Source: Marsupella aquatica (taxonomy: Eukaryota; Plantae; Marchantiophyta). From it: a stretch of 64,000 nucleotides of DNA. A model generated the notes under the pieces. That model saw only the letters and a list, made by a program, of their open reading frames with translations, was not told the DNA's origin and made no database searches. Position 1 is the first letter of the stretch, and each line of letters opens with the position of its first letter. The DNA is taken from positions 3,392,490-3,456,489 of the forward strand of contig OZ316893.1 in the NCBI GenBank assembly GCA_973895155.1, given 5' to 3'. This document shows positions 1-64,000 of this stretch, one piece after another. The position numbers were made by a program, and so were the translations under genes.

Positions 1-676
1 ATCCTTCCCCACGGCCTGCAGATAACGGTTGGATCGGGGTCGGGGCGGCTTCCTGAAAAGCGCTTCCAGTGAGAGGAGTGGGAGCTACAGGAATGCAACC
101 AATGCCAGTAGTCCTTGACGACTCAGGTGGATCAGACTTACGAACAAAATCGGGAATCGACTCAAAAGGTTGCTCTGCTGTAGTGATGCAGAGCGGTGGC
201 ATAGGTGCAGGAGCCTCTGTCATCGTGGTCGTGCTTTCACTTTTTGATGTCGTCCTGGGTTTATTGCTGATGCGGTGTAATGCTAAGAGAAATCCGTCGG
301 CTGTTATCGTCTGTATATGGAACATCAAATACAGTAGTACCCAATAAGTTCAGAGCAAACAATCACAAGATCTATAGGTTTAACACCTGAGGTTCAACCA
401 TAAGATATGAATGAATACCAGAGAGTCAGATCTATCTACCACTGAACATTCTTTTCCACGATGAAGGAGAGCACAATTGAGGATAGAATTTGTGTAACAT
501 ACCGTGTACTGTTGACAGTTGTAACCGTAGGGGACTGCAAACCTTTCGCAAAACAGCGAGTCTGCAATCGGAGTTTGCACATCCACATTCTGTGCAAAGC
601 CCAAGAGCTCAGCCATGGCTAGGACTATTGCTACTCTCAGAGCACAGGAACAGAACCACAGCTTCCCGCGCTCCAT
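1..676 (-). CDS. 5' part of an abhydrolase triacylglycerol lipase (LIP1/LIP2-like), running off the window start; exon 1 ~676-503, exon 2 ~310-<1
   Basis: Signal-peptide-like N-terminus, then FCERFAVPYGYNCQQYT, a GT..AG intron and TITADGFLLALHRI. This matches the C..GY.C..Y.V.T.DG(F/Y).L.L.RI start of plant acid lipases. Confidence 0.7.
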
Positions 677-1659
677 CTTTCGAACTGATCGATTACCAAG
701 AGCCCTAAGCTTGAAACGTACCAAAGCGTAGTCAAGCTCTTCTGAGGAACTCGATCAGAGCTCAGACCCTCTCGTTTCCCTCTGGACCCTGGTGCTCCTG
801 TTCTTGGCGAACAGTTTCCTCCCTCCCTTTGATCGACAATCCACGTTAGGAAACAGAGGAACTGATCTTGTGCGCACTAGGGGAAAGTTTTCAGCTCGTT
901 CTATTACGAGGAAGAACAGATCAGACTGAGACTTCGCGAATGGAAGTGGAAAGCTCACGGAGCTTCTCTGAGTATGGAAGACTCTAGACTCCAGAAAACA
1001 CCCCGCTCCGAATTCGTCCGTTCAACGTATACCATTACTTGAATTCGAGACGTATAGCGTTCGACTTGAATCCCAGATTATGCTCCCGCTGATGAGTCAA
1101 TATCAACGTGCATATGATCGCTGCGGAGCTGATCGGTCGCGGGAAACGTACGGTACAGTAAAAGAAAAGCGAAGGAGCAGGAGGGCTCATGATACGGTAA
1201 TATAGAAGCCAAGTACAGTAGCCTATTAGCTACGTACAATTAGTTGTCGCTCGTGTGTACGAGCTCAGCCTTGGCCAATTTTCAAGTTTGAAATTGTTTG
1301 CGCTTATGATGGTAACCTGGGATGGTAACTACACGACTTGCCTGCAGATTAACGTCTCCCAGAAACGGGACGTCGCCTTATTCAAAGTCCTAACGTCAAT
1401 ATTGGATGTCTAATCCATTTCTACCGTGTAGGGTCGAAGAGGTTGTAAGTCCGGCGTGCTAATTCCTAATCGCCTCCGTTCAGTGACCCACATAACAAGC
1501 AGAGAAACTTGTGGGGAGATTATGAGCGCGATCTCCAAGAGTCAGCTAGCGAGCAGCAGGTAGGAGATCGAGAGGCTCTTGAGGACGAGCTCTAGTCGCT
1601 ACTCTTTTCAAACGGAGCGTAGAGCTCCAGCTTGAGTAGTTCATCCCCGGCCAGTTAGA

Positions 1660-2320
1660 GATATATGGTACTCTTGGAATAGCAATGGTGCTATAGCTTA
1701 GCTATTGAGCTTTGCAAGTACACGTCCAGATGTGCAATCTCAAACTGCCGGCTCCATGTTTTGCTAGAGATTCGGAGTGCCCTTGGATGACAACAACTGT
1801 GCATTAATTAGGCAAAGTGTGGCATTTCCCAGGAAACCACAGTATAAACGCCTCGATTGTGCTTCTCATCTTCATGGAATGCTGGTAGAAACATCTGACT
1901 GCCTAGTATTCAGGAAGTAAAGTTGGAACGCTTCAAACGATGATGTAAGTTACCTTACTTTCAAGACTCCAACTTACCAGAGTGATTACGGTAGCGACAA
2001 TCGAAACTCGAGCCCTGCAGTCAAGTCTTATGTTGACTTGCAATGCAATTATGTCAGTAGCAAAGCTCTTCACGCCTAGAACCAAATCTAGAAGTGAAAG
2101 CACGACCACTGCAGAGGCTTCTAAACCTTTGCCACCTTTGATGGCACATGCAAACAGTGCCAGCAAACAATCCGAGACGATGAATCCCGATTTCGTTCGT
2201 GAGTCTGATCAACAGACGATAGTAAGTGCATTGGTAGCACTAGCTGATTGGGAATCCGGCGATCCAATTGACACGATGAGGCCAGGGACCTTGAACCATC
2301 TGAAGAAGACGAATAGCTAA
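1660..2320 (+). pseudogene. Inverted, degenerate duplicate of the lipase 5' exons
   Basis: DVQSQTAGSMFC*RFGVP (~1729-1782) matches DVQTPIADSLFCERFAVP. PRTKSRSESTTTAEASKPLPPL...PDFVRESD (ORF 1982-2320) matches PRTTSKSESTTTMTEAPAPMPPL...PDFVRKSD. Stops and frameshifts are present. Confidence 0.6.
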
Positions 2321-3934
2321 CCTGACAAACGGAACGCATAAGCAGTACTGGGTCCCTTGTCGAATGTGTACAGGAGTCAACTACACACATTTTATTTTAT
2401 ACAAAGGAAACCATCAGTTGATTATAGAAGAGTTGTCGGATAAGTCCTGTAGAAGATTGTTAATACTGATAACATCGTACAAAAGGAAATTCATACTTGA
2501 ATGAACGACCGTTCAAGTGAGATATAACGGCCTCGTGACAAGTGAGTCTTACGACAGCAATTATTAGCCTCTGGTTACTTGTAGCTTAAGGGTAGTGTCT
2601 AGAATACTTTAGACTGAATTTACAATAGTCACCTGTCTTTCAAACATTTTTTCCCCCTAAAAAGAAGCCCTCTAGGCCGCTTCTCGTAGATAGCAGGAGC
2701 TGGCAAATTCCAAACACCATAATTTACTTCTGCTAAGTGCGCTTGTAGAATCAGGATGAACCAAATTCAGTTTCGCTATCAATGGACATGCTTTGTGCTA
2801 GTCACCTCTCATGGCACACACAAGGCAGCAGTAGAATGAATCCATTTATTAGCAACAATCCACTCTGGACGTACGGCCCTGCAGGAACGCCACCTTCGGT
2901 TACAGAATTTACCCCCATCATTGAATCTAGCGCTACTATTTGGCCTGATGGCGTGACACTATCTGTAGTAACACTACCAGCATGTCGAGGGGCAATTGTT
3001 TGTGAGCAAACAATTAGGTACACCATTTTCACAAAGTGGCTCGAGTGAATGTGGCTACTTTGGCTAATTTCCTCCTTCAGAAATGACAACTTAAAACTAA
3101 AGAGGTTGGTTTTAAACTCGCTTGGACAGAGAGATTCTAGATATTCAAGCCTGTGACATACAGCATGGTGTACCTAAATTGGAACTTTCCAGATCGAATC
3201 ATCCATAGAGACCTGAAGCCTTAGGAGCGGAAAATAGGAGACATCGGCTTGTCCAAGTTTGTAAAAAAATGACAAAGGGGAAGCTCCGTATTCTGCAGAA
3301 CCCTCGGCTACATGCCCAATAACGTACTTTACTACCCCAGGTGTACGTGCTGAGCACGACGGAGGAATCTCACCAAGACAACGAATGCAGGTGCTTTGCA
3401 TACTTAACGAGACAGAATGTTTTGTAGGAATAGTCAAATGATAGACTCAGAGATGGAGAGTAGTTAATATGGAAACCACATGTCCTGAGTGAGAGTTCTA
3501 ACTCTTTCAAAAATCATCCGTTGACAATCTTGCAACTACAGACACAAAAAAATGTATATGATTTTGGTTGGGTGCTGTACATTCACCGTTTCAAATCACC
3601 CTCTCCCTGTGCGTTGTCAACCCATGTGTTCGGCTGCCTGCTCTGACTCAAACAGGCAGCCTGCTCACTATCCAGCAGCCCTTCTACTGAGAAAGGCAAA
3701 CTGGCAACTACGTACATCAAGGACCGGCAACCTTGATCTCTAAAAGAAAATGCAACCTCGGCTGTGTTTTCTACAAAATTCCTTGGCTCAAATACATGAG
3801 CAGATAAGAAGAAAGGAAATATTATCTAGAGGCCAGATGGCTATTTCAAAAGCCACGAGACTCCCCACTACAAATACCAATTTCCTTGCCTTCCGAGCAA
3901 TACATCTCTCTCTACTCTACAACAATGGCCGTTC

Positions 3935-6900
3935 TTATTGTTGTGATTGCCCAAAAAGACGGTTTGCAATGGCGCGTACTATGGGGATAATACCGATGAG
4001 AGTCATTTGTAGCTGCTCAGAACTACTAGCCCTAATACTGATTTGTCCAGCTCCTCTGTTATTGAGGTTAGCCCTACCAACCATCATTGTTTTACCTAAC
4101 ATAAATTGAGATTGCAGGTTGCCTCCAACAGCCAAATCGCCATGCCAATCCATGATGGAGACTCCCAGGGTCGACAGAGTACGACTCAAAGGGAATTCTT
4201 TGTCCCTCAGAGTCGCTTCAAGACTTCCACCATATGCTACATCACCACCACCAGTAATAGCACCACCATTCACAACTACCTTTACTCGTTTGCCTACAAG
4301 CAGCCGATCCTCAATCTTCATGCCTGCTGAAACTGTGTCCCCGAGGAGCGTCAGGGCCAGGCCTCCTGTTGTCTTGTTCCCCTTGAAGTTGCTGAACCTG
4401 GTCTCACTTCGCAAGGTGTACCCAAGATCTTTTCCGACTGTCTGCACATCCAAGCCTGCCAAGGTGACCTTGCCTTCCCCGTGCTTCAGTGATGCAGCAG
4501 CTTCCATATTCAGATTCGCATCCTTCTTGTCCTTGGTGATCTGCCCTGAAACTGAGGTGGGAATTTTGTCTCCAATGACAAACATCTTTTCGACACTCAT
4601 GCCGTCATACCCATTGTCATGGTCCCACCCGTGTGTCTCCAGCACGGGCCTGACAAGCCATTGGTTTGCAGTCTCAAGATACCTGTATCTGTGAGTTGGG
4701 TTGTCCGAATCAAAGGAGGGAGGAAGCACCATGTCTGGCATTGGTACCGGCACTGCTGCAGACCTTGCCTCCTCTTCAAGCCCATCATCTGGCCCAAATT
4801 GAGACAGATCTGTGGGTGCCTCCACCATCCTCTTCTTCATTTCCCTCCTCCTCTTCAACTCCTCCTTCCACTGCTTCTTTTGAAACAACCTCTCCCTCTC
4901 AGCAAGCTCTTCAAAATAATTTGCACGGTTTTCTTCGTCAAGCTCAGCTACTTCTTCCTTCGCGAGTCGCCTGAAAGGAGGCAGCTGGTCATAATCCTCA
5001 TCTTCATCAGACGAGTCGTCCTCCTCTAGCTCCTCATCTGAATCATCCTCATCCCCAACCTGCTCATCTGGCAGTTTCAGCGGAGCACGAGACTGGAGAA
5101 GAGAGGAGAGAAGGAATGGCAGAGGAGGAACTCTGGATCGTTGCCCAAAAGGCCTTCCTGGGGTATTATCTTGAAGCTTAAGTAGAGAGTTCGCTTCAGC
5201 AAGAATCTTCGAAGCGAAACATAGCAGCAGAAGCTGGGGCTTCCAGACTTGCCCATTGGGAAGCACTCTTTCCCCTGATCGGTTTACTCTGCAAGCTATA
5301 TGATTCTCCACGAGTGACACCGGGTTCATAAGCCGCATATCCCCTGCAGCCTGACGTATCGTTTGTTGCACCACATGGGACCGCTGGGCAACAAACATCT
5401 CATAGCTCAGAGGGAGTCCATTCGGACCATCAGGAGGAGCAGAGGAAGCATGGGTCAATACAACAATGGCATTGAACCACACTGCAGCCCCAAATGTGTC
5501 TGTGATGGTACGCAGTAAAGGCAAATCCCCATAATCTCTGCTTTGCATGTCAAGGCGGTCAAAATATAGCACAATGTCAGGAGACTGCTTTTTGATGAAG
5601 CCTTTGACAGACGCCATTATCCTCTCATTGTGCCTTTGATCAACAATAGATTGCAGAAGACCTGGTGTGTCTATCACCCTTACTTTAATGCCATGCACGT
5701 GCCCTGTAATTACCTGAACCTTGTTAGTGGAAGGGCTGAATGCATTGGTTCCAGTCTTCGCCTCATCAAAGATGGAGTTTATGGTGGCACTCTTCCCAAC
5801 ACCTGTCTTGCCCAGGATCATTATGGTGCAATCAAAGTCGAGTTCCTCTGGACCGGCTCTCTCCTGCTCCTCCGCAATAGTACTAGCTCGATCGAAACTA
5901 AAAGCTGTATTTCGGGTGTTTCCCCTTCCACCTCTCAGCTGCTCTGCCAACCCAAGCCGGTAGAGAACCTGGGCAACGACGACATTATGTCCAGACTGGC
6001 CAAGTCTCAGGGCCAAACGAAGAAACTTGACTCTTATGGATTGAAGTTTCTCTCGTGTCTCCTCGTTACCATCAGCGGGTTCATCATTGGCCTGGCTCTC
6101 GCTAGCAGAACTGGACGACCGAATGGTGGCACCTTCGGTACTGCGTGGCTGCTGGGCAGCACGAGCAGCTGGCTCCAGTGATGGCAAAGAAGACCTGACC
6201 GCGCGCGTAGGTCGTGCAGGCAAGGAAGGCCCTGCCGAGCCCAACGAGGGAGCCGCTGGGGCAGCCTCACCACTGGAAGAGGGCTCTGCACTACGCAGCA
6301 ACGTTTCCATGAAGCCGTCCTCGTCCTCTTCGTTATCCTCCTCATCCTCTTCATCTTCCTCATCCTCCCCATCCCCTTCCTCTACATCATCAACATTGAC
6401 CAGAAAAGTCTCTGGCTCACCTTCCGCCTTCTCCTCAGCAGATTCATCACCTTTCGTGGCTCCTTCATCTACTGATTTGTTGACTTCAGTCTCTCCAGTA
6501 ACTTCAGGGGCTCCAGAGCTCGCGGGTTTTACCTCCGGTTGATCCTCTGGCAATTGAGCATCCTCGTCAGAGAGCTTGGCTAAGGGCCTTGTCTGACTCT
6601 CCTCGCCTTGTTCGGAAGAACTCTGTACCTTTGCTGGTACAGATTCTTCGTCATTGTTCCCAATGTCGTTGGATTCTTGAATTGGGCTCTCGTATGCTGA
6701 TTGGGGAAGGATCACACTATCATCTAAGTCAGACGGAACTGCCCTTATCTTCGAAGGCAAGCCGTCATTCTGATTGTCAACCTCGCCAATTGTTTCCTCC
6801 ACCGGCTCCTCATTTTCCTCCTCTGGCTGACCGTCAGCACTCAGTTCGTCATCCTCACGCTCCTCAATCACGTCCTCGTCCTCTGACGACAGCTTCGCCT

Positions 6901-8053
6901 TGGGCATGGCTTGAGTCACTGCTGCTTCCCCTAAATCATCATCATGTCCACCATTAGAATACGGCACAAAATTGCTCACTGCCTGGGGCTCATTCTCTAT
7001 GCCCGCACTCGAAATTGGACCTTTCCCTGTCATCTGCGGTTGGTCCTGAACCTCCTCTACTTCACCTTCCTCTGACTTCACATCCTCAACATCTTCACCC
7101 GCATTCAAAATTGCACCGTTTTCAATCAAATCCTCCTCACTCCCCCCGTCAAGCTCATCAAATGACTCGTCCTCAGCTGTGAGCCTAGCTTTAGGCATAG
7201 GACTTTGGGGCTGGGACTGTTCAATGCCTATGTTAGAAGCCTCAACGCTACGGGCATCAACATTGTCGTCAAGTTGAGAGGATTTCTGGTGTGAGGGGGT
7301 TTTACCTTCTGATTTTTCGAGAACCAAGGGCAGAAGAGCATCCACAATACTAGAAAAGCTGGAATCCTCCAAGGTCTGACCAATGCTCTCGGCGAGTTGA
7401 GAAACACGGGATTTGAATTCCTCTTCGGTGGAATTGTCAATCGGTGAGGTGTCTAGAGACGAATTCCCGGAGATCATTTCATTCAGCCTTAAGAGGGCCC
7501 CTTGCTGCGAAGCCCCCAGTTTATGAGGGTTTCCAACTAAGCCAGGGCCTTGCATGGAATCGACCGGGGATGACATTTTAGGGCTGAGGGCAGTGTCGTA
7601 ACTGGCTTCGGACGATGCAGCCATGCGCTCCAACGCACTGTCGAAACTCTCCCCGGATCCACGACTGCCCCTTCCATCTTCTTCTTCCACTTCCTCCTCT
7701 ACTTCCCTGGCACCAACATCGTCATCGACGTCGAGCTCGTCTTGCTCGTCCGAGACGGGGGCTCGGACACGGAGTGGGACTTCCTGCTCTTCATTTCTGC
7801 TGCCACTGAGGTTCGAATTCTCGTCTGGCTGTTGTTGTTGTGGCTGTGGCTGTGGCTGTGACTGTCCAGGGGGGGCTGCTGCTGCGTCCTCATAAGCGTC
7901 GGGCTCGGGATCGTGGAGGAGAATGTCTTGCGCTTCCTCTTGCTCTTCCTTTCTTTCGGATGGGGATTCAGCGATCTGATTCTCGGCGGAGGGGCCATAC
8001 TTGGTTTTACTGGAGGACCGCAATCCGGACGACATCTTCCGTAGTAAATTCAT
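3935..8053 (-). CDS. TOC132: Chloroplast outer-envelope preprotein receptor GTPase, Toc159/132/120 family (copy 1, 1372 aa, intronless)
   Basis: Long acidic A-domain; G-domain GKTGVGKSATINSIF and DTPG; M-domain PPSFDSDNP...WDHD...; C-terminal RASSSEQLQM. The exact subfamily member is uncertain. Confidence 0.93.
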   Translation of the reverse strand: MNLLRKMSSGLRSSSKTKYGPSAENQIAESPSERKEEQEEAQDILLHDPEPDAYEDAAAAPPGQSQPQPQPQQQQPDENSNLSGSRNEEQEVPLRVRAPVSDEQDELDVDDDVGAREVEEEVEEEDGRGSRGSGESFDSALERMAASSEASYDTALSPKMSSPVDSMQGPGLVGNPHKLGASQQGALLRLNEMISGNSSLDTSPIDNSTEEEFKSRVSQLAESIGQTLEDSSFSSIVDALLPLVLEKSEGKTPSHQKSSQLDDNVDARSVEASNIGIEQSQPQSPMPKARLTAEDESFDELDGGSEEDLIENGAILNAGEDVEDVKSEEGEVEEVQDQPQMTGKGPISSAGIENEPQAVSNFVPYSNGGHDDDLGEAAVTQAMPKAKLSSEDEDVIEEREDDELSADGQPEEENEEPVEETIGEVDNQNDGLPSKIRAVPSDLDDSVILPQSAYESPIQESNDIGNNDEESVPAKVQSSSEQGEESQTRPLAKLSDEDAQLPEDQPEVKPASSGAPEVTGETEVNKSVDEGATKGDESAEEKAEGEPETFLVNVDDVEEGDGEDEEDEEDEEDNEEDEDGFMETLLRSAEPSSSGEAAPAAPSLGSAGPSLPARPTRAVRSSLPSLEPAARAAQQPRSTEGATIRSSSSASESQANDEPADGNEETREKLQSIRVKFLRLALRLGQSGHNVVVAQVLYRLGLAEQLRGGRGNTRNTAFSFDRASTIAEEQERAGPEELDFDCTIMILGKTGVGKSATINSIFDEAKTGTNAFSPSTNKVQVITGHVHGIKVRVIDTPGLLQSIVDQRHNERIMASVKGFIKKQSPDIVLYFDRLDMQSRDYGDLPLLRTITDTFGAAVWFNAIVVLTHASSAPPDGPNGLPLSYEMFVAQRSHVVQQTIRQAAGDMRLMNPVSLVENHIACRVNRSGERVLPNGQVWKPQLLLLCFASKILAEANSLLKLQDNTPGRPFGQRSRVPPLPFLLSSLLQSRAPLKLPDEQVGDEDDSDEELEEDDSSDEDEDYDQLPPFRRLAKEEVAELDEENRANYFEELAERERLFQKKQWKEELKRRREMKKRMVEAPTDLSQFGPDDGLEEEARSAAVPVPMPDMVLPPSFDSDNPTHRYRYLETANQWLVRPVLETHGWDHDNGYDGMSVEKMFVIGDKIPTSVSGQITKDKKDANLNMEAAASLKHGEGKVTLAGLDVQTVGKDLGYTLRSETRFSNFKGNKTTGGLALTLLGDTVSAGMKIEDRLLVGKRVKVVVNGGAITGGGDVAYGGSLEATLRDKEFPLSRTLSTLGVSIMDWHGDLAVGGNLQSQFMLGKTMMVGRANLNNRGAGQISIRASSSEQLQMTLIGIIPIVRAIANRLFGQSQQ

Positions 8054-8844
8054 CGCGTCCGACCTCTGAGGCTCTCCCTTTGCCCGTTAGACAGGTTTGA
8101 CAAACCTGCAATCCTAGAACATTCCGCAAGAGATTTGCACAAGGTGTTGGGAAATTCTTCCGTCATTCATCCATATTCCTCCACAGCTAAGTTACTGCAA
8201 AACGGGAATCTTCGCTCCTCTCCAGGCCCCAACTAAGCCTCCCTTCCTTCCCTGTTTCCTGATGTTTATATACCTCTGTACTCGTGCTCCTAATTCGTTG
8301 TGACATTCCTGTCACATTTTCAAGGGAGTACAATCAAAACCCTTACGTGCCTTGTCTCTTTTTGAGAGCGGAATCTCAGGCTAGAGAATATTTCTCCTCT
8401 TCAAAAGCCCTCTACGGCAGGGGAAGGAACTCAATTCTCTGTTCCTGCATTCTGCTCCCGTCCTGCCAAACCTTCCGGTCTGAGTGTGGACAGGAACCTC
8501 ACCTGACTCTGTCCAAATTCTTCCAGGAAATGTCTCTCGTGTCGGCCTCTCCTGCCACACCCCCTCAGTGGAACACCTCGCCTACTCCGCTTTCAAATCG
8601 CAAAAACCCCTGCACCCTCCCTCCGCCTTCGCTTTTCGAGAGCGTCCTCCACTTCTCCTCCCTCTGATGATTCTCTGAATTCTCCAAAACAGTCTCCCTC
8701 TCTCTCTCTCTCTGCAGGTCCTCCTGTCCTGCCAACGACCCTCCCACCTCGGTCTATGAGGTCAATAGATCCTCGTTTCTCTGAGCGAATCTTATTCGTT
8801 CCCTCCTCGAAAACCCGGTATTCCCTCCCTCCAATCAACAAAAC

Positions 8845-8847
<3 letters not shown>

Positions 8848-8885
<38 letters not shown>
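8848..8885. repeat. (CT)n microsatellite upstream of Toc copy 1
   Basis: Direct reading. On the gene strand this is a GA repeat; a shorter tract lies at ~8697-8712. Confidence 0.9.
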
Positions 8886-8889
<4 letters not shown>

Positions 8890-9485
8890 TGTTCTCTCTC
8901 TTTCTGACCAAAAGCCCTGCTGTCTCTCAATTGAATTCCTCGAAATGCATGCTTACAGGCCACACCCTCGAGGCTCCATGGCTCTCCCTGTCCTCTTTCC
9001 CTACTACAGCACTGTCGTCAGTGGAAAGAAGGAAGAAAGAGGTCTTCCACCAGCGGAAGGAAACAAACCGCTTTTCCCGTGGTGCTCTACCACCGGTGGC
9101 ATCAATCCTCCACCAGCATCATCACTCTTCCATTCCACACGAGGACTCTTTTCTTCAGTGGAGAGCAAAGACAACTGGTCTGTCCACCTGGAGAAGGAGC
9201 CAAACCGCTTTTTCCGTGCTCTTTTCGGCTCTCACTGGAATCGCTCCACCATGATCTCCTCAGTCCCACTCTCATTCTATCAGTCTATCTATCCATCCAG
9301 CCACCCAACCAACCACCCGTGAGAGAGCGCCCCTCTCGGATCGTCGACAGTCGACACATCGTCAAGGAAAGAAGAAAAGCGTGGCCCCTCTAGTAAGTTC
9401 CCATGCAGCAGCACCAGAGGAGAGGAGAGGAGAGGAGCAGAATGACACAACGACGGAGACGACTGCTGTAGTGCACAACGTATAG

Positions 9486-9604
9486 GATTAAGGGCTCTTC
9501 CCGTCCCATAATGGGGTATAGGGTCGAGCGTATGTGGAGGCCCCGTGGGCCTACGCATACGCGTAGACCCGTATGCCCATTATGGGGAGGGCCGAGCCCT
9601 AATC
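9486..9604. repeat. ~120-bp imperfect foldback (hairpin)
   Basis: Nested arm pairs: GATTAAGGGCTC/GAGCCCTAATC, CCCATAATGGG/CCCATTATGGG, GCGTATG/CATACGC and AGGCCC/GGGCCT. Confidence 0.8.
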
Positions 9605-10858
9605 AACGTTAAGTATAGGGTAATGCAGGTCTGGGCGCAGGGTTACTAGGCTGTAACCCTGCGTCCGGAATATGAAAAGAAACTGACCAACAGCAACTGG
9701 GAAGCTTCTTTGAATATTCCGGGAGCAGGTTACAGCCTATAACCCCAGCCCTGCCCTGCATTAGTGTACGTAACTCCTGCCCGGAAAGAGGTTACCGGCT
9801 CAACTTTTCAGGACACCGGATTATGACTATAGCAGGCCCCTGTAGAAATGGTTACACACCGGTAACCTCTTCTCCTGACAGGATTTACGGATCATTATGA
9901 ACAGTCTGGATTCGTTTCAGATGAACCGGACGGCTATCCAAGTGTCGTGCAGTGTCAAGGTCGTGAAAACTGACGGACGGCTTGGATGAAAAGGCACTAG
10001 GCGGCCAGATCCAACGGATTAGGGCAATAGACTACCATAGGCTGCCACCTATATGGTGGTTCATTGTTCAACTATTAGCCATTATTTGCCCATTTTGGCT
10101 CTGTCATCGATTGCGCTGGAGTGTCCTTCCAACTTCTCATGTGGCCAGGTCTACAGTTGTGTCTGCGATGGAATGTTGATGCGGAACTGGAGGTTGGCGA
10201 GCCGGAGGCATTGGAGGGCCCGGTCACTAGTCTACATTCAAGCTTTCCATTGCTGTTGCTGTGATTTCATCTGCACGATGCTGCTGTTATCGATTCTTTA
10301 AGCGCCATTGTTTTTATTCTGTTGATTTCATTTGCATGACGCTGCTGCCATCGATTCTTGAATAGAACCCCATTGAGTTCTTGCTGTAATTGCCGTGCGT
10401 TGCAATGGACTGATGAATGCGCAATTGCAGGTTGGCGAGCTGGAGGCATTGGAGGGACGGGCTGATGTTGTTCTTTCTAATCATTTTATTTTGTCATTGA
10501 TTCTTGAAGCGAATCTTGCTCCCGGCTGCTATCATCAATTCTTTGCTCACAACAGGAGGTCTGCAAGCGAGAAGTGTTGGAGGGCCAGGTCACATTTTGT
10601 TGCTAGTTCTATTCAGCTTCGCTGTTGCCATCGATCATTTCTGTTCATGTTCGCTGTTGTGATCGATCATTTTATGCATGACGTGATTGGCCTTTTTGCT
10701 GCCATGATTAATTTAGTGCTCCCGTCACTTCTGCCCCGATTATTTTAGACTGGCATTTTTGCGTGCGACTGCAGGTTGGCGAGTGTTGGAGGACTGCGCC
10801 ACATTGTGCATTGTTGATGATCATAGACAAGCCAACATTTAGCTTAGGAATCAAGTCA

Positions 10859-12860
10859 ATGAAAGGTGCTACCATCTCCGATGACACGACGAGTACTTGC
10901 TCGACTCAATCCATGTTTAATGACAGCTGCCAGGCTAAGCTGCAGGAGTTGAATACAAGCCTAGACAGCTTACATGTTGATGAGCGTCCTAAGAAGGACC
11001 CTATCGTGATCAAAGTGTAGGGTCGAGCACCTGTAGAATTTCTCGCTGAAGACCCGCAGTTTCAGAAGACCCTTTCTGAGGGTGGTTCTAATCCGAGCGC
11101 TGTTGTGGATAAATGGGCAGTCAACCGCTTGACTCGATTTCGAGAGTTCAGAGGATGGGATACGACAGTTGCATTCGAGGACCTCTCTTTGGCTGAATGT
11201 GCCTCAATTCTAATCAAGTTTTTTTAGCAGATCTGTAAGAAGGACGACAACTTGTATCCAACCCAGACATTAATGGGATTATACCGTGCATTCCATCGAA
11301 CACTGAGGCGCCGACAGGAAGTGCGAATTGTCCAAACAGGGAAGGACGAGCCCATGTTTCATATGCGCGAGAGTCCTTTGTTTAAGCAAGTTGGCATTGC
11401 TTGCGTGTTAGCCATGGAACGCTCAAGATCTAATGGTGCTAATTTGCCTCGCAAAAAGGCATCTGTCATCTCATTGGCTGATGAGTCCACCATTTTGTCT
11501 CACCCTTGCACATCCACTGTTCATCCTCGTGGCCTGCAACGTCGTGCAGTGTATTTCCTTATGTTTCAATTTGCCATTCGTGGAGGCGACGAGTTACATC
11601 GATTGGCAAAGACAAACTTCGAAATTGGCTGCAATGAGAATGGACCATTTGTAAAATACGATGAGCGTCTATCCAGGAACTACAAAGTTGGTTTTGGTCG
11701 GTATCAAGATGAGCATTTTCGTCCTGCTGTAACCAGCTACGACACTTCCATGGTTGAAACTATTCAGAGTTTGATTTCTCACTTGCCTGCTGCTGGCATA
11801 TTTCTTTTTTATTAGTGATAGTCCCCACACTCATGCATGGTACTCAACCCAACGTGTATCTATGAAGAAGTTGAGTGGCATTCTGAAGGAAATACATAGG
11901 GAATGTGGTTTGATTACAGACGGTGTCATGATTTTCTCTTTAAGTTATAAAAAAAATTGTTTGTTTTAATATGTTATAGATTATATAAGTAGTTTAGTAG
12001 TTAGATTATTAAATTTAGACTTTATTAACTTCTTTAGCTATATTAACGGACTATAGTAGTTCCACCAATGCATATGAGTAGTTCTATCAATGTATATGAG
12101 TAGCTCTACCAACGCACAATAGTTCTACCAACGCACAGTAGGTCCACTAACGCATAATAGGTCCACCAACGTATAGTAGGACCACCAACGCACAGCAGGT
12201 CCACCAACGCACAATAGTTCTACCAATGCACAGTAGGTCCACCAACACACAGTAGTTCCACCTACTAAAAGTAATTTCACCAACTATGAACAGTACTAGC
12301 ACACTCTTAGGTATTTGATGTTTGCCACTTGGCCTTCATCCAAGTGCTTGGGCTTGATCCATGCCCTCTTGGTGTGCACTATAAATAAAGTGGTGAGGGG
12401 CACTCTCCCCTCATTTCGCAGTGTTTATCATTCAAGGTTGTGAAGCTCTTTTGTGCCTTGAACATAGTAGTGGGGCGTCCTTTGGCCCGGATAGCAAAAG
12501 AATGAGTGGTAGACTTATAGATGGGACCTTAGGGAATAAGGTTTCTTTGGGAATAAGGTTTCTTTGGGAATATAGGTTTCTTTGGGAATATATGGGACTC
12601 GTATGGCGACTGAAGGCGTTCCTACAGAAGTTGGGATGATAATTACAGGCCATAAGAGCCAAGGTGCCTACTCTCGATATGATCGCAGCACAGAGTTGAA
12701 GGTCATAGCGGCCCAGAAATGCGTCAGTGGTTCATCCAGCTTTGAAGCAAACTTTCATAAGGAGATAGAACGCTTCAAGCAGAAGGTGGTAAATAGAGAT
12801 GACGACGATGGCTCGCCTAACAAACGGAAGAAGGGAGATGAAGGTACTCTTGTGCTACTT
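10859..12860 (+). pseudogene. Crypton-like (DUF3504-type) tyrosine recombinase, decayed and interrupted by a solo LTR
   Basis: In-order motifs: KWAVNRL..F; ILIKFF*QICKKDDNLYP..L; FAIRGGDELHRL (catalytic R); WYSTQRVSMKKLSGILKEIHRECG; and, after the insertion, TRMATEGVP...ITGHKSQGAYSRY (H...Y nucleophile). In-frame stops and a frameshift are present. Confidence 0.75.
11924..12519 (+). mobile_element. Solo LTR (~596 bp) inserted in the tyrosine recombinase
   Basis: Starts TGTCA and ends TTATA (probably TTACA decayed). 5-bp TSD GACGG (11919-23) / GATGG (12520-24). TATAAATA at ~12380 and 19-bp tandem repeats at ~12058-12265. Removing it rejoins ...GLITD-GTLGNK. Confidence 0.7.
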
Positions 12861-14938
12861 CTGTCATGTCAATCAGGATGTAGATCTGCAGCCTTTTGAA
12901 TATATGCATCCTTACTAATTTGTGTAATTTTTTGGCTGATGCAGATATGGCTCCCGCTGTTGGGTACATCCCTGCAACGGCGGGTCCAGGAGTGCAAGAG
13001 ACTCCTGCAATGATCGAGAGCCCTACCACAACTGAGGCAACAATTGCTCTTAATGAGATGGTTCCTATGGTAATTGAGTTGACTCCCATGATTGAGAGTG
13101 AATTATCTTGTGAAGTGAGTGCAGATGGCAAGGTCGACTGGAAGGATGACGGCTGGGTTGACGAGTACAATTGGGATGATCATTTTGAGAATTTGCAGCC
13201 CAGCTCTGTTGTTGTGAATCCTGTCCAGGCACTTTTTACAAAAGTTCAATGGATCACCAACTGCACTATTTCGATTTCTATTGGAAAGCTCGGGAACTAA
13301 TGTCGGAGTTACTTGTAGTTACTTGTAGATTGATTGTAGTAAGCTGCCTGCATGGCACTTTTGCTCAGTAGTTAGGACGTCCGTTAGACATAGATATTAG
13401 AGACAGTAGATACTAGTATTACTTGCACATGGTTTTGTCAGACAAACCACACTGTTCACGAGAATTGGTCAGATGACCCTTATTGATGTAATTTTTTCAA
13501 TTGTTTCTCAATAAAGTTTCACTCTCCACAGCGGGAGTTTTCATTTTCAAAAAAGTTATATCAACCGTATGTAAACCGTATAAAATAATGAGATATCCTC
13601 CACCCAAAAAACCCTAACATGGCAGCAGCCTAAAGCCCCAAAAAACATTACAACCACCCAATGACCTTAACGTGTAAGATAAGTGAGATAAGTGCGGTCT
13701 GGTCTAGGGTTCCTAGTCTGGTAACCTTCGTAACCAGACTAGAAAATGAAGAGAGCCTGACGGGAACCTGACTGGAGGTTTGTCAGGTGGTTGTAGCTCT
13801 AAATATATAGGATAAGTAGGGCGTGTCAAAGTCTCCCATAACCAAAGTTTTACAGTTTTTTTTTTTTAAATCTATCACCCTTAGGGGGTATTTATTTTGG
13901 TAGCTCATAATGATTTTGTCCTGGTCATAATATTGTTTTATGCCCTGAGCATAACTGAGTTACACTTGTGCTTTGACAAGCCCTTATTGCCTGTGTTGGG
14001 GTTACTAGCATGTAACCTTGTGAAGGAAAAGTGTAAAAAACCTGACAGGTGGCTATAGCGCACAACATATAGGATAATTGTGGTCGTTGGATCTAGCTGG
14101 GGTTACTCGCATGGGACTTTCTGACCTGAAAGTGAGGAAAACCTGCCCAGTGGTTGTAGCGCACAACATACAGGATGATGGCTGTCGGGTTTGGGATCAC
14201 TAGCATGTAACCCCTGTGACCAGAAAGTGAAGAAAGTTACCTGACCGGTGGTTGTAGCACACAACATATAGGATAATGGTGGTCGGGTCCGGGGTTACTA
14301 GCTATTAGACGCTCCATGGACCCAACACTAGACACAAATCCTGAATCCCAACCACAGTCCACTACCAATTCAGATGTTGGTGAAGGTGACACAAATGACC
14401 AGAGCCCTCCTACTGCATACAAGGACCTAGATTTATATGCAAATCCTTTGGATACCTCATATGTACCAACCTTGAAATCGGTGTGGATCCTCCCAAGGTG
14501 TCTCATCAATCCAGATTATTAATCTTTGTTGTGTCCTCGATTTGATGTACCACTGATCTAGAACTTGTCTTGGTCGAACATGGACTAACCCAAGTGCTTG
14601 CAAAAAGGACGACACTATGTGAGAAAACAATAGTGCTCTACAAAAAAGTTGCTTAGGTGATTGGACAATTGTCACTAGACTCAAGTAAATAAGAGGTTCC
14701 ACTGTCAAAGTAAGGCATTATCAGCTGTGCAGCAGTGGCGATCGAGGCCATCAGAGAAGCACGTGTTCTAAGTATTGAGTGGAATGAATGTGGCCCTGAA
14801 GCCGGTTGGAAACTGTGAGGAGGGGGTCTGGTCTCTTCAACAACAATGTGGCTAGATTGATTAAAATCAGAGAGGTCTGTATGCTCAGACACATCCACCA
14901 TGAGATTTCCTCTATGACAGCTTCTGCCTGCACCACTC

Positions 14939-15268
14939 TGTCACACCATTCTGAGTAGTGTAGTAGTATATCGTGCTATTAGAGTATGTACGTTTGGTAT
15001 GAGTGCTATTGGAGCCGATAAGGTTCTGTCAGGTTTGTGTGAGAGGGTACTTCTCACTTGTGAGGCATTGAAAGGTCATCTTTCAATGTTGAGCCTTGGA
15101 GAGAGAGGAGCTTGAGTGTGGCTATGGTGGCTGTGAGCTCCGCTTGTGTAACGTGGATTCCTTGGGTAGTGCAAGGTGCGTTGGCTTGACATACGTGTGT
15201 GATCGGATCGGTGCGGGATCGATGGGGTATTGTTGACCGAGATCATTGTGCCGATTGTATGGAGATTA
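14939..15268 (+). repeat. Terminal repeat A1 (330 bp)
   Basis: Matches 24245-24574 with 3 G/A differences by eye. Confidence 0.95.
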
Positions 15269-15536
15269 CATTGAAAGATCACATTCGAAATCTGTTGTAC
15301 GGACTGTGCGGATAGAAGTTCGATTGATTGAGTTGTCGATGGTTCGTGGTAGCTCGGATCGTGTGTTGTTATCGAACAGATCGTTGGTTTCTTGACCTGT
15401 ATCGTTGTTGTCCGATCGGCTTGCTTCCCGATCGATGTACAGATCTGTGATTGGTGACAGGTTTTGAGTTGGAGGTCGATTGATGATTCGTGGAGGAAAG
15501 CGAATGTTGAGTAGATGTTGGACAGTGGAAGTCGAT

Positions 15537-16085
15537 CCGTGAGGCTTCAGATCCGATTGCCGGCTACTGTGAGGCTTCAGATCTGATTGTCGGCTACTGT
15601 GGGGCTTCAGATCTGATTGCCGGCTATTGTTGGATGATGTTGGCAAGGCGCAGGTAAAGCGACGGCTCTTTTCCTGAAGGAACGGAGCTGCCAATGCCCC
15701 GTGCGACGATATCATCGTTTCAGTGAAAGAAACGAGGGTCAAAGGTGTTGAATCAAGCTGCTGCCAGTTCTGTGGAAGGGCTGCATTTTTCATGAAGGAA
15801 ATCGACAGTTTTCGGGAGCTTTTCGTGAAGGAAGTAGTCATTTTTGGGGTCAGGTGTGAGGCGCACGAGGTCACCCATCCCGAAAGTGCTCGTGTGAGGC
15901 GACGCGTGAGGTCACCCATCCCGAAAGTGCTCCCAACCGTGAGCGCGAAGTCACCCATCGCGAGCGCAGGCAGGTGCGAGGTCGAGGTCACCCATCCCGG
16001 GGCTATTCCGGGCCGTGAGCGCGAGGGGAGGCACAAGGTCGAGCACGAGGAGGTCACCCATCCCGGGGCTATTCCCGGCCGCGAG
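15537..16085 (+). repeat. Tandem repeats in the retrotransposon 5' leader
   Basis: 3 x 30-bp GTGAGGCTTCAGATC.GATTG.CGGCTA.T (~15539-15630) and 5 x GA(G/A)GTCACCCATC (~15867-16065); the region is CG-rich. Confidence 0.85.
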
Positions 16086-16541
16086 CGCTTAACTGGCAAG
16101 TTCTCATCCCACCTTGTGTACACACAAGCTTTGACAACTTGTTGTTTAGATTCAAGCGTCAGGGGGCTTTATACACTTCCCGGTTTGTTTAGAGGCCTAT
16201 TCTAGGCCAAATCAGAGGCAGTTTGAGAGTTTTTGATACTTCTGAGTCCATCTAGACTCACAGATTGAACCAATTTTGCCTTGGTTCTCATCTACAACAT
16301 TGGAGGGCCATTGTGAAGCCTATTATGAAGGCTCTTCCTTGAACCTTATGCACATTGTCATATTGATTTGCATTTGCTTTTGTGTGGAGAGTTGAATGGT
16401 ATCCATTCTTGTTTCTGGATCCTCTTCACACATGTTTCCTGTTTATGCGCCATGTTAGTTTCGTGTGGGCGCTTGATTCCATAGGAGTGATCCGGGTTTG
16501 CAACTGGACATTCTAGTGTGCTGTGTATTTCTCTCTTGGTG

Positions 16542-18550
16542 ATGTTGGAGTGATGCCCAACACACCATGGTGAGTGCTTGTGGTGCTGACAGGGATAGAT
16601 TGCCCTTAGGGTTAGCACATAGATTAGGTTAGGGTTGGTCACCACAGATTCTTTTGGTGCTGCTGGATTACCCGATGGACGACGGACCAGTTTCACTCGG
16701 AGTGGGGCATAGTTTCGGCCAGCGGCATTGGTAGCAGTTAGCAGTGCAGCTTCAGACAGTGATTCTGATGAGGACTCAGTGACCAGTTCTCCTCATCATC
16801 AGGTGGTTGCACCTTTGTTGTGGGATATGGACGAGATGTACGGGGCTACAAAGGGCCCACGACGATACTCTGGTGCAGTTGGCACAATTGATCTGGATGA
16901 CTTCATCCAGGAGTTTGATACGTGGTGCGATATGCAGACATTGCGTAATGTCACGTTGTTTACCCCTTTCATGGCATGGAAGGGATTATTCCAGCATTTG
17001 GAGGGGCCACCAATGGATGACTACCATGAGTTTCGGAAGGCTCATTTGGTTGAGATTGAGGCATGGAGGCAGCATTGGTCACCTAATTACGTGTCCATCA
17101 CCTATGGCACTAGTGCGGCTGCCCAACCAATTGCCACAGTTGCTGCTTCTTCTAGCAGCACTAGCCAGAGTGGCACACCATCCACCAGCAGCACTCCAGC
17201 AGCATCCACCACTACTCCTGCCGGTGTGATTGTGACAGGAACTAGAGTTGCGCCAGCATTTAATCCTGTGGTGGAATTCTTTGAGGTACTGAAGCAGAAC
17301 TATCAGGGTGTGAGAACTGATAAGTTGAAGGGTCTTCAGGAGTTCCAACGCAAGACTGGAGAAAGCCTACGTGAGGCATACACACGTATGCGCAGATTGA
17401 TCACTATCACCAAGGGAGTGACAGAGGCTCAGGCAGTCCAGTTTTGGTATGCAATTCTGGACAGAGAATTGCGACGCAGAGTGAGAGATGTCACTCTGCT
17501 TAGGGATGCAGATCCCACATTAGCAGTTGTTTTCACCCTTTCTGAGCGCATTGAGCTCAATATGGTGAATGAGAAGGTGGTGACTTTCGGATTTGCCAAG
17601 GAAGCACCAAAGGTTGCATCTACATCCACACCACAGCCTACTGCACGGAAGAGCCAGAGGGAGAAGCCTACTGCATGAGAGTCTACCAGCCAGAGACCTG
17701 TGCCCTCTTATGCTGGACAACAGTCAGGATGTTGGACCTGTGGTGGGGATCATGCACAGAGATATTGTCCAGATCATAGAGGATCAGGGGGAGCATCAGC
17801 GCCTGATCAGCGACAGTGTGATCACTGTGGAGCTCCTGGACACACCAAGGATAGGTGTTTCTCACTCCACCCTGAGTTACGGAGAGGAGGATCCCGTACA
17901 CATGATCAGGGAAGAGGAGGAGGAGGTAGAGGTGGTGGACGTGGTCGTGGCATGCCACATGCAAGGAGACAGGGAGGTGACGCTGCCCCTGCTATAACCA
18001 TAGATCTAAAGGATGCTAAGATTGCTCAATTGGAGCAACAACTAGCTGCCATGGCTAGTTCCCAGGTGAGACCTAATTCTGGTGATGGGGCATTTACATC
18101 CTATGGACCTTCCACATCCCATGGTCCTTCCACATCTTATGGAGCTGATGGAGACCTTGCCACCATGGGATTCATGTGTGGCACTGCACATATTGATGCA
18201 TCAGCAGCTTTGACACGTGGGGCAGCCAAAGCTCTTGAGCCCTGAGGAGCAGTAGTGGAGTTAGATCCACAAAGGGGGGATGCACGTCGGCAGACAAAGC
18301 TTCCTCAGTCTTTTACATTGTCAGAGACAGTTCAGACTACCTCTATGAACCCGGTTCGGACAAACCCTGATGTGGGTAAGTTGGCAGAATCAGGTAGTGA
18401 TGCAGCAGGGATGACAGGTACCTTGCTGGGGGCGGCTACTGCCATAGTACGCACCCCATTATTTTTAGCGACAGACATGCTGAACTTGGGAGTTGGTCCT
18501 GCAGAAGTGTTTAGATTGGCAGCTACACTCTGTGAGGACACTGCAAGTTG
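16542..18550 (+). pseudogene. gag: gag with two zinc knuckles, interrupted by in-frame stops
   Basis: One frame from ATG 16542 through ORFs 16728, 17700 and 18255. Retrotrans_gag-like FQRKTGESLREAYTRM; knuckles CWTCGGDHAQRYC and CDHCGAPGHTKDRC; RGG-rich tract. Confidence 0.85.
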
Positions 18551-19479
18551 CTTCCCATGCAGAAGCAACTTGCAGTGTTGATGCAGTGAAGACCATGCCA
18601 CCTACTGCTACTAGTGAGACATGGCATGCAGCAGCAGCGAGGTTGGTGGATTTACCAGCACGCCCTGCATTTGAGAGGACTAGGTTTAAACCTAGTGTTG
18701 TGTCATTGGATAATCGGAGTGGTATCTTCCGATTAGTTGGGCCTTCTGGAGCAGTATACCAGCCAGAGAGAGTGTTACTAGATACTGGTGCTCAGCCCTT
18801 GATGTTGGGGAAGTCTGCCATACGTGGATTGGGATTGCGTCCAGAGGATTTGGAGGATTGTCCCTTTCCCATTCAGAATTCATTGGGGGGACCTACACCT
18901 ACACAGCATATCACCAGGAGACCACTTGATTTGAGGATTCAAGAAGGTCATACCACAGATAGCTCACAGATACAGGCGCGAGCTATTCTAACTAAGGCAG
19001 AGTCATATGATGTGTTGGTGGGATGTACAGTGCTCTACCCCATGGGATTTATTCTTGATTTTTGGGAGGAATCAGTGTCATATAGACCTGATTGGCAATC
19101 AGGAGATGCTCGATTGAGCAAATTGCCAGTGAGATTTAGTGGACCTATGGGAGGCCCTAAATCCACACCATTGTCTTTGGCAGCATTCAGTGGTGTAATT
19201 GCTGGACCTGATGATTTGATTGAGGGTAATGCGCATGCAGCCAATGTTCCACCATTGGAGGAGTCTCATGAGGAGCACATCATGCGAGGATTACCTGTTG
19301 GCAGTGTTGTGCCACCAGTGTGGGGCACTGCACAAGCCTTGCCACAGGCAACAGCACGATTGGTACATGATGCATGGCGTCATGCTTTTACACCACAGTT
19401 AGGAGCAGAGCAGTCTCTTGTAGATGGACCTGTGACTCTTTCACCATTGGATACCACTCCTATTGCTTGGCAGTATCCA

Positions 19480-20440
19480 CCGGAGGGTATTTGTTTGTTG
19501 GATCTTTTTGGTGGGATTAGCACTGGATTGGCTGCTGTTCTTCAGGCAGGAATTCCTGTGCGTCGTTATTTGTATGTGGAGATAGATGAGACAACACGGA
19601 GGGTCTCATTGCGACATGTGGCTATGTTGGTGGATAGATATCCACAGTTGCTGCCAGTGGATGCTGTTCGTGGTTATCAGCATGCACTACCTGCTGATAT
19701 TTCATTGTTGGGGGCGGATCATCTACATCGTGTTGGCCCCATTGATTTGGTGATTGCTGGTTGGCCATGTCAGGGCCAATCTAGAGCTGGCATTGGGCAT
19801 GGACTTCATGATCCACGCTCTACATTGTTTTGGGAGATGTTACGGGTGCTGCGTCACCTCCAGCTACATCAGACACAGTCTCCAGCATACATTTTGGAGA
19901 ATGTGCCATTGTTAGGTGATGATCGTAGTCGGATTGTTGCCAGTGTTCACCAGGTGAGGTCTTGGATTGGACCTGTTGTGTTATTGGATGCTGCACGTGT
20001 GGGTTCTCGTGCACATCGTCCACGCTTATGGTGGACTAATTTGATCCCATGTGAGGTGCTGAAGCGCGCATTTGACAGCATTCCACGCTCACCAGCCTTA
20101 GTGGTGGATGATATTTTGGATCTAGGGCGTCGTGCACAGGGTGTGACCCAACCTGATAGACCTCCATTGGCAATGGTCAATGCAGTTGGGTGCCCACGTT
20201 GTGCATTACCCACTCTTGTAAGCCACTCTGCTTCATATGCATTCAGAGCAGGTGGCCCTGGACTTGTATGGGACACAGCTCTCCAGCAGTTAGTGGAGCC
20301 TACTGCTGATGAGAGAGAGCGTGCTATGGGATTTTTGACTGGCACCACTGCAATTGCCTCTATGTCAGAGGGTTTGCGGCGCCAGGTTCTTGGTCAAGCA
20401 ATGGATTTGAATTGTTTGACTTGGATTATCAGCTTGGGAG
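19480..20440 (+). CDS. DNMT3-like C5-cytosine methyltransferase domain within pol (no internal stop)
   Basis: Motif I LDLFGGISTG; II VEID; IV IDLVIAGWPCQ (catalytic Cys); VI ILENV; VIII AHRPRLWWTN; IX ERERAMGF; X RRQVLGQAM. Confidence 0.92.
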
Positions 20441-22875
20441 TAGCTAAACAGTTGCGGATGCGCTCTGCCGGAATTACTGATTGTCCCTTGGTGAGCTTGC
20501 GATCCACTGAGACAGTATTGACCACAGCTGGGGGCGAGCAGACAGTCCATGGACCTATGACAGGATTGGTGGTTGGACAGATTGTTGAGCAGGAAGGGAC
20601 TGCTCAATCTATTGCTAAATAGCAATCATCGGCTATCTCTTCTACCCTACAAAGAGATATTAGGGATTTGGTAGAGAGTTGGGAACCACAGCTTGGCCCT
20701 AAATTAACAGGGGAGGAGAGACGTCGCATGCATCGAAATCTGAAGAGTTATTGGAATTGTTTTGCATTCAGCATGAAGGATTTGGGGACATTGAAGGGCC
20801 CTGGTATTCAGATTGAATTGGCTAGTGATGCGCCAATCTTTCGTAGACCATACCGTTATAGTGACATGGAGAGAGCTCTGATTCAAAGCAGAACTCAAGA
20901 TTTGTTGGAGGCTGGATTGGTGGAGATTTCATATGGGGAGTATGCATCTGCCACAGTGATGCCAGCCAAGAAGGATGTGCATGGCAATTACACAGATAGG
21001 CGCATGTGTGGTGATTACAGACCTATTAATCGCCAGACAAAATCTGATCGATATGCCATGCCCACACCTGAGGAGATCTTTGATGCTGTGGGGCATGCAA
21101 AGGTTTTCAGTTCATTGGATCTGAGGGCAGGATACCATCAGCTTCCAATTAGGCATGCTGACAGGTCCAAGACAGCATTCTGGGGGATTGATTCTTATGG
21201 CAAAGATCGTTTGTATCAATGGTTATTCTTACCATTTGGGTTGAAGAATGCACCAGCTGAGTTCCAGAGAGTCATGGATCGAATCCTTGCAGGTTTGGAT
21301 TTTGTCAGATGTTATATTGATGATATTTTGGTCTATTCTTCTACTGTGGAAGAACATCAGCAGCACTTGCAGACTGTGTTGGAGAGATTGAGAGCACATG
21401 GGTTGAAGCTCCATCCTAGCAAGTGTAAGTTCTTCCAACACCAGATTGAGTATTTGGGCCACACCATATACCTAGGGGGATTGGGTGTACAGCAGACTAA
21501 AGTGGAGGCCATTACACAGATTCCTTGTCCTACTGATGTGAGTAGAGTTCGTGCATTCTTGGGATTGGCGAGCTACTACAAGAGGTATGTTAAAGGATTT
21601 AGCCAGCTTGCTAAACCTTTGACCATACTCACTAAGTTGGATCAGGAATGGATTTGGGGTGATGACCAGGAGCATGCCTTTTAGGAGTTGAAGCAAAGGT
21701 TGGCATCATCCCCTATTTTGAGAAGACCCATTTCAGGCAGACCATTTCAGCTACACACTGATTGGAGTGGAGTAGGACTTGGAGCAGTGCTGACTCAGAA
21801 GGATGATGAGGGGAATGAGTTTGTTGTGGCTTATGCCAGTAGATCAAACAATTCAGCAGAGGCTAAGTATAGCTCTTATGAGGGAGAGTGTTTGGCAGCA
21901 GTGTGGGCTGTTGCACACTTTCGTTGCTACTTGTTTGGTAACCCCTTCACCTTGATCACTGATCATCAGCCTCTTAAGTGGTTAATGGAGTCTGACAAGC
22001 TTACAGGGAAGCTTGCACGATGGGCATTGTTGTTATAGGAGTATGATTTCCAGGTGGTGCATAGGCCTGGAAAAGTGAACTTGGATGCAGATGGATTAAG
22101 CCGCAATCCATGTACCAGTCAGCAGGATGAGACTGGAGCCAGATGGCATGATGAGTCAGATAGGGAGATGGTGCCAGGATGGCATGCATCTGCCTTTCTT
22201 TGTTGGGTGCCAGCATACAGTGGATCTGTGGACTCTACCTCATTGGATGGAGTGGATGATGAGTCTTCAGATGTGGATGTTGGTGAAGTAACTTCTGGAC
22301 AGCAAGATATTCACAATGATGTGAGAGTGTTGGAATATCTGCGCAATAGTTCTATTGTTGGCAGTGTTGATGCCAAGGAACGTGACAGGGTTCTACAGAG
22401 AGCCAAGAGGTTTCGATGGGAGGGAAACCATCTTTTGAGAGTACTGCATGATGGTAGGATGTTGGTGGTACCAAAACCATCACAACGAGTATATTTGGTG
22501 CGACATGCGCACGAGGAGTTGGGTCACTTTGGTGTGAAGCGCACTTACAGCTTGCTGCAGACGCAGTATTAGTGGTGTGGTATGCACACTCATGTCCAGC
22601 AGTTGATAGCTAAGTGTGTGGTATGTGACAGAGTGAGAGCATCATTTAATGCTCCCACTCCCCAGTTGCACCCATTACCGATCATGGGTTTGGGATATCG
22701 TTGGAGTTTGGATTTTGTTGGTCCATTACCTCTTACCCAACGTCATAATCGGTATGTTTTGGTCATGGTGGAGCACTTCTCCAAGTGGATTGAGCTAGTG
22801 GCGTTGCCAGATAAAGCCAGTGGAGGAGTTGCTGCTACATTTTTGGATCATGTACTCAGTCATTTTGGAGCACCA

Positions 22876-23241
22876 GCTGAGGTGTTGACTGATCAGGGAA
22901 CTGAGTTCCGTGGAGAGTTTGAGAGTTTGTGTAAACAAGCTCTGATTGATCATCGTACTACCTCTCGTGATCATCCTGAGGCAGATGGATTAGCTGAGAG
23001 AGTTGTGCAAACTGTGAAGAGAGGATTGCGTAAGTATGGCTTGCAGGTTGGTCATCTCGCTGAGGTGTTGACTGATCAGGGAACTGAGTTCCGTGGAGAG
23101 TTTGAGAGTTTGTGTAAACAAGCTCTGATTGATCATCGCACTACCTCTCGTGATCATCCTGAGGCAGATGGATTAGCTGAGAGAGTTGTGCAAACTGTGA
23201 AGAGAGGATTGCGTAAGTATGGCTTGCAGGTTGGTCATCTG
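22876..23241 (+). repeat. In-frame 183-bp tandem duplication inside the integrase core
   Basis: AEVLTDQG...LQVGHL occurs twice (22876-23058 and 23059-23241), with about one internal mismatch. Confidence 0.95.
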
Positions 23242-23790
23242 GGAGATTGGGATCTCCAGCTACCTTGGTTAGCTATGGGCTACCGTTTCAGTCGGCAAGC
23301 ATCACTTGCATCCTTCTCACCCTACTTTTTGCTCTATGGTAGAGAGCCAGATTTGCCAGCAGCTATTCGTCGTCATGCTGCACCAGTTGTGAACTTGGAT
23401 GATCCTGATGTTTGGGTCAAGGTGTGTTCAGAGAGAGCACGGGTATTTCAGAGAGTGATGCCCATGGCTTTTGACAACCTTGCCATTGCCCAACATCGTG
23501 ATACTTTGAGGTATGCCACTATTCGTGGAGGAGGTTACCGTGCAAGCATTCGACGATTTCATCCTAGTGATTATGTTTATTTGCAGCAGACAGCACCCAC
23601 GACACTTGATGTGACCGCAGGCCGGACAATCTTACGTGTGCGTGAAGTGTTGCCTTCTGGTGTCCTGATGTTGGAGGGACGCGATGGTATGGTTTGGAAG
23701 GATCATGTGCGCAACTGTGCACCATGTCACCTTCCCAACATTGATGGTACAGTAGATCCAAGCTTGGCACATGTTCGTGCTGGCTTGAAA

Positions 23791-23928
23791 TGTATGTTGT
23801 GTGGATCTGCTCAGGGAGCAACTACTATGTTGATTTGTGATAAGTGTTCTAGAGGATGGCACATGTCATGTTTGACACCACCATTGCAGGTGATTCCTAG
23901 TGGATCATGGTTGTGTCCTCAGTGTCGG
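23791..23928 (+). CDS. PHD finger at the integrase C-terminus
   Basis: CMLC...MLICDKCSRGWHMSCLTPPL..IPSGSWLCPQC (C4HC3 with the conserved W). Confidence 0.92.
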
Positions 23929-24095
23929 TGAAGCCGACTAGTTATCATTTGTGTTCTCTTGGTAGATATGGATTGCAGGTAGGTGATCGATGGGGCTCAC
24001 TTGCACCCGGCCTCCTGATCTTCACACCTAAAAAGGTGTATATCAACCTTGTAGAACTCATGGCTAGCTAGAGTTAGGGGACCTTACTCCCAGCT

Positions 24096-24104
24096 AGGGG
24101 GGCG
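24096..24104 (+). promoter_or_regulatory. Short polypurine-tract-like motif immediately before repeat B1
   Basis: AGGGGGGCG directly before ATTGTG at the B1 start. Confidence 0.55.
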
Positions 24105-24105
24105 A

Positions 24106-24711
24106 TTGTGGGTTTTGGACATGTGTGGACATGAGTTCCACTTGTATTCCATTCTCTTGTATTTGTGATGTGGCAGTGTGACTATGTCTGGATGTATGTG
24201 ACAAGCGATGTATGTTGTGTAGCGATATGTATGCGCACGACAGCTGTCACACCATTCTGAGTAGTGTAGTAGTATATCATGCTATTAGAGTATGTACGTT
24301 TGGTATGAGTGCTATTGGAGCCGATAAGGTTCTGTCAGGTTTGTGTGAGAGGGTACTTCTCACTTGTGAGGCATTGAAAGGTCATCTTTCAATGTTGAGC
24401 CTTGGAGAGAGAGGAGCTTGAGTGTGGCTATGGTGGCTGTGAGCTCCGCTTGTGTAACGTGGATTCCTTGAGTAGTGCAAGGTGCGTTGGCTTGACATAC
24501 GTGTGTGATCGGATCGGTGCGGGATCGATGGGGTATTGTTGACCGAGATCGTTGTGCCGATTGTATGGAGATTATTGTGGGGTTTGGACATGTGTGGACA
24601 TGAGTTCCACTTGTATTCCATTCTCTTGTATTTGTGATGTGGCAGTGTGACTATGTCTGGATGTATGTGACAAGCGATGTATGTTGTGTAGCGATATGTA
24701 TGCGCACGACA
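24106..24711 (+). repeat. 3' repeat block B1-GC-A2-B2
   Basis: B1 (24106-24242) and B2 (24575-24711) are 137 bp with one mismatch; A2 is 24245-24574. Confidence 0.95.
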
Positions 24712-27154
24712 ACTCCTAAAATTAAACAAGAAACTCTTGGAATGGGATTCCAAGCTCTGATGAGGACAGCCAAAATAGATGGCAAATATGAGGCAAATAT
24801 GAATTGCAGATGGCTTCATGGAATTGCACTACTCACACTGATTTGTTAGCACATTTTGCAGATTAACATGCATTGAATGTAGTATCAAAATATCAATTTA
24901 AGTGACAGTGAATGTACACACCTGATAGAAGAGTCTCAAATTTTTACAGAATCAGACTTTCAATCGAGCAGTGTCGCATGGAAAGTGAAGATGGACTCCA
25001 AGTCTCCCATGAGTGTTGATTGCATGGTAGCAGATGTGGAGCCTATCCCAAGTATCCAATAATCATCTTCTCTCTTGCATTGTTATTCTACAAATGTGCC
25101 GGACAATTTTCAAGTTGGAATTTGAACTCTGACTTAGTTTAGGTATGGCAGCACAGTAGAACTCTGGATTATTGGCCGGGTTTGTGATGAAGCCAAGCAG
25201 GTAGCAATGGCTTGTAGAGCAGATGCAGAGCTACGCTATTGAGAAAGTTGGCAACATGAGACTTTTGGTGCGCTTATAGATGGCTCTATTTTTGTTGCAT
25301 AGCTGAGGCCACGTCGGCCTGCCTAGCAGCTGAAAGAAAGCATTTCACCCTGATGATGGAAGAAGTGCTGAGCACCACCCTAAGCTATGGAGGGAGGTGC
25401 TGCAAAACTTTGCCAGCCTTTGTGGGTCCCATTAGTCAGGTCCCCACCCAGTCACAGGGCCTATAAGCCAAAATCTGATGGCACTCCTTAAATCCAGGGA
25501 GATCCAAAGTCATAGGTCTAGAGCGATTTGCTTGAATGATAAACCTCCAAAATGGAAAGAAAAGGATACTTGATGGGACCCCTGAGGTTTTGGTTACTTT
25601 GATTTGAGGTCTATCAAGGTCTTTCAACAGTCTAGATCACTATGTGGTCCCATCAAGTAACACTTTTCATTTTAATTGTGCATTAAAGCTTATACCTCCA
25701 TAAGCCAAGTACAATTTTGAGAAAGAATATTCTTAGCATCTCCTTGACACAAATTAGCATGTGCACCCCTGGAAAGTGAAAAATCTTAATCTAAGATTAC
25801 CTTGCTTCTCACCCATGATTCAAACTCACAAGGATGAAGGGAAATGTTGTATTAAAGGGGTTTCCTACATTTCTGATATCACCAAAGCCAAAGAAGGAAG
25901 GATGGAAGATCCTATCCAAACCCCACAAGATCTTATAACTTGTTGTAGGATGACGCTAAGTCCCACCAAGTCACAGGTGTAGTAGCCAAAATCTGAGTGC
26001 TTGCCTTTAATCTAGAAAGGACTACCGTTAAAAAGAAGTGGAGAAAATTTAGATAAGAAAGTTTCCCAGTATCTTGTCTACACAGTGTAACTTAAAAGTT
26101 TCCCTTGGTCTCACCCACCATTCTGGCATCTCACATCGGATGGAAGAGGAAACGTTGCTAAATTTGACATGGTTTCCTCTATTTCTCAGATCCCAAGAGC
26201 CAAGGAAGGAAGGACAAAAGGTCCCAACCCTACATAATTCACCAGCTTTTCTTAGTTTCATTAACCAGTTTCCCATCAAGTCACAAGGTGTATTAGCCAA
26301 ATCTGACTGTTATCCTAAATCAAAGGGTAGTAAGTCAGATTTAGAGGATTAAAAAAGAAGAAGATTCCTCTTAAATGGGCTGTCCACCTTTTACACCTTC
26401 ACTACTTGACACCCTTTTGGTTTCCAAAAACTTTGCAACAACAAAGTTGACCATTAATATCTCCCTTTTCATTTGGAGGATTTGGCCCTTCTTGGACCGA
26501 ATCACTCTGATATCTCTAGTTTTCAAGGATAATTGAGAGAGTTTTGATTTTCTTAAGCTCATTCCATTGCAATGACCACACTTTATACTTCCATACTAAC
26601 TTTGTCAATTAGTACATTCTTTGATACAATTTTTAATTATTTTGCCACTAAAGATGTTCAACTTGATAATACTATCATAATTTTCTTGTATTTACAAATA
26701 TGAGAACAAGTTCAACAAAGTAACCAAGGTGTGAATATACAAAAACCATGGTATATTTATAAATACAATAAAAAAATAATCATGGTCTCAATATACAAAA
26801 ACCATGGTATATTTGTAGATATAATAAAAATCATTACAGTATTATAAATTAAAACATCCATAGTGACAATCTAGTTACAATTCTTTGATATCTAATGAAA
26901 TCTTTGAAATCTTATTTCTTGGTTTTGCTACATATGGTCTATATCAGATCTTTCCAATGTTCCAAATATCATCAAATTTCATTGAAAATTGAGGGATTCA
27001 CAAATTTTCAATCATGATTATCTCATTGTAAATAACATAAAAACAATACTACTGCTATAAGTGACGTGGCTGTGTAATTGAAGCTGTGAAAAGGAAAGAC
27101 CCCAAGAAGGCCAAAGAGGGCCGAGGGGTGTACCCACATTTCCCATATACCCAA

Positions 27155-27397
27155 ACTCAAGGAAGGGAACTCAATAAGACAAAACAGGCATGTCCTAGGA
27201 TGAACATGCTATAACCCAAGGAAGGAAGAACGGAAGGAGCCATCCCGCCCTTCACAATGTGCAAGGGCCTACTCAAGGAAGGGAACTCAATAAGACAAAA
27301 CAGGCATGTCCTAAGATGAACATGCTATATAACCCAAACTCAAGGAAGGAAGAACGGAAGGAGCCATCCCGCGCCCTTCCCAATGCGCAAGGGCCTA
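27155..27397 (+). repeat. ~115-bp tandem duplication upstream of Toc copy 2
   Basis: ACTCAAGGAAGGGAACTCAATAAGACAAAACAGGCATGTCC...GCAAGGGCCTAC occurs twice. Confidence 0.85.
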
Positions 27398-28424
27398 CCC
27401 CCTTCTGTCCTCCTGTTGCGCCCCCTTTGATCCCTCATCCGTTTCCCAAATCCCCACTACTGAGAGAGTGCCACACCTGCCCCTCCCGTGCCCGTGCCAG
27501 TGCCAGTGCCAGTGGATGGGGCGGACTTCGAGAACGAACAATTTTAGCCGCGAGTTTTGACTCGGAGAACAACAACAGTGCCGTCGTTCGAAGAACACAA
27601 AGAGAATCGCAGGGTTTTTGGTTTTTGGAGGGGATTGTGATTCGTTTCTCAACAAAGCGCATCGTCCTGCTCCTCTTCCACATCGCCCATCCGGCTCCGC
27701 ATCAGTGAGAAGTTGATTAAGACGAGGCCCTGATACGAAGGAGGGAGCTCAGGTCTGTTCGCCATAGCTCCGTCGGTCTTTGCGAGCGCTCGGTTGGTTC
27801 TTCTATTCGTTTGCAACTAGAATTGTTCAATCTGAGTGAGAAGTCGTTCAAGTCGTTCGCTGCCAGGTCGAAAGCATTTTCGCAAGCTCCCGCAAAGAAA
27901 CCTAGCTCGATCGATCCACTCTCACTCTGTCTCGGTTTCGTTCGCTACTCACTACGTTAGGTTTAAGCATTTTGTCCAAACTGGGCACTGAATTTTTAGC
28001 TTTGCAAACACTCTGTCTCCGCACGGACGGGCTTTTCGAGCTTGCAACGATCTTAGATTTTGACTTACTAAAATTTCTGAATGATGGCTCTTGCAGTTCA
28101 CTTGAATGTCTGAGGCAATCGGGACTCTCGGTTGTCATGGTCTAACTAGCAACTGACAGAAATTAAGAATAATCTGGCCCGGATTCTCCCTGCGCACGGA
28201 CGGACGGACAATATTTTGTTAGGGAGAGCCCTCACTCCGCTTGGGAAATTTATTGGCTGCGTTGGCGTAGCAGCTAAGGAATGCGTGAAGGGAGGGAGGA
28301 TTTAGATTTGTGACCCTAGGCTCTCGACGACGGCAACTGCACGTTTTGAGGAGCCTGTCGAGGGGCGGGCAAGTACAGCAGTGACACAGACAGAGTGACG
28401 GCAGGGATTCAGATTTAGGAGGGA

Positions 28425-31400
28425 ATGGACCTAATCCGGAAAATGTCCGGATTAAGTTCTTCCCAGGATCTGAGTGCAGCTGTGGAGCAGACCAAGACGG
28501 AAGACAAATGGGAAGAATCGTCCGACAGGAACGGAGGAGAAGAAGAAGAAGTGGAGCAGGAGGAGGAGGAGAGTAATGACGTTCTTCTCCACGATGCCGA
28601 GCAGGACGACGGGGACATTTTCGAGGACGCGGCACCAGCACTCGGGCAGCAACAAAGGCAGCAGCAGGCTGACCTCGAGGAAGAGGACCGGGAAGATGAC
28701 GAGCAGAGAGTGACCAGCACAAACGATGAGCAAGAGGCGCCGGCTGCTGCTTTTCCAGTTCGTGTCGCACAGCCTGGTTCCGACGATGCTGATGGCGCCA
28801 GGGAAGTAGAGGAGGACGAAGATGGCATGGCCAGTCACGGAACTGGGGAGAGTTTCGATAGTGCGTTGGAGCGCATGGCTGCATCGTCAGAGGCTGGCTT
28901 CGACGGGGCCTCGAGCCCTAAAATGTCGTCCCCGGTAGGTTCCATGCAAGGCCCTGTTTTACTTGGAAACCCTCCCACTGCCTTGAGCCCGGCCCAGCAG
29001 GGTGCCCTCATCCGGCTCAATGAGATGCTTAGCGGGGATTCCTCTATGGACACCTCCGTGATCGATAATTCCACGAGAGAGGAGTTCAAGTCCCGTGTCA
29101 TCAAACTTGCTCATAGTCGTGGCCAGAGCGAAGAGGATCTTAGCTTTGTTAGTATTGTGGATGCACTTCTGCCCTTGGTTCCTGAAAAGTTGTCGGAAGA
29201 CCGTGAAGCTGCCGAACCTGGGGATTCTGCAGGTACCGGCGAAGATGTCAAGGGGCTTCAGTGTCGCATGCCTAAAACGAAGCTGTTTGCCGAAGAGGAG
29301 GAGGAGGAGGAGAAGGCTGTTGAGAATGGTGTTTTGGAGAATGGTAATGGTCATGCCAAGGAGCTAAAGGAGAATGGTGACGAGAACAAAGCTCCCCAAG
29401 AGCAGGATGAGCCTCAGATCAAACAGGAAGAAACTCCTCTTAGCTCGGACACCAAAGAAGCGGGCGATGTACCTGTGAATTTCGTGCTGGATGGTAACGG
29501 GGAACCGGAAGAAACCAATGGACAGGTGAATACTCAGGACGATTTGCCTTTGAAGAGCAGATCGATCCCTTCCGGTTTGGATGACAGTCAATTGCTTCCC
29601 CATTCAGAAAACGAGAGCACAAATGCAGAACCGAAAGAAAATGGGGACAATGTTGAACACTCGTCACCAACAGAGGTGCCTGAGGAAGCTACCGGAATTA
29701 ATGATTTTTTCGAAAGCGCAGACGAATTTCAGACTAGCGGAATCCCCCAAGTCGTCCCTCCAGCTCCTGAAGGCCGCGATGGTGTGGAAAACTTTCCCCA
29801 AGCGAACGGTGAAGCTGATGAAGAGAATTTGGCTGTCAGCCCCGATGATGAGGAGGGAGAGGATGAAGAAGATGATGAAGAAAACGAAGATGATGAAGAC
29901 AACGAAGACGACGAGGACAGTATTATGGAACCGTCGGAAGCTTTAGCAGCATTGATTCGTGGTGCGCAAACCACAAGTGGAGGCGAGGATGTAGCCCCGC
30001 CTTCGTTGGGCTCAGCAGGGCCTTCTTTGCCTGCACGACCCACACGTCATGTCAGGTCTTCTTTACCATCACTGGAGCCAGCTGCTCGTGTCTCACAGCA
30101 GCCTCGTAGTACTGAAGCTGCCACGATTCGGTCGTCCAGTTCTGCTGATGAAAGTCAGGCCGATGGTGAAGCCGCCGATGGCAATGAGGAGACACGAGAG
30201 AAGCTTCAAGCGATACGCGTCAAATTTCTTCGTCTTGCCTTAAGACTAGGGCAGTCTCCACACAATGTCGTTGTTGCACAGGTTCTCTACAGGCTTGGAT
30301 TGGCAGAGCAGCTGAGAGGTGGGAGAGGTAACAGCCGAAATACAGCTTTCAGTTTCGACCGAGCTAGTACTATTGCGGAGGAGCAGGAGAGAGCCGGGCC
30401 AGAGGAGCTCGACTTTGCTTGCACCATAATGATGCTGGGCAAGACAGGCGTTGGGAAGAGTGCCACCATAAACTCTATCTTTGATGAGGCAAAGACTATA
30501 ACTAATGCTTTCAGCCCTTCTACTAACAAGGTGCAGGTAATCACAGGGCATGTGCATGGCATCAAAGTAAGGGTGATAGACACACCAGGTCTTCTACCGT
30601 CTGTTGTTGATCAAAGACACAATGAGAGGATAATGACGTCGGTCAAAGGTGTCATCAAGAAGCAGTCTCCTGACATTGTGCTATATTTTGACCGCCTAGA
30701 TATGCAAAGCAGAGATTATGGGGATTTGCCGTTACTGCGTACCATCACAGACACATTTGGGGCTGCAGTGTGGTTCAATGCCATTGTCGTATTGACCCAT
30801 GCTTCTTCTGCTCCCCCTGATGGTCCGAATGGACTTCCTCTGAGCTATGAGATGTTTGTTGCTCAGCGGTCCCATGTGGTGCAACAAACGATACGACAGG
30901 CGGCAGGGGACATGCGGCTTATGAATCCGGTGTCACTTGTGGAGAATCATAGAGCATGTAGAGTTAACCGAACGGGGGACAGAGTGCTTCCCAATGGGCA
31001 GGTCTGGAAGCCTCAGCTTCTGCTGCTGTGTTTCGCTTCAAAGATTCTTGCTGAAGCCAATTCTCTTTTGAAGCTTCAAGATAATTCCCCGGGGAAGCCC
31101 TTTGGGCAACGATCCAGAGTGCCTCCTCTGCCATTCCTTCTCTCCTCTCTTCTTCAGTCTCGTACTCCGCTGAAGCTGCCAGATGAGCAACTTGAAGATG
31201 AGCATGAATCGGATGAGGAGCTTGAGGAAGACGACTCGTCTGATGAAGAAGAGGATTATGACCAGCTGCCTCCTTTTAGGCGACTCGCGAAGGAGGAAAT
31301 AGCCGAGCTTGACGAAGAGAACCGTGTAAATTATTTTGAAGAGCTTGCTGAGAGGGAGAGGTTGTTTCAAAAGAAGCAGTGGAAGGACGAGTTGAAGAGG

Positions 31401-32315
31401 AGGAGGGAATTGAAGAAGAGGATGGCAGAGGCACCCACAGATCTGTCTCAATTTGGGCCAGATGATGGGCTTGAAGAGGAGGCAAGGTCTGCAGCAGTGC
31501 CGGTACCAATGCCAGACATGGTACTTCCTCCGTCCTTTGATTCGGACAACCCAAGTCATAGGTATAGGTACCTTGAGACTGCAAACCAATGGCTGGTCCG
31601 ACCGGTGCTGGAGACACACGGGTGGGACCATGACAATGGGTATGACGGTATGAGTGTCGAAAAGATGTTTGTCATTGGAGACAAAATTCCCACCTCAGTT
31701 TCAGGGCAGATCACCAAGGACAAGAAGGATGCGAATCTGAATATGGAAGCTGCTGCATCACTGAAGCACGGGGAAGGCAAGGTCACCTTGGCAGGCTTGG
31801 ATGTGCAGACAGTCGGGAAAGATCTTGGGTACACATTGCGAAGTGAGACTAGGTTCAGCAACTTCAAGGGGAACAAGACAACAGGAGGCCTGGCCGTGAC
31901 CGTCCTCGGGGACACAGTTTCAGCAGGCATGAAGATTGAGGATCGGCTGCTCGTTGGCAAACGAGTGAAGCTGGTTGTGAATGGAGGTGCCATTACTGGA
32001 GGTGGTGATGTAGCATATGGTGGGAGTCTTGAAGCAACTTTGAGGGGCAAGGAGTACCCTTTGAGCCGTACTTTATCTACCCTGGGAGTGTCTATCATGG
32101 ATTGGCATGGGGATTTGGCAGTTGGGGGCAACCTGCAATCTCAATTCATTTTGGGCAAAACAATGATGGTGGGAAGGGCTAACCTGAATAACAGAGGGGC
32201 TGGTCAAATCAGCATTAGGGCTAGTAGTTCTGAGCAGCTACAAATGACACTTATTGGCATTCTCCCCATTGTTCGTGCTATTGCGAACCGGCTGTTTGGG
32301 CAATCACAGGAGTAG
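28425..32315 (+). CDS. TOC132: Toc159/132/120-family receptor GTPase (copy 2, 1296 aa, intronless)
   Basis: Same A/G/M architecture as copy 1; G- and M-domains nearly identical at the protein level. Confidence 0.93.
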   Translation: MDLIRKMSGLSSSQDLSAAVEQTKTEDKWEESSDRNGGEEEEVEQEEEESNDVLLHDAEQDDGDIFEDAAPALGQQQRQQQADLEEEDREDDEQRVTSTNDEQEAPAAAFPVRVAQPGSDDADGAREVEEDEDGMASHGTGESFDSALERMAASSEAGFDGASSPKMSSPVGSMQGPVLLGNPPTALSPAQQGALIRLNEMLSGDSSMDTSVIDNSTREEFKSRVIKLAHSRGQSEEDLSFVSIVDALLPLVPEKLSEDREAAEPGDSAGTGEDVKGLQCRMPKTKLFAEEEEEEEKAVENGVLENGNGHAKELKENGDENKAPQEQDEPQIKQEETPLSSDTKEAGDVPVNFVLDGNGEPEETNGQVNTQDDLPLKSRSIPSGLDDSQLLPHSENESTNAEPKENGDNVEHSSPTEVPEEATGINDFFESADEFQTSGIPQVVPPAPEGRDGVENFPQANGEADEENLAVSPDDEEGEDEEDDEENEDDEDNEDDEDSIMEPSEALAALIRGAQTTSGGEDVAPPSLGSAGPSLPARPTRHVRSSLPSLEPAARVSQQPRSTEAATIRSSSSADESQADGEAADGNEETREKLQAIRVKFLRLALRLGQSPHNVVVAQVLYRLGLAEQLRGGRGNSRNTAFSFDRASTIAEEQERAGPEELDFACTIMMLGKTGVGKSATINSIFDEAKTITNAFSPSTNKVQVITGHVHGIKVRVIDTPGLLPSVVDQRHNERIMTSVKGVIKKQSPDIVLYFDRLDMQSRDYGDLPLLRTITDTFGAAVWFNAIVVLTHASSAPPDGPNGLPLSYEMFVAQRSHVVQQTIRQAAGDMRLMNPVSLVENHRACRVNRTGDRVLPNGQVWKPQLLLLCFASKILAEANSLLKLQDNSPGKPFGQRSRVPPLPFLLSSLLQSRTPLKLPDEQLEDEHESDEELEEDDSSDEEEDYDQLPPFRRLAKEEIAELDEENRVNYFEELAERERLFQKKQWKDELKRRRELKKRMAEAPTDLSQFGPDDGLEEEARSAAVPVPMPDMVLPPSFDSDNPSHRYRYLETANQWLVRPVLETHGWDHDNGYDGMSVEKMFVIGDKIPTSVSGQITKDKKDANLNMEAAASLKHGEGKVTLAGLDVQTVGKDLGYTLRSETRFSNFKGNKTTGGLAVTVLGDTVSAGMKIEDRLLVGKRVKLVVNGGAITGGGDVAYGGSLEATLRGKEYPLSRTLSTLGVSIMDWHGDLAVGGNLQSQFILGKTMMVGRANLNNRGAGQISIRASSSEQLQMTLIGILPIVRAIANRLFGQSQE

Positions 32316-34357
32316 GAATAGTCATTGTGAAGCATGCGCATAGCTGAAGTGAGGAAGATGTCATCACCATTTGAATGGAGAAAGGTGCTTTATTACTTAG
32401 TCTTGCGCTGCGACACAGGCATCTTACATGTAGATCACATTTTTGATCTGCTCATGTTTCTGAGCCGAGGAGTTTTGTAGAACTAACAGCCTAGGTGCGT
32501 CCTCTCATAGAAGAATGGGAGTGTTTGGGCTGTTGTTGGGATGATACTTTGGTGAGTTATCTGGTGCTTTTCAGTCCACGGTGAGTTAGCATTTATACGA
32601 AGTATTTGGAGATTCTCGCGCCGTCTCCAAGATCCATACTTGAAGTTCTGGAATATGCCTGTGGAGTTTTTTTTTTGTGTGGTTCAATTCCTACTTGGAA
32701 TCATACTTTTTAGTCTACATCAAGAGAAAAATGTGGAGCATGAGCACTAGAGATGCTCTCAGAAAGGAACCATCCATTTGTGATGCAACTGAACGGCAGT
32801 AAACTATTTATTGGTTCTTTTTATCAAATGGGGAGACATTTGAACCCAGACGATCTCCTGTTGGGCATAGTATTGGTTGCATGAATTATATATGAGGTGA
32901 TTTGCAGCAAGCTTGCTAGCATGGAAAGAATGACGCCATACACAAGGAGCAGTCTGTTGCCAAACTGCTCATGGATATGAAAATACGCTAGCTGAATGAT
33001 TTCATTATTACATGGATGGTTTGTAGAAGTGCATCTATTGACTGATGCGCTGTTAGAACACATGGTCTCTTTTTCAAACGTATCAGAGAGGAGAGAATTC
33101 TGATCATCTTATTCACTTATATACCACCGCAGCTGAATTGTGCATGTTATGGGATGACCCAACAAACGAAAGAGGGAGTAGGGAAAGAAGGCCAGGCAGG
33201 AAGGGTTTCCTGGGGGCAAAGCCTTGCAATTGGCAGCCCTCCCTTTGGCAGGGTGTATGGGGCGTGGCCCCTGAGGCATAAGGTACATGCCAATTTCTGG
33301 ACCGTTTTGTGATGGAAGATTGGCCACACGCAATATTTAGCATGAGAGATTCTGAGACCAACACCCTTATGAGCATGTGTCCTGAATGGAGTGGGGAGAT
33401 CTAAGGGGAAATTTAGGGGGGTGCCAGAAAAACTGCAGCTAAGGGTGGGGTAAGGGAATTGGGTTGATTCATTCCTGTAAACCCTAAACCCCACCCTTTT
33501 TGCCAACCCCTCTTGTAAAGCGCCCTAACCACCGGCCCCCCCACCATCTCTCTCCCTTCTTGTGACTCCGCACCTTGCCCCTTTGCCTACCTCTCCCCCA
33601 CCCTACAGCCTCGTCAACCCCATCCAAGCTTATTGACTTTGCTGGTTCAGGATTAAGAACTTCCCAATAGGGCATGTAAGAGCACTGCCATAAGCAAGTA
33701 TTATGGCTGTGACTCTGTGGACGTCTGATCATTACCGGGCACATATCACCTAGCCCATAATTTTTGTCCTGGCGGTAAGATCATTTCATGCCCTTACTTG
33801 TATCTCACTTACGGCTTGTTTTGACACTCCCTATTTGTTGCTCCCATGGGCCAAAGATAGAAACCACACAACCCAGATGTATTAATTAGTGATATTCTTT
33901 GTCACATTATGAGTAAAATCTGGTCCATGGGGTCGTAAAACTCCATTGGAGCTTTGGGCAGACCTACAGTAGAGGTGGAGCTTCATTTACAAGAAAGGGG
34001 TGGAAATTCATGACCTTAAAAATGTTCATCCAAGCCAAGGTTCTCCTGAACTGCAGTTAACTCGAACCCGAGGTCAGTCAGCTCCCTTTGGCTCCGCTTC
34101 ACTTTGGTCCTGAGGGTTTCTCGCTTCCTCCTTTTGGTGGATTCTGCACAGCATTCGAAAATCTCTCACATCTCAGAAGGACGCGAACGATTTCCACGAC
34201 CTGCCAATTCCAAAGGATCCGAAGTTCCGAAGGATATGCCGACGAATGCATTCATACGTCGTGACGAGCAGTTCTCAGTTTACGCTCCAATATCTCCCAG
34301 TACATTCCGTGACGAATCCTACGGCATCATGAGTGTGTGAAACAGTCGCATGCTGAG

Positions 34358-37300
34358 ATGGCTGCGGCATTCAGAAGCTTTCTTTTGGGCGTTTCCTGCC
34401 CGTTGGCATTTGGTGAGCTAGCCACCAGGCTTACGCAATGAGGAATTGGTTTTGGGATAGGAAGGGGGAGGACTAGGAAGTTGGTGTGCAGTTTTGTGGC
34501 TGAATTGCTATAGTTTATGTTTCGTTGGCCTCAATGATTTGGACATTTAACTCGTGCTAGATGTGTCTTAGTCAATGTTTTCTTTTCTCGCGCTCCTTAT
34601 TCTGTCTCAATGGCTGGAATTTATCCTGATACGCAAAGTTGTGCAATTTCACGTTCTCCTCCCTTGTCCTCTTTCTTCTGTGCCAGCTAGAAGTATGAAG
34701 TTAAATTTCCTATTATTGCTTTCTTTCTAGGCTCTCTTTAATTTTTAGGTTCGTGGAGTCATGCGCCTCACTGTCATTGTGATATGGTCGCCATTACTGT
34801 TGTGAAATCTGTCAGAATTGGCATATTGATCAGTGTCCCCCAACGATCTACTTTGATCAGTACAATTTTGGTTTCAGACCCTAAACGCTGCGGAAATTTC
34901 TCTACTTGTTGTGACCTCGTCTGAATGAAGCCGTTGAAAGCATTCTGATATACTAATGTATCAAATTACATCATTCCATATATTATTACTATCTACTTCT
35001 TGAATTTAATTAAGTCGTTATGCGATGATGAATCTCTATCACTGTGATCATATAATTGAATAAAGTGAGGCAGTAGGCGAAGCTCCTTTAATACCATCGT
35101 ACCCCCTGTGGAAGATACAAAGCCAACCCAACACTACACCGTGGACATCCAAATCTTGAACTTCTCACTTCTATGTTCTTGATGTCTGTTTTCTATAGTA
35201 AAAATAAGTCTTTTTACGCCGCCTACTTGTTGAGGTGTAAAGGTAGCAATGTGACCCATCAGGCAGATAAATTAATCTCACCAAGAGGTCAATTGGTGGA
35301 CAGAGTGTATCCTGTCTTTTGAAAAGTTACTGGTGATATATGAGTCATCCATGTTTTAAATTTACCCTTATTGCCTTGCTGCAGGTGGGTGTCCAGCAAC
35401 ACGACTGTTCGCAGGCAGCTGCGTTGACAGGAATGAGCTATGGTACAAATCTGCAAGGTTGCTAAGTACCAAAGGAGGTCCTTCAATGGTTGACCTGATG
35501 GATTTGACGTAAGCTCATTCGTCACCGGGCGTATGTTTGTCATAAGGTTATCCAATGTAACAATTTGTCAATATAGATTGAATAGTTTGCCTCCAGCTCA
35601 CTTGCTTCTCTATAGTTACCGTGCACTTTTGAATTGTATCGAATGTTAGGTCCTAGGTGAGGGTGGAGTATGGACTGATGGTTTTTTATGTTGCAGGCTT
35701 CCCCATACATGGTACCCTAATGCTCGAAAGAAGAAGAGGCAAGTTGTAATGCATGTTGGACCCACGAATAGTGGCAAGACCTACACTGCAATCCAACGCC
35801 TCCAACTCTGCTCTTCTGGTTGGTTGTGCTCACATTCCATCATAGATGAAGTTTTGTGATTGGTCTGTGTCCGATATGCCTACAACTTTTTTTTTCTGAA
35901 GGCTTGGGAAAACAAATAATGAATGGGCAGAGGACGAGTCAAGGTTTGTAACAAGTTCAAAGTTGCTCATGAAAATAAATTGCTGTCCCATCCTTCTTGT
36001 CCAGGCGTGTACTGTGGACCTTTGAGGCTTCTAGCAGGGGAAGTTGCGGAACGTGTCAACAAAGCAAATGTAAGCTGTAACCTTGTCACTGGTCAAGAAA
36101 GACGGGAGGTGGATGGCGCTAAACACACAGCTATGACTGTTGAAATGGCTGATGTGACACGTGACTATGGTTGCGCTGTGATCGATGAGATCCAGGTAGG
36201 CTGCCCTTCAGGGATATTGCTAAGTCCAAGATTGTTTTTGATCTAGATTGAACTCTAACTAGTTCTTGCTCAGGGATGTTGTGTAACGGCGTCACATAGA
36301 CTTGTGGACAGATCAATGCTTTCCTAAATGCTCAACTGTGCCACGCGTGCACTGGCGGTTATGCTGCATGTATTGTTATATTTGTTTTTAAAGAAGAAAT
36401 CTGACCTCCTGTAGCAAAATAAGTTCGGTGGATTGAATTCCTGACAAGCAGCCTTGAAAATTAGACATTAGCTTCGTGGTTATATCTTTGATGACCCTTT
36501 TTATAGCTTTCTAAAGTGAGTGCAGATGATTGGCTGTCAAGAGAGAGGATTCTCCTTCACTCGTGCCTTACTTGGCTTGGCTGCTGATGAGCTTCACCTA
36601 TGTGGAGATCCTTCAGCAGTTTCGGTCGTTCAAAATCTTCTAGCTCCTACAGAAGACTCATTTGAGGTGTGAGTTCCTACTGTGTGGCGTAGTGAAATTG
36701 TCATCCCCTGTATCGGGTCAGCTATTTTCATCCCTTACCTGGCTTGTGGGGTTACTGGTTTCCTTGAATGCTCAAATCATCAATTTATGGTCTTGTCAAA
36801 ATCGTTTTCCAAGTAAAGAGTCTTCCAGAGTACTGCTTTTGCTGTTAATAGCCTTCTTTTACTTGATATGTACCATTGAACGACTGATTTTCGGATTCAT
36901 GTTGAATAGTAGGTCAAGTACTATGACCGCCTTTCACCACTTGAAGCGATGCGCAAGGCTCTTGGAACATACGGTCGGATCAGGAGGGGAGACTGTGTGG
37001 TTGCTTTTTCTAGACGAAACATTTACTCTATCAAGGTGAGCTCTATAGTAATCCGCAGGCGTCCCTTTTGTTCCATCACGAACGTTCCAACTTTGAAATT
37101 CGGCACATAATATTAGAGATGTGGATAGGAGGTAACATTAGCCTCATTCTGTAAACCTCCAAAATTTGGGTGACAGTTGCACCCGGGAACCTGCTCAGGG
37201 CTCAACCTTCTGAACTCGTGTGTGCAGAAAGAAATTGAGACATCAGGAAAACTCAAGTGCTCGGTTGTGTATGGTAGTTTGCCACCGGAAACTCGAACAC

Positions 37301-40300
37301 GGCAGGTACATTACCTGCGTTCACTGGCTCTTCGAGCAGGGTTATCGAACCTTTTTGAGTACTGGCTCTTCGCTGGCAGGGTTATCGAGTTAATGTGATC
37401 AAATAAAGTCTTCTGGTACGCTTGTTTTTGGATGGTCTCAGTACATCCACCCAGTTACTTCATTATTAAGCACGGTAGAAATTCATGTTGTTCATAGGAT
37501 TCATGATTTGTGTAGGCAGAGCAATTCAACGACACGACCAGCGGTTCGGATGTGCTTGTTGCAAGCGATGCTGTAGGAATGGGACTAAATTTAAATATTC
37601 GTCGAATCATTTTCTCTGCTTTGGAGAAGTATGACGGCACACGCACTCGGTCTTTGACTCCGGTTGAAATCAAGCAAATTGCAGGTATTTTGGGCGGGAT
37701 TTTTTCCTATCCACTGGGTGTAACTGCCACCAATTTTTATTTTTTTGTGCGCCTAAGAAGCTATAGAACGGTTGGAGTATGGATGAAGCATTTGTAGTTT
37801 TGTTAACTCTGCATTGCACAGTTGACAGCATAATTTTGCATCTATTTCTCTGCAGGTAGAGCAGGAAGATTTGGATCACAGTTTCCCAATGGTGAAGTGA
37901 CTTGTCTGAAGTTCGAAGATCTACCCCTGCTTCATGGTTCCCTTTCCACACCATCAATTCCCTTGAAGGTAAGTCTCAGACGCAACTGACAAGCTCAACA
38001 ATGTGCTAGGGTTTTCAAAATGTGTACTCCAGAGCGCGTGGGTCATAAGTCGTCGCAATGTTTAGCTGGTCTCCGAGATATAATATGCCCACTTGCGTTC
38101 AAGACGTACGTGCTCAGGTTTTTGGAGAAAAAAATGAAGCAGAACGAGCCCCCCAGTTGTTCTCATCTCAACTAGCATAGTCTGGAGCTTGAGATCCCTG
38201 TTGTTGGGATCGAATTGCATCCCTTGAAGTTCTTCTATGAAGTTGAAGTTGAATTTAAATGTTTTGGATTTGTTCAGGTTGCTGGACTGCTTCCCGCGTT
38301 TGACTTCTTTGCTCTCTACTCGACGTTACACCCATCCATGACATTTGCAGAGATTCTGGTAAGGCAATTCTTTTTTGGTAAGGTCTCACTAGTACAGTCC
38401 GTTCCATGAAGGTTATTAAACTGGAAATAGACCCTTTGCCATTAGGGCACTGCGATGGTTTCTTTCCAAAAATGGTCTGTTTAAGCTCCCACATATATAA
38501 AACCAGGAAGAGGGAGCAGACGTAGTAACCATAGTATTAGTCAAAGATGGATAGTTAGCATTTACTACGCCAGCAATGGATAAGATAATCCAATCATGAC
38601 ATCTTTCAGACCTTTGAGTTCGAATACATTGATCAGTTTCAAACCATGGCGTTCCATGCCATTTTTGCGTCTCATCGGAGACATCGGGACTGCTTTCTCA
38701 TTTGAAAGGTTGCAACTAAGATAGTTTAGGTGCTGTCGAGATCTAAGCTGTTTTGCTTGTGTTCCTACTTCGATGACATACTGATTAATGCATTGTCATA
38801 TTGCAGGAAGACTTTGTAAACAAAGCTCGACTTTCTCCCGATTATTTCATGTGCAACTGTGAAGCAATGATGGTAATTTTATTCACGTTGTCGTCCATGG
38901 CTCTAATTCTTTTAATAGACCCACCTGTGCTTCTGAGTGAAATTAGAGACTGAACACAGCAATGGCCGTATTTGCGCCACTACTTTTCGTTTACTACCTG
39001 GGAGACTATACTTGTCTGGTAGAAGGTTGATGTATCAGTTGATTATTTATTGTTCACTCAGAGGCACTTCAGTTTATTCTGTCTCAAGCAGGTTACATCC
39101 AAATTTATTTTAACTGTATTAAGCGATTAATTTCTTGCAACTATCAGTTGTAGGATGTACCCATCTCTGACACAATCATGAAGAGTAGAGGTATTGATAA
39201 ATAGCCAAGTATTTCTGATTGTGTCTGGACGCAGTGGTATTGCTAATGGCTGAATCACAGGTTGTGGCAGAGATGATTGAGAGCCTTTCGCTACCTTTGC
39301 AAGATCGATTCATATTCTGTATCTGGTAATAATTTCAATAAAGCTTGACCATATTCTGAGATATTGAGAATTTGCAAAGGCGTGACATGTCTTGCCCTTG
39401 CAGTATCTTGGATACATTTGTCCGTTTCTGCTGCCGTAGTCAAGTCCAGTATGGTTGCATGAAGAAACGGTGGCAAACTTTCAGATCTTTATGGCGATGA
39501 TTCTAGTGCCTGTAGCTGTTTGCAGTAATGTTTTCATTTTGGTGCACGAGGTCGAACACATGTGTCCTAACTTCGACCTGCTGGATGACTTTGATCTTGC
39601 AGCCCTGTGGACATTAAAGATGAGATGTCTATGGGTGCTTTATTACAGGTGCGTAACTGCCAGTCCCTGCCACTTCCAAAATTCAGGGTCGAACTCGAAA
39701 AGAGTCAAACACTGGACTTGTAGCAGTCTTTGAATTGCCCCTTGACAGCTAACTTCATCCATCTATGACAGTTGTGTTAAGACCTTCACGCAGAGTTGAA
39801 CCAAAAAACAACTCGTGAGCATTCTTCTCCGTAGCAGCTGGCATATGTTGAACGTTTTGATTTACTTTGGATGACGCAGTTTGCAAGTGAGTATGCGAAT
39901 GAAGGTAGTGTTTCCTTACAAAAGATATTCACACCTGGCAACATTAAATTACCACGGACACAAGGAGCACTCATACAGCTCGAGTCATTTCACAAGGTAC
40001 AGATTGTTTGAGGTGTCTTGAGATAGAAAATGTCACTTTCGTTCAACTGTCAGTCCCACGTCATGGAAACGTTTTCCTCCTGTCAATTGTTTTAATTTGT
40101 AGATCTGTGCATCAAATGTTCATCCTCCTGCATCAGTCATAGGTTGTCAATGGTCAACGTATCCATGCGTAGTTTGTGATGATATGCATTTGTGGAGCGA
40201 AACGAACAGTTGGATCAAATGGTGTTGATGCTTTGCTATTGACAAATTCATCAACACCATTTGATCCAACTGATTTCAGTTCTAGAGTTCTTACATGAGT

Positions 40301-40758
40301 AGAAAATATGGCTCTAGGTACTCGAGCTCTACATATGGCTGAGCCTTCGATTCAAGGATGCGTTCAATGACTCCCATGTTGCAATTTCACAGAAGGAGCT
40401 TTGCAGTTTGTAAGCATCTCTGCCCCTCGTAGTATGACTTGTTTTTTGTTCTTTTGCAAAAGTAGACAATGCCCCAGAGGAACTTAATAACTCACACAGC
40501 TGCATACACTCTGTAAGATAAGGGACTGACTTGAATAATGTGGATGTGATGCACCGTCTTTGCAGGATAATTGAAGAAGGGATGAAAATGGTTGGTGTTG
40601 CAAAGAAAAGTAACAGAAAGCATATTAGAAAGCAAACTTCGATTCTGGCTAAGCTTGCTATTGAGGGACTAAAAGATTTTCCAGGGCAAGGTGAGGATGA
40701 GTTCTCGAAAGGCATTGAATCGTCAGAGTTTGACGAGAGTATCACAAAATCATTTTGA
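34358..40758 (+). CDS. SUV3: SUV3-like mitochondrial ATP-dependent RNA helicase (multi-exon)
   Basis: Exons encode [64 protein letters not shown] and QIAG|RAGR, with GT-AG boundaries. The start exon is inferred from phase-compatible splicing. Confidence 0.9.
40207..40272. repeat. Perfect 24-bp-stem hairpin in an SUV3 intron
   Basis: CAGTTGGATCAAATGGTGTTGATG (40207-30), an 18-nt loop, then CATCAACACCATTTGATCCAACTG (40249-72). Confidence 0.92.
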
Positions 40759-42751
40759 ACGGACCACGGTGTAAGTGACTGCAACGGAGCGTGGACCCGT
40801 CTCGAAGGATGGACTTTCTCTCTGGACGAAACGATTACCTGGTTACCGAATTTAACCTTCAAAGTTTGTCTGCGGACAAATCAATGCAGGGAAATCCTAC
40901 TCCATTCAAGCCAATAAATACGCACGTGGACGTTTTTTGTATACTTTGGGGGTCACATCATGTGCAAAATATCAATCGACCAGCAACTCATCTGACCATC
41001 CAACAGCCCCACTATCTGTCAAAAGCTTGAAGTGTTTCCGTCTTTTTCTATGGACAGAAAACGAAAGATCGTGCACTTTGAAAAACCAAGAGTTCCTTGA
41101 ATTTAACAAGATTGCAGTAATCTGGACGTGTGAAGCATATCAGAATCTTAGCTGAAGGTGAAAGATGGCTCCAGCAGAAAAAAACATTAATAAATCAGAG
41201 CCGATTGTGATCAAGAGAAGCAAAACAAAGCCCAATGACCTTCCGCTTTGTCAAAATGCTCCCATAGATAAATGAAGCCCAATGGACCTTTCTATTTGTT
41301 AAATGCTCCCATAGATTTATGCTACCTGGATGGATTTGAATGTTTCATCAAATTTAACTGTTTACTTCCCTCACTCAAATGACGTATAAGAGGCCAGACA
41401 CCAGCTATAGGCTGTATTCTGTTCATTCTAGTCGTAAGCTATCCATTCTAGCCGGCTGCAGTGCTGGGTGTTATCTACTTGAGTTGACCCATCCTGTGAC
41501 AGCTTTGGTTTCATTGAAGAAACTTGTTTCCATTATGTTCTTGAGAGAACCGTGCTGCCAATCTGTACAAGTGAGATGAGCATCAACTTCAACAAGTATA
41601 CTTTAGTTTGTTTCTAGCATTGCCTCCAAGACCAGATTGCACAAAGGTTTTTTTCAAGTTCAAAGCATTCAGCATGAGATTGTGAAATTGTACATATCCA
41701 AACACTTCAAAAGCAAGACTGATTCAGCACAGTTGAACTCCAAATCAGTGAAAGACTGGCTGGGTTTAATTGTTGCTTGAGTTTTGCTGTTTGGTTTTCC
41801 CTTTCTTTGGGTTCTTTTCCCAACTTTATATAATATTTTGCCTTTGGGGATGCATGCTGTTTTGTTATCTAGTTTTCCCTGTTTGTTGGTTCTCCCTCCC
41901 CCCTCTTTATTGAGTTTTCTGCCATTGGGATCTTTTTGATTCTTTTATAGTGATATATGTAACATTCGCCCAATGCTCGTGCGTTGCACAAAAGATGTTG
42001 AGGTAAGGTGAAGTTGTTGAGGGCGCACAAAGATGTTAAGGCGAGACAAAGATGTCAAGAAGGAGAGGGAGACAAAGATGTCAAGATGGGGTGTACATAC
42101 TGTACGGACATCCCACAGTGAAAAAACTATTTCTCTCTCAAGTTTTGAACCCTAAATTCTTTTTCTTGCCTTGCTATCCGTTTCTGTGAGATGAGATGAC
42201 AACTGATAATAGATGACTCATGGAAATGACTGATAATTGATGAGGGTAATTATCTTATCTCACCAGTTTTTTCTCTTATTGACATCATTATCTTACCACA
42301 ACATTTTTTTCTCACCTTTGAGATCTTTTTTCACATTGACATCTTTCATTCACCTTGACATCTTATCTTTTTATCATATTTTCATCTCTTTCTTACTTTG
42401 ATATTTTTCTCTCACACTCGAACATCTTTTCCTTTCCTGATTTTTACATCTTTCTCTCACCTCTACATTGTCTTGACATCTTTTCCTAATATTTACAACT
42501 TATTTCCACCTCACCATCTTTTTCTCATCTTGACATTTTTTTCTTTCATCAACATTTTTTCATTTCAACCTCTTTTATGATCTGAGCATCTTTGCACACA
42601 TATGGGGCTAATACCACTCTAATACCATACCTTGCCTGTTGGAGGCATCTACTAGGGCATTTCAAAACTAGTTGAGAAGTAGACGCCCACAGCACTTTAG
42701 TCCATCAAAAATTATGGACGGCCTAAAATGGGAGTCAATAATTATTACCAA

Positions 42752-43754
42752 CTAGCTCAATACTCGTGCGTTGCACAAAAGATGTCGTGACGGCCAAGAT
42801 GTCGTTCCCGATGTCAATGAGAACAAAAGAGGTCGTGTCGGCCAAGAGGTTGTTGAGAATAAAGATGTCGTGTTGGCCAAGAGGTTGTTGAGAAGAAAGA
42901 TGTTGTGTCGGCCAAGAGGTCGTTGAGAAGAAAGATGTTGTGTCGCCTAAGATGTGAGAACAAAAGATGTCGTGTTGGTCAAGATGCCGGTGATAACAAA
43001 AGATGTCGTGTCAGCCAAGAGGTCGTTGAGAAGGAAAATGTCGTGTTGGCCAAGAAGTCGTTGAGAACAACAGATGTCATGTCTCCCATTCAAGATGTTA
43101 TTAAGAAAAAAGATGTCATTAAGAAAAACAAATGTTGTGTCGCCCAAGATGTTGTTGTTTAAGAAAAAAGATGTGGTGTCACCCAAGATGCTGTTAAGAA
43201 AAAAAGATGTGGTGTCGCCCAAGATGTTCTTAAGAAAACAATCTCTCGCAAAAAGGGCACAAAAAATGAGTAAAAACAACCACAAAGTATCACCAGTCAA
43301 GAATGATTTTTGTCTTTGTATTTTTCATTTTGTAATTCTTTGAAAACCTTTATCTTCCCCACCCCCCCTTTTAGGCCTTTTGTACTATTTTTGGTTTGAT
43401 CTTTTTTATTACATTATGTAATATTTGTAATCATTTAAACTCCTCCTAGGACATAGATTACCATGGGGTACAATGTCTAGGCATGGAAAATACTATTTCT
43501 ATGCATGGGGCTTCGTATGCATGGATAATATTATACATAGATGGTCCATAAATACGTGATTATTGTGTATTGGCATTCCCTGACATTCCCAATTCCCCTT
43601 TAGTTCTTGCTTGGAAAACGTGTCACTCTTTATTTCACACTCAATATAATTCAATTTTGTTTTATTCCTTCTCTTGGTCAGATTTTTTAATTTGTGTGCC
43701 CTGCAATTTGAATGACGACCACTCTAAAAAGTGGCACAACTGTGTATTATAGGA
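42752..43754 (-). mobile_element. Non-autonomous Helitron-like element with an internal minisatellite
   Basis: On the minus strand it ends GTGCAACGCACGAG...CTAG (Helitron-type 3' end) and begins TCCTATAATA. ~35-bp AAGATGTCGTGTCGGCCAAG repeats lie at 42778-43230. It is homologous to 57969-59127, and a related partial copy lies at ~41965-42600. Confidence 0.65.
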
Positions 43755-44636
43755 GTTAATGTACAATAAAAGCTTCCTAGGGGGCAGAGGATGACCGCCT
43801 AACCTGATGTTTGAGACTCACTACTATACCTTTCTGAAGGGCTTTCCTTAGACCCCAACACTGGTTTTGACCTCAGGCTCATTTATTTCTGACCTAAGGC
43901 TCATTTCGGTTACCGTGCAGTCTCTCCTGGGTTTTGTTAGTGAGTGAAATATTCGTTTAGAGGGCAATTGCAATCGGGGGTAGGAATACCCGTCGGTCTT
44001 TCTTAAAGTAGGAGAAACTTTACCTAACACATCATCCAGATCTAACTTGAGAACATGGAAAGAATTAATGCTGCCTGAGTGAAAGCACTGTCAGCTGCGT
44101 CGCTGGGTTTTCTTGCGATACAATCACAGTGCACTAATTTTTCTGTAGAGAGCGCGAGAGAGAGCTCAAAACGGTGCTGAGTGTGGCAGCTGCTCCTGCA
44201 TTTGCATCGGTCTGCTGTATCCTCTTCTTGCTAACTTCCTTTGGCTGTTGATTTCCTAACAAGCAAATCAATTCGATGCCGTGCTCTCCAGTTGCTTGTC
44301 ACTCATTATCTTCACCTTTAACTATGAAGACGTAGTAGGCTGCGGGGACTTAGACAAGGGCTCGGATACTGAGTGAATTAAGACGTAGACAGTAGGTAAA
44401 TAGATGGGAAGAAGGTCCTAAAGCTGTCAGGAGTTGGCGTTTTCCCTGATTTGGTCGAGCTCTAGAAATTGAAAGTCACCTGAGATTAAGTCAGAGGTTA
44501 TGGCAGAATGGCATACCGTCGAACTTGACAAGCAAGAGGAGGCTGTGTTACACAATCAGTCGTCAACTGGGATTTATGTCGCGGGCAACGAGTACAAGAA
44601 TTCTCAAAAAAAATTGACCATCGAGGACTTGTTCGA

Positions 44637-46829
44637 ATGTTCACGGTCCACAGGAGCAAGATGAGGAGGTTATGTCTCGTAGGTGTGGTTATATTGGTCG
44701 TTGCAATGGCCTGTGCAGTTGCCATCCCTATTGTAGTGAATTCGGACGAGGGCAATGATTTGATCAATAGCAGCAGTGCCGATGTGCAGCAGCTTCTCAG
44801 CACGGCCTGCCAGACCACGCTCTATCCGACGGTTTGCGTCGATTCGCTCAGCAACCTCACGAGAACTGGTAATAACAACCCTCAGGAGATGGTCAAGTTG
44901 GCTCTCGAGGTAGCCACCGACAGTGTCACCCGAGAACTCACCCACGCTCAGGCTGTGTTCGTGAACACGAGCTCGCCCCATCTAAAAGCCGCTTTCCAGG
45001 ACTGCGTCGAGTTCGTCCAGGCCTCGCTTGACTCGCTCGGCCAGACTCTCGAGGGCCTGAACAGCTTCGATGTTGGTCATCTGGAGGACAACCTCGTGGA
45101 CCTGGAGACCTGGACGAGTGCTTCAATCACCACCCAGGAGACCTGCTTGGATGGCTTCCAAAGCTTCGACCCTACGACAATGGGTGGTCCCGTGGCGGAC
45201 TTTGTGCAGCTGGGAAACTACTGCTCCATGCTGCTCAGTAACGTCTTAGCCTTCGTTTCAGCTCTGCGAAATGTTGCTGCAAACATTCCCAATTTTTCCA
45301 ATTTTCCCAATATTCTCGGCCACCGCCATCTGTTGACGTCGAATGAGGCGATTGCCACCGTCCTCAAGCGGAGGCTGAGTAGCCTGGCGACCTCTTCATT
45401 AACTGCCACCGTGATTGTGGCGCAGGATGGCAGTGGACTATACCGAAGAATTCAGGATGCGGTCAATCAGGCGTCTCAGAGTAGTAGTGCTACGTCTCAG
45501 TTCGTTATCTACATCAAGTCTGGGAAGTACGTCGAGACCGTGCTGGTGCCTAAGAATGCGAAAAATGTAGTGTTCTTGGGCGACGGCGTGGGGACGACTG
45601 TCATCTCTGGAAGCTTGAGTGTGATCGGCTCGAACGTGACCACTCGAGCAACTGCGACCTTAAGTACGTTCGTTCGCAGACTGTACTCCCAAAATTTTCT
45701 CATTCGTTACCAAGTGTCTCAGCGATCAGTATTCATCATACGAATATATCATCAATGCCCCAATCCGTTCAGTCCACTGGCCTTGACTTCTAGCAGCAGC
45801 CGTTCTATTTTACTGGTCCCCTTTGATGTCTGAAATTGAGCAATAGCTAGGATTTAATATTAACTGATTAATATTGAATTGAACTCCCATTCAAACTCGC
45901 TGTACTACATTTGCAAACTCAAAGGAGGTCTGAAAATCCTATCAGGTAGCATTAGATCACATCTCATGTGTGATGCCATAACATAGCTATTTTTTGTCTG
46001 GATTAGTTTGCATAATAAAGGCTTTCATTCTCAAGTTGAGTTATTGTTATGTAGCTGGACTGTCGGAGGAGAGAATCTTCCCTGTTTCCTTCCCCACTGG
46101 AACTTATCTCCTAAATTTTGGTGGTGTGTATATTTACGTGCAGCTGTGCTTGGGAAGAATTTCATGGGCCGGAGCTTCACCGTAGAGAACACAGCCGGAC
46201 CAGCGAACCACCAGGCAGTAGCTCTAAGAGTGGACGGCGACTTCGCCGCATTTGAAATGTGCCAGGTTTTGGGATTCCAGGACACCCTGTACACTCATAC
46301 CAACAGACAGTTCTACTTGAATTGTACAATTGTAGGCACCGTGGATTTCATTTTCGGAAATGCGGCAGTCGTGTTCCAGAGTAGCCAGATACTCTCTACA
46401 TTGGGGCTGGTCGGTCAGCAGAATACTTACACGGCTTCAGGGCGAACGGATCCAAACCAGAACACTGGCATTACGTTCCAGGAATGCATCTTCGATGGCA
46501 CGGCCAGCCTCAAGAACGCCCTTCCTGGAACCTTCTTGACATACCTCGGGAGGCCCTGGAAGACTTACGCTCGAACGGTCGTCATGCAATCTTTCGAGAG
46601 CAATTTGCTGGATCCCGCTGGGTGGCTAGATTGGAACGGAGCGACACGGAGTTCCACCGTCTATTACGCAGAGTATGAAAACACTGGTCCAGGATCCGAC
46701 GTCGCACGTAGGGTATCATGGTCCCAGCAAATCAATACATCGAAGGCGAAGCGATTTACTGTAGATTCTTTCATTCAAGGGAAGAAGTGGCTGCCACAAG
46801 CTAATATCACTTACATCAGTTCACTGTAG
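44637..46829 (+). CDS. PME: Pectin methylesterase with PMEI pro-domain (exon 1 ~44637-45664, exon 2 46144-46829)
   Basis: TM anchor; PMEI ACQTTLYP..C, DCVE and TCLDGF; RHLL/RRL processing motifs; VAQDGSG, QAVALRV, QDTLY, DFIFG and YLGRPWK. Confidence 0.93.
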
Positions 46830-49329
46830 TATGGACTTCTGAATTCTGAAGGGGTTTGCTGCTTAATTACAAGAGCTAATTTTTGTCACGCGGAATTGAC
46901 GAATCGAAGAGTTGATCTGTAGGTGCCGAAGGTTATTTTGTATTTGCCGAAGGTTATTATGAAAGTGGTGCTACACGTTACGACTTGTACAAGGAGTCAA
47001 AGCACTCCCCTAGCTGGACCTTCACGTTCCAAAAATTTTTTTTGGATGACTTCCACACCAAAGCATTGAATTGTCTGCATGACATCATCTCCAATATATT
47101 CAAAGACAGACTTTGCGAAAGTGATTTTATCTTTTGGAGGACGGTGCAGTTTTCGAGTTTGATTCTTGCAAAGCAGGTCGATCGCTTATCTTTAATTGAT
47201 ATAGGTACCAAAACCCTTTGTGTAAAGGTGCGTAGATGTTTAGGGTTTAGGGTCTTAGCTGCCGTGATCACTGCGCAGCTACTGTAGGCATATGTGACAG
47301 GATTGGCTACAATGAACTGATAACACAGGCTGACCGATGTCGGGAGTCGTCTATCCTGGGACGGAGACCACGAGGTGCCGGGCGGGGCTTCGTTGGGGTC
47401 ATCAAAATTTCTTCAAACAGCTCCTGACATCAAACTGAAGACGTCATTGATGTGTAGGCTTTTTTTATATAAATTTTGTCTTAGAAAGGTTTACGTAACT
47501 TTTCTGGACAATACCAAAGATGATGGCATGGGCAGGTATAAAGATTTGAAGGGTTGCTTTCTTGCACACAAATCGTGAATTCGATCGTATGCGCCGTCCT
47601 CACTCTGGATTTCCTTATGCGGTATTACTCTTCCGAACATTCGTGTGAAAGACAGTGCGGACGTAGATGTTGGCTAAGATCTCGAGGACCTACTTCCCAA
47701 GTACTTTGAAATAAGCATGGCTTAGAAAATTATGACGGCCTGATTGATTGTGACTTACACAAAGATTATAGAATTGAAGCACTGTGAGGAAGCATCTACT
47801 TGCACCTTGCTTAGTGAAAGCTGTATATTGCAAAAACTGGGATCTAATGTGAATCTCTGAATGCTTAGGTTATTATTGGGATTTGCTGCTTTCATCAATG
47901 GCCATTGACGACTCTCCTTCTTAAAGAGCCATGTCTGAACGGTCATCTTAGCTTGGTTCCCCCGAGAGTCACATCAATTGATTCGTAAGTGCGTTTCTGA
48001 TCAGTCATCTTCACTTGGTTCTCCCGATAGTAACTTCAATTGATTCTTAAGAGTGCGTTTGAGCATTATTCAAGTTGAAATGTAGTGTACATGGCTGCGA
48101 ATTTCGCATGACGCTCCGCTAAGGACCCTCCGAAACGTTCAACAATTGCAATGCCACGTATTCCAAAGACAGTCAGATAATTACAACCTGACGTATCCCG
48201 TTTTAGCTGTCTTGTGGATGAGCTTGACGCTGACCTTTAACAAAACTTCGGAGGGACACCCAAATTTTGACAAATTTTAATCTCTTCGCGATACGTTTTT
48301 ATCTAGAAGTAGAATTTATCTGAGGTGGACTTGATCGATAGGCGGAACGACCGCCTTGTCAGCTCCTTTTTCTGGGGCCTGTATAAGTTAACGTGGAAAC
48401 GATATCGATTTGGCTGCGTCTTAGCTGTTCCTAAAGAATTTCTTAAGTGTAGTCTTCTATACTTGACAAGGTAGTGGAAGTGTGCGTAGGCGAAGTTTTG
48501 CTTCATACAGTAGAAGGCCCCTTGTAACAGCTGCCTCGCTCTAAGCCCAAACATGTGTGTCATGTCGCAATCCATGGCAAACATGAGAAATCCGGCAGAA
48601 GGGATGGGCAGCACCAACCAGGAACAGTCACCCTCATGCTCACACAATACTTCTCGTTAGATTCAGTAAACTGCGTTTCTTGTAACAGACACAAGATAAA
48701 GCAATGGTGACACAAGCCTGGGTTGATAGACGCGCAGTCCACAATTGGAGACCGGAAACCTTGTAACAAACAAGATCAAGCGATCGTGGCTTGCTTGATA
48801 GATCCAGCCAAAAATACCCATTAGTACATCTCCTAGAGCTTGTAACTTTTGCGGGGCAACAGGTTACGCCTATTCGCTATGGAGCGCACTATATACTAAA
48901 CGGTCACTATTTGCTAACAACTCTAGATCTCAGGGGTCTACTATAGCATCACACAATCACAGATATGGCGTACCCGACGGTGACGCAACTTGCTTTACAA
49001 CTGTTTTCTCAGCTGGAGAGCCAACAGAGCCAAAAGATAAACACGGCGAGTACTATTCCGACCCTCATTTCACTTTTTTCTGCGCGTTTGACCATTTTGG
49101 CGATTTCGCGACTCCATTTGGGTCATAACTTTCTCCAGGAGTTTCGGATCTGGGTGTTCTTGACGGCTTTGGAAAGATCTTGGCGAGGCGGTGAAGATCG
49201 ATATGAATTGCGCCCCAAACGGTCACCAATTGAGCGAGTTTCATCAGATTTAGGTTTCGCCGTTTTTTCACATTGGCTGCGCGTTTGGCGATCTTGGCGT
49301 TTCCACGACTCGATTTGGGGCAACGTATG

Positions 49330-52300
49330 AGCGAGTCACATCGGCTTTAGGCCATCGCTTCTCCTCCAATTGGTTATTGCCTTCGGGAGCTGTTGCCGCA
49401 CGCTCAATCTAGAGGGCGGATCTTCACTCGCGTCGACTCCCCAACGGACAGATCGACGGGCGTTTCAGCTTTGTTCCTTACTGTTCCTGCACCTGCTCAA
49501 CGGTTTCCTAGGCTAGCGGTGACGCCGTTTCTCGACCTGATGCGGTGGGCTCTCTCCATCGCCTCCCCTTTCTTTTCACATGCCTCGGTTGGGCCTTTTG
49601 TCGCTTCTTGATGCGTTTTTGCTTTTATCGGGTTGCGGCCTGTCATGTCTACGTTGAGAGTGTTGGCGCGGGGCAAGCGCCCAGCCCCACCCCACACTTC
49701 TCCCCCATCCTCCCCTCCCCCTCGTGGCCGTCTTCGTGTTTGCTCTTCTTCACTGGATCTCTCTCATCTTCGTGATGATCCCATGCCCGATGCTCTGCCA
49801 GTCCCCCCCGTCTACTGCCCACCCCATCGTCGCCCTGGCTCCTCTCCCCACCCCATTCCCCCTCCACCCATTCATCATCCTCCTCCGGCCTCCTCGTCCA
49901 CATCTGTTCCACCCCCACCTCCTGTCGAGTCTTTCCCTGCTCCCTCCCCGGACGAGCGTCCCCTGCATACTTGTCCTGACTGTGGATGGGTTGGCATCTC
50001 CCTCCCTCATCATCGCGGGCGGGGCCGGTGCCATCGTCGCCAGCAAGCACAATCCCAGCCTCAGCCCCCTATTGACCCGGTTAGCTCTGCCCCTCCCTCC
50101 TTGGAGGCTCCCGAGCAGGCATGGAGTTGGGTTCGCACTCTAGACCCCCTTCCAGCCTACCATCCAGGGTACATTAGACCTCGCCTTTATAACCACATTC
50201 CTCTGGCGCTGCGCCCTATAGTTCGGTCCTCCTTGTTGCAACTCATGCAGCTTATCTTGGCGCATCCTATGGAGGTCTCCTATTGGTCTTTACTGATGCT
50301 TTTTCCACAGTGGACTCTTACCCTCCCTAGTCATGGTGGTCGTGTGGGTCACCGTGAGACTGCCTCTCGTATCCATCGTTTTTTACGGGGAGATTGGGAG
50401 CAGCTTCAGGAAGAGTACTTTCTTCGCGCCCGGTCTTTTACCGCCCGTGCTTTGTCTGACCCAGCTCGCCACTCTCATCCCCCTGAGCATCGACGTCTTC
50501 GTCGCTCTTGTCGTTTAGCCCAGGCTGGTGAATATTGTCGGGCTGTCCAGGCCCTTTCTCCCACCACACCAGCCCCCCCTGGCGAGGTCACCTCGTTGGC
50601 CCTTCAGGATCTCCATCCGCAGCCCCATGATCAGCTCCCTTTGTTTGTAGAGGATTTTGAGCCTGAGGAGGATCTTCAGTTTAGTAGGGACCACTTCACC
50701 TATGCCTTCCTCCATGCCCCACGTTGTTCTGCTGGTGGCCCCTCCGGCTATGTCTTTGAGCATTTTCGTGATTTATTCCCCCCTGAGGATCCTCAGTTTG
50801 GTTTTCCAGTTTTCTTCTCCTTTTGCCAGTGTATTGCAGCCGGTCGTTTGCCTCCTCCCGTCTCTCGGCTCTTGAGTGCTTCTCGTTTATTGGCCATGGC
50901 TAAGTCTTCGCCGGGTGTTCGGCCAATTGCTATTGGGGAGGTTTTTCTTCGTCTTGTGTCTCGCACACTTTCCTCACAGTTTCGCTCTGCACTATCGGAT
51001 CATCTCTCTCCACATCAGTTTGCAGTTGGCGTTCCTGGCGGTTGTGAGACGGTTATTGCGGGTATTCGAGCTACATTGGACCTCCACCCTGATTGGGTTG
51101 TCCTCCAGGTTGATGTCTCTAACGCTTTTAATACGGTTTCTCGGGCAGCCATTTTTCGTGCTTTGAGGGCGGCGGATCCAGACATCCAGTCCCTGATCCC
51201 CTTTGTCCGTTGTTTTTATGGACTCGAGGCCCCACTCTTCTATAGTCATCACTCCTCTACAGGTGTGTATACCACTCTTTCCTCTGCAGAAGGTACACGT
51301 CAGGGTGACCCTTTGGGTGGGCCTCTTTTTGCCATTGCCCATTTTACAGCTTTACGGGAAGCTGCCATGGCCCACCCCCAGTGTATCTTCCCCTCCCTTT
51401 CAGATGACACCCACATCATTGGTCCTCCTGCCGCGGTTACTTCTGCCCTCGCCACTCTTTCCACCCATTTGATGGGCCTCGGTTTACGAGTTCAGCCTGT
51501 GAAGAGTCGTGCATGGAGTCCAGCTGGGTTACCCTCTGATCTTGTGCTTCCCCCAGGGTTCTTACGTCCAGCCGATGGTCTTCGGGTCCTTGGCTCCCCA
51601 TTCGGTACCGCCTCCTTTTGCTCATCTTTCATCGCTGACTCTATACAGGCTGCCTTAGCCCATACTCCTATGCTCCCTAAGTTAGCAGATTCTCAGGCAG
51701 CATTTGGGATGTTGTTGAGGTGCATCCACCCTCGTGCGTCTTATCTGGCTCGGACGCATCCCCCTACCGAGGATCTTTGTCTCCACCTTCGAGCATTTGA
51801 TGTCTCCATTCGTCAGACCCTGGCCTCTCTTTTAGGTCCGGGTATGTTGCTCTCATCTCCGTGGCTTCATCGACAACTCAGTCTTCCTATTTCGTAGGGT
51901 GGTTTTGGGCTTACTTCCATTGAGAGCCTTGCACCTTTGGCCTTTTTGGGTGCATGGGCGGCCGCCTTCTCGTTGTTGGCCGATCGTTTTCTTATTGAGG
52001 ATCGCCCTTTTTTACTTTCATCTCTCATGGAGGTAGAGGAGGGTTCCCTCCCGTTTCAGGTTCATTTGCGCGTAGCGCGGTCCTCATTACCAGATCCCGT
52101 TCGCGCCGCGTTACCTTCTTTCCAGGAGTTTTTATCCTTGGATCCCGTTCGTCTTCAAGCAGACCTCGCTGGGCGTATGCACACTTTCACCCTTTCCAGC
52201 ATCCTCTCCGAGGCACCTGACACGGACCGAGCTCGGATTCTTTCTTCCAGAGGGAAGGGCGCAGGTGGATGGCTTCAGGCCAATCCAGTCATTCCTCATT

Positions 52301-53290
52301 TGCGGATGTCTTCAACGGAGTTCTCCACAGCCATGCGTCTTCGTCTGGGGCTGCCCCACCCACTTCTTGCAGGTTTACCTCCTTCTTGCACTTGTGGGAA
52401 GCCTTGTGATGCCACAGGTGTCCATCTTCTTCGGTGCAGTTTGGGAGGTGAAACCATTATTGTTCACGACGCTGTGCGAGATGCGACTGCTCAGGTTCTC
52501 TCTGGCTCTTTGGTATGCGTGCGGCGGGAGGTGGTACTCGAGTTACCTGGTCCTCCATCACAGCGGTTACGGGTGGATCTTACCATGGTCCGTGAGGGTC
52601 AACGTACTTTGGCAGATGTTGTGGTGGCACACCCATTGCGCCAAGACATCATTGGGACAGCGGCAACTACGGCAGGGGCAGCAGTGTCACGTGCGGCAAC
52701 AACGAAGGAGGCCAAATATGTTGCACGAGCTTCATCCGACAGCTTCCTCCCCCTTGCTGTGGAGCTATTTGGGCGTCTTCATCCTCAGTTTGATGGGCTT
52801 CTTCGGCAAGCTGCCCGGGATGTTCATGGCCGAATGAGTCCCACCGGACCCCCGCTTTCTATTTTGACCACGCACTTTCGTCAACGCATTTCAGTCACCT
52901 TACAGCGTGCTCAAGCTCGGGCCATCTATCGTCGATCTCTTACAGTGGGTGCTAGTGTGCCTCCGCAGCGGCTAGCTCCCCTTGAGGATGTTCCAATCCC
53001 ACTTGCCGATCTAGTTTTGACTCTTGATGTGGACCATTAGCTTTTTGCCACAATCGGTAGGAATGATGAGGACCTCGGTCCGCTTGGGTTAGTTTTAGTC
53101 TCTCTCTCTTTCTTGGTTTTTAGGGGTTCCCTATTGTTCATTTCTTACTTTTAGTTCCTCTTTCTTGGTGTTTAGTGGTTCCCTTTTGCTCACTTCTTTT
53201 TCGATTGGTTTTGTCCACTTGGGCCCTCTTTTGTTTGTTCATTTGTACTCTGTTTGGTCCCTTTGTATATAAAAAGTGTGTATATTTTTT
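49330..53290 (+). mobile_element. CRE-like REL non-LTR retrotransposon (boundaries approximate)
   Basis: The ORF above plus a T-rich 3' UTR (53041-~53290). No TSD was identified. Confidence 0.6.
49633..53040 (+). pseudogene. Non-LTR retrotransposon ORF (CRE-like): Zn finger - RT - CCHC knuckle - restriction-like endonuclease, one internal TAG at 51895
   Basis: CPDC..HH N-terminal finger; RT SAGGPSG, VRPIAIGE, DVSNAFN, GTRQGDPLG, SLSDD; LPIS*GGFG; CTCG...HLLRC; HDAVRD; RVD..LADV..KEAKY..FLPLAVELFG. Confidence 0.85.
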
Positions 53291-54670
53291 ATCATTTCAA
53301 CTGCTATACCAATACAGCATAGCAAGAAGCGAAGAAGCGCAAGAAAAATATATCAAAGTGCCTAAGGGCAAAAAGGTCGAACCCCAAAGACAAAGCAACC
53401 CAATGGAAAGGGAATACAAGAGGGAAGGGCCCAAGAGTTCTAACAATGCACGGAGTACCCATTACAACCTACGAACAACCACAAAAACCAAGAGCCCCCA
53501 AAGCAGCAAAGAAGACTAAAACCCTAAGAACCGAAAAGCCCGGTAAAGCAAGCTTGGGCAAGAGTCAGTTTCTCCCTAATTAATGTTAGTAAGCCTAATT
53601 AATGAGTGGAGCAGATTCTAGTAAAAAATGACACTTAAATGTGTGGGTTTTTGTACTAATACTATTTAGAGTTGGAATTCACAGAACTAGCAATTCACAT
53701 TTTTGGACTTCCGCTCCTCCTTTGCGCCTACATAGTTTGGCAAGCCCTATTGAGGCTGTGTTCCTTCGTGGTCAATTTATTGTAGTCATGTTAGGTGCAG
53801 TAAACACACTCTTCCCTAGCTATCAGAAGTGAGCGAGCAATGTTTTTGGAACCCTGTAACTATTTCATATGATCTTCAACCAAACAAAATCTCTAGTATT
53901 GATATGCAAAAACGAAATAATTAATAGTACCCCGAGTGTTATATACAACACGAATTAGTGTGACACTAACACCAATGTTACTTAATGTATGCATTATAGT
54001 CTTCGTCTATGATTAACATTCATAACATTAATTGAAAAATCTTCCCTAATAAATCATGAACAAAAGCTAGAGTTGAGGTCTTGGTGTGTCCATCAACATT
54101 CATAACATTAATTGAAAAATCTTCCCTAATAGATATGAACAAAAACACCTCTAGACAGCGACTCTAGAGCCCCACCATGTGAATGGAAAGATATGTATGT
54201 CAAATCACGACCACTCACGATTTTTGTCATAGTTTCTCTTTACAGGGCATTCAGCCTCCTAAACACAAAAATTCTAGGCTGCAAAATTGGCAAAAGGCAT
54301 CGGCGCTAGCCTCCGTGCTAATAGTTACTCCGTACTTATCACGCTCTAGTTTCTCCGTAGCAAAAATTGAGAGTCTAAAAATTTCCACTAAAGTGGACCT
54401 CTCTGGTCTGGCCATTGACATCAGTTGACCACCTTTAATCGTCAGCATGCACAATAAATCCGAACAAAAAGAGAACGGACTACCAGCTGGACCGACGTCC
54501 CTATGTAAGTATGTAGTCCACTGAAGGAGGCCATCATGTAATCCTTATCCCACATATTTGTGCTGTAGATAACTGATCGCACTTTTTCCTCAGGTTCGCA
54601 CCCCAATACTTTCATGCCAGTGCAGAATCGCTTGTAGAGGTAATTCTCCTCCACCGAGTCACCCGGCAAT

Positions 54671-57124
54671 CTAGGCAGTACGCATGCTGCGGCGGACGTA
54701 GTCCAATGCCTTCCCATTACTGATGTCGCCAGCCTTCTTAGCTATGTCGAAGTTGGTTCGGAAGTCACTAGCAACGAAGGGCACGAACTGTGCTGGGTGT
54801 TCATCGTCGATGAGCTCGGGAGGAGCTTCGACGTGCAATGATGGCTGAGGGTCTAAGAAAATGACCATGGAAAATCGCTCGTACTCTTCGTGGAGCGCAA
54901 CACGATGCTCCACGCTGGGAAATCTGCCATTGCTCCAGGCCTGCAAGCACCAGGTCCATCAATTAGCTTTCGAACGCAAATGTACACAACCACCATCAGC
55001 AAGATCTGTTCACAAAAGGGGAATTTCAAGGTCTATTCTGGCGTACCAGCGAAATTCTATCTGTCACGGAAAAAGCCTATCGATCCCACAAGTCACATTA
55101 CACCGAGTAGATAGCCAGAATCATAAGCAACAGCTGAACAGCGAACCCCATCAATAAGAGATTAGATTTGTCAGAAAAGGGAGTTGACCACTATTCTATT
55201 CGCCGTCAGACTCAATTTACGTTTTGCAAAATTACACTCCACCACAATTTCAGCACATCATTTGCAAGAAAAATAATGACAGCCCAAGGCGAAGACTAAA
55301 ATTCATCCATTCATTGATTGAAAACGATTATGATGGCAGAAAATTATTCGAGTGATTGTAAGTACACAACAAGGAAGCAATAGATGGGGACAAGACGTAC
55401 CTCCAAAATGTCGCCGACATTGACTATTAAACTTCCAGGCAGTGGGTTCACGTCGATCCAAACGCTTCCTCCTGGTTTCTTCACTTGCAGTCCCGCCACG
55501 TCCTGCTTCAGAAGAGTAAGAACGCCGGGATCTGAATGAGCTACTGTTCTCCACACGTTGAAGGGAAGTGTGTTGGGTGGAAAATGATGCAACCGCCACG
55601 CGCCACAGCGTTCCGCAGGGTTCTTGAAGTGTCGAGAGTAGAAGTCTGGTTCCAATCCAACACTCTCCGCTAGAAGTTCTAAAATTTGATGTCCCAGTGC
55701 TTCCATGGAGAGACAGTGTTCCTGGACGGTATTACTGCAACAAATGCCCACGGCAATGCATCAGTAATGCTTATGGACTAGATAGGCAAGCACGTCGATC
55801 ACGTGCCGGTCACACTGATCACCCACAAGGTAAGTCCAGTTCATATCGTGTCGATCAGGCGTAACGTGCACATCGCAGCATCCTCGGGTTGGCTATATGA
55901 TATTGAGTATAACACCGAACTGGACATTCTGCAGAGGAGTGTGGAGCGTTGGACATAACGCACACCACCGTAAAATCTAAAGTGGACCCAATGCCTGCTT
56001 CACGTCAACCCCTTACCGGCCTAAATCGGAATCAATGTGAGCAAAGAGGAGATTTTCCTCATATCAAAGAAGAAAAAAACTCCCGAGACGAATCGCTGGC
56101 TTAGGTCCCGACACGAATCGCTAGCTAAAGAACTCTCCGGCGTACTTTCGAAGAGGAGTCATCCACACGGTGGACACGCGAGGATCGTGATATCAGCAGG
56201 GATCGCCTCACCGGCAGCAGTCATCTTTCACATTCTCCAATAAACAATTGACAGACAATTTTCATCTAAATGTGAACGCAGTACATTGCAGAACAAAAGG
56301 TCTCCTTCCGAATACACTTAAATCGTCCAAACGCTTAGCTCTTTCTGAAGCGGATCACTAAAATCGCATCAGGAAAACGTGGGCAGGAGGGAGACTTTGA
56401 TTTACAAAATCGAACTTCAGCTGCCCGGTGGCAAGCAGGCACCCGATGCTGCTGCAATGCTATGAAGAAATGGAAGTTAAGCCTCTGCCAGTATGTCGGG
56501 ACTCCGGAAATCGAATATAGATAGTTGTGGAAGAATACTGAAGGCAACAAACAAATGCATTTAATGCAGCCGCCAATGTTCTTCTATGCACTCAGCAACC
56601 TACGGCAGGACATATTCTTACCTGAACTTTGTGTCGCCGCCGGGCCAAATCTTTGCGGTGAGATTATCCACCGAACAGGACGGATCGCGTGAATCGGCAA
56701 GCGATTCCTTAGAAAGGAGTTGTTCTGCCGACCTCAGCGTCCCTTTGTTATCAACGGAACTCCCAGTGGGACCATCAATTTCTGCGGGCTTCGTTACATC
56801 AGGTGGGAGATCAAAAAAACCTTTGTATCCGAAGAACCTCGCGTTGGGACCATCAATTTTTGCGCGCTGTTTTACATCCAGTGGAAGATCGAAAAACCGG
56901 CGAGCCTGCTCGAGCATCCTAACCTGTAGCTCATCCGTGACGCTGTGGTTCACTACCTGAAAGAATCCCCAAGCTTCGGTTGCCGCTCCAAGCTCCCTAG
57001 CGATCTGCGCTCGCGCTGCTGGATCACCACTTCTAAGGCCCGCTAGGTCAATTAACGGCAACATGGCAGATATGTCGTGCTTCTCAGCTGTCGATTCAGT
57101 GACCGGCGCAGCCGATTGAGCCAT
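54671..57124 (-). CDS. 2-oxoglutarate/Fe(II) dioxygenase, DOXC class (exons 57124-56622, 55734-55401, 54940-54671)
   Basis: LPLIDL...WGFFQVVNH (DIOX_N); HSD; NVGDILE|[14 protein letters not shown]; RFS; GT-AG junctions in phase. Confidence 0.9.
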
Positions 57125-57968
57125 GCTCGCAGACGAAATCACTGGTTGAGGTCCAGATTCGACGAGAAAATCAGCCGCAAAGTCACCTGGGCTACTGTAC
57201 AGGCGAAGCCAGAAACGCACCCAGGCGAACTGTAGAATAGTCCAGTAATTGAAGAAGGATCCCGATCCTGTCCAGCGTCTACCGCAATTTCGAAGGCACG
57301 GCGGTGGAATGCGAATTGCTACAGGAATTCCGCAGCAGGTGCCTCCGCCTCCAGAGCCCCACACGGAAAGAATGCTCGAAAGAATGCGCGAAAAGTAAGT
57401 ACTTATAGTGCTGGATGGTCCCGGCAAGTCTTGGTCGGGCTGCGGCTGCGATGTCGGCTCGTAGCTGCCTACGAACCTATGCGGGAATCATAACAGACGA
57501 CAGTAACTTACTGGACAGCTACTGTACACTGCATTGCTGAGATCCGCTTTTTTATTATCTATCCCCAAACGACGCAACCTGCCCCCGTTTATTTAATTGT
57601 GACGTCGGCCCCATCCATCTAATTGTGACGTCGGCCCCATTCATTTAATTGGGACGTTGGCCTCATTTAATTGTGACGTTGGCCTCATTTATTTAGTTGT
57701 GACGTTGCTCCCCGTTTTGTGTCTGAGTGAATTATTGGGCCCCTCTTTGGTCATCCCTGGGCTTCTTTTTTTTGCCTAGAAAAACCAAACTAAATCCATA
57801 TACATGGCCAGAATACAAAAGGGGAAGGGGGGGGGGGGGGCGGGGGCCAAAAAGGAGCACCACCCAAGGGGACCAGAAGGAGGTCATCACTGGGCTTTTC
57901 CTTTTATTTGTGTTGCTTTGCCTTTAGAACCCTGTCTTCATTTTTTCTTTTCTTTTTCACTATAGTAT

Positions 57969-59127
57969 ACTAGCTCAATACCCGTGCGTTGCACTATCGA
58001 TCAAGATGTCATTCAGAACAACAAATGTCATGTCGGCCAAGGTGTCGGTGAGAACAAAAGATGTCATGTCGGCCAAGAAGTGTTGAGAACAAATGATGAC
58101 GTGTTGGCCAAGAGGTTGTTGAGAAGAAAGATATCATCTAGGCCAAGAGGTTCTGGAAGAAATAGAGGTCGTGTTGCCAATGATGTTATGCCAAATATTT
58201 TGTGAAGTATAACAATGTTGTTAAGTACAAAATAGCTCCCCGGAATAGCTCAATACCCGTGTGTTGCACAAAAGATGTTGTGTCGATCGCCCAAGATGTT
58301 GTGAAGTAAAAAGATGCCGTAAAAAACCAGGATGTTGTTTCGCCAAAGATGTAGTTATGTGAAACACATTGTCAAGTAAAAAGATGTTGTCATAAAAAAA
58401 GAAGTCATTTTGCCAAACATGTCATCAAGTAAAAAGTTGTCATCATGCAAGTAAAACGTTGTCGTGAAGTAAAAAATTATCATTAACAAAAGAGAAGTCA
58501 TTTTGCCAAAGATATCATGAATAAAAGATGTTGTCGAGTAAAAAGATGATGTGGTGCCAAATGGATCGTTATGTAAAAGATATAGTGAAATAAAAAGATA
58601 TCATCAAGTACAAGTATGCCCCTTGCTTGACACCTTGTCATGAACGCAAGTGCCATGATCTTTATTATTCTTTGGATCCCCGTTTGGATCTTATAACTTT
58701 TGTTTTTTTGGCAGTGAAAATGGCACAAAAAATGAATGTAAAAATCACCCTAAATATTGGGAGAATAATATTTTTATTATTAGTGTATAAAGTCCCCCTA
58801 TTGATTGAAATAGTATCTAAAATTTAACTCTTATCAATATTACACAAAACTATGCACTATCTCACTCTATTGAGTATCTACAATCATCCTTATCATGGAA
58901 AGAGGATACTTCTTGATCTTGTGCATTGAGTTAGCACGTCCCTTTTGTTTGCATATCCCATTTGATTCTCTCCTGCTTGAATATGGGTGTGACTCTTTTT
59001 CATTCACACTAAACTAAATTTATTTTGTCTTTATTCCTTCCCTCTACCAAATTTCTTATTTTTGGTGCCCTTGTAAATTTGAATGACACCACGGCAAAAA
59101 ACGTGAGCAACAATGTATTTATTATAG
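57969..59127 (-). mobile_element. Second non-autonomous Helitron-like copy
   Basis: CTAGCTCAATACCCGTGCGTTGCAC end, repeated degenerately at ~58243; same minisatellite; 58989-59127 is homologous to 43620-43752. Confidence 0.6.
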
Positions 59128-59163
59128 TTTAGAATAGTTAAGGGGAGGTCTACCATACACTAG

Positions 59164-59362
59164 CGGTCTTAGTGTTTGGCAGTTTTGTTCTTTTTCACTT
59201 GTTGGGCCTCTTTGGTCTTATGTGGGCTTTTGCCAGTCTTTGGTGTTCTTTTTTCACTTGTTGAGCCTCGTTGGCCTTCTGTGTGCTTTTCCCTTTATTG
59301 TGTTACTTTGGGACCCTATCTCCGTGTTTGGCATTTTTGTTCTTTTTCACGATAGTATATAC
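59164..59362 (+). mobile_element. Short T-rich retroposed insert with a 26-bp TSD
   Basis: TTAAGGGGAG(G/C)TCTACCATACACTAG at 59138-59163 and 59363-59388. Confidence 0.65.
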
Positions 59363-59699
59363 TTAAGGGGAGCTCTACCATACACTAGTTAGGGACCACT
59401 GCCACTCTCATATTCTATAATTATAAAATGCCTAGGCCAAAATGCAATTTCCTAAAATGAGGCATCCATTTGTTCCATTTTTTTACCACCTGTAAAGGAG
59501 GTCTAAGTTTTTGACAAAAGAACATGTACATGGCAAAAATAAGGGACCCACAAAGGCCCACTGACAAATGCCTAAATTTGGTAATTGTTTTGTTGTTTGA
59601 TTGTGCTCCCAAGTTCATGTAAAGTGAAGTCTTGAATTGCCTGTTCTCACATTTGAATGGCTAGGATTGCATCTCGCGCATAGAAAAAAAGGAAATGTT

Positions 59700-62342
59700 G
59701 ACCTCAAGTTCTAGTAAAGCCATCCTAACCCAAGGGTTATAACCCAAGATGACAGTCACACAATTGATGTTAAACATAGACGACAATCGCAACGACAAGC
59801 TCATGAACCATCCAACACACAAGAGTCAACACAGAGAGATACGTGGTTCATCTCCACATGACGTTACGTCCATGGGAACACACATGAGCTTAACTGCACT
59901 CTAGGCCGACCTGTCATACCAATTAGTTTAATCCTAGTTAATCTAGCTTTTTACTATATTTACTTCCAAAATATGTGTATGATCTACCCAGGCCTCAAGA
60001 AATTTTATTTCAATTTTGCGAGTACTCTTTCATCATGAGCACTTGTAAACAAAAACAAATACCTCTCTATATATACCTACCAAAACTTACCTCCCCTCTA
60101 TACCATCATGCCTTATGCTTCACATGGCACCTTTTGGTTGTATTTTCCCCTTGACCTTTCTAAAGTAATCTATGATCCTTGGGTCCTCACTTCTTTCCTT
60201 TTGTCCCCGGGCCCGTCGTTAGCAAAGAAGTATGGGGTTGAAGAAAAATATGGGTCTTTTAATCCATGTCACGCGATTGACATGGGTCTTAACACCAAAA
60301 ACGTCACTATGGGTGCCAAAACCATCTCCTTGTACCTGAGGATCACGAAGGGATGTTGTGAATGCCGGTAAACACCAGTTTATGCCCTTAACACCAGACT
60401 ATCATAGCAAGACTCTATCACACATCACCCAAGCTCAATCCCAAGGAACCGAGGTTGGGGATCAGATCTGCGCTCATGATAGTTCTGGTGAGAAGGGGTC
60501 TTCATATCGGGCCCGTACACACAGGGCCTAGCGCTACGGTGCGCATAGGTCTATACATATGCTTACTGTCATAGGTATGTTTCTATTCCGCCGCCGGAAT
60601 GTACCCATAAACTAGTGACTCCTGACTGATTCCCGGCTTAGGGACTTCTAAGCCATTGCCCCACCACTCTGCCATTCCACTCGCAACAATCAGAGCTATG
60701 ACAGTCCTCACCCAGCCCGCTTCAATGCACCCGGTACACCTCTCAGTGGCGCTGCTAGTTCCATCATACACTCAGATTGCCTCACACACACACACATCCA
60801 CGAGAGAAATGAGGCCTGAGAGGAAAACTCAATTAGATTCAAAGATGTGCACAATAGTTCACTGAGAACACTTGATCCGAACACTAGGGCCGAAGGCTGT
60901 CTCCTCCAGATTGTGACGTGCTTGCCCTGCAAGCCTCGTGCTTGCCATGCAAGCTCAATCCTGAACTCAACCTCCTTCACTGCACTTCATTCTTGGGGGC
61001 ACATACAGATCTCACACCTCCAATTCAGAACGTCAAGTTACGCATGCATAGTTGACTCGACTTCAAAGCTGGTACCAGGCCTAACGGCGATCTATCCCAG
61101 ACTGCAATGAGGCCCGGCCTCATGCTTGCCCTGCAAGCTCAGCTCTGGCCATAGATCCCTTAGTGCTCTCCACCAGACAAAGGCCGGGACTCCCCATGGA
61201 TCACGTAGCCTTGCCAGACTGAACTGTAAATGCTCCTCCTGCTGCCCCTTAATCAGTACCTCAGCCTCCCTAATGTGCCCACCGCAAATCGAATTGAAAT
61301 CCTCCCCACAGTTTACAATCACCAATACATCACCTATCACCAAGGCTCTGTATCGGGGGAAAAGAACCCAGTTGTGCTGCCCACTAGAAAGAGCCACAAT
61401 CCAGCTCACAAACCTAGCAACCCGTTGCTGTGAAGCTTGGCTGATTACTCCCTGAGTAATAGCACAACCAAGCTCTCCCCAACACGCAGCGTCCAAGTCC
61501 AGCCTTGCTTGCACAGAGCTCCTCCCCGCTACTCAGTCTAAGTGAGATCACACAACTGAAGTCCCCCCCCATCTCTACCGGGGGGCTGCTCTATATACTC
61601 TCATACTGAGCCCAAATGGCTGGGTACTACGCTGCTGGAGCCCTATCCCAGCCCTAACAGAGCCGCCACTATCTCTAACTACTGAACCCTAACTCGCAAC
61701 TTTATTTCTATCTCGAATTGGCTATGTACTTCGGATTCGGCCCTCCTCCATGGTTTTCGCGAGCTTGCGCCTCCTCTCCCGATTTCTCTATTTAACCATT
61801 TTCTGCATGGATAGCAGCGTTGGAAGCGGCTTGAGCTCCTCTTTCCAACGAGGTCAATTATAGCCGATTTGGTCAAATACATAGAGAGTTATGCCCCCGC
61901 AACCGAGAGGGGGTACTCACTGCTGCGCTAACCCGAGTTACATAGCTAACCCGAGTTTGGCTAACCTAGCTATCCTATCTAACCCGAGTAGAGCTAACCC
62001 GTGGGCTCGGGTTAGGCCGCTACCCGCTATCCGCTATCCGCTAACCTAGCCTAAGCTGAGCCCGAATCCGAGCTTACCTATGCTAACCTGAGGCCGCGCT
62101 GACCTGAGCTAAGCTGAAGCCGTGTTGACCTGAGCTAAGCTGAAGCCGTGCTGACCTGAGCTAAGCTGAAGCCGTTCTTACCTGAGATAAGCTGAAGCCG
62201 TGCTTACCTAAGCTAAGCTGAAGCCGTGCTGACCTGAGCTAAGCTGAAGCCGTGCTCACATAAGCTAAGCCGTGGTCGAGCTTGGGTTAACCCGAAACTG
62301 AAGCCGAATCCGCTAATTCCGGCCACAAGTTAACCCGTCACA
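59700..62342 (-). mobile_element. Probable long LTR or LTR-retrotransposon remnant
   Basis: Minus strand begins TGTGACGGG at 62342; contains a TATA-like motif (~61590) and tandem repeats. There is no coding domain, and the other end and TSD were not found. Confidence 0.35.
62098..62272 (+). repeat. 25-bp minisatellite (~7 copies)
   Basis: GCTGACCTGAGCTAAGCTGAAGCCGT units. Confidence 0.9.
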
Positions 62343-64000
62343 CTAATCAGGCCGTATCTTTCTTAATACACCTCTGTTTCTCGAGTGTTTTATATCGATT
62401 TTACTCGCCTTGACCAGATCTTTCCAATGCTCTTTACAGATCCGGATTTGGTGACATATTGAAAGAGATATGGTCACCGACCACCTGCGACATAGCTTTT
62501 ATTTCCCTACTCTTAACGCCATGATTGCCCTTATTCTTGCCATCTTGCTAATTGTTATGTAATATCAATAGCTACTCCTTGCATACAGCAACCTACTTAA
62601 TCAGATTACAAAATAAGGACCATGTCATTGGCGTCACAATCCAATTTGAGAATTATAAGACCTATAGTGGGTTTTTAATCATTCCTAGAATATTCTGTAA
62701 ATATAGTAAACATTTACTTTCTTTTCTTAAGTTTTAGGGTGTTATTACTTGAAAACTTTGCGTGTAATATGGAACTTCATGATATGGGACTGCATGATAT
62801 GGGGTGAGGCCCCCAGCCTATGATACCAGTATTGCAAGTCAAACTCAAACTTATAAAGAAAAGCCACAAACAATATGGGCTTCACTTGGTGCATCAATTT
62901 GTCTATGTTTACATTTATGAAGTAGAAAATGATACTTTTACTACTAGTTGCATTGAATATTTGAATGGTTGTTCTTGCATGGAGAAAGCAAACAATGATA
63001 TTTGTAGTGCTAGCCGAATATATTATAGATGTTCTCTAGCAAGGAAACTTAATACTATATATATTATAGATGTTCTCTAGTGAGGAAACTTAACACAAAT
63101 GAATACAAGTATCATTACTGACATTAGAGACATCATGGTGTTTTTATACAATATCAATATTTGCATTATAAACATGGTGTCGGACCAAAAGTACCCAAAA
63201 TTTAGCTATAAAGAGTGCAAGTGCAATACTGACAGACTGTATTGTTGTTAACATTGCAAATGTTGACATTCAGTAAGTATTGTCCCGACTTGAACTGGAA
63301 TAGAGATGAGGATCACAGAGTGTCGACCCTCCATGATGGCAGCTCACCAAAGCTTCTTCAAGTAATTGAAGATTTGGAGCTGGCCGTTTCACCATAGCCC
63401 TCAACCCTTGATGACAGCAGTTGACATCTTCACAGGCAGCCTCCCTAATCCATTGACTTTGTTCACATGCCCATTCACATGCGGCCCCTACTCTAGCGAT
63501 TCTCTTCACATGCGGCCTATTTTCAAATACGGCACACTACTCCAAGCACTTCTCCAACCCCATCCCCATTTTTCACCCCCACCCCTAATTAGATTATCGC
63601 TCCCTAAGTCCTTGATAACTCATGATTATCTCAAAATTGATAGCTAAGAGATCAGAGCGTGGGCATCAAACAAGGAGTACCCAAAACCAAAGGATGAATG
63701 CAAATTCTATACATGTATAGCTATTTGTATTGCAATGTATTGAGCCATTTTTACAGAAAGTTTAAACTAAGAATATATTTAGCTTAGTGGATGCAAATTG
63801 AAATATATGAATGTTTGGGCTCATTTTGAAGCTAGAAATGAGCCTCATCTAATGCTTTTGTTATACTCTCAATACGAGCTTCACATGAAAATTTATTATT
63901 TGGATACAGATATTTCTCTCCAAGCAAGTAAATATTTCTCTTCAAACAAGTAAATAAGAGATCTCTGGAGAGATACCAGCCCTCACATCAATTAAACAAG

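Follow-up and report, generated by a model that had tools for sequence, protein, structure and literature searches.

A 64,000-nucleotide stretch of Marsupella aquatica DNA, here called the window, contains a Ty3/Gypsy element whose GACA/TGTC integrase ends lie back to back inside its own repeat, and this element probably inserts after its cDNA circle is cut at that site. From the comparative data given below, the reverse-transcribed repeat appears to be B+A, with the integrase site having moved inside it, because of the counts of end types, the kept palindrome, the 4-bp target duplications, and the self-priming primer-binding site (PBS). The two-LTR circle is most likely the productive integration substrate.

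The order of the element is ACTC, A1 (330 bp), gag-PR-DNMT-RT-RH-integrase-PHD, polypurine tract (PPT), B1 (137 bp), GC, A2, B2, and ACTC (Table 1), and its outer termini are TGTC and GACA. An initial annotation had proposed the A-internal-B-GC-A-B layout, its coordinates, the ACTC duplication, the TGTC...GACA ends, and a PPT-like tract ahead of B1; all of these coordinates hold, and a purine-rich tract does precede B1. A1 and A2 differ at 3 positions over 330 bp, and B1 and B2 differ at 1 position over 137 bp. We interpret A1 as distal U3, R, and U5 and B1 as proximal U3, and the A/B join as a probable LTR-LTR circle junction. The palindrome GACAGCTGTC occurs only once in the 64-kb window, in which there is no second copy of the element. 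The leader contains three repeats of 30 nt (15539-15630) and five of about 39 nt (15867-16088). An antisense frame of 300 aa (15266-16168) had neither a Pfam match nor a tblastn match in the 80 related loci surveyed below.

Table 1. Features of the element in the M. aquatica window (positions in the window)
Feature	Position	Strand	Remarks
Target-site duplication ACTC, left	14935-14938	+	Flanks the element
Repeat A1, 330 bp	14939-15268	+	Opens with left att half-site TGTC; left host junction in X1/X4
Hairpin in A	15066-15089	+	3' arm (15078-15089) predicted to act as self-primer and to form the transcript 5' end
Candidate self-priming PBS	15268-15279	+	Exact 12-nt complement of 15078-15089
Long leader	15280-16712	+	Short tandem repeats
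gag	16713-18245	+	Two CCHC zinc knuckles; frame broken by in-frame stops; weak Retrotrans_gag match, E 0.022
Aspartic protease (LDTGA) and C5 cytosine DNA methyltransferase (FGG, PCQ, ENV motifs)	18484-20622	+	PF00145 E 2.6e-11
Reverse transcriptase (YIDD)	20623-21684	+	PF00078 E 2.5e-35
RNase H	21685-22038	+	PF17917 E 2.4e-36
DDE integrase (H2C2 zinc domain, rve core)	22039-23790	+	Pfam rve E 4.5e-19; D, D-35-E motifs
C-terminal PHD finger and stop	23791-23931	+	PF00628 E 9e-11
Polypurine tract ending GGGGGGCG	24092-24104	+	Relatives have the same tract before B
Repeat B1, 137 bp	24106-24242	+	Ends with att half-site GACA; repeat reaches the base A at 24105
Internal att palindrome GACA-GC-TGTC	24239-24248	.	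Candidate integrase cut site
Spacer GC	24243-24244		Between B1 and A2
Repeat A2, 330 bp	24245-24574	+	
A/B join	24570-24580	+	Base preceding the PBS abuts base following the PPT
Repeat B2, 137 bp	24575-24711	+	Right att half-site GACA at end; right host junction in X2/X3
Target-site duplication ACTC, right	24712-24715	+	Flanks the element

The domain order gag, PR-RT-RH-INT with a DDE integrase is that of Ty3/Gypsy elements, with the methyltransferase placed between PR and RT. The presence of a DDE integrase had been noted before and is borne out by the rve core and its D, D-35-E motifs; the methyltransferase and PHD domains were absent from the initial annotation. Among solved proteins, the integrase is most similar to Ty3 Gag-Pol (E 3.5e-13), with PFV integrase also matched (E 1.9e-08). 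No Pfam match to a Chromo domain was found in the element, which has a PHD finger at the C-terminus instead, and pieces of such elements are annotated as host PHD genes. The integrase frame has a 183-nt tandem duplication (22876-23240) and an in-frame stop. Since stops interrupt both gag and pol, the window copy is dead. In a midpoint-rooted RT tree, the element falls in a branch of 68 of the 128 rows (FastTree support 0.998), separate from the chromodomain-bearing matches. Its named kin come from Calypogeia, Marchantia, Sphagnum, Coleochaete, Closterium, and Haematococcus, with no Klebsormidium-named sequence among the matches listed; the more distant RT matches are named Ty3/Gypsy polyproteins.

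It had been reported that no TGG-type PBS follows A1. A tRNA-type PBS is indeed missing, but a predicted Tf1-type self-priming site, overlooked at that time, stands in its place. The 12-nt complementarity of this PBS was reached by none of 200 control 25-mers. At 10 of 13 loci, a self-priming complement that exceeded all 200 controls was found at the expected place, with letters that differ in three families; the other 3 loci failed this test. An equivalent hairpin made of other letters is present in two relatives (L027 and L049). In the window sequence, the primer helix lies 4.4 kcal/mol above the lowest-energy fold and has a mean pair probability of 0.16; in three relatives this probability is 0.72-0.95. 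Fold-back copies (L001 and L018/L021) switch strand exactly at the PBS/primer pairing and terminate in an inverted GACA, which indicates that the terminus is set by the half-site rather than by the end of the cDNA.

End types were surveyed in 80 related loci that included families other than that of the window. Ends in which B-A-B abuts the flank were found at 25 loci (15 independent insertions), so that the layout recurs in 15 other insertions from four other families; PPT-B abuts the flank without A2 at another 25 (21 insertions, one of them tentative), and 3 loci (2 insertions) have fold-back ends. The terminal repeat is absent from more than half of the scored insertions. None of the 80 loci ends at A, and none has the canonical BA...BA arrangement, which the initial annotation had named as the sign of a single aberrant integration. 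The count of end types leaves out 31 of the 80 loci. Of these, 11 have no match to B, because the contig is short, the sequence is interrupted, or the family is a different one; 4 stop within the repeats; L039 and L049, from other families, have no resolved host end; B is interrupted or cut in 5 and B2 truncated in 2; 4 have internal deletions; and the 3 fold-back loci are counted apart. L049 has B-A-PBS in a row; we take this to be A1 and A2 collapsed into one by the assembly and left it out of the canonical-LTR count. One insertion (L048/L062) has a precise A/B join but lacks PPT-B1-GC. Outside these eukaryotic loci, neither a single-protein search nor an alignment search gave a locus in IMG/VR, and a scan of prokaryote genomes gave one weak, unrelated locus only; 30 IMG/VR stretches that matched the junction pattern were dropped as chance, as none encodes a related protein.

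All 10 independent 5' ends (13 loci) start with TGTC, or TATC in one case, against host DNA, and the 4-bp target duplication is perfect in 6 of 7 two-ended insertions, including the window, with a mismatch in the seventh. All 21 related junctions retain the palindrome GACA-(2 bp)-TGTC, including those of families that show no BLAST cross-hits to one another in A and B; its spacer is always 2 bp and is either GC (8) or a transition variant of it (AC, 6; AT, 4; GT, 3). The PBS-side and PPT-side ends are unconserved across families. In the window, the A/B join unites the end of U5 with the base that directly follows the PPT, and the main related family shows this in 10 of its 13 independent joins. 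In the 3 variant joins, G or CG from the end of the PPT is retained, and one of them also contains a 17-nt filler, as expected if joins are made afresh; these three possibly share a single origin, the tree being poorly resolved. On this tree, the end types are mixed (11 changes compared with a shuffled mean of 12.6). In all 5 elements compared, A1 and A2 have diverged about as much as B1 and B2; each insertion thus probably renews both pairs. The end types of the 80 loci mark the layout as a rule of the family and not an accident.

The proposed cycle would begin with an RNA that starts near 15078 in A1, self-primes on the PBS at 15268, and ends within A2. Given the positions of the PBS and PPT, the cDNA would be a linear B-GC-A...B-GC-A molecule whose natural ends carry no conserved att sequence, and the sequence of the A/B join suggests that host end-joining of these ends would produce it. 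The integrase would then nick both strands 3' of CA in GACA^GC-TGTC, leaving two CA-3'OH ends with 2-nt 5' overhangs, a shape like that of processed retroviral ends. Insertion of these ends would yield the product that is seen: TGTC and GACA termini without the GC, flanked by a 4-bp duplication. Opening of a two-LTR circle at the PBS-side palindrome would give A...B-GC-A-B, predicted to be the only form that keeps R at both RNA ends and is thus able to replicate, whereas one-LTR circles, or cuts at both palindromes, would give A...B without a repeat, predicted to be dead ends. Such A...B copies could also arise later through B1-B2 recombination or by collapse of short-read assemblies. Against the circle model, two equal palindromes should also give A-B-GC-A...B copies, and there are none among the 10 independent 5' ends, of which 3 or 4 are informative.

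The initial annotation had proposed that the layout belongs to the family and that a DDE integrase opens a circular cDNA at an end-to-end palindrome templated within the element, and this proposal, with its putative circle and cut, fits all of the comparative data. Its alternative, an LTR of B+A in a two-LTR circle reopened at a cryptic site in one copy, also describes the likely mechanism, but the site is conserved rather than cryptic and the rule is that of a clade rather than of a single copy; the two proposals are really one. On balance, we lean slightly toward the broader proposal that the entire methyltransferase/PHD Gypsy clade, from green algae to mosses and liverworts, has its att site in U3 and is obligately circle-integrating, with the two-LTR circle as sole productive substrate.

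A closed circle would be dispensable if reverse transcriptase jumped from the right to the left cDNA end, or if linear cDNAs were joined head to tail, with B copied again and the outermost usable palindromes cut. We regard this route as unlikely, although it has several observations on its side: one A is common to both sides of the A/B join, the fold-back copies demonstrate that template switching is able to extend the right end as far as a half-site, and the absence of A-B-A...B copies may be accounted for in this way. The PPT remnants and 17-nt filler in 3 of 13 joins instead resemble end-joining. The products of a template jump and of a circle are otherwise equal and inseparable by sequence alone.

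It is very improbable that the true LTR is A+B (467 bp, TG...CA) and that a normal Gypsy element lost B from its 5' LTR and gained a spare B before its 3' LTR. A2+B2 taken alone does resemble a textbook LTR and adjoins the duplication, but the PPT precedes B1 and not A2, the PBS directly follows A in relatives, none of the 10 5' ends is A-B, and 21 insertions end in PPT-B against the flank without A2.

PAT, Ngaro, TOC1, and SymbioDIRS elements integrate by tyrosine recombinase. The element shares with them the A-coding-B-A-B order, described for SymbioDIRS in PMC5890265, and an internal copy of the end-to-end junction, so the likeness to PAT and Ngaro drawn in the initial annotation stands for the layout. 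It does not extend to the integration products or the enzymes, and a DIRS-type circle integrated by a recombinase in trans, with the DDE integrase as a passenger, is highly unlikely: the element has a PPT and TG...CA ends, 6 of 7 insertions have 4-bp duplications of unrelated sequence, the 2-bp spacer is lost at the ends, the DDE integrase is conserved, and no tyrosine recombinase family was matched in the 18 reading frames of at least 100 aa inside the element.

That the window holds a one-off aberrant integration or was misassembled, both of them concerns raised in the initial annotation, is extremely unlikely and is refuted by the comparative data: no contig among those listed from public runs spans the whole element, but both host junctions are present with 0 differences in contigs of independent runs (left, X1 and X4; right, X2 and X3), in 28 further contigs this same GACA is followed by flanks that differ, and the layout is found in the 15 other insertions of four other families. 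The run evidence consists of assembled contigs, the depth of which was used for abundance only. Depth in X1 is about 200,000-300,000 internally and about 70-100 in the flank; the element family is very abundant. In two window-family contigs (records 5 and 10), unmatched sequence lies ahead of the B start and could be a canonical left end.

Relative to known systems, the element has the TG...CA termini and 4-6-bp target duplication of Ty3/Gypsy elements (perfect 4 bp in 6 of 7) but has A...B-A-B or A...B in place of two complete, identical terminal LTRs bounded by PBS and PPT, and is therefore a variant rather than a canonical member. Its layout is already in print once: a figure legend (Fig. 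4c) in de Mendoza et al. 2018 gives KnitGypsy-Dnmt3 of Klebsormidium nitens DIRS-type repeats with Gypsy domains, and the DIRS-type layout is given elsewhere in that paper as A-coding-B-A-B (PMC5890265). By this description, KnitGypsy-Dnmt3 also has a cytosine methyltransferase in a Gypsy Pol; the passages on it in PMC5890265 are silent on mechanism, an att palindrome, target duplication, mode of priming, and occurrence outside Klebsormidium. We found no account of the mechanism in the open-access literature, a scope that excludes Repbase reports and subscription journals. Phygy, of the Physcomitrella non-chromovirus clade, is described as preferring NCGN targets (PMC6317226), and 0 of 6 perfect duplications of our elements match NCGN. 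Tf1/Sushi elements and plant Tcn1 likewise have a PBS complementary to the predicted RNA 5' end rather than to a tRNA (PMC4600332, PMC6317226); they have two ordinary LTRs and a C-terminal chromodomain, whereas the element, predicted from its sequence to self-prime, lacks a chromodomain and has a PHD finger, a methyltransferase, and a separate RT branch.

The proposed cut resembles reactions described for foamy virus and HIV-1, in which the two ends meet in a palindrome and a DDE integrase cleaves each strand of it after CA (PMC1180852, PMC4372172); the foamy virus enzyme leaves 2-nt cohesive 5' overhangs like those of processed ends (PMC1180852). In those reports, the palindrome is made by joining of cDNA ends, and the cut restores the linear form in a side or reserve route. 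In the element, by contrast, U3 itself templates the palindrome, the provirus retains the true end join, and the product is permuted. Bacterial DNA transposons of the IS3, IS30, and IS256 families similarly use a DDE enzyme to nick the 3' ends of termini abutted across a short spacer in a DNA circle, which is then integrated with a target duplication, and their junction is made by transposase from flanking DNA in each round (PMC7780238). Unlike these, the element carries its junction inside the reverse-transcribed repeat.

In the textbook retroviral cycle, the two-LTR circle is a dead end, and retrovirologists have long asked whether such circles are genuine precursors of integration. If the proposed mechanism is true, integration in this clade would run mainly through the circle, as a natural example with a defined cut site of 10-16 bp and with close relatives in the laboratory plant Marchantia, and the clade would be the retroelement counterpart of copy-out/paste-in insertion sequences. 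A split-repeat layout would then not imply a tyrosine recombinase; the findings suggest that it can come from an ordinary LTR through a shift of the att site. Standard LTR detection would miss these elements, and, if the mechanism holds, thousands of copies would escape LTR finders that require two LTRs.

The element follows the order reported in the initial annotation, ACTC-A1-internal-B1-GC-A2-B2-ACTC, and rechecking of the coordinates matched that description. The two A copies show 3 differences in 330 sites, and the two B copies 1 in 137. The sequence inside the element encodes a gag with two zinc knuckles, a protease, a C5 cytosine methyltransferase, reverse transcriptase (RT), RNase H, a DDE integrase, and a PHD finger, and a family search of its 18 reading frames gave no match to tyrosine recombinase families. 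The element is not a DIRS; by its proteins it is Ty3/Gypsy, but it lacks the two-LTR feature. Because gag and pol contain in-frame stops and a 183-nt tandem duplication (copies 99% identical), either real or an assembly slip, doubles the second D and the E of the integrase core, this copy is dead. An antisense open frame of 300 aa crosses the leader and has matches neither in Pfam nor in the related loci. Plant genes are present elsewhere in the window, and the element lies between two inverted chloroplast import receptor genes that are 89% identical across 2488 nt.

Coordinates of the element, its surroundings, and unusual related copies (L-numbers are loci among the related metagenome stretches; all other positions are in the window)
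Feature	Position	Remark
TOC159/132-type receptor gene	3935-8086 (-)	
Degenerate repeats	13781-14302	~100-nt period; immediately upstream of insertion
Target duplication, left	14935-14938	ACTC
Repeat A1	14939-15268	
Primer complement within A	15078-15089	
Antisense open frame	15266-16168 (-)	
Primer-binding site (PBS)	15268-15279	
Internal sequence between A1 and B1		8.8 kb
Integrase tandem duplication	22876-23240	
Polypurine tract (PPT)	24092-24104	
Repeat B1	24106-24242	followed by GC spacer
Repeat A2	24245-24574	
Repeat B2	24575-24711	
Target duplication, right	24712-24715	ACTC
TOC159/132-type receptor gene	28419-32315 (+)	
Pectin methylesterase gene	44529-46829	with inhibitor domain
Second RT-bearing frame	49612-53040	probably LINE
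2-oxoglutarate dioxygenase piece	56618-57487	
Fold-back copies	L001:1283-1798; L018:3361-3878; L021:1412-1929	two independent insertions
PHD-A fusion	L048:1500-1817; L062:3280-3602	one insertion
TG...CA segment inside B2	L074:1590-2412; also L078	830 nt

An integrase-tail alignment search of metagenome contigs provided relatives, of which the best 80 of 464 stretches (62-79% identity) were analyzed; of these loci, 49 gave a resolved, simple host end, with L045 holding two elements. Among these 80, 25 ends are B-A-B against the host flank (15 independent insertions), 25 are PPT-B against the flank (21 insertions, one by motif call alone), three further loci have fold-back ends (two insertions), and no end has A abutting the host. 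Each of the 10 independent 5' ends, from 13 loci, begins with TGTC or the variant TATC beside host DNA, and none of them follows B. With no end at A and no 5' end after B, the sibling BA...BA pairs that would have made the window copy a single aberrant integration were not encountered, and the permuted layout is the rule among relatives. Of 7 insertions with both ends, 6, including the window copy, have a perfect 4-bp duplication (window ACTC, then TCTC, AAGG, and CATA for A...BAB; TGTT and ACTA for A...B), while the seventh shows a single mismatch. All 21 B-A junctions have a 2-bp spacer, either GC or one of the transition variants of GC, inside a longer, imperfect palindrome, CAYGACA-GC-TGTCAYG, that is shared by families for which BLAST gave no cross-hits from one family's A or B to another's. 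These products, ends, duplications, and conservation are observed. On a poorly resolved tree of 32 copies, the end classes are interspersed (11 changes, compared with a shuffled mean of 12.6; 37 of 200 shuffles were as low), which fits alternative products. One insertion (L048/L062) has the PHD coding end fused to A, no more than ~4 nt from the primer 3' end, followed by a precise A-B join and lacking PPT, B1, and palindrome; this form may be a later deletion or an aberrant strand transfer. The segment inside B2 of two loci, with its 5-bp duplication, is apparently a solo LTR from another family.

The initial annotation found no TGG-type PBS after A1; a tRNA primer site is indeed absent there, but a primer site is present as an exact complement of a stretch within A. 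The same complementarity, in other letters, occurs in two further families, and at the expected place it beats all 200 controls in 10 of 13 loci; one locus (L035) has its match at another place in A, and in two (L015 and L059) the complement does not exceed controls. The primer helix has pair probabilities of 0.72-0.95 in the folds of three relatives, whereas in the window copy the value is 0.16 and folding does not favor it. Self-priming of this type is described for Tf1 and Tj1 (PMC4600332) and predicted for plant Tcn1 (PMC6317226). In the fold-back copies, which read B-GC-A-PBS followed by an inverted copy of the initial 180 nt of A, with a GACA half-site against host DNA, the strand switches exactly at the primer and A is copied backwards; they are the best sign that PBS-primer pairing occurs. 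Because the PBS follows A and the PPT precedes B, ordinary reverse transcription would place B-GC-A at both cDNA ends. The A-B join in the window consists exactly of the last base before the PBS and the first base after the PPT, and the main related family shows the same in 10 of its 13 independent joins; the other three retain G or CG of the PPT end, one with a 17-nt filler.

The simplest account would be end joining plus an internal palindrome cut. The cDNA ends, which lack a conserved att sequence, would become joined, and integrase would cut after CA on each strand of the internal palindrome, leaving 2-nt overhangs resembling processed retroviral ends; such a cut would account for the 4-bp duplication as well as for the terminal loss of GC. 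Opening a two-LTR circle at its PBS-side site would give A...BAB, whose RNA would have R at both ends; A...B, with no such RNA, would come from a one-LTR circle or from cutting at both sites. We infer here the transcript ends, the circle, the agent joining the ends, and the cut. No A-B-A...B copies were seen among the few informative ends, though a circle would have two sites. A reverse-transcriptase jump would make the same A-B join without a closed circle, and A...B copies may alternatively have arisen through recombination at a later time or through collapse in assembly.

Assembly error as the source of the layout, raised in the initial annotation, is ruled out by host junctions in public sequencing runs and the many different flanks at the end of B. 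The left junction is present with zero differences in contigs of runs X1 and X4, and the right in those of X2 and X3; no public-run contig spans the whole element. Junction-bearing contigs end 25-26 bases inside the repeats, sooner than a unique junction would allow, suggesting that many other copies have these same ends. In run X2, at least 28 contigs pass from the end of B into long stretches of unrelated sequence (9, 8, and 11 at 24242, 24711, and 24712), where a consensus agreement of only 0.42-0.45 points to different host flanks. Variant A-B joins were found in other copies, and two contigs carry unmatched sequence ahead of the B start.

Among the named RT relatives, those of the liverworts Calypogeia (82%) and Marchantia (77%) rank best; together with the plant genes of the window, they make a bryophyte the probable host. 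An RT-RNase H tree of 128 rows places the element in a 68-row branch (support 0.998), separate from chromodomain-bearing Gypsy; proteins of liverworts, Coleochaete, Closterium, and Haematococcus share this branch, many of them with PHD or methyltransferase domains. Many Marchantia gene models called "PHD-type domain" (related proteins P0125, P0127, P0132, P0141, P0143, and P0372-P0377) are the element's integrase tail, and one full Pol (P0323) filed as uncultured cyanobacterium is probably a contaminant.

A figure legend on KnitGypsy-Dnmt3 (de Mendoza et al. 2018, PMC5890265) gives a DIRS-like repeat arrangement with Gypsy domains, so this layout on a methyltransferase-bearing Gypsy is already in print; the likeness to our element is one of published layout and domains. 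A streptophyte Gypsy-DNMT3 is named in passing in a 2026 preprint (10.64898/2026.05.21.726589). In searches of the open-access literature, we found nothing on the att site, on how priming works, or on the mechanism behind such a layout. Precedents for the proposed cut chemistry are described for foamy virus (PMC1180852), HIV-1 (PMC4372172), and copy-out/paste-in insertion sequences (PMC7780238).

The permuted layout is real, family-wide, and mechanistically readable, and the element works like a DDE element that integrates at the junction of a putative circle. An internal site may free integration from ragged self-priming ends, which would be one possible reason for the shift. With a cut site, a primer, and a product spectrum, an old question becomes directly testable.

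Follow-up and report, generated by a model that had tools for sequence, protein, structure and literature searches.

A decayed Ty3/Gypsy-type retrotransposon with a DNMT3-like methyltransferase domain and split terminal repeats in a leafy liverwort

What kind of retrotransposon carries its own DNMT3-like cytosine methyltransferase (DNMT), how would such an enzyme be produced, and how does the element that bears it integrate? These questions are raised by a locus of Marsupella aquatica that lies within the 64,000-nucleotide stretch of contig OZ316893.1 analyzed here (hereafter the window). The initial annotation had read positions 18493 to 23931 as one pol ORF of a Gypsy retrotransposon with the DNMT between protease and reverse transcriptase (RT). 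The element is a PHD-tailed, DNMT-bearing retrotransposon of Ty3/Gypsy type; this copy is dead, and its host is a leafy liverwort. The single ORF did not hold, as the frame is closed by stops at 20620, 21682, 22036, and 22570, and the first ATG of the frame carrying LLDTGA, DNMT, and RT is at 18595 and not at 18493. Also overlooked were the ends of the element (14939 to 24711), its split repeats, and its C-terminal PHD finger.

All features described below lie on the forward strand. The gag region (16827 to 18581), with zinc knuckles at 17730 and 17817, has no Pfam match in the window copy, where stops at 17676 and 18243 and a frame change near 18545 interrupt it; the relatives P0002 and L041 retain an unbroken Gag-PR-DNMT frame. 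The aspartic protease (PR; 18613 to 19140, LLDTGA at 18775) likewise lacks a Pfam match in the window copy, and Asp_protease_2 was matched in homologs. The RT (20680 to 21681, YIDD at 21313; Pfam RVT_1, 2.5e-35), whose top PDB matches are 4ol8 (1.1e-52) and the Ty3-G Gag-Pol 7q5b (1.1e-51), has a decay stop directly behind it at 21682, as does the RNase H (RH; 21685 to 22035; Pfam RT_RNaseH, 2.4e-36) at 22036. The integrase (IN; 22477 to 23240; Pfam rve, 4.5e-19) shows its D-D-E residues at 22711, 22891, and 22996, its zinc-binding part is interrupted by the stop at 22570, and a 183-bp tandem duplication occupies 22876 to 23240. No Chromo match was found after the integrase using Pfam; instead, a PHD finger and the final stop occupy 23791 to 23931 (Pfam PHD, 9e-11). 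Damage thus amounts to five decay stops, one frameshift, and one duplication, the sixth stop, at 20620, being conserved. The order PR-RT-RH-IN and an RT nearest to Ty3 make up a Gypsy domain set with a DDE integrase. A tyrosine-recombinase element (DIRS, PAT, or Ngaro) was rejected on the grounds of the rve match and the D-D-E residues; Pfam detected no tyrosine recombinase in the scanned forward-strand ORFs of the window or in 17 relatives.

The ends of the element combine Gypsy features with an unusual layout. TG…CA ends, a target site duplication (TSD), and a polypurine tract (PPT) are all present; two whole LTRs at both ends are not, the ends being A and B, permuted. The 4-bp TSD (ACTC, at 14935 to 14938 and 24712 to 24715) has 4-bp counterparts in L060, L072, L032, and L049, and a TSD was seen in all five copies with both ends located. 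Repeat A1 (14939 to 15268), which starts with TGTCA and is likely the promoter and R/U5 part of the LTR, is 99% identical to A2 (24245 to 24574; three differences in 330). Repeat B1 (24106 to 24242) finishes with CGACA and differs at one position in 137 from B2 (24575 to 24711), which lies head-to-tail with A2 and whose ACA closes the element. The order is therefore A1…B1-A2-B2 rather than paired LTRs at two ends. The PPT (24096 to 24105) lies directly 5′ of B1, and its motif is repeated in loci of the peat-moss-like family. The B1/A2 junction is palindromic (…GACA-GC-TGTC…, 24238 to 24249) and reproduces both integration ends internally; a CA-GC-TG junction within the LTR was found in the window and nine other loci. 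An origin of the B-A-B end by insertion of one LTR element into another was rejected because layout and junction recur in distant families. LTR-FINDER-based catalogues such as REXdb, as described in the accessible part of PMC6317226, demand paired LTRs, and elements of this permuted kind slip past LTR finders.

Directly after A1 lies a primer-binding site (15268 to 15279) that shows no tRNA-type TGG and is complementary to a predicted self-primer segment at 15078 to 15089, likely the RNA 5′ end; a second complementary arm lies upstream, near 15066 to 15074. In 261 other windows, examined as a control, the longest match was 10 nt. A complement of 10 to 17 nt was present in seven of the 10 copies with the A end located, two of the 10 lacked one of at least 8 nt, and a third had 8 nt only. 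Between families, the pairing shows a C:G to G:C swap. In all likelihood, the RNA would start near 15078 and prime itself in the manner of Tf1. Such a start, together with self-priming, implies that the working LTR runs from the PPT to the primer site (B+A) and that the product would be BA-internal-BA. The two BA ends would then be joined head-to-tail, giving the A2/B2 join, and the integrase would cleave both strands 3′ of CA in the palindrome of the other LTR, leaving normally processed ends and an A-internal-B-A-B insertion with a TSD; on balance, we favor this whole step by a modest degree. The split-repeat layout fits the integration of such a permuted 2-LTR circle. Foamy virus integrase reportedly cleaves palindromic LTR-LTR junctions, as set out in the available text of PMC1180852; a palindrome linking CA and TG ends that could be opened by integrase is common to both systems, whereas the foamy-virus palindrome is the LTR-LTR join itself and the one described here is inherited inside the LTR. 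The common A…B copies (seven of the 12 ends retrieved with one pattern) may come from a linear form cut at both palindromes or from a 1-LTR circle, and B1×B2 recombination could be an alternative source.

A rival reading, which we consider possible and distinctly less probable, holds that DIRS/PAT-style template switching maintains the split repeats by way of a linear intermediate in which B2 is finally copied from B1, without a ligated 2-LTR circle and with an integrase that handles ordinary linear ends. PAT and Ngaro elements share the A1-B1-A2-B2 layout (accessible part of PMC4157794). A symmetric circle moreover predicts A-B-A…B copies, and none was seen among the 11 5′ ends examined, which counts against the circle. 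The A2/B2 join, exact in all six scored copies, looks programmed rather than repaired; however, it consists exactly of the primer-site end and the PPT end, as expected from head-to-tail joining of LTRs. Template switching also faces the difficulty that self-primed strong-stop DNA would comprise A only, so that the usual first jump could not carry B2.

The DNMT domain spans about 19462 to 20460, is intronless and stop-free, and has intact PCQ and ENV motifs. As first described, it shares its frame with the LLDTGA of the protease and the YIDD of the RT, and its motifs are in order and unpermuted (LFGG at 19504, GWPCQ at 19759, ENV at 19897, AHRPR at 20011, ERERAMGF at 20311, and motif X at 20374). 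The Pfam DNA_methylase profile matched at an E value of 2.6e-11. The resemblance to DNMT3 rather than DRM, MET1, or CMT was borne out by both sequence and fold: among solved structures, DNMT3A ranked first by sequence (3e-13, against about 1e-4 for DRM and about 3e-3 for HhaI), and it was also the top Foldseek match (3e-19) of the AF2 model (pLDDT 86.6). Across 43 locus copies, 36 of which carry stops, the catalytic Cys and Asn are kept in all 43 and the Glu in 41. The dN/dS of the DNMT was 0.10 to 0.20 in nine between-family pairs, for which dS is mostly saturated, and 0.14 for L041/L042 at an unsaturated dS of 0.26. The DNMT is under purifying selection and is found across a large clade, which excludes a one-off capture.

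The in-frame amber stop and its CAR-YYA context (20620 to 20628) close ORF1 after the DNMT. Of 57 loci, 49 have TAR-CAR at the corresponding position, many of the peat-moss-like ones being near-copies and not independent, compared with about 1% stops per ordinary column. P0001, 87% identical to the window copy, terminates at the same place, as do, after the DNMT, all 23 hand-picked single-ORF proteins of the inner clade. Such conservation across the family led us to reject the stop as a product of decay. In L041, intact ORFs of 1369 and 1047 amino acids are parted by one TAG, and an intact relative with only that stop means that the DNMT ends the Gag-PR-DNMT frame and that RT-RH-IN-PHD likely needs readthrough. 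The placement of the DNMT between protease and RT therefore stands as an order of domains, but not as a part of the RT-containing ORF. Ribosomes would pass the UAG only rarely, very probably leaving Gag-PR-DNMT in large excess over RT and integrase.

This position bears on what the enzyme may do. It had been proposed that the DNMT is packaged as a Pol domain along with RT; the conserved stop, which places it at the end of the Gag-PR frame, would instead have it packaged in bulk, at capsid rather than simply RT levels. The protease would free the DNMT in the particle, the DNMT would methylate the cDNA before host surveillance, the cDNA would arrive resembling host chromatin, and the PHD finger would guide target-site choice, a sequence of events that we hold to be evenly balanced as a whole. 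The DNMT likely methylates CG in new cDNA, and methylation of cDNA by an element-borne DNMT was already proposed by de Mendoza et al. 2018 (PMC5890265, accessible text). Somewhat unlikely, in our estimation, is the reading that retains the architecture and makes the DNMT, instead of a camouflage enzyme for cDNA, an agent of self-restraint, acting on its own promoter or on other copies, or a DNA- or RNA-binding Gag module with low catalysis. Self-restraint is named as an option by de Mendoza et al., Gag-level abundance fits a structural function, and the KnitGypsy domain of Klebsormidium nitens produced no methylation in yeast, a result that its authors deem inconclusive; the related SymbioDIRS-Dnmt3 domains, in contrast, were shown to methylate CG in yeast (all in the available part of PMC5890265), and different families retain the catalytic Cys, Glu, and Asn despite saturated synonymous sites. 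The A repeat is not depleted of CG (0.82, against 0.22 to 0.48 in coding parts), which would suit such a role. CG at codon boundaries was 0.09 in the element, 0.35 in the intact L041, and 0.71 in the neighboring host gene, a depletion that speaks for the favored model but that host methylation alone can explain.

How RT, RNase H, and integrase are translated beyond the stop is suggested by its context. The TMV-type (type I) readthrough consensus is UAG followed by CAR-YYA (accessible text of PMC2754532), the arrangement found here and from which readthrough is predicted. The full CAR-YYA occurs in the window copy, L004, L041, L042, and L055, with three different amino acids used. It is absent at the stop of L048 and of the peat-moss-like family, which departs from the TMV type with CAA-CCC-ATG, missing the last YYA base and offering a Met at codon 3; reinitiation is possible in that family. 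Four sequences folded as RNA 3′ of the stop had no obvious structure in common. These ATG-bearing copies, together with six annotated bryophyte gene models that fuse DNMT to RT or RNase H, lend some weight to the view, which we regard as improbable, that RT-RH-IN is translated from an RNA that has been spliced, from a start of its own, or after reinitiation, in the manner of Ogre elements, which splice between Gag-PR and RT (accessible part of PMC6317226). Yet a single codon and no spacer separates the two ORFs, the first Met after the stop is at codon 36 in the window copy, 48 in L004, and 117 in L041, past the conserved start of the RT region and in L041 inside the RT, and CAR-YYA is preserved at the nucleotide level.

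Relatives were found in Marchantia, Calypogeia, Riccia, Sphagnum, and Closterium, and 535 clusters (50% identity) match at E<1e-30; two pattern matches in viral contigs were not confirmed. The death of the window copy and most fetched copies and a dN/dS of 0.36 to 0.81 among peat-moss-like copies might suggest that the DNMT stems from a host gene fragment captured recently and carried passively by a single copy or a few. This alternative can be taken as refuted, given these clusters, an equally relaxed RT in the same pairs (0.50 to 0.67), RT and DNMT trees that divide alike, and a summed contig depth over the DNMT equal to that over the RT in four runs, a measure that shows the DNMT covered like the RT and not copy number. 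On the opposite side of the RT and DNMT trees (built by a quick method and by FastTree without outgroup, the domains being element-borne only) lies a second architecture with the DNMT after RNase H, whose Ala/Gln-rich make-up suggests green-algal hosts. In the outer group, DNMT and RT share one ORF in 14 of 15 proteins, so Gag-level dosage is not required clade-wide.

The link to Klebsormidium elements made in the initial annotation is correct: the counterpart is KnitGypsy-Dnmt3, described in the accessible text of de Mendoza et al. 2018 (PMC5890265) as having Gypsy domains, an intronless unpermuted Dnmt3-like domain, a DIRS-like A1…B1-A2-B2 layout, and Ka/Ks < 0.2. The present element shares the domain set, the domain type, the split repeats, and purifying selection. 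It differs in that KnitGypsy holds the DNMT in one ORF with RT and RNase H, having acquired it in the K. nitens lineage according to the authors, whereas the present hosts are land plants, the DNMT is parted from RT by a conserved stop, and it is one of a far wider clade of such domains with two DNMT positions. Because DNMT and RT do not share an ORF, we regard the element as a relative and not a member of KnitGypsy-Dnmt3. Among the homology matches bearing organism names, none was from K. nitens. The predicted self-priming, the palindromic junction, and the TSD of the present element are absent from the accessible part of the published KnitGypsy account (PMC5890265). SymbioDIRS-Dnmt3 of Symbiodinium also has a Dnmt3-like domain in a split-repeat retroelement (PMC5890265, same portion), but with a tyrosine recombinase in place of the DDE integrase and 4-bp TSD. 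Tf1 and Tj1 of fission yeasts and the plant Tcn1 clade likewise have a primer site complementary to the LTR, a likeness that for our element is one of sequence only, and Tj1 requires an in-frame stop after Gag; as far as the available portions of PMC4600332 and PMC6317226 go, their LTRs are of the ordinary paired kind and no DNMT is mentioned, whereas here the stop follows PR-DNMT rather than Gag and the integrase is tailed by a PHD finger, not a chromodomain. The initial annotation knew of no characterized land-plant family, and literature searches outside subscription journals and Repbase returned no description of one, although the kind of element is itself published. No land-plant description appears in the accessible parts of 10.1101/363937, PMC11982613, PMC2864245, or PMC12344493, the last of which says only "streptophytes and dinoflagellates."

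Taken jointly, the explanation towards which we lean, by a small measure, is a dead Gypsy copy with Gag-PR-DNMT before a leaky stop, capsid-level DNMT, CG methylation of cDNA, and a circle opened at its palindrome. More speculatively, and with considerable doubt, the element may belong to an old, uncatalogued green-algal and bryophyte Gypsy superlineage that self-primes and passes through an obligate palindrome-opened 2-LTR circle, in which DNMT3 moved from the Pol to the Gag side of the leaky stop and many DNMTs per particle pre-methylate the cDNA, possibly marking which palindrome is cut.

These findings turn a curiosity of a single alga into a widespread lineage that occurs also in the genetic model Marchantia, and its presence there makes the question of why transposons carry an enzyme that silences them testable with existing methylation mutants. 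A concrete prediction follows from the stop, which puts the enzyme at capsid dosage. With its permuted LTR, the element also provides a natural system for asking whether circles can serve a DDE integrase as normal precursors, a notion that has been set aside for retroviruses. Finally, the ORF1s of these elements appear in annotations as hypothetical or methyltransferase genes of the host, which can inflate bryophyte DNMT counts.

The window contains a genuine DNMT-bearing Gypsy element, which occupies 14939-24711 (+) in the order A1-internal-PPT-B1-A2-B2, where A and B are parts of a split repeat, and is flanked by 4-bp duplications. Translation and Pfam identified at 18484-23931 (+) a frame with protease, C5-methyltransferase, RT, RNase H, integrase and PHD finger in that order, the protease motif LLDTGA lying at 18775 (+). 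The initial annotation had described a single pol ORF over 18493-23931 holding a complete methyltransferase domain between protease and RT. The domain was upheld (about 19462-20460, +; stop-free, motifs unpermuted), but the single ORF had to be abandoned, as stops at 20620, 21682, 22036 and 22570 break the frame. Moreover, gag is interrupted at 17676 and 18243 by stops and changes frame near 18545, and the integrase contains a 183-bp duplication. This copy is dead, despite A and B repeats that are less than 1% divergent (3/330 and 1/137 differences, respectively).

Several further features were seen in the window. A near-perfect 41-nt inverted repeat (18538-18578), at which sibling-copy contigs vary in length, adjoins the gag-protease frame change. 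The long 5′ leader carries a 41-nt motif four times (15867-16090), overlapped by a minus-strand open frame of 300 codons (15266-16168). The integrase catalytic spacing (22711-22998) is D-59-D-34-E, one residue shorter than the usual D-35-E. The element lies between an intronless ORF (28419-32315, +; 1298 aa) for a Toc132/120-type chloroplast import receptor and an inverted paralog (about 3922-6257, -), the two being 91% alike over 2.3 kb. The neighboring Toc GTPase gene shares 92-93% identity with its Calypogeia fissa counterpart, against 85-86% in Marchantia and Riccia and 77-78% in the top moss matches, which makes a leafy liverwort the most likely host. Tandem arrays with periods of 19, 35, and 26 nt occur at 12080-12303, 42764-43231, 57971-58527, and 62038-62297, the 35-nt family being present twice, about 15 kb apart.

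The methyltransferase domain matched Pfam DNA_methylase at 2.6e-11. Its proposed DNMT3-like rather than DRM-like character was borne out: among solved structures compared by sequence, DNMT3A was best (3e-13) versus about 1e-4 for DRM and about 3e-3 for HhaI, and an AlphaFold model built from 29 sequences (pLDDT 86.6) was structurally closest to DNMT3A/B (3e-19, TM about 0.65-0.70).

The domain is a family trait, and not the one-off capture considered at the outset. Word-indexed searches found relatives of greater length (72) and of similar length (246); 80 loci were retained out of 112 relatives from a metagenome scan, and a profile search yielded 535 clusters at E<1e-30. Named relatives came from Marchantia polymorpha (up to 73%), M. 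paleacea, Calypogeia, Riccia, three Sphagnum species, and Closterium. In a quick tree, most metagenome relatives clustered with the named Sphagnum proteins, while the window and the protein relative P0001 fell within a bryophyte clade of 28 rows (support 99). Contigs from four public runs, each of a different study, were as deep over the DNMT as over the RT, a depth that does not measure copy number. Among the best 150 of the 535 clusters, the DNMT followed RT/RNase H in 66, preceded RT in 17, stood alone in 48, and lay directly before the integrase in 19 entries lacking upstream sequence. The before-RT (15) and after-RNase-H (50) groups among 65 sequences with both domains formed two sides of one branch, with support of 88 in the RT tree and 99 in the DNMT tree (FastTree, unrooted). 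Either a single old capture followed by one move or the separate capture of two related genes fits these trees.

Three Marchantia gene models (Mp_4g09160, Mp_8g17980, and Mp_6g11220; P0002, P0004, and P0005), whose annotation reads hypothetical or methyltransferase protein, are the Gag-PR-DNMT ORF1 of this family. P0450, a DNMT-after-RNase-H relative, has an additional G-patch domain before the integrase. P0089, labeled [quoted passage not shown], is near-identical to the DNMT in a retroelement locus (L042:761-1750), so it probably represents eukaryotic DNA sorted into a bacterial genome bin.

Selection on the DNMT was assessed by dN/dS, which was 0.10-0.20 in nine between-family pairs, with dS mostly saturated, and 0.14 at dS 0.26 for the metagenome loci L041 and L042. 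Dead peat-moss-like copies gave 0.36-0.81, similar to RT. The catalytic Cys and Asn were retained in 43/43 locus copies.

We surveyed the site homologous to 20620 in 57 sequences (56 loci and the window) with RT just 3′ of the DNMT. TAG or TAA followed by CAR was found in 49; the others had a stop without CAR (1), a stop then an insertion (2), a sense codon (4), or a rearrangement (1). Ordinary columns show stops in about 1% of copies, with maxima of 10/43 (DNMT) and 10/29 (RT). Because many peat-moss-like loci are near-copies, the independent support amounts to about six lineages. The window and loci L004, L041, L042, and L055 carry the full CAR-YYA, the TMV readthrough consensus (PMC2754532), with YYA encoding Ser, Pro, or Leu; in the peat-moss-like family this stretch is CAA-CCC-ATG. 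But for this one TAG, L041 is intact; its two ORFs encode 1369 and 1047 aa, and the first Met of ORF2 is at codon 117. Judged from sequence, the stop at 20620 is a designed feature of the element and not decay. Leaving aside two truncated proteins and annotated bryophyte gene models, all 23 hand-picked inner-clade proteins end 54-181 aa past the DNMT, and 14/15 outer-group proteins continue into RT. Of the annotated bryophyte models that run beyond the DNMT, half (six) terminate after it and the other six are fused to RT or RH, perhaps through predicted splicing. Since the stop is conserved and proteins end after the DNMT, the latter would be produced at Gag level in the bryophyte-containing branch.

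The A1-internal-PPT-B1-A2-B2 layout was also found in loci L060 and L072, and partially in six more; TSDs were present in 5/5 copies with both ends. The B1/A2 junction is a palindrome, GACA-GC-TGTC, containing both integration ends. It recurs in nine loci, the distant L041 and L055 among them; four of these have GC as the spacer, and five have a decayed variant. The 12 nt directly 3′ of A1 are complementary to 15078-15089 within A (best of 261 control windows, 10 nt). Among ten copies with a located A end, two further loci being left unscored, the complement measured 10-17 nt in seven and 8 nt in one, and was absent from two; a compensating base-pair swap distinguishes the families. Tf1/Tj1-type self-priming is recognized by complementarity between primer site and LTR (PMC4600332), and by sequence the element bears this mark. 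A second complementary arm just upstream of the primer segment, present in both families, would conceal the 3′ copy of that segment.

Because the primer site lies after A and the PPT before B, we infer B+A as the working LTR and BA-internal-BA as the expected cDNA. The A2/B2 join, an exact A end plus B start in 6/6 copies scored, may arise like the join in a 2-LTR circle. If the other LTR's palindrome were then cut with a stagger after CA, the ends would be normal for integrase and the order A…B-A-B; cleavage of such palindromes is reported for foamy-virus integrase (PMC1180852). Some copies end at B1 (7 of the 12 ends detected with a single pattern, by which two B-A-B ends were missed). These may come from cutting at both palindromes, and recombination between B repeats fits them as well. 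A simple circle route is disfavored by the mirror A-B-A form being seen at 0/11 5′ ends, and therefore the cut would be biased or the route different.

The most likely role of the DNMT would be to methylate cDNA within the particle; cDNA methylation was proposed for DIRS elements by de Mendoza et al. (2018; PMC5890265). CG at codon boundaries is 0.09 in the window element, 0.35 in intact L041, and 0.71 in the neighboring host gene, a depletion that host methylation could explain.

A DNMT in a Gypsy element is already a published idea. KnitGypsy-Dnmt3 combines Gypsy domains, DIRS-like repeats, and Ka/Ks <0.2, with a capture placed in the Klebsormidium nitens lineage; the K. nitens domain was without activity in yeast, a result its authors call inconclusive (PMC5890265). 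The suspected kinship agrees with the shared domain set and DIRS-like repeats, and the window element works alike; however, the KnitGypsy-Dnmt3 DNMT lies in the RT ORF (PMC5890265), and here it does not. Marchantia does not occur in the main text or three readable supplements of that study (PMC5890265), nor do "methyltransferase", "PHD", or "Marchantia" in the paper on REXdb, which was built with a finder requiring paired LTRs. Our literature searches, with most subscription journals and Repbase outside their coverage, returned no land-plant account of such elements. What the present family adds is its land-plant range, the predicted leaky-stop placement of the DNMT, the predicted self-priming, and the permuted LTR.
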